From Eledone cirrhosa (taxonomy: Eukaryota): DNA of 64,000 nt. The translations under genes and the position numbers were made by a program. The notes beneath the pieces are model-generated. The model had not been told where the DNA came from. It saw only the letters and a list, made by a program, of their open reading frames with translations, and ran no database searches. Each line of letters opens with the position of its first letter. Within the stretch, counting starts at the first letter, position 1. Positions 1 through 64,000 of the stretch are shown in pieces. The stretch is taken from NCBI GenBank assembly GCA_964016885.1, contig OZ024742.1:194432001-194496000 (forward strand). The letters are read 5' to 3'.

Positions 1-389
1 CTTGTTAATACAGTAAATAAAACCCTTTTTGTACTGTTGACAATGTTATTCTTCACTCTTTCACTATATATATATATGATGAGTGCAAACCAGGCCAGCA
101 ACACGAACCTGTAACATACCCTGAACAAGCAATGCCTGTGCTTTGAAGCTTTTTTTTAAGTGGAGAAAGGACTTGCACTCGACCACACCACTCTATAAGC
201 ATCGAAAAGGAGAACTGGTCAACATCACCGGCAAATGGCGGATGAACTCAACAGAGTCAACAGCCATCCAAATAGTACTTTCGTTTCCCTTTTTTTTCAC
301 CTGGGATATAAAGGAGCCCAGTTGTTGTCACAATACCTTTCTAAGTCAGGGAAAATCTAAAATAAAACCTGTGGCTTCGAAGCATCCGA

Positions 390-481
<92 letters not shown>

Positions 482-482
<1 letters not shown>

Positions 483-910
483 GAATAACGTTAAAACGAT
501 TTAAGTGACCATATACACCCAGTACTTACTTAATCGATCTCTTTCTATCAAACTGTTAAATTAGGATACGTAAATACAGACATACACACGCTCATACATA
601 TATATGCACATACAAAACACACATATATGCAATATATCGTAATGTTTAAACATCCTTTCTCATTGCTTTCAAAACACACACACACACATATATATGTATA
701 TATGGGTGTGTGTGTGGGTGTGTGTGTGTTTTGAATGTAATGAGAAAGGATGTTTAATCATTACGATATATATGTATATATGTGCGCCTTTGTATGTCCA
801 TATATATGAGCGTGTGTATGTTTGAGTTTACGTATCCTAATTTAACAGTTTGATAGAAAGAGATCGATTAAGTAAGTACTGGGTCACTTAAATCGTTTTA
901 ACGTTATTCC
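482..910. repeat. ~430-bp fold-back (inverted repeat, arms ~210 bp, centred on a CA/TA/TG tract)
   Basis: ggaataacgttaaaacgatttaagtgacc...cccagtacttacttaatcgatctctttctatcaaactg (from 482) is mirrored by ...cagtttgatagaaagagatcgattaagtaagtactgggtcacttaaatcgttttaacgttattcc (to 910); one small indel and scattered substitutions. Confidence 0.9.
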
Positions 911-1039
911 CACACCATGGCTGCAAGTTAATTGTTGAAACTAGTCTAATGCTTAAAGTGTTGGTAAGATTGAATGTAACAATATTGTGGACACATAACA
1001 ATAGGATATGATGATGGGTCGCCATCTTGATATTTCATT

Positions 1040-1213
<174 letters not shown>

Positions 1214-1470
1214 ATTAATGCTTTCTTTATTAACCACAAGGGTTTACACAAAGTAGACATTAAGGACAGTACAGGACAATACAGGACGATACAAATGGGC
1301 ATTTCTGCGTGTAAACAAAACAAAAACAGGATGTAATCAAATATAACAATGAAAAATTCCCCCAATAGGGGGGAGACTTCCGAGGGACATTTGTGGAGAA
1401 AGCCCATTAAAAGACCACAGTGTCCCTGACCACCAGGGCAAGTGCCCTCTCCCAGTTTTCCACCTTTAAT

Positions 1471-3792
1471 TTACAGACACATACTCAGAGTAGGCCCATT
1501 CACTCGGGCCATTCTTGCTTCTCTCACCCATCTTTCAACAAAATGCTGGGAAAAGAGCACTTCCCTCTCTACCATGATTTTCCTTTTCAAATGAAATTTG
1601 AAAAAGTTAATCAGGGCATCACCGAACAGGTAAGTGCTCGTCTTCAGCCCTTTCAAACGTGTCCACTATACTATCTCTTTCGCCATGGCCACCATACAGA
1701 TAAAAACTGACTGCCCTTCCCGGCTAAAGGAAGAGGGCGGGGCAATCCTCACGATGGACTCAGCTGATAACTGGATCCGTCCTACACGTGGACGGTATTG
1801 GCGCCCTGCGCGCATATCGGACATGCCCGGCTGACGGAACTTCCATGCCTGTAGAGTTTAGCCCGAACTGGCAAAGCTCCTCGGTAGCACTGCCAGGCCA
1901 GGGATTTCTGGAACGTGTCCATAGGCCCCGGCCTGAAATTTCTTCGGAAGAAATTGGCTAGTTGATTTTCGTCGACGCCTAGAGTTTCTCCAAGTACGGC
2001 GTCGCTCTTCCCCTCGATTAATCCTCTATGGAACGCCAAGGTGGAGTTTCCACCGATCACATTGCCCGATTGGTCGAGGGCTGTGAGCGCCTGAAGACAT
2101 TCCAGTCTCCAAGCGCTCCATCTCAGTCTTCGCTTCTCCCAGAACTGCACCTCCGTCAAGGAGACGAGCTGCGCACCACACCTGATCACCATCGAGGAAG
2201 AGGTGGAGATGTCATAGCCAGAGCGCGTGTCTGCTCATCATGAGCCACGGCATGCCCAGCCCTCCACGTAGCGGGTGTTGACAGCAGATGGACCGCCTGA
2301 CCATCGGAGCGCGTCCCTTCCACAAAAAGCGAAAGAGCAAATGCTCCAGCGCAGTCAGCCAGGGCTTAGGACACGGTACGACGGTCAGGCGGTAGGTGAT
2401 GACGGACGCGATGTAGGCGTTAGCCACCTTCGCTCGACCGTTCAGGGATACCTTCCTCTCCGCCCATTTCTGGGTGAAAGAAGCCACCCTGCTCGTCACC
2501 TTGTCCCAGTTTTTGTCCGTCTGGACGTCTCCCGTTTGGAGGTTTCCCGTTCTGTTGCCAGTTGCAGTAGACGTCCGCCAAGATGCCTCCGAACAAGTCT
2601 GACATCTGTACGTAAAGTTCATAGGGCAGACCATCCAAACCAGGCGATTTACCCCTTGTGCAGCCAGTCATTGCCTCCCGTACTTCAGCGGCTGCTATCG
2701 GCTTTTCGCAACACTCCGCCTCAGTGGCCGAGAGCCGCGGCAGTCCGTCGAGGTAGACACTAAAGTCCATCCCTCGGTCCGGCCCGCCGCTGCCCCCGAA
2801 CAGCTGTGCGAAGTGTCGCTGAGAAGCTTCACACATTTTCCCGGGATCGAATATCATGCGCCCGTCGTGGTCCACCAAAGACTGGAACTTGTTGCCACGA
2901 CGCGCCGCCGCCACTCGGACCCATAGAACGGCTTTAGTCCCCTCGTGTCTGAGAGCACGCCCCTAGCTCTGACAACGCAGCCTTTGTGCTTTGCATTGAA
3001 GAATTGATCAAGGGCCAATTTCGCCGCAAGTACGTCGGTCGCGATGCTTTTGCTAAGCGCCTCGTCTAATTGTCTAACTAGTTGTCCCTCTGCTCTATTT
3101 TTCTCTATTGCTAAAGCCTTACTAACCCTAATGGACTCTATTCTAATCGCTCTCTTCAGAGCAAACCACCACTTGTTGTTGACGATGGCTCCCGTCAACG
3201 CCCGCTTAACTAGTTCGCTAATCCGGTTTCTGTAGGCCTTGCGCGCTGGTAAAGACGCGTTTAGCTTCCAGTAGCCGTGTCCTCGTCTATGAAGCCTATC
3301 TAAGTCAAGCACACAGATCACGAATTTGTGGTCCGTGTAGCTGACTATCTTGAATTGTGGACATCCTATGCTAGACCTATCTATTTCCCTTCCAAATACT
3401 TTATCTAGATATGCGATTTGTCCAAGCCCACATTGGCACATTCGAGAAATCCAATCGGTACCTGTCAGACAGTTCAAAACGCCTGAGCAGGTTGGTGAGG
3501 CTCTTGCACCCTCCTCCCCTATCCGCTAATCCCACACAGTCCCAGCGTGCATCTAAGATACCGTTCCAGTCGCCCTCTAACACTAAAGAGCGGGACGTCC
3601 CTAGAAGATGGGAGATGCGTACACATCGTAGCCGCCGAAGATCGGTGCGAAGACCCGTGCCTCGGATATTCTGGTCTCGCTGATGGCCACCACATCTATG
3701 TTTAGCGACCTGAGATCGTTCAGCAGGTGGCCCTGCTTCCATGTCGACCCCAAGCCACGCGCATTTATGCTGCCTATTCTGGGCGAGGTCAT
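1471..3792 (-). pseudogene. Tx1 copy 1 ORF2 remnant (APE endonuclease-RT-zinc finger), frameshifted and internally deleted
   Basis: ORF-track fragments 3601-3792, 3401-3826, 2854-3477, 2420-2914, 2212-2634, 1782-2192, 1471-1656 are collinear with copies 2 and 3. Confidence 0.88.
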
Positions 3793-3826
3793 GTTGAAAT
3801 GGAGTGGAAAAGATGGGAAAGACCAT

Positions 3827-5773
3827 TTACCTTACTTCTCGTAGAGGAAGGATGGTTTCTCCATCCCTTTTCACTTGATCGTCTGGTGAAGGGACCGTTG
3901 AATCGTCCCTTCGGCTGGTCGTCGGCTCTTCTGTGAGTATATCGAAATATACTCTCCGATTGAGTGTCCCTCCTAGGTCTCTGAAATCACCAACTGCGTT
4001 AGGGAATTTCCTTTCAATGTTTGTGTATTGCTTCTGTGCTATTCTTACCAGTCTTATGTTCGTTGGTGTTTTGATTGGTGCTGGTATTATGTAGTCGTGC
4101 TGTGAAATGTATGTATGTTCAATTATGTAAGTCATTAGTTTCTTGTTGTGTGTATTTATTGCTGTGCATTTGTTTTTCTGGGGGTGCGGTGTGGGTCTAC
4201 TATTTTCTTGTCGTTGTTGCAGGGTGTGTGTTTTGTTGTTATGTTTGTGATGTTCGTACTTGTGGTGGTGGTGTTGAAGGTGTTGTTGTTGTTTGCGGTG
4301 GGGTTCCCGCCGGTGGTGATGGTGGTGCTAGCGTGAGTGGTGATGCTGTTGGTGGTGTTGCTGCTGTAAGTCTCTTTGCAGTGGCCTTTACCCTTTTTTC
4401 ATTTCGTTCCTCCCTTTTCGAAGGCGACGATGCGCTGCTTCTGCATTTGTGCCTTCTTGCGACCTTTTGCCATCCCTCTCCCACCTCACACTCCATGTCC
4501 GATTCTGTGAGGGCGGGGAGGGGTATACCAGCTCCACTCTTTCACTTGTTGTTGTTGGTGATGTTTGCAGTGGAGTCTCTGTTGCAGCTGCAGTTGGTAT
4601 TACTGTTGTTGTTGTTAATAGTTCCACTGCTGCTGCTGTTCTTGATTTCCGTGGCGTGGGTATGGATGCCACGGATCTATCCTTCCTGGTTGACGCCTCT
4701 CCTGTTGCTGGTAGCAGTGGAGCCAGTTTCGGAAGGAGGGGGGTTTTCTCCTTTCTCAAGGTCTTCTCATTGTAGAAGGCCCTGAGGTGAGTCTTCTATC
4801 CACAGCGAAAGTATTTCGGGCGTTTGCCCTTAACACTTATGGTCAGTTGAGTGCCGTTATCGAAGTATATCACATCCGGGTTAGTTTCGATGCACTCCTG
4901 GTTGGTTTGGATTAACATCTCAATGGATCCAATCTACTCGTACTTTTTTCTGAGGACAGACGCGGCCAGCAAACAAGGGGCCATCCTGGGGGGGGGGGGT
5001 CAGTTTGACCCTCACTATGTTTTGTCCACAATAGGAGGGCACCAACACCATTTCCTCGCTCCTTAGGGTCACTAAGGATTGAGCCTTTGCCTCCTGGGGT
5101 GTGGCAAAAAGCACGTCCACGGTGGCATATTTCTTGCCTCGAATGATATGCGTGTTCTGCTGCCACACAGACCCTAAGGCTTTTTGTATTTGAGCCTCTG
5201 TGGCTCTTTCAACCCTACGGGATTTTGTGCTTACTGTTCGGTACGTGACCGTACAGTGCTGTTGGGTTTCGAAAACTTTTCGGCTGCCTTGCAGATTGCT
5301 CGGTGTCCGGTTTTCGTCACCATCTTCTTTGCTTCCTGTAATTCCTCATTTGTTATAATGATGGTTTCCATGTTCTTTGCGATACCTGCAAACGAGATTG
5401 GTTTTTCTTTGTTGTTGTTGTTATTGTTGTCGTCAGAGCAGCTGTTACTTGTGTTGTTGCTGCTGGTACTACGATTGCCGCTGTTGCTGTGGTTGTTGTC
5501 GTTGTTGTTGTTGTTGCTGCTGCTGCTGTTTTTGTTGCTGTTGCTGCTGCTGCTGTTGTTTTTTATGCTGCTGCTGATGCTGTTGCAGCTGCTACTATTG
5601 TTTTCCTTGTCACTGTTGCTGCTGCTGCTGTTATTACGGCTGCTACTGCTATTATTCACGACCTCAGACGAATGAAATGGCTTTCCGTATTTACCGCACA
5701 CATTTTTCGTAGCCCCATATTTACATACACCCCACACACACACACGCACACACGTACGCACACACACACACAC
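3827..5773 (-). pseudogene. Tx1 copy 1 ORF1 remnant (N/S-rich N-terminus, degenerate zinc knuckle, T/P-rich linker)
   Basis: Fragments 5231-5773, 4920-5168, 4388-4759, 4239-4496, 3827-4135 share motifs with ORF1 of copies 2/3 (e.g. HIIRGKKYATVDV vs HIRRGQKYGTVDV; LVPSYCGQ; KFPNAVGDFR). Confidence 0.8.
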
Positions 5774-6234
5774 GCTTACACCTCCACTTATTCTCTCTCA
5801 CACATACACACACAAAACCAGTTCTAACACGAGATAACATCTATCCCCCACATTTACGTATAGACACATATTCTCACACTCACACACACTCACATACTTA
5901 CACCTTCATGCATTCTCCCACACACTTAAACAGGCATGTATATAAAAACAAAAAAACAAAAAAAACTTACCCCTCTTAAAGGGAGACTACTCTTTATCCA
6001 CCTAATCTTAACTCTTTGACATTAGAGATAGAACAGATACTCTATACCATTTCCTGTCAGCATGACTTGGCAAGCTATTTAGAACACTGGTTTTTCGAGA
6101 TATTATCTCGAAAATTAAGGACATTTAAATAAATCTAAGGTAAAAGACTAACTGTCAACAATATCTTTTGCATTTGCATTCTTTATTCTATGTCCATACC
6201 TGCATTGTTTTGGCTTTATTATACATATACAAAC

Positions 6235-6300
<66 letters not shown>

Positions 6301-6942
6301 ATAATGGTTACAAATCGAAATTGCATCCTCAGTATTAAATAGCTTATATATGATTTGATCTGAATATTCGATCTGTATATATTTGTAAAATGTGCTGCAT
6401 ATAACCACATCGCTGTCTATCGGACTGCTTATATCAAGAGCCATGTTTACACCCGATGTACGTTAATATTAATGCACTAAATTATCTTAAAGTGATTGCA
6501 TTATACAGTTTGAACCATTTAATATTCTTATTATTTAATTGATTCAAATTATCTAGTGTGTTTTCATAGAGGTTTTGGTGTTGATAAAATAGTTTAAACA
6601 TAGAATTACGTAAATTTGCCTGTATTACATTCACGTGTAGACCTTAACAGTGTTGCTCTCTAAACTAGTTAATATGTGAAACACATCTTGTGAAATGGTT
6701 ATATAATATACCTACAGGCCGATAGATGACCTTTCGCATATATTAACAAATGGAATTCAAATATTTTAACTACTGGAATACGAATATATTAACTACTGGA
6801 ATACGAAACATTTATTAAATTGCACTGGATTGCCACTATTAAATTACACTGAATTGTCAATACATCTAGAATCGAACGAACTTCCGACTGTTCCTATGTG
6901 GTGTGCTCCAGCTGTTTGATCAACAGAACAGCCTGCCTGCAA

Positions 6943-7003
6943 AAATAGCTTACAAATGGTTGCAAATGGCTTACAAATGGTTGCAAATAGCTTACAAATG
7001 GTT
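6943..7003. repeat. 21-bp tandem repeat x~3 (caaatagcttacaaatggttg)
   Basis: Read directly from the sequence. Confidence 0.85.
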
Positions 7004-7097
7004 GAACATACAGCTATCTGTAGCTTTAACATAATACTCATGGAGATAACGTTATACTCAGTCGAGACAGATTACGACTACTAGCAACTACCAAAAC

Positions 7098-7540
7098 AAA
7101 TTTAATCAACCACTCCCGATTAAATCTAACACCCAGTATTAACTCTAGCCTCCAATATTGTCTACCTCTTAAAACCAGGTCTACCGCAAGGAATTTAATC
7201 TACCAGCCCTGATTAAATCAAACACTCAATATTAAATCTACTCCCCAAATTTAGGTCTACCATCTAAGTTCATCTCTACCGTCCAAGATTTAGTCTCCCA
7301 TCCAGTATTAAATCTACCATCCCATATCAATTCTACCACCTAGTATTAAGTCTACCGGCCAGGATTAAATCATCAAAATAGGATTAAATTTACCACTGAA
7401 AATATATGTGCCACTACAGATCAAGTCTGCCTCCCCATACGAAGTTCACTAAGCAATATTAGTCATAACATCCAATGAAAAGTCTACCAACCAAGATTAA
7501 ATCCATCAAGCAATATTTTAGTCTACTATCCAAGATTTGT
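7098..7540. repeat. Degenerate ~19-bp minisatellite, roughly 20+ units (consensus ~attaaatctaccacccagt)
   Basis: attaaatctaacacccagt / attaactctagcctccaat / attaaatctaccatcccat / attaagtctaccggccagg recur with a ~19-nt period. Confidence 0.8.
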
Positions 7541-7887
7541 TAACAATATAAACATTTTCAAAAATATCTGCCCAGTTTGAACTGCTTTAATGGTAAATAC
7601 CAACAAGAAAAAGATGTATTACAGCATTTGAAGTTAAAAGTGAGAATAACAATTTTGAAGTGAGCCCATGTCAGATCAAAGTGAAAATATCGATTATTAT
7701 CAGCAGTCACTCTGATATCATCAGAACCAATGTTATCCGTATCCACGTCCCATTACCATGTATGATGTATAATGATGTGATAGAAGAATTGAAGAAAGAA
7801 ACTGAAGAAAATTATTTCTTTCAAGACGATAAAGAAAGCAACCACAATGATGACAATATATATAGAATTATATATGTATACATACAT

Positions 7888-7918
<31 letters not shown>

Positions 7919-7927
7919 GATATGTTT

Positions 7928-7979
<52 letters not shown>

Positions 7980-8708
7980 GTGTGTGGGTGTGTGCATGTA
8001 TATATATCTATGAGTATGTATGTTTATATGTATGTATATATATATATATGCCTGTGTGTGTGTATGTATGCATGTATATATGTGTGTGGGTGCGTGTCGA
8101 TATATGTAATATATAATATACTATATATATATATATATATAAAATATGGCGTGATATCTTGCACTAATGACTACGTAATTAGTAATGCATTGTTCCTTGA
8201 TTTATGAATTTATGTATAAAATTTCCTTTTATTGTTCTCGGACAAACGAGGTATGCAATTTCCAAAATACTGTATATATTTTCACCTACATTTCTTCCAA
8301 TTTGATCAATTCCTTAACAATATAGAATTGATCAGATTTTAGTTCATTTTTCAAACTATATTTTTCAGATTTCTAGGTCAATAAATGAAATAATTTCACG
8401 AACTTCCATTAGGTTAGTTTTATGCATAGCATTTCAAACCTATTTCTACCACACTTGAAACTAATAGCTTCTGTACTATATGAGTTTTGTTTACTGATGT
8501 CTTGCGGCCATATGTAAGTGAAAGTGTAATATATACTGTGTAAAAACAACATTTAAATACAATTATAAATTCTACAAAGTCACCCATACCATTAACAACA
8601 TTATGTGGCGTATGTTTTATCAATTACCAATAGTTTTTTCAATATTATTTTGCTCCAAGCAAATGATTTGCAAACTTCTCTAAATAAGACACATGTCCAC
8701 ACATGCAG

Positions 8709-8750
<42 letters not shown>

Positions 8751-8895
8751 TGTGCGTGTGTGTGTTTGAGTGTGTGTTTGTGCGAGTGTACTTGCACGTA
8801 TATATATATATATATATGTATGTACAAATATATATACATATATGACTGGAATCGTATATTGAATCACACACACACACACACACACATCTCTCTCT

Positions 8896-8952
<57 letters not shown>

Positions 8953-8985
8953 CCCATACATATATATATGTACAAATATATATGT

Positions 8986-9049
<64 letters not shown>

Positions 9050-9989
9050 CTCGGGTTGTATATTGAATCATATAGGAAATGTTCATGTAAATAAATATTT
9101 TTATAGCCATGATATGAATTTTAGAAGTGGTGAACATCACCACTTCCCTTTAGCAACCCAGGAAAAACACCATAACCACCGTTTCTGGTGCTTTAACCGT
9201 CTTCAGTGGGGCTATCTCCGTTTGGATGCTAGGATGAAAATAAGCTGAAAGCTTATCGTATTTATACTTGTGAACATCGGTTGATGAAGCTCATTAGCAT
9301 GCACAGCAAAAGCTGGTGGGCTCTAATTAATGAGATGTAGAGATTTTTTGACGCAGCATGATTAATACGTGGCACTCGAATCATGCGCAAAGGAATGGCG
9401 TGTAGCGGATAAAGCAGGGCTATTTCAGGAAGTGGCCTGTGGATGGGTGAGTGCGGTGTCTCTGTATTGCGCACTAGGAATGAAAGTGTTATGGGGCGAA
9501 GGTGTGCTGAAGCAGAATGAGAAGGTAGGGTGAGTTGTTTGTCTCTATTTATAGGGCTTGTTGTAGTTTGTGTATATATATATATATATATACAAATAGT
9601 AAAGGATTTTATTGTTAATATTTAAGTTGGCCGTGTAGTATAATTAGTTGTGTTAGTATGATTAGTTTGTTTATTAGCTTTAGTAAAATTAAATGTGCCT
9701 ATGTGTCTATAATCGTACTGGTATGTTTATGTAGGCGTGTAGGTGGGTGTGTTGGTTGGTGTTGGTTGTAGTGATTGTGTTGATGTGTGAGTGATCTTTA
9801 GTATAATTAATTAGTTAATTAGTAGTGTTATTAAAATTACATACGTATCTATGTTTATGTTGATGCAACTAATCAATTTATCATGTTTTTTCATATCTAT
9901 GTTTGTTAGTTTATCTCTGTACACGTTCCACTGGGTGTTGGTATGATTGGAGCTAGGAGGTGCGTAATGGGAAAGACCAGGCTAAAGGA

Positions 9990-10290
9990 AGAGGGTGGCA
10001 ATTAGGCAGAGTCCTCTAAGTGTTTGGAGGGTAAAAAATAATATACAGTTCCCTCTTCAAGCGTGAGTACGGGGTTACGGGCCACGCAGGGAGGTCGAAA
10101 ACAGTAAGGTTGTGTGTGGAGTGTGGAGTGGAGAAATGTTGGGCGACCAGAGATCGGTTACTGAGTCGGATGTCTCGGTGGTTCTCGGTGTAAAATGTAG
10201 ACCATGCAACTGAGCCTATAGACAAAACTGGACCAGGTGCAGCGGAAGGAGTTCCAAACTTGGAATGTCAAGCAGTTCAGCCCATGGATC
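9990..10290 (-). mobile_element. Penelope-like GIY-YIG endonuclease remnant
   Basis: Minus-strand translation NSFRCTWSSFVYRLSC..., then ENHRDIRLSNRSLVAQHFSTPHSTHNLTVF...RLKRELYIIF resembles the C-terminal half of PLE GIY-YIG domains. Confidence 0.6.
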
Positions 10291-10383
10291 TTCTAATTGG
10301 ATTTTCACCCCGAAACTGGATACCAGCCTGGAGTATACCTGAACTTTCAGCAGGAAATATTTCGTATCATTGAATTTCCTTTG

Positions 10384-10476
<93 letters not shown>

Positions 10477-11442
10477 GTGTGTATGTATGTATCCTTTCAC
10501 CATCATTAGTTTTCAGGTTCGAGCCCATTATATCAAATCTAGGGTAAGTGTAATTTGACCTAACCCTGGATTGACCCAAACAGAATGAAGTCATATGCGC
10601 AAAGAGAAGCTGGCTAGAAGCTCTTCGAATGGATTGTCTGTAATTCAAAGGGCCAGCTTTGTCAAATCATGTGTCACGCTGAATCTGAAGATCAAATTAA
10701 TATCAAATAGTTTACACGTAAATTCACGAGTAGATGGTACCGTTGATAGAACACTCGTCGAAAGAGAGAGAGGTCGAATCCAATCACTGAACATTTTGTA
10801 TTGTATTTTGACCATGAAGAACTTAATTATTTTTGATTGAATCTGCAGGTTTAACCTCTCCAGAATACAAACGATGGACCTTCATCAATACGGACGTATG
10901 CCGGTTCTTTGTGTTACAGTTCCATTCCTATGATGGGATTGTAAACAGATTTCGTTTGCCCAATTTCAGTTGCAAGACATTCATTAACCCCTAGGATATG
11001 GCGAATGCCAATTATCCAACATCCTATACTATGCGATCGAACCCAAGACGTAATGTATACAACGTGAACTTCTCAACCACTCAGCCTATCTGTGACAACG
11101 TCTAGAATAGGAATATAAATGATTTAGCCTAAAGTATGAATATATATGTTACCAATAGTTGTAAATTACAGACAATTACATTTTGTTTGTTCATTTTGAA
11201 TTATTGGTATGTTTACGATAATTATTCAGACAAGAGACCCAGGAATTAAGTAACAGATGTGGAATATTAGATATTTAATTTAGTTGAGTAATTTGTATAA
11301 ACACATGTTTGAACATTTTCTAACAATTAATCTAACTCCTTCTCTCTAGATATGTATTATATTTCTGACACCCTCTATCTATTTCTGTTTTCTCTCTCTC
11401 TATATTTTTTTTTTTTCTTGTATCTGCTTCTCTCTGCTTCTG

Positions 11443-11512
<70 letters not shown>

Positions 11513-11738
11513 TTCTCTCTTTCTCTCTATCTCTCTCTCTGTCATGATATATATATATAGTAATGGCTATAAAACGAAGTTCTAACCGTAGTATAGCAGA
11601 TGCCAAACGAATTGTCAAAGGCAGTCACAAAAGCACTGTAAGGTGTGAAAATTAAATATGTTTTCATCCAGAGTAAACACAGAATGTTAATGAAGTGTGA
11701 CACTAAGAATAAAAGAATTAAAAGCATGTTGCCATAAT

Positions 11739-11921
11739 AATTGTTTCTACTTTAGGCACAAGGCCAGCAATTACCCACTGCATTACTGGTACTTTATTTT
11801 ATCGACCCCGTAAGGATGAAAGGCAAAGTTAACCTCGGCGGGATTTGAACTCAGTCCGTAAAGGGACGTAACTATGCTGCAAAGCATGGCGTCCGACCCT
11901 CTACCGATACTGCCAATTCAC
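11739..11921 (-). mobile_element. tRNA-derived SINE (main family, ~185 bp)
   Basis: Minus strand has an A-box-like ttggcagtatcggtag and B-box gagttcaaatccc, a central gcctttcatcc...gtcgataaaataaagtaccag domain and a ccttgtgcctaaagtagaaac tail; several near-identical copies in the window. Confidence 0.9.
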
Positions 11922-12369
11922 TAATACAACAAAATCCATATGTACAAACATGTCTAAGACTAACCTGGACAATCTCGAGAGGAGATGAATCGATAACATC
12001 GACAAAAATCTTCGTTATATTTCTGGGATCTGGGAAGTTACATTACGTGATGCATAATGTATATGCAAGCCATCGATGTATTTACAGATGGAACAGGAAT
12101 ATACCATCATCGGGATGTTTTCGTCCCGGAATATCCCATTTGATCCGGTCGCTTGAAGACATAGTTGCACGCACTCCACTGTATTAGTAAATTCACGAGT
12201 GTCATGAGGTTACTTTTCTTAGAAGAGGAAGGTGAAATTGACCAAAACCTTGGCGAGTAAATTCAAGGTGTGAACAAAAGTTTTTTCACCTTTTCTGACA
12301 GCATCAAAGAAGCTCTCAACTCGATTTATAAACAATCAATTAATTATATGAACTAGGGGAAAAATAGTA

Positions 12370-12445
<76 letters not shown>

Positions 12446-12993
12446 TATGAAGAGAGAAGAAACATTTAGATATAATTAGTAATAAAATGTATCATACCTA
12501 AACTGCTCCTAGATTCCTCGACTACGTAGTTTCGTGGCATAAACAAAAACAATACATCATAAAGATATAGAGTCCTTGCGAGGTCTGCCGACTTATCAAG
12601 AGGATACTTCATTTTACTAGCCTCAAGAACGCGTCTACACGACGTGAGAAAGAATCCCAAAAGGCGGAGGGGGAGATAGTCACGCGATATAACGGTCGAG
12701 AAACAGAGCTAAATATATATATATATAAAGGGAGAGTGAGATAGCGAAAGTGAAATGAGTGACTAAACATATTCGTACATTTCTCCTATAAATTCATTCT
12801 TTTCTCCCTCTACTTTTTCTCGTCTATCTTTCAATTTCTTCTACATCTCATTCTATCTTATGATGAATAACTAACGTCCTAATCATTAAGACATTTTCCT
12901 TCTGTATCGAGCGTTAAGCTAATACACACCATAATTGTAGTGTATCGTCATCGTGTGTTGTTATTCCTCTTTAAATGTTCGCATACATATATG

Positions 12994-13952
12994 AACTAGA
13001 CATGAAAAATGCGCAAGCTCAAAAGTGCCACAGAATGTTATAATAAACCTTCAAAAGTGTGGGACTAGAGTTGTTGCTAAAAAATATTGTAATCATTATA
13101 TATCGTACATTCTGTGGCATCCTTTATAAAAATAGCTCAAACCAACGAAGCCTTTATTTTTACGCTATTTCACTTAGTTAATTCTTAGAGTGTAACATAT
13201 AAAAATATCATTTACAACTATAAAATAAATTAATTAATATAATAACAGAGCTGCGGAGCTGAAATTTAGGAAATAATGGAGTATCGGATCCTAAGTTGGA
13301 GCCAGTCAATTTTTGGCCGACTCCGCAGCCCTGTATAATACATTTCATATTAAAGTTATTAATAAACCTATTTTACACTTCATGCAAATTACCACGAGAT
13401 ATTGATATTAGATATAAGATACAGCGCAATATCTACAGCTGTAAAAGTACGAAAGCGAAGTAATAATAAGTGGCTTAAGGTAATTCCAATATGAAAGTTT
13501 GTAGTGATAAAAATTTGATAATGCAATACGATTGTTAATATTATAGTTCTATGAAAATGTAACAATAGATAACTAAATTATTTTACTATTAGTATATTTA
13601 AGAAATTATCATTATAGATTTGATCGTTCATATAAGCATCATATTAAGTTTCAACACAATTATTTTGTTACTATGAGTATATGATAATAATATTACGTAA
13701 TTATTTATAGCTGTTATTACATTAAACATAGATGTATTTATTTTTATATGTTACACTCTAAGAATTAACTAAGTGAAATAGCGTAAAAATAAAGGCTTCG
13801 TTGGTTTAAGCTATTTTTATAAAGGATGCCACAGAATGTACGATATATAATGATTACAATATTTTTTAGCAACAACTCTAGTCCCACACTTTTGAAGGTT
13901 TATTATAACATTCTGTGGCACTTTTGAGCTTGCGCATTTTTCATGTCTAGTT
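12994..13952. repeat. Long inverted repeat: 214-bp arms (12994-13207 / 13739-13952), ~530-bp spacer
   Basis: aactagacatgaaaaatgcgcaagctc... mirrored by ...gagcttgcgcatttttcatgtctagtt; one mismatch seen (gctcaaacc vs ggtttaagc). Confidence 0.93.
13246..13333. mobile_element. 88-bp MITE, hAT-like
   Basis: Termini cagagctgcggag / ctccgcagccctg; flanks tataataa / tataatac form a 7/8-matching 8-bp TSD. Confidence 0.6.
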
Positions 13953-14504
13953 TAATATTTTTTTAAGGCAACGCTTGTAATAACTCTAGTTAAACAGGAT
14001 ATATATTAATAATAAATTATCGTTGTAATGTAATTAGATTATGTAATTGTTATTATAAATTATCTTATAAATATTAGTGTAAGATGTATAAAAATATTTT
14101 CAGACTTTTAATATAAACAAGTACAAAAAACAATCAATATTAAATCAATATATTATACATAATAGAAAACATAAAATATACAATACAAAAACAAAATATT
14201 TACATACAATTGCAATTATCAGTGTATATACATTTTCTTTATATTCCCTGAGCAAATTAATAAGATTTGTTTTTATTGTACATAATTTGATGACTTGTTG
14301 GAGTGTATTAAAAGATAGCAACAATTTGTGATTAAATTGTTATCTTAAGCAACTCACTTTTTAATAGTTGTTGGCTGAGCGAAATTGTAAAAGCCTATGA
14401 GCAAATATAAAAAAAAATACACAAACAACATTTCCTTGTGTTATTACAACATTAGATAAAATAATTGAGCAATGTCGTTATATTTTGCTCTTATTGCACA
14501 TTAA

Positions 14505-14672
14505 TAGTGTTTCTATTTTTCGGCACAAATCCATTACGGCAGTCCATTACTGGTACTTTATTTTATCGAATTAGTAAGTATGAAAGTCGAAGTTAACCTC
14601 GGCAGGATTTGAACTTAGAATGCAAAGGACCATAACAATACTGCAAAGCATGGTGTCTGACGCTCTACCAAT
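14505..14672 (-). mobile_element. SINE main family, diverged copy
   Basis: cattactggtactttattttatcga...gttaacctcggcaggatttgaact...gcaaagcatggtgtctgacgctctacc. Confidence 0.8.
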
Positions 14673-15068
14673 ACTTGTGTTGAGCTGGTCATTAATGTAT
14701 GGTGGTCGTGCGTGGAGTAGAGCAATCGCTAGTTGAAATATTATGAACAAAACATTTTTATTTGCCGAAGAACATATTTTCAATACTGTTTGTGAATGTG
14801 ACGAAGGAAATACATTCTGATATGGAACAGTGTACAAAGTGTGTCTGTGAATAACATAATGTTACCTCATGTTGTTGTCAAGACATAATGGATTTCGTAT
14901 ATCCAGTTAGAAGATGAAACCTAGCCATCTCGGATTAGTTATATTTCATGCCATGTGTAAACGTGTTTGAGGATAGCAAAATATGCGCGTTAATTATAAT
15001 AATTAGTTAATAATATTACAAAATATACCTAATTAAACTCTTTGCTTGAAATTTTATCATTCTTCGTT

Positions 15069-15107
<39 letters not shown>

Positions 15108-15504
15108 GGAGAGAGATTTATCTAGTCCTTCGCTCAAGATTAATCTATAAGTTTAGATGTTTGCCTTCGTTTAAGTAAATATTACAGTAAGATTTTTAAT
15201 ATAAACAACTACAAAAAACAATTAATATTAAAACTATCAATGATAAAATTATCAATGATAAAAAATTATCAATGATAAAAGAAGCGGATGCAACTTTTTT
15301 TTTTATAAAGTTATATTCCTGTTTCTTTAAAGAACATTTCATTTTTGTTCTATTGTAGGCGAAATAATGCAATGGTTTAATAGGGAAGATATAACTTACG
15401 AATTATGTCTCTAACCGTTTAACGCTTTTTAAGTAGATAACTACAATTGAAAATACTAAAGAAATGGCACCAACAATTCAATTTGAAAGTCGTCTAGTGA
15501 CAGT

Positions 15505-15552
15505 GTATTACTGGTACTTTATTTTATCGACCCCGTAACGATGAAAGGCAAA
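15505..15552 (-). mobile_element. SINE central-domain fragment
   Basis: ttactggtactttattttatcgaccccgtaacgatgaaaggcaaa. Confidence 0.75.
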
Positions 15553-16969
15553 AATGCAAATGCTTAAAATTTAAATTGCCTTAATTCTATCGTCTGCTGT
15601 TTCATTAAAGGGAGATTCTCGTCTGTATTTAATTCTATCGTCTACTGTTCCACTAAACAGATATACCTCCACTATCGTCTCTATTTATACATTTTAACTT
15701 ATAACTTATACACATTTGATTTGAAATATTTTATCTAGTCCCCCCTCTCAATATTATGATGATTTCTTTCGAATGAAACAGTTCTAGTCCTGTAGAAACC
15801 ATTTATATATATAATTGAACTGAGTTAAAAATTCACAATATTTATAATTAAATAAGCTCATATATATATGTGTGTATTTATCTGTTTATTGTATTATATA
15901 TAATGTGTGTATATACAGGATGTCCCCCAAAAATATATACACACTTCAACAGCATTCTAATAACTATTGCCTGTACAGGTAATCAAAGTGTCAATCGAAT
16001 GTTAGTTTCGTGTTTTAACAGTACAAATTTACAATACACACATAAAACCAGTGTATATACATACATGAGTGTGTATACACATACATGAATGTGTATATAC
16101 AATATATATGTATATATATATAGACACATATATTCACGGTGCAACGGTACATTAAAATATAGATGCGGGAGAGGGGGGGTGTATATATAGGGGCGCTGGG
16201 GATAAAGGAGTGTAAAGCGTGTGTAATTGATATATTGAAGGAGAGGAGCGTGCAGCGATAGAGTAACAAATATATAGAGAGGGGGAGAGATGGTATTGAA
16301 GGGGAGGAGTGCAAAGCGAAAGAGTAAGAGATATATATAGAGACGGAACAGATAGAGAGAAACAGGCGTAAGTAACAGTGGAAGAGATATAGAGAGAGGT
16401 ACTCTGATTGGTTGAAAATTAGCCAATGACATACGATCACCACCACCACGGCTATCCCCGAAAAATTTTTATAGAAGCTAGGCATATATGTTAGAACACG
16501 AAAAGTGAACATTCTGTTGTTTCACACTTTTCGTGTTCTAACAGATAGATAACGCTACAGTAAAACGATGGTATATTATCTTAACGCTTGTTATGGGATG
16601 TCATGTGCTGTTAGTTATTAAACGCCACTGAACACTGAATTAAACGCCGACCTGAGGAGCATCCATGCTTGGGACTGACTGTATATTTTGTATTTTTTCT
16701 TTAACATATTTTTGCTTGATATGTTCTTAGTCTTATTTGTAATCTACTTAATATTGCACCTAAATGATATTTTGAATAATAATGCACTGCAAAGTATGAA
16801 TTATAGCATGTATAAAGCATATATGACATGATGTATGATATAATATGATTGAAATGCTATTTCAATCCTTATATATCTATCTATCTATATAACGAAGGAG
16901 TTGTGGTAATGAACCAGATGGACCATAACGCACCAGAGTACTCAATACTTAGGGTAGTAGAGTGGGTAA

Positions 16970-17057
16970 TAGGAAAAGGTATGACCCGACGGCAGAGCTC
17001 AAGCCGTTTCGACGGGTCGAAACGGTTTGAGCTCTGCCGTCGGGGTCATACTTTTTC

Positions 17058-17060
<3 letters not shown>
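16970..17060. repeat. ~44-bp-arm hairpin with 2-nt loop
   Basis: taggaaaaggtatgacccgacggcagagctcaagccgtttcgac GG gtcgaaacggtttgagctctgccgtcggggtcatactttttccta. Confidence 0.92.
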
Positions 17061-17095
<35 letters not shown>

Positions 17096-17096
<1 letters not shown>

Positions 17097-17391
17097 GGTG
17101 GGAGAATGAAGCGAAAATGGCCCGAGTGATTGGGCCTTCTCTGTTTATAAGCCTGTAGGTTGAGGAAGAGAGCAAAAGGAATAAAGGAGCACTTGCACAA
17201 CACGCTCCTCGAGTTGAGGGTTGTTCTATCGACGGGGTATTAAACAACCCATTTGTGGCGCCTCCCCCCTATTGGGGATTTCGATTGTTGAAATTGTTTG
17301 TTTTTATATTTTTTACACGACTGTATGTAAAATCCCCGGCATGTCTTTATATTGTCCCCTTTCTTGTTGCGCCCTTGTGGCTAATAAAGAA
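17096..17391 (+). mobile_element. 5'-truncated Tx1-family fragment (end of ORF2 plus 3' UTR) embedded in (TATC)n
   Basis: gaagcgaaaatggcccgagtgattgggcct matches the ORF2 end of copy 1 (gaagcaagaatggcccgagtgaatgggcct); ccccctattgggg hairpin; cccttgtggctaataaagaaatc terminus; (TATC)n on both sides. Confidence 0.8.
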
Positions 17392-17415
17392 ATCTATCTA
17401 TCTATCTATCTATCT

Positions 17416-17487
<72 letters not shown>

Positions 17488-17490
<3 letters not shown>

Positions 17491-17720
17491 AAAGAATAGA
17501 GGTGTAACACACAAGTTATTATATATTGGTAAACGTAATAGAAAATGCTGACAAATTGTTCTAGTGAAAAATAGTTTAATTAGGAATAAGTGAGAATTAG
17601 TAATTGTATTAGTTAGTATTCAGTTTTGGTTTTAAGTTTTACCGGTTGCGCATTTCGAAATGGTTTTCAAAAATAATTTTGAGATAGAGCGTACGTGATG
17701 TTTGCTCTGATCTCTGATGA
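17488..17720 (+). repeat. Unclassified interspersed repeat (related copies at 18960-19085 inverted and 40465-40700)
   Basis: Shared tagtttaattaggaataagt...tttcaaaaataattttgagatagag...tttgctct(g/a)atct; copies abut (TA)n. Confidence 0.75.
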
Positions 17721-17772
17721 AACAACTTTCCTGAATTGATATATATATGCATCTATCTTTCTATTTCGCCAC

Positions 17773-17848
<76 letters not shown>

Positions 17849-17850
<2 letters not shown>

Positions 17851-17892
17851 TGAAACACTAGTAACTAACTAGTTAGTTACTAGTGTTTCAGT
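17849..17892. repeat. Perfect 44-bp palindrome without loop
   Basis: actgaaacactagtaactaact|agttagttactagtgtttcagt. Confidence 0.95.
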
Positions 17893-18114
17893 TGTTTAGA
17901 ACAATGACTGTACTTTGCTTTATCGCGATGGATGAACAACAAAACTGACCATTCTTTATCTTTGTCTCTTGTTCACCAGAACAAGTTACTCTGTTGGGTG
18001 TATATTTTCTATACCCTGTAATATCAACAGAATTGTGTTTTTTCACAAAAAGGTGTTCTGTCTCTTATATGTTCCATGTGCCATTACCAACCTCAATTTT
18101 CTCTCTCTCTCTAT

Positions 18115-18290
<176 letters not shown>

Positions 18291-18885
18291 GGCGAAATAG
18301 AAAGATAGATGCATAAATTCTGGCGTCGCTGTTATCCGGCAAATGTGATACCAGGTGACAATCTAGACGTTTTGCTTTCATTGTTGCAAACGCCTATCGT
18401 AGTTGTTTATGTGGTGGTTTCAAACATAGAGAGAGACACACACTTCATCCTCATTTTAATTTTTCAGCTTACTTCTTTACAGTTTCTCAAGGCATTCTTG
18501 AAGTATGGATTTTATCCGAGTGCAAATGTGTGTGTCTGTGTATGAGTGTGTGTGGTGTGTCTGTGTGTGTGTGGGGGGGGGGGGGGGGTACTAATGAACT
18601 TTAATGGCGGGATAGCTTTGTATTTATTTGCAAAAAATTCACATAAACGGAATGCTTGTCATTTTAACCAGTTTTATTAGGTTTTAATTGCTGATTAACC
18701 AGGATAATTAATGTGAAAGATATCTTAGATATTCAGAGAAACTTCACGTAGAAACCAATACATTTGGCTGCTTTATAATAAGCTCTGACGTTTCCTTCAG
18801 GCTGAAAGTTCTGTAGAGAATAGAATATTCTGGAGAGATGCCAGCATTCATTAGTTGCAAGCATAGTTGTAGTGAATAGTGTCTC

Positions 18886-18937
<52 letters not shown>

Positions 18938-19294
18938 TAAATATATATATATATATATACAGATTAGAGCAAACATGACGGGCGCTCTATCTCAAAATTA
19001 TTTTTGAATTTTTACTTATTCCTAATTAAACTATTTTTCACTGGGAACAATTTGTCAGCATTTTCTTTTCCTTTTGCCAATATATATATATATATATATA
19101 CGACTGGCATCTACGCAGTTACCGCGAACCCAATTTCACTCATAAGGCATTGGTCCACTCTCGATTTAGTAAAAGACACTCGCCTGGGACGTCACCTGAA
19201 AGGTACTGAACAGAGACCAAATTCTGCGTTTAAATTGAAACAAATCTTTTCATTTTGTTTTTACGTGTATATATCTTTGTATATTGGATAATGA

Positions 19295-19481
19295 TTATTT
19301 CTACATTTGGCACAAACCCAACAATTATCGCTGTGAATTACTGGTGCTTTATTTCATCGACCCCGTAAGCGTGAAAGGCAAAGTTAACTTCGGCGGGATT
19401 TGAACTCAGACTGTAAAGGGCCGTAAATCCATGCTTCAAAGCATGGCGTCCGGCCGTCTACCGATACTGCCAATCCACCGT
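19295..19481 (-). mobile_element. SINE main family
   Basis: Homologous to 11739-11921 along its length. Confidence 0.88.
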
Positions 19482-19934
19482 CATACATATTGGATAATAT
19501 CTGTATTTGTAGGTCTGTCTTCGTGTGTCCCTATTTGGGGAACTGTGGGTATGTGTTTGCGTATTTGTGAGCGATTTGGAATAAATTTATTTTTCTACAA
19601 TGTGCTTTCGTCTGGATTGACTTTCATTTTCACGTAGTCGATTAACAAAGAAGCAATCAAATGATAGTGCTTTGGCAGAATTGTTAGAGAGCCGCATGGG
19701 AGTATTTGGGGTATTTGACACGACTGCGTATATTCTGATTTCCAATATTTCACATCTTTTGACATATATTTATTCAGTATCCAGTGCATGTGCTGAGTGC
19801 GTTTTATATATATATGCATGTATATACATGTACACATATTGCCAATTCTACTACCGTGAGTACTCTGGTGCGTTATGGTCCACCTGGTATCTTACAACAC
19901 CCACTTTGTTGTATATATATATATATATATATAG

Positions 19935-20115
19935 ATGAAGCACTCCTGCAGGTTCTTCCGTGAAATTAACATGCAAGTTGCTGAGCATAGAATTCCAGAG
20001 CGTGATACGAAATGTGAATTAAAGGTACAACTCATTTTTGCCAGCTGAGCTGCGAGAAATAAAGTGTCTTGTTCAAGAACCCAACGCACCGCCGGAAATC
20101 GAACTCAAGACATTA
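19935..20115 (-). mobile_element. Second tRNA-derived SINE family, partial
   Basis: Minus strand B-box-like gagttcgatttccgg followed by gttcttgaacaagacactttatttc, a typical SINE head-body arrangement. Confidence 0.55.
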
Positions 20116-20343
20116 CTCTTGTCATTTCTGCGTTCCAATACACACATCCTTCTTCTCTTTCAATGTTTTCTTTATTTCATCTACCTGTCACTTTTGGGGT
20201 TTTTTTCTTTTGCGTCATCGTTGTCTTTGAAAACATTTAGTTGTGTCAATGACTATTCTAGCGATGGGTTTCATCATTTTTTAATATGTATTCAAATACA
20301 TTTTCACTTCGACTTGTTCAGAGACAACATTGTTTTTTTGTTT

Positions 20344-20409
<66 letters not shown>

Positions 20410-20551
20410 ATATTTTGAGAGGGTCATGTTGCCAATAAGAAACACGCGCACCAGTTGCTTTCACTTCAATTTATTATAATAAATTTATAAATTTAGGAAT
20501 TTATAAATTTCCGGTTTGTTGGTTCCACAACCAGATGGTTGTTTATATATT

Positions 20552-20594
20552 ATCAAAGTCCTTTCGTCAGACATTCTGTGACCTCTTCAGTGAC
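20552..20594 (-). ncRNA. Degenerate minimal type-I hammerhead ribozyme in Penelope repeat (left copy)
   Basis: Minus strand gtca CTGAAGA ggtcacagaatgtctgac GAAA ggac tt tgat. Confidence 0.55.
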
Positions 20595-20829
20595 TGGGGA
20601 TTCTTTTCTTTGTTTTTTGTGCCTCTCCTTTGTTCTGTCCTACGCCATCTTGTTTCTGTGTGTGTGTTGTGTGCTCAGTCTGCGCGTGCGCCACATCCGG
20701 GTGTCTGTGTGCGTTTATATTCGTTTATTTATTTGTTTATTTATATGTTACAGGTTGGTTGTTTGTTCTATGTACGTGTGTATTTTCATTTTGTCCTTAA
20801 ATGTAAGTTGTGATGTTGCTGTTCCACTC

Positions 20830-23800
20830 ATGTTTTCTATTTAATTTTGGTTGTAATTCTTTTATGTTTATTGCATCTGTGATTTGTCTAAACATTGCGT
20901 ATTTTCTGTGTGTAGATTCTATTTTTATTTCTATGTTCTCTAATTTAGCCTTATGCTCTATTTTAGCATGTTGGTAGAGTACAGATGATTCTTTACTATC
21001 TTGAAGGTCTCGTCAGTGTTCATTTATCCGTTCCCCTACACTACAAGCTGTCTCACTATATTTTTGTCTCTACATTGTCCTACAGTACATCTTATGCTAT
21101 ATACTATATTTCTAGTTTTACAGTTAATATGGGGGCTTAATTTACAGGTTATACATTTCTTATCTATACAGGGGGGTCTTTGAAAAGGGTATGTCTTGCT
21201 AATAAGTGTTTTTACGGAGGTACCTGGTCTTTCTACTATCTTAATATTGAGTTTATGTTTATCTAGGGCCCTTCTAAATTTGTAAGCTAATTCACCTCTA
21301 GGGGTTGTATCGATGAACATTACACTCTGGTATTTATTGCTATCATACCATGAGTTTATTCTATTAGCCTTATTCCTAGTTCTTTCTATTCTATTCCAAA
21401 ATTTGCTCCTATACAAGGGGCAGGTCCCATTTGTGTCATTATTTAACATTTTTTCCCATTTGGTTCTGGCTCCTCTATACACTCTGATTTTTCTCTCTGA
21501 TTGTAACCAGAGAACTGCATACGGTGGATCAAGTGTTGTATGTGTCTCTCTAGTTCTTCAGGATTGCACATGCGGGACACGTTTCTCATCACCCGTACCA
21601 AATCCGCAATCAGTATGTTGATTTTGGTATGGTCCGAAACAGCTGAGTTTCGGTGGATTAGATATTTGGAAGTCATGGGTTTGGCATAATGGGATGGAGG
21701 ATTTGTTTTTTGTTATTAATTGTTTCTACTTTAGGCACAAGGCCAGCAACTACCCAGTGCCTCACTGGTACTTTATTTTATCGACCCCGTAAGGATGAAA
21801 GGCAAAGTCAACCTCGGCGGGATTTGAACTCAGATCGTAAAGGGACGTAACTATGCTAGAAAGCATGGCGTCCGACCCTCTACCGATACTAGCTCTGTGT
21901 CTAGTACAGGTAATCGATGGTTGGGGTGTTTACTTGGGTAGTCTATAGTAACTCTAATACTCTGGTGTATGGAGTTAGCTATTTGCTGGATGCTTTCCAT
22001 TGTGTTTTTCTCTAATTCCTGACTATTCTCTAGTGGGGGTGTTTTAACTACGATGTTTATATCATCAACGTAGCCGGAGTACATTATCAGGGTTAAGGGG
22101 TCTTCTAATTGTTCTTTAAGTTTAAGTTTAAGTCTACTGTCCCACCATACCATGTATAAGTTAGCTATATCGCCTGCAATGCTAACACCAATGGCTGCTC
22201 CTTCCTCTTGGGCATATGTATTTCCATTAAATTTGAACATATGTTTCTTAAGGGTTAATTTTATGCTGGCCCCCACCGCATGTGCAATCATTTTTTTAGT
22301 TCATCGTGGTTTTCCGGTGTCCGTATGCCTCTGGTCCATCTATCTGTGTGGGTTTTCTTGGCCATTGAGGTAATAGTAGGTGGTCTGCCCCCTTGCTGGT
22401 CTTGTAGGGCACAGGTTGCTAAGGTCATATGTGTCTAGGTAATTATTACTATAGGTAAGTTTAAATAGGAGTCTCAGTCTCACTGGTATCAATCCCACGG
22501 AACTCAACATTGCTCTCACTGATCATTTCTACGCATTTCTCCACAGCAAAATCCACGTCAATAGATGGATATAGGGACACAACATCCATACTACCTATTA
22601 TGCAGTTTGTTAGGTCCCTAGATCAGTTACTCTCGCCGAGTCTGCTGAGGAGGTCCTCCTTGCTGTCACATACATCTGGGGACATTTCAATGATAGGGCG
22701 TATGATCAGGGAGAGGAGTAGGACAGTCTGTTGTTACTAGCAATGTTAGCTCCACAGACTGGCCGTGTTGGTGGTCCCGTGACAGGGTCACTGCCCGTTT
22801 TATGGTCTTTTCGAAGCCCATACAACGCTGGCACGTCATTGTTCCAGGCCTGCAAGTTGTTGGTAGTCCTTTTGTTGGGCTGCATTATATTTGTCCACAT
22901 CACCATATGGGCATTGAGGGCCTTTTCTCTATCATCATGCTCTTGTGGTTTTACTTCTCTTGTGTTAGTGATGTGGGGTTGCATTGCCTGGATGTAGTTT
23001 GGCAGATTGTCAACCGACATTCTGCCAGACTTGTCTGTTGGAAAGCATGCTATCTCTCCATTACGCGAGCGCTGCATGAGCTTACGCAAGCCATTTGCAG
23101 ATTTTTCTCCCAGTTCCTGGACCTCCATTCTATTATGCTTCTTGCTATACTGTTCTATAATATTTCTAAGTTTAGATCTAGCTATACTAAATTGTACTTC
23201 TGTTTGTTCATCGACCTGCGACGGCAATTGCGTGCGTTTGTTAAAAGGTAAAGTCGTGGCGTGGACTCGTCGCAGGTCGAACGACTTATCGGAGGGATTA
23301 TAACAAGTAGAGTTCTAGGCTGCTGCTTTATGTGTACTAGTGCTATTGTTATTGTTAGTTGTGTTGTTTCTATATCTATTTCCACCAACAGCCTCATGGT
23401 TGTTTCTATGTCTCCCATTATTACTCCTGTCTCTTTGCTCTGGCTCGTTCTTATTATATACTCTATTGTGTGTGTCTGTGTGTTCATCTTGGTTATTTTC
23501 TCTGTCCATAGTCTCCCTTCTCCTTTCAATCCTATTACCTTCCCTTATTTCTGTGCTACTGCCATTACTTGTTTGCTGTGTCTGTGTGTTTGTTAAGATT
23601 GCGGTGGTGGTGGTGAGAGGGATTGAATGTGTGTGTGTTGTTGTTGTTGTTGTTGATGTGTGCTGTTGTTGATGTGTGTTGTTGTTGTTGTCTCCGTGTG
23701 TTATTATTGTTGTGTGTTTTGTTATTTTTGTTTGTGACTGCGTGTCTGTTGTTGTTGTTTCTGAGTATGTTATTATTGCTGATGTGTGTGTTGTTGTTAT

Positions 23801-24612
23801 TGTTGTCTGTGTCTGTGTGTATGTTGTTGTTGGGATGTGTGTTGTATATGTGTGTGCGTATGTTGTTACTTTTGTTTTTGTTTTTGTTTTTGAGGCTCCA
23901 ACATAATTTTGTAAATGATTTTTTTTATTTCTGACAAACAACTAATCATATTTACCTTCTTGAATGTCGCATACTTAGGTGGCAGTTGTAATACAGATAA
24001 TTCATCAGAGTCGACTATAGTGTTGCCGTATATATTTGTGTTGTTGTTGTTGTTGAACTCATCAGTTAATGAGATGACGGCCATATTTATACCGTCAATT
24101 TTGTCGGGATATCTATTGGTATTCTCTAAAGTATCTTGATTTAGTTTTATCTGTTTAAGCCACTTTAGTTTCTTGTTGAAGTGCTTATCACATTCTTGAA
24201 CAATGTACTGTTCTTCAAGACGTATAAGGCTTATAAATATTAGTTTTTCTCTTGGTGTGGTGATCTTAGTTATTTCTTGTATTAGGTTACGCTTATGTTT
24301 TTCTTGATGACTTAATTCTCTATAGATCTTTTTTATGTTCAGAATTAGTGTTCGTTTTAGCCTATCTGCTTGCTTTTTGGAAAGTTGTAATCTTCTTACA
24401 TCGGTGTTGATGGTGTTGGTGTAAACTCGGGACGAGGCGCATTCTTTTATGAAGTGTAGTTGTCGAGATATTCTTGTTTTTGGTAGACAACAGAACATGG
24501 TGGTTTTCAGTATCTTGTTAGCCTGGCTAAGGCTTACGATATTTCGTTTCTGAATTTGTTTAGCAAGATTATTTATCTGAAAACGTGTGTTGTTATACTT
24601 TGGGAGGGTCAT
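20830..24612 (-). pseudogene. Penelope ORF (N-terminal domain, T/Q-rich linker, RT, GIY-YIG), multiply frameshifted and interrupted by a SINE
   Basis: ATG at 24612 (MTLPKYNN); fragments 23866-24636, 23315-23941, 22706-23227, 21851-22291, 21443-21676, 21036-21482. Confidence 0.85.
21718..21891 (-). mobile_element. SINE main family inserted in the Penelope RT region
   Basis: Near-identical to 11739-11921; interrupts the Penelope frame; no clear TSD. Confidence 0.9.
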
Positions 24613-24740
24613 GTTGCCAATAATAAACACACGCACCAGTAGCTTTCACTTCAATTTATTATAATAAATTGATAAATTTAGGAATTTATAAATTTCCGTT
24701 TGGTTGGTTGGTTCCACAACCAGATGGTTGTTTATATATT

Positions 24741-24783
24741 GTCAAAGTTCTTTGGTCACACATTCTGTGGCCTCTTCAGTCAC
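24741..24783 (-). ncRNA. Degenerate minimal type-I hammerhead ribozyme in Penelope repeat (right copy)
   Basis: Minus strand gtga CTGAAGA ggccacagaatgtgtgacc AAA gaac tt tgac (G of GAAA lost). Confidence 0.5.
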
Positions 24784-25545
24784 TGGGGATTCTTTTCTTT
24801 GTTTTTTGTGCCTCTCCTTTGTTCTGTCCTACGCCATCTTGTTTCTGTGTGTGTGTGTTGTGTGCTCAGTCTGCGCATGCGCCACATCCGGGTGTCTGTG
24901 TGTGTTTATATTCGTTTATTTATTTGTTTATTTACATGTTTCAGGTTGGTTGTTTGTTCTATGTGCGTGTGTGTTTTCATTTTGTCCTTAATTGTAAGTT
25001 GTGATGTTGCTGTTCCACTCATGTTTTCTATTTAATTTTGGTTGTAATTCTTTTATGTTTATTGCCACTGTGATTTGTGTAAACATTGCGTATTTTCTGT
25101 GTGTAGATTCTATTTTTATTTCTATGTTCTCTAATTTACCCCTATGCTCTATTTTAGCATGTTGGTAGAGTACAGATGATTCTTTACTATCTTGAAGGTC
25201 TCGCCAGTGTTCATTTATCCGTTCCCCTACACTACGAGCTGTCTCACCTATGTACACCATATTTTTGTCTCTACATTGTCCTTCAGTACATCTTATGCTA
25301 TATGCTACATTGCTAGTTTTACAGTTAATATGGGGGCTTAATTTACAGGTTATACCTTTCTTATCTATACAGCGGGTCTTTGAAAAGGGTATGTCTTGCT
25401 AATAAGTGTTTTTACGGAGGTACCTGGTCTTTCTACTATCTTAATATTGAGTTTATGTTTATCCAGGGCCCTTCTAAATGTGTAAGCTAATTCACCTCTA
25501 GGAGTTGTATCGATGAACATTACACTCAAATTATTGGTGTAAAAA

Positions 25546-25900
25546 TACGATATATTAACAAATGGTAACAATATTTATAAAACCATATTTATTTCATTAT
25601 ACATATTTCAAGGACACCAAGTTAAATTATGGTGTGCTTTCATCAGATAAAATATAATATAGAGCAGTTTTATAAATGAATATTGACATACCCTTAAAGA
25701 ATGCGACCATTGCTATCCGGGAGCTTCCAACAGAAATGGTCGCATTCTTTAAGGGTATGTCAATATTCATTTATAAAACTGCTCTATATTATATTTTATC
25801 TGATGAAAGCACACCATAATTTAACTTGGTGTCCTTGAAATATGTATAATGAAATAAATATTTTTTTATAAATATCGTTTCCATTTGTTAATATATCGTA
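25546..25900. repeat. Hairpin with 166-bp arms and 23-nt spacer, next to the Penelope 5' end
   Basis: ...ttgacatacccttaaagaatgcgaccatt [gctatccgggagcttccaacaga] aatggtcgcattctttaagggtatgtcaa...; inner ~130 bp appear perfect. Confidence 0.95.
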
Positions 25901-26043
25901 TATATATATTCAAAAAATGAAAAAAAATGACTTCACTTGTACTTCTAAGCAAATTGATTTAATTTCATTATATTATTTTATGAGTTATAATATAATATAA
26001 CTCATTATATTATAATATAACATACTATAATATAATATAATAT

Positions 26044-26229
26044 AATTGTTTCTACATTTGGCACAAGGCCAGGAAATTACCCAGTAGATTTCTGGTACTT
26101 TATTTTTTCGACCCTGTAAGGGTGAAAGGCAAAGTTAGCCACGGCGGGATTTGAACTCAGAATGGCAAGAGCCGTAACTCTTTGCGTCAAAGCATGGCGT
26201 TCGACCCTCTACCGATACTGCCAATTCAC
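26044..26229 (-). mobile_element. SINE main family (left member of head-to-head pair)
   Basis: Homologous to 11739-11921. Confidence 0.88.
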
Positions 26230-26247
26230 AATATAATATAATATAGC

Positions 26248-26431
26248 TCGGTGAATTGGCAGTATTTGTAGAGGGTCGGACGCCATGCTTTCCAGCATAG
26301 TTACGTCCCTTTACGGTCTCAGTTCAAATTCCGTCGAGGTTAACTTTACCTTTCATCATTACCGGGTCGATAAAATAAAGTACCAGTAATGAACTGAGTA
26401 TTTGCTGGCCTTGTGCCAAAAGTAGAAACAA
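26248..26431 (+). mobile_element. SINE main family (right member of head-to-head pair)
   Basis: cggtgaattggcagtatttgtagagggtcggacgcc...cagttcaaattccg...gtcgataaaataaagtaccag...ccttgtgccaaaagtagaaac. Confidence 0.88.
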
Positions 26432-26495
26432 ATATATTTTATTATGAGTTGGTAGATCTAGTAAAAATATGTAACGCTTCACGAATTTGTGTGTC

Positions 26496-26602
26496 ATACT
26501 TGCTACGGCTGTACATATTCTAAAATTGGAACGATACAGTGAAGATTAGCATGGCATCTGCCCAAGGATGACACGCAAATTTGTGAAGCGTTCCATATTT
26601 TT
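26496..26602 (+). pseudogene. U6: U6 snRNA pseudogene (full length, 107 nt)
   Basis: tacttgctacggctgtacatattctaaaattggaacgatacagtgaagattagcatggcatctgcccaaggatgacacgcaaatttgtgaagcgttccatattttt aligns end to end with metazoan U6; the ACAGAGA box is mutated to ACAGTGA and the upstream promoter region is replaced by an inverted duplicate. Confidence 0.93.
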
Positions 26603-27227
26603 ACTAGATCTTCCAACTCATAATGTTATATTATAAAATTAAATCAAATTGTCTAGAACTACAAGTGATGTCATTCTTTTCCTTTTTTAAAGATACTTAA
26701 CTGTACGAAGGATTTCACACATTTTCCTATATATATATATATATTAACATGTGTGGGTGTGTGTTTTAAAATACGTGTGTATATAAATAATCGATGATGA
26801 CAAAACGGTGTTCACATTCCTATTTCTTCACTTTTAAACACATTTTCTGAACTATGTCTTTATTTTCTCGGGTTTTTTATTATTATACTTTTGAAGTATT
26901 CTCTTATATATTATCTATTACACTCATTTTTATTCACCTCTTTCACACCTGAACCCTTTTCTCACATCGTTATTGAACATAATATCCATTTCTTTTTTTA
27001 TATGACCAGCAGGAAATATCTGCATGTTCAAGTGTGGTGGCATGGAATTACATCAATGCTATCGATTAGCCTGCACATAGATATTTGCTCATGGAAACGT
27101 ACTTAATACAATGATTTCATTATTATCTCATTATTTTTATTCTTTCGTGCTCTATAATATATATATATGTGTGTGTGTGTGTATGTGTGTGTGTGGGGGG
27201 GTATGTGTGTGTGTGTGGGGGGGGGGG

Positions 27228-27298
<71 letters not shown>

Positions 27299-29049
27299 CG
27301 TGCGTGTATACGTGTAATTATATGAACTGATCGCTCAGTTTTTGTTTTTATATTTATAATAATTTACTAAATCTGTTGATATTCCAAACATAGTTATATT
27401 ATCCAATCACATTTTCGTAGTCAAATCTTAGAAAATTATTTTACAAGACTTTAATCAATATCTGATCTTCATTCATATCGGAAATTGCAATACACATACA
27501 AAACGTAGAAAGCAAGGATAAAAAGCATTCCTGATAGATTCACATCCTAACCTCAGATTTAAATACGATATTAAACAAATTGAACAAATCGATCGTGCGA
27601 ACTATATTACTGACCGGAAAACAGTAATTTCCTCAGTAACAGTCAACATCGTTTCGTCCTAAACTTAACAAAGATACTTAATAAATGTGCTTCCACATTT
27701 TATCGATACATTGAGGTCTGCTTTGGCAAGTGAAAAGGTTTATTGGTTTTAATTAGATTTTGTCAGGATGTTCGACAATTGTAAGTAAACGATTCTATGC
27801 TATAATACTTGAGTGCCATATATTATGTTCTCATACTCTAGGTTAAATTTCACCGCATGTAAGGAGGCGTTTCTCTGTTTGGCTTGTCTAATTTTTTGAA
27901 AGGCAGGAAAGAACGAATGTGACATATATTGTATCAATGAAAGTATCTTGTATTAAATGTTGTCGAACATATACACATTCAGATACGACTGAAATGGTTA
28001 GGGTTAGGGTTTTGGGAATAGGTTTTGTGGAGGAAACTAATCAGATCATATAAATGATAGCTAAAGAGTTATTGAGATTTACTAGCACTAAATAAAGAAA
28101 ATAGTAAGTTTAAATTAAAAAATAATAAAATAGTACATTATTGACTTCATGGGAAAGAAATATTTAGTGTAACTATCGTTCATGATGCCAAACAGAACCA
28201 ATCACTAAACGTGCTTCAGTTAGGAACTGGCAATTATTGCATCTAACAGCACATGTTTCTTTGCGTTAACTTTCTGACACTTGATATGTGGTTTAATCCT
28301 AGGAACATCCCATAGCTGTTCCTTGCCTAAAGACATCAGCAATGTTATGATGGCATCTGATAAAAAACACAAAAAATGATATAGCTAAATTTCATGTCGT
28401 AGTAGAATTTTCTTTGGAAAGTTATAATCAGTATACAGCTTCTTGCAATATATATATATATATATTCTTGTGACTCTAAACTCCGCCAGTTGCAAACTCC
28501 GCCAGTTGCAAAGTTCGATCAGTAACACCAGAGTTTAAAGAGCAACGATCAAGTCCAGTCCATAAGCTGACATTATCAAGCCATCGTCTTGGCTGCCGGC
28601 CTCTGTATCTCCAACCAGCCAACCACCATTCTAGGTATAACCTACTCACACCACGAGTTGATATTAGTTTGAGAACTCTTGACTAGACGATTGATTTAAT
28701 TGGTCTAAGTTTGGTAATGTTGAGCAGCTCACTGATTGAGAGGGAGAGAGCGAGAAAGAGAGACAGAGAGAGAGGTAAATAGATAGATACAGAGAAAAAG
28801 AGATTTATTTATTGATTGATTTATAGAAATATCAAACTATTTAATTTGGTTAATAATAATTAAAAAAATCTAATATGCTGGAGTTCCAGTTATGGGATAT
28901 GAAAATTCGACCACACATCATTCTATTTGTTTCATAAATATTTAAATATTCTTAACGCATTACCAAAGCTGTTGCTTTGGTAATGCTTTCATTTATATAT
29001 TCTTTGGTGTTCAAAGTATAATATAACAACAAAGTATAGCCTTTAGTTG

Positions 29050-29175
29050 ATGAGGCATTGTTGGATGGTTAAGGAGTTTGCTTCTTAATCATAAAGTTTA
29101 GGGTTCGGTCATGCTTTGTCAAATGTCATTTATCATAGCCTCACGTCGACCCATGCCTTGTGAATGAAATTGTGA
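29050..29175 (+). mobile_element. Diverged tRNA-derived SINE remnant (third family)
   Basis: A-box-like gatggttaaggagtttgct and B-box-like gggttcggtc followed by tcatagcctc...gccttgtgaatgaaatt. Confidence 0.45.
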
Positions 29176-29280
29176 AAAGTGACACAGTGTCACATACTGT
29201 GTCATCTTGAATCACCCTGAAAACTACCTTATTATGAAAGAGCAGTTCAATTCATATTAGAAATAAAGGGAACGTTATAT

Positions 29281-29466
29281 AATTGTTTCTACTTTAGGCA
29301 CAAGGCCAGCAATTACCCAGTACATTACTGGCACTTTATTTTATCAACCCCGTAAGGATGAAAGGCAAAGTTAACCTAGGCGGGATTTGAACTCAGACTG
29401 TAAAGGGACGTAACTATGCTAGAAAGCATGGCGTCCAACCCTCTACCGATACTGCCAATTAACCAC
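29281..29466 (-). mobile_element. SINE main family
   Basis: Near-identical to 11739-11921. Confidence 0.9.
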
Positions 29467-29732
29467 GTTATATAATGTAGTTCCGTATTATATGAAACAA
29501 TTGGTTAGTGTAATGTTTTAGATTAAATTCTTTAAATAAATGTATCCAGACACTAAGGCGTACTCTAAACTGTTTGTTACCATAATAATTAATAACACCT
29601 AATGGAGTCGTAGTTGGATGTCCTGACACCGGTGTGTTAAACCTAGCAGAGTACATCTCTCTCCAGGCCAAAACAGTCGGTGTTTTCCATATGTATGTGT
29701 ATTTATTTTATACACGCAGACACACACACACA

Positions 29733-29783
<51 letters not shown>

Positions 29784-30283
29784 TTCAGAGATTTCGAAGA
29801 AAGAAATAAGTGAGAAAGGGTTAGAGTGAGGAATATAGTAATAAAGAGAAAGACGTGACTGCAGAGTTATTTTTAATCCGACACACAAACGACTCTGCCA
29901 ATTCGCCGGCTTGAAACCAACTTAAGAATTCAAAAACTAAAAATGCAAACTGAATTCTCGATGATCTATTATATTTTGGTTTGAAGTGAGTAATGTCTTA
30001 GGATAATATATGTGGAGTTTTATTAGGGCCGCAGATGGTGGAAATATTTTACATTTAAAATGAATTACACCCGGAATAGTGGTATGGGAATGAAAAACAG
30101 ACATTTCGTTTAAGGATGGAGTCTAGGAAGTGAAGAAGAAAAATACGTCAGCTACAAACGTCTGCGTATATATAATTACAACAACAACATTGATAATAAT
30201 GCTACCAATAATTATAATGTTGATGCACACACACATACATATACACAGAAACACAAACAGACAAGCATACACGCACTCACACA

Positions 30284-30415
<132 letters not shown>

Positions 30416-30436
30416 CACACACACACACACTAACAA

Positions 30437-30543
<107 letters not shown>

Positions 30544-31045
30544 CATAACATCGGGTTATCGAGTGCAATACTATTTTCACTCGGTGAAAATATGTATTAC
30601 TCTTCAATGGTTCTCCGCAAAGGTTAAGTTTACATCCTAAAAGAAGGATGATATATCTCATATATCTGACAGAATACTATTTGAACGCTGGCCTGGTATG
30701 GTAGATAAATATTTTCTTTGAAATAGTCTGGTTCCAGGTACGATCATTTAGTAAAGCATTTGGTTAACCAAAACACTGAGTTACAGAGGGTAATGTTTCT
30801 TGATTAGAAAACACAATAATACGTACGGTTTAACAGGTAGACTTGTGTCTCGAGTTACTTCTCTGAATATCAAACGTTAATTTAAACATTCAACAGAGAT
30901 CGATAGAAAAAGAGTAGGGAAAGAAAATCGCGTATATAACATTTAATGAGTAGTTACAGTTAGACTGGAAATGGTGTGTCTAATTATAAGCCTACCTCTT
31001 GACACAAACCCACACACATATATACATAAATAAATACACACACAG

Positions 31046-31102
<57 letters not shown>

Positions 31103-31128
31103 AACACACCCACCCACATATGTATATG

Positions 31129-31188
<60 letters not shown>

Positions 31189-31525
31189 TACATATTCAGT
31201 TGAAAATCTGTCGACTTTTTTTTAACAGATGTAATACATTCCACGATGTTTGTTCATCCGGAGTTTTATTATGATAATAAACAAGAAAGACGGTTTCATT
31301 TGTACATCCCTATTTTATTTGTTGTATGTATTTCAAAGTTGTAAGAGTGTTGTATAACAACTGCCCTACATGTGCTCTTCAGACAAAAATACAAACCAGA
31401 TGTGAATATCCATTGATAACTTACCGGTCATACGTGTTTATTGTTTTTTTAATTCATTTATACCCATCCCTAAATATATGCACACATAGACACACACACG
31501 CAAACACACACATAAATACATACAT

Positions 31526-31624
<99 letters not shown>

Positions 31625-32312
31625 CGCGCGCGTGTGTGTATGTGTGTGTGTTTGTGTGTGCATGTGTGTGAATTGTAGGAGTTTATATATTAACCCTTTG
31701 AATCAATTTCTTATTGCCAATGCGATGTTAACTCAAACGTCTAATATATATATATAGACTACGTAGATCCATATGAACCTATTCATTGACATTTTAATTC
31801 CACCAAGCAAGGTATTTACTTAAAAGCGTTCAATTAATCAACTGATAATTTCTGACGTGAATTTTCATGAGAATTAGACGAAGAGGAATATGTGTTTAAA
31901 ATATACCACACGAGGTAAATTTGAAATATATATCACGATTTACCTCCCTGACTATCAAAATGTTTTGGCATTTTTCATTTCGTGTGTCTGATTTCGTCTA
32001 AAAATTGATAAGCGTTCATTTTATTAACTAATGAGAAATAACTGATATAACTTGAGTCTATTCTTACGGTTAAGTTATATAGACTAACCGGGAATCACAT
32101 AAAGAGAGCAACACAAAAAAAAAACAACGAGGGAAAAGAGCATGATGGAGAGATACCGGAAGTAGAGGAAAAAACAAGAAAGGGTGAAAGACAGAAATGG
32201 AAACTAAACGCATTCTTTCTTCTGTGTCACATTGATCATTTTCCTCTTTCTGATCCACACAATAACACCCATTCTCTCGCCCACAAATATATATATATAT
32301 ATACATACATAT

Positions 32313-37814
<5,502 letters not shown>

Positions 37815-37892
37815 AATATAAATTAGCGAGAATCGTATATCGGCTTTGGAAATTAGCGAAAAACAACTTCCGGGATGTGTGGCAAGCGCTCA

Positions 37893-37923
<31 letters not shown>

Positions 37924-37924
37924 A

Positions 37925-38635
37925 ACCTTGGTCTTCCTCTTCCAGTGTGTCCATGTAGGGGCTCCCACAGGAGCACTGAGTGCAATGTCAACTCTGGATG
38001 TCGGTGAGCATGTCCAGCTAACCTCAGTCTCCACTGTGTTTAAGCTTTAGCTGACTTTTGGGAGGCTCCCATACAGCTCTGAGTTTTTTATCCTCAGTGT
38101 ATACTGATTAATGTTCAGAGCCATCCTCAGCATTCTCGTGTAGCACCCATCCACAATCTGAGTGAGTTTCTTGGTCAGTGTCCAAGTCTCACACCCGTAC
38201 AGCAGCCCAGACTCCACTACAGCAATGAAGAGGCGGATTTTCAGGTCTTTACGAAGGTCCGACTTCCACACCGATCACAAGCTGTGGCACGCCGCCCAGG
38301 CTTTGCTCTTCCTCTCAACCACATTATCTTCCGTATTCCCAATCTTTGCTCCCAAATGCAGGAAGTCCTCAACCAATTCTAGCGGCGTCCCGCCTACATT
38401 AGTGATCCCTTCTGGCTTCTCAACATTCTCTACCAGATATTTTGTTTTAGTCTCATTCATTCTCAGCTCCACACTCATCAACACAGTCTCAACCTCCTGC
38501 ATCAAATCCTCTTCCTTCTTCACTGTATCTGTCACCAAAATATGTCGTCGGCAAATTCAGCATCCGATATCTTTTTCGCCTTAACTCTCCTGCTCTGAGC
38601 CGGTGCTACAGTAAAGCCACAATCCTGGTGTTTCT
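37925..38635 (-). mobile_element. RTE-like LINE fragment (RT C-terminal part)
   Basis: DAEFADD near 38545-38565, LRMNETKTKY, DFLHLG, LKIRLFIAVVESGLLYGCETWTLT, GCYTRMLRMALNI. Confidence 0.8.
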
Positions 38636-38672
38636 CCCTTTACGGGATCCTCTTTTATTATTATTATCACTA

Positions 38673-38756
<84 letters not shown>

Positions 38757-38863
38757 TAAAATAACAATAAATAAGAAGACTACAATCCCGTAAAGGGTAA
38801 AAGCAGTGTTTCTTTGCTTAAACTTTAATATGTTATTTTAATGAATATATATACATAGGCACA

Positions 38864-38967
<104 letters not shown>

Positions 38968-39125
38968 GCTTTATCTTCTAACACTCGTTGTCAGTAACCA
39001 CACGGTGTCAACTTTCTCAATCCATATTTTTGTATTTACTGCTGTGACTCCGATCCATGCTCTCTTGCTATCTCGCTCACTTTCTTGTTCCCGGTCGGAG
39101 TTGAATCCCGCCACTCTTTTGGATT

Positions 39126-39282
<157 letters not shown>

Positions 39283-39544
39283 TCGTCTTGTTTGTCGCTC
39301 GCGGTTGCACTTGCGTCGACACCCTTTTGGATTAACTCCCTTTACCCATCTCCTCCCTCACTCTGACTATCCCTCTTACAAGGGCGCGCTATGGATAGGT
39401 GTTCTGTTTGTAATGAGCCGAAACATCAATGACCCGTAGTAAACAGCTGATGAAGGAAGCTGTCCATCTCTAGTTTGTGTCGCCTTACCTTCTAAAACTC
39501 TTTATCAGTAACCACACAGCATCGCCTTCCTCAATCCATATTTT

Positions 39545-39590
<46 letters not shown>

Positions 39591-39612
39591 TATACACATA
39601 CATAAATATTTC

Positions 39613-39646
<34 letters not shown>

Positions 39647-39702
39647 ATTATAATTATATATATACACACAAACATGTTGTTTATGCACATGTAGTTATGC
39701 AC

Positions 39703-39733
<31 letters not shown>

Positions 39734-40169
39734 AACATAGGGGTGGTGGGTTGTATGTCTGAGTGGGGGAGTAATTTTGTGTGGGTTGTGTTTTGCGTCT
39801 GTTTGTTTTGGGATTCTTCCTATATATACGTTATATCCGTGAATTTATCAGCAACTGGACATTCAGATATACTGCACAATAGAATGTTTACTGAACATGG
39901 TGGAAAAGTACATATATATATATCTACTTGATATTCAATTACACCCATTAAAAGCCAGAAAAACGCATTTGACAAATAATTGTGTGCTTTTGTATTTTTC
40001 GTATAATACGACACAATTTAAATCATACAGACGTGAAAGAAAATCATGAACATTATACGTAATGATGAGTTGGAAAAAGTACGAAAATAATACCTATTAT
40101 TATTACCCTTCCTCTGGAAATAAAAACCCGTTAAAATAAACATAAAGACACACACATAGCTGAGTATTC

Positions 40170-40206
<37 letters not shown>

Positions 40207-40228
<22 letters not shown>

Positions 40229-40338
40229 TATTAAAATAACAGATTAAAGTTTAAGCAAAGAATCGCTACTTTCACCCTTAACGGGATCTTCTGAAACTAA
40301 TAGCGATTCTTTGCTTAAAATTTAATCTATTTTAATAA
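40207..40338. repeat. Hairpin-shaped repeat unit (related sequence at 38638-38845)
   Basis: ttattaaaataacagattaaagtttaagcaaagaatcgcta ... tagcgattctttgcttaaaatttaatctattttaataa. Confidence 0.8.
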
Positions 40339-40425
40339 ATTTTTGCTCTACGGTTCTTATATATTTGATATATATTTATCCTTATCGAGCCCTCTTTGGA
40401 TTTTAGTCTTCAAATTTATTATTAT

Positions 40426-40471
<46 letters not shown>

Positions 40472-41682
40472 TAAAAAGTTGAGGTGTGACACACGGGTTG
40501 TGATATGTTAGTAAAAGGGAAAAGAAAATGCTGTCAATTTTTTAAAATGAAAACTAGTTTAATTAGGAATAAGTATAAATTAATAATAAGTATTAGTTAG
40601 TATTTAGTTTTAGTTTTAAGTATTTACCTGTTGCGCATTTCTTATGCTTTTCAAAAATAATTTTGAGATAGAGTGCTCGTGGTTTTTGCTCTAATCTGAT
40701 CAGTTTTGGAAATTCTTCCTGTTTTATGTGAAAAAAAGTGACTTGGGAGGTATTAACATTTGGTTGGTTGTTGAATGTCACGTGAATATCCACTATAAAT
40801 TTCGTGCCAATTCGTGTTGGAAAAATTATTGTTGTCAAACAATTTTGATTGGTCAGTAGAGGTCACGTGAATGTTCAAATTGATTTTACAGCGAGCTGGT
40901 TTTGCGCCAAATGTAGGTTTGTCGAAGAACGGCCTTTTCCGCTTGATTGAGAGGTCAATAGTTCAGGTGTCTGTGTGTGTGTGTGTGTGTGTGTGGCTGT
41001 GTGTAGCAAAGTGGTTTATTGTTGTGATAATGGGAATGAATCGGTTAGTAGAAATGTGTGTGTGTGTGGAGGGGGGGGGGGTTATTTTAACATGTGGAAA
41101 CATATTTTTCAGCTCTTGTATACGGAGAAGTGTGTGTGTGTGTGTGTGTGTGTATGTATATCTGTATGTTAGCGCGCGCGTGTGCATGCGCGCGCGTGTG
41201 TGTGTGTGCGTGTGTGTGGATAGACCAGCATTTTTTGGGTACTGGTAAAAATGGCGTACATTATTCGATATTTTCAGTCATTTGGAAAAACGATTCTCTC
41301 AAAAGAACATCAATAACATCAAAAATAAAAGAGCTGAAATGAGGGATAGTATGGCATAACAACAAGGCGTTTGTAAATCCAGATACTACGTACTGCAAGG
41401 GGAATATATTAGGCCCTGTCGTATGGGATACTTGTGTACAAATATATATGCACCCATCAATGTGCAATACATGTGTGCATATGTGTATGTCTGTGTGTCG
41501 GCACGTGTATATCTATAAACATCAAAAGGTATGCGAATTTGTGTATATTTGTGTTGCACCATAGAACATGTGTGTTTACGTATATCATTGTGTTTATATG
41601 TGGATAGAAATGTATGTAGGATATATGCTAATGTAGGTATGTATGTCAACGTGTGCATGTTGTGGGTTTGTCTTAGGAAGAA

Positions 41683-41976
41683 GTGTTTAGACGGGGTCTG
41701 TATTTGTTAATAACGTGAGATTCCTTGCTGATGCGCTGGTGGTGGGTGGCATTATCTGTAAATTTGTAGAGGGGAAAGGTTCTAAAGTTGGGATGATTTG
41801 GAGTGGCACAGGTATCAATGTGTTCACTCAATGCTATTTTTCTGTATTCCCGTATTTTGATTTGGGATCTATGGATAGTTATGCGTTGGCGGAGGGTGTT
41901 TTTAGTATGGCCTATGTATTGTTCTCGACAACCTGAGCAAGTTAATACAGTTTTCTGATGCGCAGGTGAAATTGTG
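41683..41976 (-). mobile_element. Penelope-like GIY-YIG endonuclease remnant
   Basis: Minus-strand translation HNFTCASEN...[47 protein letters not shown]...FPLYKF...RISKESHVINKYRPRLN. Confidence 0.8.
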
Positions 41977-42004
41977 TTTTGCTATAAAACGTTGTCCTTG
42001 TTTG

Positions 42005-42069
<65 letters not shown>

Positions 42070-42070
42070 G

Positions 42071-42188
<118 letters not shown>

Positions 42189-42853
42189 CTGTGTGTATGT
42201 TCGTGCGTGTCTGTATATATGCATAAAAAACATAACACAAAAACGCACAGAAAGACATGCACAGACACACAAACTATACGTATATATATATATATATATA
42301 TATAAATGAGACGTATAGAGATTGTTTTAGCAAGAAGCTAACGGCATTCTATAACATATATGCGACTATAACGTCAAGATGGGAAAAGTTGTATATTATT
42401 TATTAATATATAACCTCTCAAATATGTAAATCTAAGTTTACATTATATTTTTTTCAGATCTTTTACTGATAGTTAATGGAATATAAATTCCCAACAACAT
42501 GAATATTGTATATATATATATATATATATATATGTTGGGGGGGGGGGGGACGTGTTTGTGTGCATTGGAATTTCGTATTTCTAAAGAAATCCGGTTTGCT
42601 TAACAATAGACATTTAGAAAGCCGTAGCTGGGTGGGATCTTCCTGATGAGAACCAGTTCGATTCTAAATACATCAACGATTGTCCCCTTTCCTTCTGCTG
42701 GACCTGGAGACCACCAGGTCGTCAAAACCACCGATGGTTTTGCATAGCTACGGCGTTCTAAATGCTTATTTATTAACACGCCGTATTTCTTTAGAATTAC
42801 CAAATTCCAATACATATCTGCATACAACTATGCTCAAAGATAATTTCTAATTA

Positions 42854-43762
42854 TCTATATATATAAAACTGTGGTTGTCTGTCTGTCTATCGATTTTTGG
42901 CACACATCTCCTCTTAGAATCTCTCACGGAATTGCACCGAAATTGCGAGACTTGTACATTGAGCCCTAGCGAAGACATCGGAAAAAAAATATTTCAAATT
43001 GACCCACCCTATGTGACGAAATCGAATATAATGTATCGATTTTTGAGCGTAAGTTATCAGTTATTTCCCTTTGAGCGTCTTACGTAAAAAATTACGCTGG
43101 CTTTCTCAGCGTTTAAAATGACATTAACACAATACATGAACAAAATTCATCAGTTCGAACACTAAGCTTCCGTTTTGCTTCATTTCCATTTAAAAGCATT
43201 TTAAAACAATATTTTTACTTGAAAACAAGTCTATTTAAAGACTACGTAAATCAAGCAAATATTTCGTCGTTAGGCGTGCAGACAGACAGTCGTACAGAGA
43301 GGTGATATACGCGTGCAGACAGACAGTCGTGCAGAGAGGTGATATAGGCGTGCAGACAGACAGTCGTGCAGAGAGGTGATATAGGCGTGCAGACAGACAG
43401 TCGTGCAGAGAGGTGATATAGGCGTGCAGAGAGGTGATATAGGCGTGCAGACAGACATAACTGATAATTTGGTTACGCTAATGTTTTTCTCTGCGTTGCA
43501 GTGTTTACATTTTCGATCTTTGTTAATAAATAACCAGTGCAGTTTCTATCCCCAGCATCCTCTTTTGTTATAACATTCGGGTTATCGTTATGTTTTCTTA
43601 ACTTCATAAGGCATATTGTTGGTTGAGGGAATATTAATCAAAAACACCACATGCAAGTCTGCACAGTAGACACTACAGTTTTTAAGCCAAGAAAGAAACT
43701 TAACATTGTAACTTTAACACAGCTACTGAGCGACCCCGAGCAACGCTGGGCTTTACTGCTAG
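42854..43762 (+). mobile_element. Non-autonomous Helitron, unit 1
   Basis: A|TCtatatatataaaactgtgg 5' end; 3' hairpin cccgagcaacgctggg followed by ctttactgCTAG. Confidence 0.88.
43271..43457 (+). repeat. 37-bp minisatellite (~4.5 units) inside Helitron unit 1
   Basis: taggcgtgcagacagacagtcgtgcagagaggtgata repeated. Confidence 0.93.
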
Positions 43763-44405
43763 TCTATCTATATATATAAAACTGTGGTTGTCTGTCTGTC
43801 TATCGATTTTTGGCACACATCTCCTCTTAGAATCTCTCACGGAATTGCACCGAAATTGCTATACTTGTACATTGAGCCCTAGCGAAGACATCGGAAAAAA
43901 AATATTTCAAATTGACCCGCCCTATCTGACGAAATCGAATATAATGTATCGATTTTTGAGCGTAAGTGATCAGTTATTTCCCTTTGTTCTGTTTACATTG
44001 AGCGTCTGCGTGCAAAAATTAAAAAAATTACGCTGGCTTTCTCAGCGTTTAAAATGACATTAACACAATACACGAACAGTTGTCGAGCCAGCAAAATTTT
44101 GACCTGCAAAATTCATCAGTTCGAACACTAAGCTTCCGTTTTGCTTCATTTCCATTTAAAAGCCTTTTAAAACAATATTTTTACTTGAAAACAAGTCTAT
44201 TTAAAGACTACGTAAAACAAGCAAATATTTCGTAAAAAAAAGCAAAAATTATATAAGTTTATTTAAAATATATGTATCTGTAAATTTCGTTAGGCGTGCA
44301 GACAGACAGTCGTGCAGACAGACTTTAAGCCAAAAAAGAAACTTAACATTGTAACTTTAACACAGCTACTGAGCGACCCCGAGCAACGCCGGGCTTTACT
44401 GCTAG
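43763..44405 (+). mobile_element. Non-autonomous Helitron, unit 2 (head-to-tail with unit 1)
   Basis: Starts with TC immediately after the CTAG of unit 1; ends cccgagcaacgccgggctttactgCTAG|T. Confidence 0.88.
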
Positions 44406-44408
44406 TAT

Positions 44409-44459
<51 letters not shown>

Positions 44460-45299
44460 GCGTGTGTGTGTGTGTATATGTGTGTGTGTGTATGTGTGTG
44501 TGTGCGTGCGTGTGTTTGTGTGCGTGTGCGTGTGTGTTAGAAAAAGTCAGTGCCCGACGGTTGAACGCCTGCCGTTTCGACAGCTAATTCCAACATGTGT
44601 GTATGTGTGTGTGTGTGTAGCGATGTTTTGAGTGCGTATGTACGTATGTGGCACCTAATATTCTTGTAAGTATGTGGGCTTGTGACTGTCTAGACGTCTG
44701 CATGTGTGGGCGGGTTTTTCTGGAAGAGTGTGGTGATATTTTGTATTTCGATTTTTCTTGCCTGTTTGTGATCGGGATTGGGAGGATGCTGCTCGCATGT
44801 GATTAGTTATTTTTTTATTTTTTAATGGAATGTACGGATGAGTGTCGTCTTTTTTGTGCTGTAATTAGATTGGTGTTGTGATGCCGGCCTATTTGGGAGT
44901 TGTCCTGTATAGCTTATGTGTTGGATGTGGTTTATATGAGGGTAATTGTGTGCATACAAAGGTACATATATTTCTGTAGTGTCGTGTGTTGGTGTATATA
45001 TCTATACACGGCCCGTATGGGCAAGTGCTTATGCACATGTTTGTACTGGGTGCCTCTATGTGTGCTGTCTGTAGGTATTTTATTGCGGAATATGTTGGTG
45101 GGTTTTAGGTAGAATCATGCTCGTGTGTACGTATGCACTGTGATAACCATGGGTGTTTATGCCGGTGTGGAGGCATGATTGTGTGTGCAAATGTACTGTG
45201 TGTATCCAGGGGTGTATATATCGGTGTGGGTGGACACAATAAATGTGGGGAAATAGTTTTATCCTCATGGATTATGAGAATATCTGAAGTTGAGATATA

Positions 45300-45440
45300 T
45301 TTTGTAAGTCTGGTGTATGCACGAAGTCACCAGTTCATCCTTTTTGTTTAGTAGTTCTTCTTTGACGAAAAATAATTTAGATGGTTTCTTTGGGGCATAA
45401 ATTGCACGGGCGGCGGTCACTCATATAAAGTTTGGCCTAG
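45300..45440 (-). mobile_element. Penelope-like C-terminal remnant
   Basis: Minus strand RPCNLCPKETI..YFSSKEELLNKKDELVTSC resembles the CxLC...LLNKRxEL terminus of PLE ORFs. Confidence 0.5.
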
Positions 45441-45871
45441 GACACTCGTATAAAGTTTGGCGTAGGTGATGCTACTGCCGTGGAAATCCCATATGTGGCT
45501 GGATATTGTTGTAGCATTCTTCCGGACCTCGTTTCTATAGATGTGTTATTGCTGGTAAAATCTTGTGTTAAACTGTAGCAATTCCTTACAGTTCTGATGA
45601 TATATAGTGGATGTGATGATATATAAGGTGGATGTGATGACTTAATTAATTCAAAATATATAATTTCGTTTCGCTTGAATATCATGCAAGAAGATAAGGG
45701 TTTAAACACTCGCTTGAGGGGCTGCTCTCTGAAGACCTTCAGCTCTCTGACACTTCTGAAAGATCCTTACCACCATATGTAATATATATTCAGGTGAATA
45801 TATTTTACCGCGACATATCAGTGGCACCTGATCAAGTTAGGAAATTATTACTGTTATTATTAATATTATAA

Positions 45872-47650
45872 TTGCATTTATCTTGCTTTATGTTCATACG
45901 AGTTATCACCAAGTCACAACCAATGACCTCAAGAGACAACAAGGTCCGCCTGTTCAAGAAAGAATATACATACACACACATGCATCTTTAGGTGTTTAGA
46001 CTTTTGATGTGCTTATATTGACAGAATCTTCCTTAGTATATGGGCAGTTCCCTTTAGTACTGTCTTTTGTATTTCTCCTATACGCGGGTTTCCTGGGATT
46101 TGCGATAAGTAATCATTAGACCCCTTAGGTATCATTTCTAGAGAGCCTACAACCACTGGTATTGTTTTAGTTCTCAATGTCCACATTTTTCCAATTTCTA
46201 TCTCCAGGTCCTTTACTTGCCCAATTTTTCAAATGTTTTTATAGATACATTCTTGTCTATTGGAACGGACATATCAATTAGCAGGCATACCCTCTTTTTA
46301 AAGTCCTTCGGTATTATATCAGGTCTATTTGCATCTATTTTTCGGTCTGTTTGGATGCTAAAGTTACACAAGATTGAGATGTGATATTTTTCAAGTATGA
46401 GAGGTGGTTGATGCTCCCACCAATTCTTTTTATGGGGCAGGTCAAAATGCTTACACATTATCCAATGTATGTATTGTGAAGCTCTGTGTTGCCTGTTTAG
46501 GTATACGGCTGGAGCTAGTGGACTGCACATTGGAATTATATGATCAATGGTCTCTGGTTGTTTTTACATACACGGCATAATGGGCTGCATCGATTCTTTA
46601 TTATATTGGCTTGGTAATTTTTTGTTGGCAGACACTGATCTTGTGCTGATATAATCAGTCCTTCAGTCTACAATTTCAGTCCAGATGATGCCAACCACTG
46701 ATGGGTTAAAGTTTTGTCAACTTCAGGATTGTTAGCTCTTTCTGGGTATTTTCCATACAGAGGATTTTCTTGCCATTTCTTAGCCAGTTTCTGTAGCAGT
46801 TCTTTCTTTTCAGTTATTTTACCTGCTTTGCTTTTTCTGTGTTTTCCATTTCAGCTGTAAATGGGACTTCTGAAATTTGTAGTCCATTACTGTATCTTTG
46901 TGCATCTTTTGTAATGGAGTATGATCGTTTGATGCTTTCATGTTTCAAAACGAGTTTGATCATCCAATCATGTGATTCCCTTAGATATGTAAAAAATCCA
47001 ATTGTTGCAGTTTTCAACGCAATATCTAACTGGATTAACCCACGTCCTCCTTCTTTCCTTGGGAGATATATTCTATTTGTATCTGCCTTAGGGTGATGCA
47101 TTCTGTGCATGGTTAAGAATTTTCTCATTTTTTTATCGAGCCTACAGATCTCTGTGCTTGGCCAGTTGATGACATTGTAACTGTAGGTTACTACTGGTAT
47201 GGCAAGCGTGTTTATGGCATCGCTCCTATTCCTTGCATTCAATTCCGTTCTTAAGTGCTTGATTCCGTCTCCTTCACAAACACCTAGATATTTGTAAATT
47301 TCCTCTTGATCAAGTTCTCTTATCTTATTCCCACGATCAAGATTAATGTCTGAACTCTTCAGCAGCTTTCCTCTGGTGAACTTTGCTTTGGCGCATTTAT
47401 CTAGTCCAAACTCCATTTTAATGTCATCACTGAACTGCTCCACAGTGGATAATAGCCCTTGCAATTGTTCATCATTTGTTGCAAATAGTTTCAGGTCATC
47501 CATGTAGAACAAGTGATTAATGGTTTTGTCATAGACTTTATATCCATGTTTTGTTTCTTTGAGCGTTTTACTTAATGGTATAAGTGCGATGCAGAATAAA
47601 AGCGGTGATAAAGAGTCATCCTGAAAATTTCCACAATTAATATTAAGTGT
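45872..47650 (-). mobile_element. R4/Dong-type RLE non-LTR retrotransposon, family A, 5'-truncated and degenerate
   Basis: GIFQDDSLSPLLF, HLFYMDDLKLF, MEFGLDKC, YKYLG, RIYLPRKEGGRGL, RPDII...CLLIDMSVPID; ATT remnants on both sides. Confidence 0.88.
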
Positions 47651-47652
47651 AA

Positions 47653-47691
<39 letters not shown>

Positions 47692-47693
<2 letters not shown>

Positions 47694-49534
47694 TTTGAAT
47701 CTCAGTCATTGATGTTAGTTAACTGGAAAGTTTGTTGAAATGAATATCAAGCCACTACCTGCAGCCTCAGATATTCAGGACGTATCGGAGAGTTCTTGCC
47801 GTTCCCAGCAAGCATGCCTTTTGAAGTGTTCCAAAAAGCAGGGCGGGGCCAATTTTCTTTAACCATCCCTGGAAACTTTTTGAGATAGTACCTAGTGCGC
47901 CTATGACAATCGGGACCACTTTGACTTCATGGCAGTTCCAAATCCTTTTTACCTCCCACTTTAAGTCCTGGTATCGGTTAATTGTCTCCCTCTCCTTCTC
48001 TTGCACTCTCGTGTCGAATGGGCAGGCCACATCCACAATCAGGCACGATCTTTTTTCCTTGTCCAAAACCACCAGGTCTATTGTTTTCCAGTTTCTTGTC
48101 CGTCTGTATCCTAAAATCCGATAGCACCTTCACCTGATCGTTTTCTATCACCGTCTCTGGCTTATGCTCATATCACTTCTCAGAATGTGGTAAATTGTTT
48201 ACTTTGCATAGGTGCCAGTGGATCACCCTGCCCATCACATCATGTCTCCAGCCTTTATAATGAGTCTGGGCTAGGTGTTTACACTCGTATACAATGTGAG
48301 CCACAGTCTCCTTTTTCTCTCCACAGATAATGCACAGTTGGCTAGCCTCCGCCTTGTAATATGGTGTTTCAGCCACTTCGTTTTGAGTGCCTGCTCTTGC
48401 GCAGCCATTAGCATTCTTCTGTAGCATTTTTAATGTCTCCTCTTCTCAACGAGTTCCATGTCTGTGGATCTCTGAATTCCATTATCTTAAAGAAGGTACT
48501 ATGAAGGGATTTTCATGAAGGTTGCTCTTTCTCCTCGTTGTTATTTCCTCCTTGGACATCTCCTGGTCTATTGTCCTCTCCTTCAGTACAGTTCTGAGCA
48601 TTGGCTCCTTACTATCAGCCACGTATTTGTGTAGGTTGTTTTTCTCCATCTGAACACAGTCCTCTATGCTGATAAGACGTCCTCCACCTTCAGATCTCCT
48701 TAAGTAGAGTCTATCGACATCACTCCTCGTGTGGAACATGTTGTAGATAGTCAATAGCTTCCTAGTCTTCCTATCCATTTCTTTTTGTTCAGCAACATTC
48801 CATCTCAGAATTCCCGCACTGTACAGCTCGGGAATTTACTGCACTTATGGCATTCCTACTGTTCAGATGTGACTTTAATACGCTCCTTTCTCTCCGAATG
48901 TATTCAGTTCTTATCAATTGCTTCATTTGTTTGTTCTTGATGTCATCAGCCTCCAGAACGCCCAAATACTTGTATCCTTCTTCAGAGTCAATTTCCTTTA
49001 TCATCTCACCTGTTGGTAACTGGATTCCGTTACTTCTGCTCAACTTACGCCTCTTCATCACAATGACTCCACACTTACTAATACCAAATTGCATACATAT
49101 ATCATTGCTGAAAATACGGACAGTGTCAACAAGCACATCCAACTCCTTCTCACTCTTCCCGAAGATCGTCCATGAAGAGGAGATGATTGATGGTAAGCCC
49201 TCCCTTTCCCAACCTGTATCCTGCTCTCACTTGCCCGGCCAATTTTTGTTCATCTAATTTAAATAGACCAATCTCGTTCCAGATGTTATGCATCCGTTTC
49301 CTATAGCCTTTCTCCTTGGGATTACTCTTCAGGTAACATTGCATAACAGTTCTATTCAATTCTTTCGTCCAGTTGGTTCTGGTCCCTTTCTTTCTTCTTA
49401 TTCCTACGACACCAGCAGTATTTGGTTGACAGCCAGGTCCCTGCTGCTGAGCCAGGGAGCACCTGTTGGGTGAGAGTCTGTCACATGACATTCTAGTCTC
49501 CATTTCACCGTTATTCGAACTGTTTAGGTTCGAC

Positions 49535-49536
<2 letters not shown>
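47692..49536 (-). mobile_element. R4/Dong-type retrotransposon, family B copy 1 (internally deleted)
   Basis: Collinear with and highly similar to 55059-58547 but lacking ~1.6 kb (LAGQ|VRAGY junction); flanked by (ATT)n at 47652-47692 and 49538-49568. Confidence 0.92.
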
Positions 49537-49568
<32 letters not shown>

Positions 49569-49736
49569 GGTTGGTGAAGCTACGCTTCTTATCGCCTCCA
49601 GTCTTTTTCAACGTTTTACCTCTTTCTCAACCGTTCGAAACCTTTTATTCAAGTTTTAAATTTGATAAAAGTTTAGAAGAAGTGACCTACCTAATACAGG
49701 GGTTCACTAGTAAATAATACGGCACCCCTTTACGGG

Positions 49737-51432
49737 GTGTCGTATTCGTATTTTTGTAAAAAGAGAGAGAGCGCTGTCAGACAACACAGAGAGAGGGAGA
49801 CTTTATCAGCATGTCAACAAGACAGCGTTCCAGCGGATGTAAATATAAACGAAAATATTACAAAGGAAAAAATGATTGTTCCAGATTTAAAATTAAGAAA
49901 TATTTCTAACACAAACAACACCAACAATAACACCCACAACATCACCAACGACAACACCAAAAATAACAACGGTAAAGTCGAGAACGACAATAACAAAAAT
50001 AACAGTGGTAAGGTCAAGAACGACAATAACAAAAATAACAGCGGTAAGGTCGAGAACGACAATAACAATGACAATAACAACAGCCACAACAACAATAATA
50101 GTAGGAACAGTATCAACAAAAACAACAATAATAACAACAGCCACAATAACAGTAACAGCAGCAACAGTATCAACGAAAACAACGCCAACAACTGTACCAG
50201 CGAAAACAACAACAATGACACCGATACCTGTAATAGCGAACTCAGCACCACCAGTAAGACCAGTAGCGGCAGCAATAGTGGTGCTGCTGAAAAAGGGACC
50301 ACTTCTTTTGCAGGTGTCGCCCGAAATATCGAGACAGTGTTAGTCACAGAGGAGGAGATGGCAGTCGCAAGGGCCATGGTGACAAGAAGCGCAAATAGAG
50401 TTTCCCTGAAACCTCCACCCGATTTGTTCAAGGATCAGCATCTACGAACGGTGACTTACCGCACCGTAAACAAAATCTCACATCGAGTGGAGAGAGCCAG
50501 GAATGTATCGAGGCTATCCCCGATATCATAGACTTTGAGGAAGGACTCCAACTCCCTATAAGTGTAGAAGGAAGACGGCCAAAATGTTATCTCTGTGGGT
50601 CGAAAGGTCACCTCAGGGCCTTTTGCCCACAGAAGACACCGAAGAGGGCCCCTCTCCTTCCAATACCTGGTCCGCTGCTACCAAGAGCAGGACAGGCAAC
50701 AAACGATGATGCCCCTTCCACGGTGAGTAGGAGGGCAACGTCCGTAGCACCCGTACCAAGGCCACGGATAACTAAAGCAGCATCATCAGTAGCGGCAACA
50801 CCAATAGCTACATTTGAAATAGCTACACCAGCAACAACATTGCCGAAGAGTGCTCCACTACCACCACCAACAGCCGTGGGGCACATACCACTCCCAGACG
50901 CCACAGAATCCGACATGGAGGCGGGAGTGACGTGGCAAACAGTCTGCCACAAAAAACAAAAAACAAAAGAAACCTTAGATTCACCCTCCAAAAGCGAAGG
51001 CATACAAAGAGGGGTAAAGGCAGCAAGGAAACTTGCAGCAACACCACCACAAATACCAACAACGCAAACACAAGACACACACACCAAACAGCAACAAGAA
51101 GAAAACGGCAACAAAATCACCGCTCCCCCCAAAAAGTACACAGCCATAAACATAGCAAAAAAAGAACTATAAAATATATAAAGCAGCACACAGACATCAC
51201 GGAAAAAAATTACTACACCCCACCAACACCAAGAACTGTCCCGACAAATATAAGCATCATCGAAATATCATTAGAACAATACAAACCTTTAAAACAAAAA
51301 TTCCCCAACGCAGTTGGAGACTTCAGAGGGACGGTTACCAAGAGGATATACACTGACATCCTCTTGGAAACACCCATGACCAGCGAAAGGGACGGTTCTA
51401 CTGTCCCTTCACCACACGAACAAGGTAAGTGA
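49737..51432 (+). pseudogene. Tx1 copy 2 ORF1 (CCHC zinc-knuckle nucleic-acid-binding protein), disrupted
   Basis: Fragments 49737-50531, 50723-51172, 50932-51432; CX2CX4HX4C at ~50586-50627; true start codon uncertain. Confidence 0.78.
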
Positions 51433-51464
51433 CCCTTTCTCATTTGCCCCGTTTCTCATCCAAC

Positions 51465-54400
51465 ATGGCTGTACTCAGAATAGGCAGTATAAATGCACGT
51501 GGCCTGGTGTCATCTTGGAAGCAGGGTCACCTGCTCAATGACCTCAGGTCACTAAACATAGATGTGGTGGCCATCAGTAAAACCAGAATCTCCGAGGCCC
51601 GGGCCTTCGCACCGATCTTCGGCGGCTACGATGTATACGCATCTCCCAGCCGTCCAGGATCGGGGGAGGGGTTGCCGTCCTTTTTCGGAGAGGCTTGGAT
51701 CTCGCGATACGAGCCATTTTCCTGGACCCAGAAGTTAAGTCGCTGGTGCTGGACGTGACCGGCAGCGAAGGCAATGCTTTCAGGCTAGTAGCCGTCTACG
51801 CCCCAAGTGGGGCAGGACGGTCAGATTTCTTCAGACGTCTAGAGACTTTTCTTGGAACGTCCCGCGCTTTAGTGTTAGTGGGCGACTGGAACGGTATCTT
51901 GTATGAACGCTGGGATTGTGTGGGGCTAGTGGATAGGGGAGGAGGGTGCAAGAGCCTCACCAACCTGCTCAGACGTTTAGAACTGTCTGACAAGTATCGA
52001 CTGGATCACCCGAATGTGCCAATGTGGACATGGACAAACCGCATCGGGTCATCCAGATCGTATCTAGATAGGGTATTCTGCAGGGAACTAAATAAGGCTA
52101 GTATAAGTTGTCCACAATTTAAAATAGTCGACTACACAGACCACAAATTTGTGATCTGTGAGATCGACATAGACAGACTTCATAGACAAGGGCCTGGTTA
52201 CTGGAAGCTGAACGCGTCTTTCCCGGTGCGCAAGACCTACAGAGATCGGATTAGCGTATTAGTTAAGCGGGCGTTGACGGGAGCGGTTGTCAACAACAGG
52301 TGGTGGTTCGCCCTGAAAAGGGCAATTAAAGTAGAGTCGATTAGGTTTAGCAAAGCAGTAGTGATAGAGTAAAATAGAGTAGAGGGAGAGCTAGTCAGAA
52401 AGCTAGAACAGGCGTTTAGGACAGGCATCGCAACCGACGTGCTTGCGGCGAGATTGGCACTCGATCAATTCTTCAACGCAAAACACGAAGGCTGCGTTGT
52501 CAGAGCTAGAGCGCGTGCTCTGAAACACGAGGAGACAAAAGCCGTCCAATGGGCCCCGGTGGCAGAGGCGCGACGTAGCAATAAAGCCACAATTCGGTCT
52601 TTGTCTGACCATAACGGGTGGGTGATGCTCGAACCCTAGCGGATGTGTGAAGTTTTTCAGCAGCACTTTGCTGAACTGTTCGGGAGCGGCGGCGGCCCGG
52701 ATCGGGACATGGACTTCAGTGCATACCTCGACGGACTGCCTCGGCTCTCGACGACCGCAGCACAGTGTTGCGAAAAGCCAATAACAGCCGGTGAAATACC
52801 GGAAGCGATGGCTAACTCCACAAGAGGTAAATCGCCAGGTTTAGATGGTCTGCCCTACCAGCTTGATGCATTTATGCCAGACTTGTTCGGTGACCTCTTG
52901 GCAGACGTCTACTGCAACTGGCAGCAGAACGGAAGAATCCCAGTTTTGTGAGCCGGGGAGCAGTGGCACTGCTGAGAAAAGACCCGAACAAGGGGGATGT
53001 TATTGATAATTTCAGGCCCATAACTCTGCTAAACGCAGATTTCAAGATTTTGGCCATGGTGTTAGCTACGATGTTGGCGCTTGTCGTCAAGGGTCTGGTG
53101 GGAGAGGTGCAGACATGCGCCATCCCAGACAGATCCATACACGACAACCTCCACCTCATGCGATACATCATAGAGAGGGTGCTTTAGGAACCTGGCAAGG
53201 GTGCGGCCCTGATCAACTTGGATCAATCCAAAGCATTCGATAGGGTCGACCATCGGTACCTGGCGGCGGTCCTCGAGGCAGCCGGTTTCGGGCCTGTTTT
53301 CAGGCGTTGGATCGCAGCAATGTACAGCGACATCTGCTCAGTTGTGAGGGTGAACGGTCACCTGTCGCAGCCGTTCAGCATCATGCGCTCAGTCCGCCAG
53401 CGTTGTCCCCACTCGTCCCTCTTGTACGTATTGGCTCTCGAGCCGTTACTGCACAAACTGAGGGCGATGAGGGGCGTCCTACGCGAACTAGGATGCGGGA
53501 AATCCGAGTCGGCTTACGCTGACGATGTCACCGTGGTGGTCTCGAGCACCAGACACGTCCAGATGCTCAGCACCGCTCTCAAGGAATACGAAACGGTGAC
53601 AGGAGCAAAGATAAACCAGGAAAAGTCGGTGGGCTTGCAGCTAGGCATCTGGAGATGCAAGTCCATGCCGTCCGACAGCGTCGTAGGGCGTTGGACGGAC
53701 GGACCGGTTAAATTGCTCGGGGTTTGGTTCTGACCAGACCTCCAGATGGAGAAAAACTGGAACGCGGTGACGAGCAGGGTGGCCTCCCTCACCCAGAAAT
53801 GGGCTGAGAGGAAGCTGTCCCTGAAAGGCCGGGCGGAAGTGGCGAATGCGTACATCTCATCCGTCATCTGCTACCGCCTCACCGTCGTCCCTTGCTCCAG
53901 CCCAACTCTCACCAAAATGGAGCACCTCCTCTTCCGCTTTTTGTGGAAGGGACGCGCTCCCATGGTCAGACGATCCATCTGCTGTCAACACCCGTTGCGT
54001 GGAGAACTGGGCACGCCATGGCTGATGATGCGCAAACATGCGCTGAGGCTGCGACATCTCTGGTGCTTCCTTGATGGTGAACGGGTGTGGTCGCTCTCTG
54101 CCCTCTCCCAGTTGGGCACCAGTATCGGTGGAACATCCACCTCGGCGTTCTATAGAGGACTAGTGGAGGGGAAGAGCGACGACGTTCTCGGAGAGATCCT
54201 GGGCGTCAAAGAAGATCAGCTGCTTGCTCTCTTCCGGAGAACTTTCAGCCCTTAGCCTATGGATAACTTCCAAAAATCCCTGGCCTGGCAGTGCTACCGG
54301 GGAGCGCTGCCGGTTCGAGATAAGCTCTACAGGCACGGAAGTGCCGTCAGCCGAGCCTGTCCGAGATGCGCGTATAGCGACGAAACCGTTGTGCACGCAC

Positions 54401-54789
54401 TCGTTCAGTGCCCGAGCATTGCTGGCTTGTGGAGCTATGTCGAACAGTTGCTGTCACGTGTGGGACTGATCCGGTTGTAGACTGAATCCATTGTGCAGAT
54501 GGTCTTGCCGTCTTCCTTTGAGGAGGAAGGGCAAGCGGTTTTCATCTGCCTGGTGGCCATGGCGAAAGAGATTGTGTGGTGCACAAGGTTAAAAGGGTTA
54601 AAGACAAACACTTTCCTCTTCGGCGAATGCCTGATTAACTTTTTCAAGTTTCACCTGAAGAGGACACTCAGGGTGGAGAGGCGAATGCTGCTTTCTAGCA
54701 AGTTTGTTGAAAGGTGGGTGAATGTTGCGAGAATATACGTCTGTAGTTTGAGAGATGGAAAAATTGAGAGAGGGCGCTTGCCCTGGTAG
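51465..54789 (+). pseudogene. Tx1 copy 2 ORF2 (APE-RT-zinc finger) with several stops and frameshifts
   Basis: MAVLRIGSINARGL, VAVYAP, VGDWN, SYLDRVF, TDHK, KSPGLDGL, YADD, KLLGV. Confidence 0.9.
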
Positions 54790-55058
54790 TGGTCTTTTGA
54801 GTGGTTTTCGACACGAGTAACCCTCGGAGGTTTCCCCCCTATTGGGGAATTTTTCATTGTTTCAATTTTCATTTTATTGTTTATATATATATATGTTTTA
54901 TGTCTTTTTTCTTTCCTTATATAAATAATAAAAATATTTACACACACAAAACCCACATCGTACCGTCCTGTTCCGTCTGTGATGTTTTTATTAATGTCAG
55001 CCCTTGTGGCCAATAAAGAAATCATTATTATTATTATTATTATTATTATTGTTGTTAT

Positions 55059-58000
55059 TCCTTGAATCTCAGTCATTGATGTTGGTTAACTGGAAAGTCC
55101 GTTGGAATGAATATCAAGCCACTACCTGCAGCCTCAGATATTCAGGACGTATCGGAGGGTTCTTGCTATTCCAAGCAAGCATGCCTTTTGAAGCGTTCCA
55201 AAAAGCGTGAAGGGGCCGATTTTCTTTAACCATCCCTGGAAACTTTTGGAGATAGTCTCCAGTGCGCCTATGACAATCGGGATCACTTTGACTTCATGGC
55301 AGTTCCAAATCCTTTTCACCTCCCACTTTAGGTTCTGGTATCGGTTAATTTTCTCCCTCTCCTTCTCTTGCACTCTCGTGTCGAACGGGCAGGCCACATC
55401 CACAATCAGACACGATCTTTTTTCTTTGTCCACAACCACCAGGTCAGGTCTATTGTATTCCAGTTTTTTGTCCGTCTGTATCCTAAAATCCCACAGCACC
55501 TTCACCTGATTGTTCTCCATCACCGCCTCCGGCCTATGCTCATACCATTTCTCAGAATGTGGTAAATTGTTTACTTTGCACAGGTGCCAGTGGATCACCC
55601 TGCCCATCACATCGTGTCTCCAGCCCTTATAGTGGGTCTGGGCTAGGTGTTTACACTCGGACACAATGTGAGCCACAGTCTCCTCTCTCTCTCCACAGAT
55701 CCTGCACAGTGGGCTAGCCTCCTCCTTGTAAATATGGTGCTTCAACCACTTCGTTTTGAGGGCCTGCTCCTGCGCAGCCATTATCATTCCTTCTGTAGAC
55801 TTTTTGAGGTCTCCTCTTCTCAACCAGTTCCATGTCTGTGGATCTCTAAATTCAGTTTTCTCAAAGAAGGTACTATGAAGGGATTTTCCCTTAAGGCTGC
55901 TCTTCCTCCTTGATGTTATTTCCTCCTTGGACATCCCCTGGCCTACTGTCCCCTCCTTCAGTACAGTTTTGAGCATTGGCTCCTTACTATAGGTCACGTA
56001 TTTGTATAGGTTGTTTTTCTCCATCTGAACACAGTCCTCTATGCTGATAAGACCTCTTCCACCCTCAGATCTCCTTAGGTAGAGTCTATCGACATCACTC
56101 CTCTTGTGGAACATGTTGTAGATAGTCAATAGCTTCCTAGTCTTCCTATCCATTTCTTTTTGTTCAGCAACATTCCATCTCAGAATTCCCGCACTGTACC
56201 TAATAATAGACACAGCTCGGGAATTTACTGCGCTTATGGCATTTCTGCTGTTCAGATGTGACTTCAATACGCTCCTTACTCTCCGAATGTATTCAGTTCT
56301 TAACAATTCCTTCATTTTTTTGTTCTTTATGCCATCAGCCTCCAGAACGCCCAAATACTTGTATCCTTCCTCAGAGTCAATTTCCTTTATCATCTCACCT
56401 GTTGGTATCTGGATCCCGCTACTTCTGCTCAACCTACCCCTCCTCATCACAATGACTCCACATTTACCAATACCAAACTGCATACATATATCACTGCTGA
56501 AAATACGGACAGTGTCAACAAGCACATCCAACTCCTTCTCACTTTTCCCGAAGAGCTTAAGATCGTCCATGAAGAGGAGGTGATTGATGGTAAGCTCTCC
56601 CCTTGCCAACTTGTATCCTGCTCTCACTTTTCGCAGCATAATGGTCAAGGGCATTAGGGCAAGGACAAACAACAGAGGGGACAGGCTATCTCCCTGGAAG
56701 ATAGCTCTCTTGATCTTCACGCTTCCCAAGGATACTCCAGTTGATGTCAACTCTGTCTCCCAGGACCCCATACTCCTGCCCAGCAACTGTCTGATGTTAT
56801 CTGCCACCCTGAAGATCTCCAGGCTTTTGGTGATCCAAGAATGAGGCACCATGTCAAATGCCTTTCTGTAGTCTATCCATCCCATGGCAAGATCAGTGTG
56901 TCTCCTCCTGCAATTCCCCATTACCATCTTATCAATAAGTAACTGGTCCTTTGTACCACGTGACTTCTTTCGGCATCCTTTCTGTTCGTCCGGTAACAAG
57001 TTGTTTGTGCGGAGGTGATGGTAGATTTCCTCAGACACAATGCTCGTCAACAGTTTCCACATTACGGACAGACATGTGATAGGTCTATAGTTGGTAACAT
57101 CATTACCCTTGATTCGGTCTTTCATTATCAGAACTGTGGTACCTTTTGTCAACCACTCTGGCACCTCACCCGACACCAAGCAGTCATTGAACATGGCCGT
57201 CAGCTTCGGGTGGAGGGATGTTAAATGTTTAATCCAATACCCCTGCACACCATCTGGGCCGGGTGATTTCCAGTTGGTTAGTTTTTTGGCCTGCCCCTTA
57301 AGAGTTTCAACTGTGATACTCAAATCAGTTTGTTGTTGTGCCTGCTCACCGAACTCCCTCTGTACTGTCTCAATCCACCCTGCCTGGGCATTATGTCTAA
57401 CATCCTGCTCCCATATTCCTCTCCAGAATGTTTTAGTTTGTTCCGCCCCAGGGATCAAGTCGTTGCCTCTTTCTTTCCCCTCAAGCTGTCCAAACAGCAT
57501 CTTCTGGTTGTTGTCGAACATGCGGTTCTGTTTATACTGACTGACTCTGTTCTCGTATCGCCTGATTTTGGCACTCTTTGCTACAATGCGTTGCTTCAAT
57601 TCCTCTATGATAATATTTAGCTTTTTACTCCTAGTTTTGTATTTTATTTCCAGTCTATTTTTAGTGCCTATGTTTTTTAGTGTCCCATTCAGTAGTGACT
57701 CAAGCTTTCCTATGTAATTTCTCATTTCCCCGATTTGCCCACTCAGTCGCTTCTTCCACCACGTCTCTGCTCTTTCTTGTCTGTTGTTTCCTCTCGCTTT
57801 TATACCAAGTAGTTTCCTCACCGTATTTGCTGTTGCTTTGAGGATATTGTTGCACTGGTGAAGGCTCCTCGCCTCAAGGTATGGGATGACTTTGTTTACC
57901 TTAGCTGTTGTTTCTTTTAACTTTTTCCTGTCTACAAGTCTTAGGTTCATAGGTCTCCCACTATCATTGTTCAATTCATCTACCACTAAATTTAGGATGT

Positions 58001-58547
58001 CAACCGAATCTTGTCCTAGCCCGTCAGCATTCATCTCCTCAGTGGCCGTATCTCTGTTCCAGGTATTATTTATCTCAGTATTCAGATCATTGTCTGCTTC
58101 GGGTGGTTCCTCCGTTCTCAGGACCTCTTCACCTTCATTTCCCACTGGCTCGCTTGTCTGGCATACTACACCCGCCATCTCCAAGCCATTCTCTCTGCTC
58201 AGTTCCTCCAGTTCCAGCTCGCTTATCCACCCATTAGTTCTTATTACCCGAGCCTGCCCGGCCAATTTTTGTTCAACCAATCTCGTTCCAGATGTTATGC
58301 ATCCGTCTCCTGTAGCCCCTCTCCTTGGGGTTACTTTTCAGGTAGCATTGCATAACAGTTCTATTCAATTCTTTCGTCCAGTTGGTTCTGGTCCCTTTCC
58401 TTCTTCTTCTTCCTCCAACATCAGCAGTATTTGGTTGACAGTCAGCTTCCTGCTGCTGAGCCAGGGGGCACCTGTTGGGTGAGAGTCTGTCACATGACGT
58501 TCTAGTCTCCATTTCACCGTTATTCGAACTGTTTATGTTCGATATTT
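55059..58547 (-). mobile_element. R4/Dong-type retrotransposon, family B copy 2 (near complete; 5' UTR may extend to the (ATT)n at 59190)
   Basis: 3' end followed by (AAT)n on the element strand; contains the 1048-aa ORF and the upstream N-terminal fragment 58273-58512. Confidence 0.93.
55134..58280 (-). CDS. Reverse transcriptase + CCHC + restriction-like (PD-D/ExK) endonuclease, R4/Dong clade; N-terminus cut off by a 14-bp deletion
   Basis: 1048 aa open: WKSPGPDG, NYRPITCL, WIDYRKAFD, IFQGDSLSPLLF, LFMDDLKL, YKYLG, CRICGEREETVAHIVSEC, RHD, RPDLVV...IVDVACPFD...KEREKINRY. Confidence 0.93.
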   Translation of the reverse strand: MVEQKLAGQARVIRTNGWISELELEELSRENGLEMAGVVCQTSEPVGNEGEEVLRTEEPPEADNDLNTEINNTWNRDTATEEMNADGLGQDSVDILNLVVDELNNDSGRPMNLRLVDRKKLKETTAKVNKVIPYLEARSLHQCNNILKATANTVRKLLGIKARGNNRQERAETWWKKRLSGQIGEMRNYIGKLESLLNGTLKNIGTKNRLEIKYKTRSKKLNIIIEELKQRIVAKSAKIRRYENRVSQYKQNRMFDNNQKMLFGQLEGKERGNDLIPGAEQTKTFWRGIWEQDVRHNAQAGWIETVQREFGEQAQQQTDLSITVETLKGQAKKLTNWKSPGPDGVQGYWIKHLTSLHPKLTAMFNDCLVSGEVPEWLTKGTTVLIMKDRIKGNDVTNYRPITCLSVMWKLLTSIVSEEIYHHLRTNNLLPDEQKGCRKKSRGTKDQLLIDKMVMGNCRRRHTDLAMGWIDYRKAFDMVPHSWITKSLEIFRVADNIRQLLGRSMGSWETELTSTGVSLGSVKIKRAIFQGDSLSPLLFVLALMPLTIMLRKVRAGYKLARGELTINHLLFMDDLKLFGKSEKELDVLVDTVRIFSSDICMQFGIGKCGVIVMRRGRLSRSSGIQIPTGEMIKEIDSEEGYKYLGVLEADGIKNKKMKELLRTEYIRRVRSVLKSHLNSRNAISAVNSRAVSIIRYSAGILRWNVAEQKEMDRKTRKLLTIYNMFHKRSDVDRLYLRRSEGGRGLISIEDCVQMEKNNLYKYVTYSKEPMLKTVLKEGTVGQGMSKEEITSRRKSSLKGKSLHSTFFEKTEFRDPQTWNWLRRGDLKKSTEGMIMAAQEQALKTKWLKHHIYKEEASPLCRICGEREETVAHIVSECKHLAQTHYKGWRHDVMGRVIHWHLCKVNNLPHSEKWYEHRPEAVMENNQVKVLWDFRIQTDKKLEYNRPDLVVVDKEKRSCLIVDVACPFDTRVQEKEREKINRYQNLKWEVKRIWNCHEVKVIPIVIGALETISKSFQGWLKKIGPFTLFGTLQKACLLGIARTLRYVLNI

Positions 58548-59189
58548 AAACACTCTTATCGAGGATTGGCGAATGTATGGTTACATAGCCATCTGTGGAT
58601 CCGCCATCCCACTTGCCCCTTGTGTGGCATTATCACCTCGCTGTATACGAACACACATAAACAAACTAACACACAGGCAGAAAGGGCCCCAAAAATGAAT
58701 AAGCATAAGTTTCATTGTAATGTAGTGTTCGAATGTCTGACTTAGTTTTTGTTTTTTAAGTTTTAGTTTTTTCCCCCTCTTCTCTGTCCGTCCGCCTGCT
58801 TCTCTCTTCATTCTTATTTTCTTTACGTTTTGGGGGTTTCTTTTTTTGTTTTTGTTTTTCTCTGTTTGTTTTTCTCGTTTTTGCTGTTGTTGCTGTGCTG
58901 CTTTGGTTTTGTTGTTTGTTTTTTCTTTTTTCTTTTGAGTCTATCTATATATTTTGATGCCTTCCTCTTTGTTAGTAGTAGGAATTCTATAATGTGGAAG
59001 TAGCAGCCAGCAGGGAGAAGTGGGATACTGGCGGCGGTAGCGATACTGAGACAGTGGTGGTGGTGATGTCGATACCGAGGCAGTGGTGGCGGTGATGTGA
59101 CCGTATTACTGTAGTGATGGTGCTGTAGCGGTGGCAGCAGTGAAGGAGTGAAGGGGTGGTGGCGGCGGTGATGGGTAGTGGCGGCGGTG

Positions 59190-59238
<49 letters not shown>

Positions 59239-59239
<1 letters not shown>

Positions 59240-59423
59240 TGCGCTTTCTCCACAAATGTCCCTCCGAAGTCTCCCCCCTATTGGGGAATTTTTCATTGTT
59301 ATTTTTTTCTTACATCCTCTGTTTTTGTTTTTTACTCTTAGAAATACCCATTTGTACCGTCCTGTATTGTCCTGCACTGTCCTTAATGTCTACTTTATGT
59401 AAACCCTTGTGGTTAATAAATAA
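59239..59423 (+). mobile_element. Tx1 3'-UTR-only insertion (severely 5'-truncated), close to the copy 1 UTR
   Basis: gctttctccacaaatgtccctccgaagtctcccccctattgggg...aaacccttgtggttaataaa matches the reverse complement of ~1225-1405; (ATT)n on both sides (59190-59238, 59424-59480). Confidence 0.9.
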
Positions 59424-59480
<57 letters not shown>

Positions 59481-62400
59481 GGCGACCTACGTAGTAAATC
59501 TTATCATCGTGAGCTCCGCAAATGTTTGTTATTTTCAGTTGTTTAAAATTTTCATTTATGGAAAATCTTTTATTGTTAACTGTATATAAGTGCACATATA
59601 TTGTTATCTGAAAAGGACACCCAAAAAGATTGGGGCCTTGAACCCAAAATTTAAACTTTTATAATTATCAAACAAAAATTTTTCTTTGTAAAATCATGGA
59701 CGACTCAGAGTCACTCCTTCCTCACAAACTAACACCTCACACCGATACCACCATTGTAAATATTACTACGTTTCCCAACACTAAAAATATAAGCAGTAGC
59801 AATATTTTAAATTTGTCTCAGGCAGACATGCATTTCCCGCCATTACCAATGACTGCATATGTTAAAGCCGCCACCACCACCACCACCACCACCACCGCGA
59901 CAACAGAAACGAAAGAAAAAAATAAATTAACTCGTGATTATCGAAATGAATTCAACCAAAATGAACACCACACCGAACACCACTGACGCCACCACCACCA
60001 CAACTGAAACTAAAATTAATAATAACAAAAATAACGATAACAACAGCAGCAACAATGACATTAAGAAAACCACCCTGAGTTTTGCCAGAGTAGCAAAACA
60101 GTGCGATGCATTTCAGGTAACTCAGGAGGAATTAGAAGAAGCAAAAAAAAAAGTAAAGAAAGATGGGTACAGGGTCAGCCCCCCCCCCCCCCCCCACTCC
60201 ACACCTAATAAGATGGAGCATCGGCGCCTATGCACCGTGTCTTATCGAACAATTAAAAATCGCGCCGAGTGGAATGGGCATCGGAGTCCCAAATCCCAAA
60301 AGCTTTGGGACATGTGTGGGCAAAAAAAACCCACATCAGACGTGGGCAGAAATATGGAACCGTGGACGTGTTCTTTGAAACACCACAGGAGGATAGAGAA
60401 CACTCCATGGCCCAATTAAGAAGTGACGACTTCATACTCGTCCCAAGCTATTGTGGCCAGAGACTCGTAAAGATCAGGGTGACCCACGTTCCACCGGCCA
60501 TCGACATTCCCTGGCTAATAGATGCCGTCCTCGCCGGCATCGAAGCCAACACCAGGAGAATCGAAATAGCGAAAGAAAAGCAGTAGAACTGGTCCGGATC
60601 TGGGATGGAGCTCCTGATCCAAGCGGACCAAAAAAGCATTGAGGAGATCCCAGAGGTAATAGACCTCACTGACGGCAGCCACCTCACCGTGATCGTCGAG
60701 GGCAGAAGGCCTAGGTGTGTCGTTTGTGGTGAAGGAACCCACCTAATGGCTTTCTGCCCTCAAGCTAAAAGGTTGAGGCCACCTCTCTTACCCACTCCAG
60801 TGACTCAACCAACAACACCACCAGCAGCAGAGATGGCAGCAACAACTGTAGCAGCAACAACAGAAACAACTGTAACAGCAACAACCCCAGCAACAGTAGC
60901 AAAATCAACACCACCACCACCCAACGCGCCAGAACTAGCACCAGCGCCTACCCCATCCACCACGCCACAACCAAAACCAACGCCTGTGGAGGATTTTCCA
61001 CTCCCCGGCCTCTCACAACTGGAGACAGATTGTGACGACGAGGAGTGGGAAACGGTATCAGGAAAAAAGAAAAAAAGAATCCAAAAAAGAAAAACATTCT
61101 CTTCACCCCCCCCCCCCTCCATAAACAAAATACAGAGGGAAACAAATAAATTATCAAACAAAAAAGTTAGGACAGATATGCCACCATCCACACGAGCATC
61201 ACCAACACCATCACCATCATTAACCCTAACACCACCGTCACCAACACCACAAAAGTCACCAAAAAGCGAAACAGAAACAAACCCACAACAAACGCAAACA
61301 AAACAAAACAACCAAAACGATACACACTACACAGCATTAAATTTGAACAACAACCAATTATTACACTAAAGCCAACACAACACCAGCATCACAGAAAATG
61401 ACTACACAACAACCCAAAAATTCACACCACCTCCACACATACAAATCAGTCGCATCACACAGAAAACGTAAACGACACTAAAACAAAAATTCCGCAAAGA
61501 CATCGGAGACTTCCGACAAACACTCTCCAGGAGGATTTATAAGGACATCCTACTGGAGGAGGCCACAAGCAGTGAAAAGGATGGAGAAACCATCCTTCCT
61601 CAACGAGAAGTAAGGTAAGTGGTATTTCCCATCTGTTCCACTCCATTTCAACATGACATGACTCAGAATAGGCAGCATAAATGCGCGTGGCTTGGGGTCG
61701 TCATGGAAGCAGGGCCACCTACTCAACGACCTCAGGTCAGTAAACATAAATGTAGTGGCCATCAGCGAGACCAGAATCTCCGAAGCACGGGCCATCTTCC
61801 TGGACCCAGAAGGTAAGTTGGTGGTGCTAGACGTGACCAGCGGATACGGGCAAGCTTTCAAGCTAGTGGCCGTCTATGCCCCGACAGGAGCAGGGCGGCC
61901 TGATTTCTTCCGGCGTCTGGAGACCGTTCTTGGAACGTCCCGCTCCTTAGTATTAGTGGGCGACTGGAACGGGATCTTAGATGCACGCTGGGACTGTGTG
62001 GGATCAGCGGGGGGAGGAGGGTGCAAGAGCCTCACCGACCTGTTCAGGCGTTTTGAACTGTCTGGCAGGTACCGATTGAATTTCCCGAATGTGCCAATGT
62101 GGACTTGGACAAATCGCATAGGGTCATCCAGATCATATTTAGATGGAGTATTCTGTAGGGAAATAGATAGGTCTAGCATAGGCTGTCCACAATTCAAGAT
62201 AGTCAGCTGCACGGACCACAAATTCGTGATCTGTGTGCTTGATTTAGATATGCTTCATAGTGAGTACCCGGCTACTGGAAGCTAAACGCGTCCTTACCAG
62301 CGCGCAAGGCCTACAGAGACCTGATTGGCGAACTAGTTAAGCGGGCGTTGACTGGAGCCATCGTTAACAACAAGTGGTGGTTTGCTCTGAAAAGAGAAAC

Positions 62401-64000
62401 TAGAATAGAGTCCATTAGGTTTAGTAATGAGGGGACGAAAGCCGTTCAATTGGCCCCAGTGGCGGCGGCGCGTCATGGCAACAAGTTCCAGTCTTTGGTG
62501 GACTACGACGGGCGCATGCTACTCGATCCCGGGCAAATGTGTGAAGCTTTTCAGCGACACTTCGCACAGCTGTTCGGGGGGAGCGGCGGGCCGGATCGAG
62601 GGATGGACTTTAGTGTCTACCTCGACGGACTGCCGCGGCTCTCGGCCACTGAGGCGGAGTGTTGCGAAAAGCCGATAACAGCCGCTGAAGTACGGGAGGC
62701 AATGACTGGCTGCACAAGGGGTAAATCGCCTGGTTTGGATGGTCTGTCCTATGAACTTTACATACAGATTCCAGACTTGTTCGGAGGCCTCTTGGCGGAC
62801 GTCTACTGCAACTGGCAACAGACCGGAGAATTCCCAGCTCTGTGAGCCGAGGAGCTGTGGCGCTGCTGAGAAAGGATCCGAACAAGGGGGTTAACATAGA
62901 TAATTTCAGGCCCATAGCTCTGCTAAACACAGAGTTGAAGATTTCGGCCAAGGTGCTAGCAATGAGGTTGGCGCTTGTCGTTGGTGGTCTGGTGGGAGAG
63001 GCGCAGATATGCACCATTCCCGACAGATCCATCCGCAACATCCTGCACCTCATGCGATACATCGTAGAGAGGGTAGCTAGGGAACCTGGAACTGGTGGGT
63101 CCTTGATCAATTTAGATCAGTCGAAAGCTTTCGATAGGGTCGACCATCGTTACCTAGCGGCAGTCCTGAGGGCGGCTGGCTTTGGGCCCGTCTTCAAAGG
63201 CTGGATCGTTGCCATGCACAGCGACATCTGCTCTGTGGTGATAGTGAACGGTCACCTTTCGGAACCGTTCAACATCATGCGCTCGGTCCGCCAAGGATGT
63301 CCCCTCTCGTCCCTCTTGTACGTATTGACTCTTGAGCCATTACTGCACAAACTGGAGACGTTGAGTGGGGTCCCGCGCGAACTAGGATGCGGAAGATCCG
63401 TGTCAGCATATGCGGACGATGTCATCGCAGTGGTGTCGTACGTCAAACACATCGAGGCGATCGGCACTACACTAAGAGAATACGAAGCGGTGACAGGAGC
63501 AATGACCAACCAGGAAAAGTCAGTGGGCCTGCAGCGCGGCACCTGGAGAGGCTGGTCCATGCCGTCCAACAGCGTCGTCGGGCGCTTGACGGACGGGACG
63601 AGGACAATAACTGGGACGAGGTGACGAGGAGGGTGGCTTCTCTCACCCAGAAATGGGCGGAGAGGAAGCGATACCTGAAAGGTCAAGCGGAGGTGGCTAA
63701 TGCGTATATCGCGTCAGTCATCTACTACCGCCTTACCGTCGTACCTGATCCTAAGCCCCCCCCCCCCCCTGACTGCGCTGGAGCGTTTGCTCTTCCGCTT
63801 TTTGTGGAAGGGACGCGCTCCGATGGTCAGGCGGTCCATCTGCTGTCAACACCCGCTACGTAGAGAGCTGGGCATGCCGTGGCTGATGATGCGCAGACAC
63901 GCGCTCAGGCTACAACATCCCCACCTCTTCCTCGACGGGGATCAGGTGTGGTCTCCGTTTGCTAGACACGAATTTCCCCAGCTCGTCTCATTGACCGAGC
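59481..64000 (+). mobile_element. Tx1/L1-clade non-LTR retrotransposon, copy 3 (runs off the window end)
   Basis: Begins GG directly after (ATT)n; ORF1 from ~59696 with CVVCGEGTHLMAFC knuckle; ORF2 from ~61652 with APE and RT (NFRPIALLN, LDQSKAFDRV, RQGCPLS, YADD); internal deletions and frameshifts. Confidence 0.93.

What the first reader, a model, noticed from the sequence alone, without database searches (positions are those of the whole stretch)
45845..64000. ~18-kb train of two unrelated retrotransposon clades threaded on one (ATT/AAT)n microsatellite with strand-partitioned orientation
Seen: DongA(-) | (ATT)n 47652-47692 | DongB1(-) | (ATT)n 49538-49568 | Tx1 copy 2(+) | (ATT)n 55024-55059 | DongB2(-) plus upstream region | (ATT)n 59190-59238 | Tx1 UTR(+) | (ATT)n 59424-59480 | Tx1 copy 3(+). 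Six elements lie end to end and none interrupts another. All RLE elements read (AAT)n at their 3' end; all these Tx1 elements read (ATT)n, as does the separate copy 1 at 1220. Known: Dong (R4 clade) targets TAA repeats, and some Tx1-clade families target microsatellites (Kibi TC, Koshi TTC). Inference: an APE-type Tx1 family has converged on the Dong target from the opposite strand, and each insertion regenerates target on both sides, giving a self-extending landing pad shared by two clades. I do not know of a described ATT-specific Tx1 sharing sites with Dong, but cannot verify novelty.
Basis: partly seen in the sequence, partly recalled or inferred. Interest (0 to 1): 0.82.

Follow-up and report, generated by a model that had tools for sequence, protein, structure and literature searches.

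The report
Two retrotransposon clades share ATT repeats
In this octopus-like genome two unrelated kinds of jumping gene sit end to end in the same ATT repeats, almost always facing opposite ways, likely because each cuts a different strand and leaves more repeat behind, which would make most of these repeats insertion scars and landing pads.

Summary
The train is real and longer than reported: about 24 kb, ending about 6.2 kb beyond the window. It is one case of a genome-wide pattern. L1/Tx1-group elements (APE-RT) read (ATT)n at both ends. RLE elements of Dong/R4 type read (AAT)n. At (ATT)n runs, Tx1 is sense in 290 of 294 flanks and Dong antisense in 280 of 286 (biased set). Of 30 long ATT runs taken in genome order, 22 touch these elements and 9 join the two clades; none has the wrong polarity. 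A sister Tx1 family has 0 of 25 ATT flanks.

Refinements: the 'upstream region' is DongB's own 5' UTR. The Tx1 target looks like a short ATTAT motif with a ~15-bp duplication rather than an array, and ATT is also a tail: only 6 of 18 truncated copies have a clear upstream array. An abundant tRNA-type SINE shares the 3' end, polarity and ATTAT duplications and is likely Tx1-mobilised. Each ingredient has precedent (Dong/TAA, Kibi/Koshi, TRAS/SART, SINEU). I found no report of an ATT-targeting Tx1 or of shared Tx1-Dong trains, but could not search Repbase. Verdict: new variant of a known kind.

The parts
45844..45871 (.). Degenerate ATT-rich left boundary. The 11-mer at 45859-45869 recurs right after the SINE at the far right end (L091:6209-6219), a possible target duplication of the founding insertion
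   Evidence: inference, and weak because the context is AT-rich
45872..47646 (-). DongA, 5'-truncated RLE retrotransposon (RT C-terminal part to 3' UTR), 3.3% from its nearest held relative
47654..47692 (+). (ATT)13 spacer, Dong head to Dong tail
47692..49539 (-). DongB1, 5'-truncated at the ORF start, ~1.6-kb internal deletion at 49232, 3.4% from nearest held relative
49539..49568 (+). (ATT)10 spacer, Dong head to Tx1 head
49569..55023 (+). TxA, full-length but frameshifted L1/Tx1-group LINE (ORF1 with zinc knuckle; APE, RT, CCHC), 2.6% from nearest held relative
55024..55059 (+). (ATT)9 plus GTTGTTATT (the AAC variant of the DongB tail), Tx1 tail to Dong tail
55057..59189 (-). DongB2: open frame 55134-58337 (1067 aa, RT-CCHC-RLE) with a frameshift near the N-terminus, plus its own 5' UTR 58549-59189, 5'-truncated; 0.5% from nearest held relative
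59190..59237 (+). (ATT)16 spacer
59238..59423 (+). 5'-truncated Tx1 3'-UTR fragment with ATT on both sides
59424..59480 (+). (ATT)19 spacer, Tx1 tail to Tx1 head
59481..64000 (+). TxB, full-length 5' end, broken ORFs, ends at L091:~950; 78-82% identical to TxA in ORF2; 3.9% from nearest held relative
1220..5720 (-). Separate Tx1 copy 1, deleted internally, with a 3' ATT/AGT array at 1043-1219; not part of the train

Best explanation
L1/Tx1-group LINEs and Dong/R4-type elements lie end to end in (ATT/AAT)n repeats in nearly fixed opposite directions, likely because each nicks a different strand of the same repeat for target-primed reverse transcription and leaves repeat on both sides for the next insertion. 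Shown: ATT flanks at both ends, polarity, genome-wide trains, elements of different families and divergences within one train, family-specific targets. Inferred from TPRT geometry (established knowledge): the Tx1 APE nicks the AAT strand and its RNA, probably ending in AUU repeats, pairs with the freed ...ATAAT-3' primer. A second nick about 15 nt away duplicates the target. The Dong RLE does the mirror image on the ATT strand. Inferred: tails plus duplications plus slippage lengthen the repeat at every junction, so the pad renews itself. An abundant SINE with a Tx1-like 3' end likely uses the Tx1 machinery and adds or seeds pads.
For: Tx1 3' ends with (ATT)>=3: 29 of 30 and 27 of 30 (two searches); DongB 3' ends with (AAT)>=3: 30 of 30; DongA 27 of 30; chance 0.25% (each set includes the window's own copy). 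Full-length Tx1 5' ends: ATT upstream in 60 of 60 by eye, >=4 perfect units in 50 of 60. Genome-wide, 2,351 exact matches to TTATTATTATT plus the TxB head; 72 of the first 78 head-only matches on C1 are ATT-preceded. 5'-truncated Dong copies have AAT upstream in 11 of 12 (B) and 11 of 19 (A) junctions, so that repeat is not just the RNA's 5' end. Polarity 290:4 and 280:6 in 415 held runs (biased, duplicates); 0 wrong among the first 30 C1 runs. 35 of 99 gaps between long ATT runs are <=7 kb against 2.65 expected. All seven C1 clusters fetched are mixed or pure trains with the same polarity. Sister Tx1 family: 0 of 25 ATT, it sits at TATAT in a CT-rich minisatellite. SINE: duplications in 35 of 51 copies, median 16 nt, nearly all starting ATTA(T); its 3' end aligns to TxA (1 of 3000 random 30-mers as good) and not to Dong.
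Against: Only 6 of 18 5'-truncated Tx1 copies have a clear upstream array (by eye; one is the window's own, two are neighbours). About 6 have short or degenerate ATT, 2 look 5'-inverted and 3-4 have none. An older Tx1 family has (ATT)>=3 in only 9 of 25 3' flanks. Why full-length copies are nearly always array-flanked while truncated ones are not is unexplained. 8 of 19 DongA 5' junctions lack AAT (some are internal deletions). No nuclease was assayed, no empty orthologous site was seen, and no long read spans the window junctions. SINE similarity to TxB and TxD is weaker (0.6% and 1.1% of random 30-mers), and RTE, CR1 and L2 3' ends were not compared.
Confidence: 0.8

Rival explanations
1. 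The Tx1 families have no strong nuclease specificity. Their RNA carries ATT repeats at the 3' end, and for full-length transcripts also at the 5' end (transcription starting in the upstream array). RNA-primer pairing and 5' annealing would then select and build ATT sites. Dong, a known TAA specialist, colonises the resulting arrays.
For: Long 3' ATT runs without upstream ATT in L268, L288, L281, L282. Strong contrast between full-length (50 of 60 with >=4 perfect units) and truncated copies (6 of 18). The SINE nearly always ends in AATTAT (41 of 51) yet sits in arrays in only 2 of 51.
Against: Duplications starting ATTAT at non-array sites (L270, L271, L280, L460) show the site motif pre-existed. 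Full-length 5' junctions are in a fixed phase (ATT then G) across at least six different 5' heads. The rival still yields the same polarity and trains; it differs only in what picks the site.
Confidence: 0.3
2. Trains arise after insertion, by unequal recombination or tandem duplication between ATT arrays, and not by successive targeted insertions.
For: Some trains hold near-identical neighbours with similar spacers (C1 22.035 Mb). DongB2 and DongB3 are 97% identical. Two small rearranged DongB fragments lie in L091.
Against: The window's members belong to four families (TxA/TxB 78-82%; DongA/DongB 34-55% amino-acid identity), have different truncation points, and lie 0.5-3.9% from their nearest held relatives elsewhere. 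Recombination would not by itself give opposite polarity for the two clades.
Confidence: 0.07
3. Assembly mis-joins at microsatellites create apparent trains.
For: No long read or contig spans the window's internal junctions.
Against: Spacers are only 27-60 bp. Thousands of junctions have a fixed phase and polarity. Raw reads from two other individuals carry Dong-ATT-Dong joints (for example 47052 to 45844 with ATTATT between; 77 and 64 reads, but one start each). Contigs of the probable source sample run from the unique left flank to 45883.
Confidence: 0.03

Closest known systems
Dong (R4 clade; B. mori Dong, DongAg, snail DongBg)
   Same: Single RT-CCHC-RLE ORF, (TAA/AAT)n at both ends. TAA targeting, including in a mollusc, is in PMC3812793 (passages). 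Dong-R4 is known as abundant in octopus (PMC13282606, PMC8967140, PMC9115989; passages).
   Different: Here it shares its pads with APE elements. It has a ~1.1-1.4-kb 5' UTR whose first ~660 nt are 85-90% identical between two families with 34-55% protein identity. My rough HDV descriptor found no ribozyme, whereas B. mori Dong has one at its 5' end (PMC3774820, passages).
Microsatellite-targeting Tx1 families: Kibi (TC)n, Koshi (TTC)n, crocodilian (TTCC)n/(TTTC)n families
   Same: APE-RT-CCHC ORF2 plus zinc-knuckle ORF1, with the repeat on both sides (PMC4494074 section 15 and passages; PMC3812793 passages).
   Different: Target is ATT/ATTAT. The host is an octopod-like mollusc (closest named relative Argonauta hians, 73%). 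Relationship to Kibi/Koshi not tested.
TRAS1 and SART1 in silkworm (TTAGG)n
   Same: Two families insert into one tandem repeat in opposite directions; a short 10-12-bp motif suffices; TRAS1 nicks at a T-A step (PMC7265360, passages).
   Different: Both are APE elements of one clade (recalled: R1) and are confined to telomeric repeats. Here an APE and an RLE clade share thousands of dispersed microsatellites.
R1/R2/R4 in 28S rDNA (recalled, no call)
   Same: APE and RLE elements exploit the same repeated locus.
   Different: They use distinct sites in a gene, not the two strands of one 3-bp unit, and do not regenerate each other's target.
SINEU with Tx1-Mar (crocodilians)
   Same: A SINE assigned to Tx1 machinery by shared target (PMC4494074, passages).
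   Different: Here the SINE is tRNA-type, very abundant (83 hits in 600 kb), shares a ~25-nt 3' end and uses short ATTAT sites.

Membership tests
Tx1 clade (L1 group) | ORF1 with zinc knuckle plus ORF2 APE-RT-CCHC | tested here: met
   Intact natural copy: 713-aa ORF1 with a CCHC knuckle and ~1140-aa ORF2; Pfam APE and RT
Tx1 clade (L1 group) | RT closer to L1 group than to other clades | tested here: met
   Best solved structure is human L1 ORF2p, E 1e-52, against R2 at 1e-21
Tx1 clade (L1 group) | Groups with reference Tx1 elements (Tx1L, Kibi, Koshi, Keno) in an RT tree | tested here: inconclusive
   No reference set was available. The only named full-length hit is 'Transposon TX1 149 kDa protein' (Stylophora), E 1e-87. 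The tree has no L1 or named Tx1 references beyond that hit.
Tx1 clade (L1 group) | Target-sequence preference in >20% of flanks (criterion of PMC4494074) | tested here: met
   29 of 30 3' ends and 60 of 60 full-length 5' ends
Tx1 clade (L1 group) | Endonuclease itself sets the specificity | not testable with these tools
   Needs a cleavage assay or domain swap
Dong / R4 clade | Single ORF, RT then CCHC then PD..D-K RLE, no N-terminal zinc finger | tested here: met
   Read by eye in the 1141-aa DongB3 frame and in DongA; best solved relative is R2, E 6e-30. That R4 lacks N-terminal fingers is recalled.
Dong / R4 clade | (TAA)n on both sides | tested here: met
   3': 30 of 30 (B), 27 of 30 (A). 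5' of truncated copies: 11 of 12 (B), 11 of 19 (A)
Dong / R4 clade | Groups with R4/Dong/Rex6 rather than HERO or NeSL in an RT tree | not tested
   No named references among the 120 homologs listed or in the Atlas
Dong / R4 clade | 5' HDV-like ribozyme (shown for B. mori Dong and R4; not a clade-defining trait) | tested here: inconclusive
   A home-made descriptor gave 0 hits in three 5' regions, with no positive control. Rfam gave no ribozyme hit.
Tx1-mobilised SINE | 3' end shared with the LINE, same target and duplication signature | tested here: inconclusive
   3' similarity to TxA (1 of 3000 random), ATTAT duplications of median 16 nt, polarity 77:7. Other LINE clades' 3' ends were not compared; ARAGORN finds no tRNA in one SINE-rich locus, so 'tRNA-type' rests on A/B-box-like motifs read by eye.

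The most novel reading that the evidence does not exclude
Most long (ATT)n microsatellites of this 3-Gb genome are made and renewed by retrotransposition. A Tx1 radiation and its SINE cut short ATTAT sites and lay down ATT tails that seed arrays. Dong elements colonise them from the other strand, and the three build thousands of polarised trains in which families also swap 5' heads. The dominant octopus SINE would then be a Tx1 client, and sister Tx1 families with different targets in one genome would map the residues that set APE specificity.
Probability: 0.4. Interest if true: 0.7.

Novelty: new variant of a known kind. Interest (0 to 1): 0.5.

Why it matters
It gives a concrete, testable source for TE hotspots and for a whole class of microsatellites in a large cephalopod-type genome: 22 of 30 long ATT runs taken in order are element junctions. 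It points to a likely partner LINE for a SINE that covers about 1.8% of 600 kb sampled. It offers intact, closely related APE endonucleases with different targets (ATT arrays versus TATAT in a CT-rich minisatellite), a natural series for asking how APE specificity evolves. It also warns that ATT microsatellite markers in such genomes often have repeat-derived flanks. It is not a new kind of biology: each ingredient has precedent.

Tried and rejected
Mis-assembly and pure tandem duplication: see rivals. 'Upstream region is a third element': rejected, it is joined to the DongB ORF in many copies. 'Dong head derives from a Tx1 5' UTR': only short low-complexity matches. HDV ribozyme in the Dong head: no hit, fold z about +0.9; inconclusive. 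Flanks of relatives in other species: the look-up tool for encoding contigs was closed. A metagenome scan gave 80 loci, mostly 21-45% identical; the 55 whose ends I printed showed no (ATT)n array and are too distant to inform. The DongB 5' search returned only 3 candidates because common words are skipped. Empty-site test: in 20 full-length Tx1 copies with both ends fetched, the 3' end was found in 17 and usually abutted another element, so no pre-insertion site could be read. RAD reads do not cover the flanks well. The tree of Tx1 families resolves the TxA+TxB+TxD group (0.98) but not the order of target change (supports 0.17-0.49). Atlas searches gave only generic names. Our-findings look-ups were empty. 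Literature: nine searches ran; one search was swamped by place names. None listed an ATT-targeting Tx1 or Tx1-Dong shared arrays. Kojima and Fujiwara 2004 and Xiong and Eickbush 1993 are not held. The target labels in Fig. 3 and the supplements of PMC4494074 could not be seen, and Repbase could not be searched; any of these may already list an (ATT)n Tx1.
Full report
Observation. The five ATT runs are at the stated places. Aligned to full-length natural copies from the same genome, the window holds DongA(-) 45872-47646, DongB1(-) 47692-49539, TxA(+) 49569-55023, DongB2(-) 55057-59189, a Tx1 3'-UTR fragment(+) 59238-59423 and TxB(+) from 59481. The window is G000:C3:194432001-194496000 of a 3.0-Gb assembly. 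The next 10 kb (L091) finish TxB and add two small DongB fragments, a full-length DongB3 with an open 1141-aa frame and a 56-nt SINE fragment, about 24.3 kb in all. The closest named relative of the Tx1 RT is from Argonauta hians (73%), so the host is octopod-like.

What the elements are. An intact Tx copy has a 713-aa ORF1 with a CCHC knuckle and an APE-RT-CCHC ORF2. Its best solved relative is L1 ORF2p and its only named full-length homolog is a 'Transposon TX1' protein. The Dong elements have one ORF, RT-CCHC-RLE (read by eye), with R2 as best solved relative. No tree with Repbase references could be made, so 'Tx1' and 'Dong/R4' are well-supported working labels rather than tested placements.

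Flanks genome-wide. Queries excluded the repeat. 3' ends with at least three repeat units: TxA 29 of 30, TxB/D-type 27 of 30 (ATT); DongB 30 of 30, DongA 27 of 30 (AAT); chance 0.25%. Each set includes the window's own copy and is the top 30 of 40 scored hits. Full-length Tx1 5' ends: 60 of 60 have ATT upstream by eye, 50 of 60 have four or more perfect units. The genome has 2,351 exact matches to TTATTATTATT plus the TxB head, and 72 of the first 78 head-only matches on C1 are ATT-preceded. Truncated Dong copies have AAT upstream at 11 of 12 (B) and 11 of 19 (A) junctions visible within the loci.

Controls. A sister Tx1 family (62-78% amino-acid identity) has 0 of 25 ATT flanks and sits at TATAT in a CT-rich minisatellite. 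An older family has ATTAT-starting flanks but arrays in only 9 of 25. The genome has 25,431 ends of long ATT runs. Of the first 30 on C1, 22 touch a Tx1, Dong or SINE and 9 have Tx1 on one side and Dong on the other; none has the wrong polarity. Of 16 runs in 60 arbitrarily placed 10-kb stretches, 11 touch one, with one wrong-way SINE. Among the first 100 runs, 35 of 99 gaps are <=7 kb against 2.65 expected. All seven clusters I fetched are trains with the same polarity, up to about 25 kb. Over all 415 held runs (biased, with duplicates) polarity is 290:4 for Tx1, 280:6 for Dong and 77:7 for the SINE.

Results against the simple reading. Among 30 hits to a short Tx1 3' query, 18 are truncated within the locus. 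By eye 6 have a clear upstream array, about 6 a short or degenerate ATT stretch (three with visible ATTAT-starting duplications), 2 look 5'-inverted and 3-4 have no ATT upstream, two of them despite long 3' ATT runs. An old copy shows a 15-bp non-array duplication starting ATTAT (L460). So ATT is both tail and target, and the recognised unit is probably short. The contrast between full-length and truncated copies is unexplained; RNA that starts in the upstream array is one candidate.

A third rider. A ~180-nt SINE gave 83 hits in 600 kb. Of 51 copies with an intact 3' end, 41 continue AATTAT, 35 show a duplication (10-25 nt, median 16, nearly all starting ATTA), and only 2 lie in arrays. Its last 30 nt align to the TxA end better than all but 1 of 3000 random 30-mers, more weakly to TxB and TxD, and not to Dong. 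It is often the neighbour of Tx1 ends. I infer Tx1 mobilisation (about 60%); other LINE clades were not compared. In the window's train an 11-mer at 45859-45869 recurs right after the SINE at the far end. If that is the founding duplication, the empty site had no perfect array. This is weak evidence in an AT-rich context.

Mechanism. By TPRT geometry (established knowledge), an element reading (ATT)n is primed from a nick in the AAT strand and one reading (AAT)n from a nick in the ATT strand. Polarity follows from strand choice and tail-primer pairing and needs no cooperation between clades. Each event leaves repeat on both sides. Members differ in family, truncation point and distance to nearest held relatives (0.5-3.9%), which fits successive independent insertions. 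Reads from two other individuals carry Dong-ATT-Dong joints, but nothing spans the window's junctions and no empty allele was seen.

Comparison with what is known. Dong targets TAA, also in a snail; Kibi and Koshi target TC and TTC (PMC3812793, passages; PMC4494074, passages and section 15). Crocodilian Tx1 families target (TTCC)n/(TTTC)n and Tx1-Mar likely mobilises SINEU (PMC4494074). TRAS1 and SART1 insert into one repeat in opposite directions (PMC7265360, passages). B. mori Dong has a 5' ribozyme (PMC3774820, passages). Cephalopod repeat papers list Dong-R4 and L1-Tx1 as abundant and recently active; the passages my term look-ups returned say nothing on their targets (PMC13282606, PMC8967140, PMC9115989, PMC10294476). 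PMC4640811, PMC3747384, PMC4758252, PMC3531059, PMC4824008 and PMC6007223 (passages) named no partner LINE for an octopus SINE and no ATT Tx1. Nine searches found no ATT-targeting Tx1 or shared Tx1-Dong arrays. Repbase, Kojima and Fujiwara 2004, and the figure labels and supplements of PMC4494074 were out of reach and could hold such a family.

Verdict. Real, genome-wide, and a new variant of known microsatellite targeting. The new parts are the ATT target for Tx1, the strand-split sharing between an APE and an RLE clade at thousands of dispersed sites, and the likely SINE link. Interest 0.5.

Noticed in passing
L258, L252, L257, L091 (5' ends of full-length Dong copies): DongA and DongB share a ~660-nt 5' head at 85-90% identity although their proteins are only 34-55% identical, which suggests a promoter or 5'-UTR swap. 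The DongA 5' UTR also carries a fixed SINE fragment.
   Followed up: partly
L397-L421, L447-L454: A high-copy sister Tx1 family inserts at TATAT inside a CT-rich minisatellite-like repeat in most of 25 copies; it has intact or near-intact ORF2 copies.
   Followed up: partly
L005, L006, L012, L017, L390: At least five further Tx1 5' heads follow ATT runs, all starting with G, so the ATT-using radiation has several families; TxB and TxD share ORF2 but differ in 5' UTR and ORF1.
   Followed up: partly
window 1043-1219; L009, L026, L041, L056, L103, L377: ATT arrays next to elements often grade into (AGT)n or (CTT)n runs; one TxA tail is ATT followed by about 36 CTT units. These could be mutated tails or targets of further families.
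   Followed up: no
window 33060-34210 (-): PIF1-type helicase fragments (Pfam PF05970, PF21530), probably a Helitron remnant.
   Followed up: no
window 20405-21327 and 24590-25527; L091 7429-8209: A ~0.9-kb repeat at 94% identity flanks 21-24.6 kb, and a ~190-bp element recurs at least seven times in the window.
   Followed up: no
L091 998-1193 (+ strand, just past the window): A tiny DongB piece joins its extreme 3' end to a 150-nt part of its 5' UTR, between two ATT runs; an aborted or template-switched insertion.
   Followed up: no
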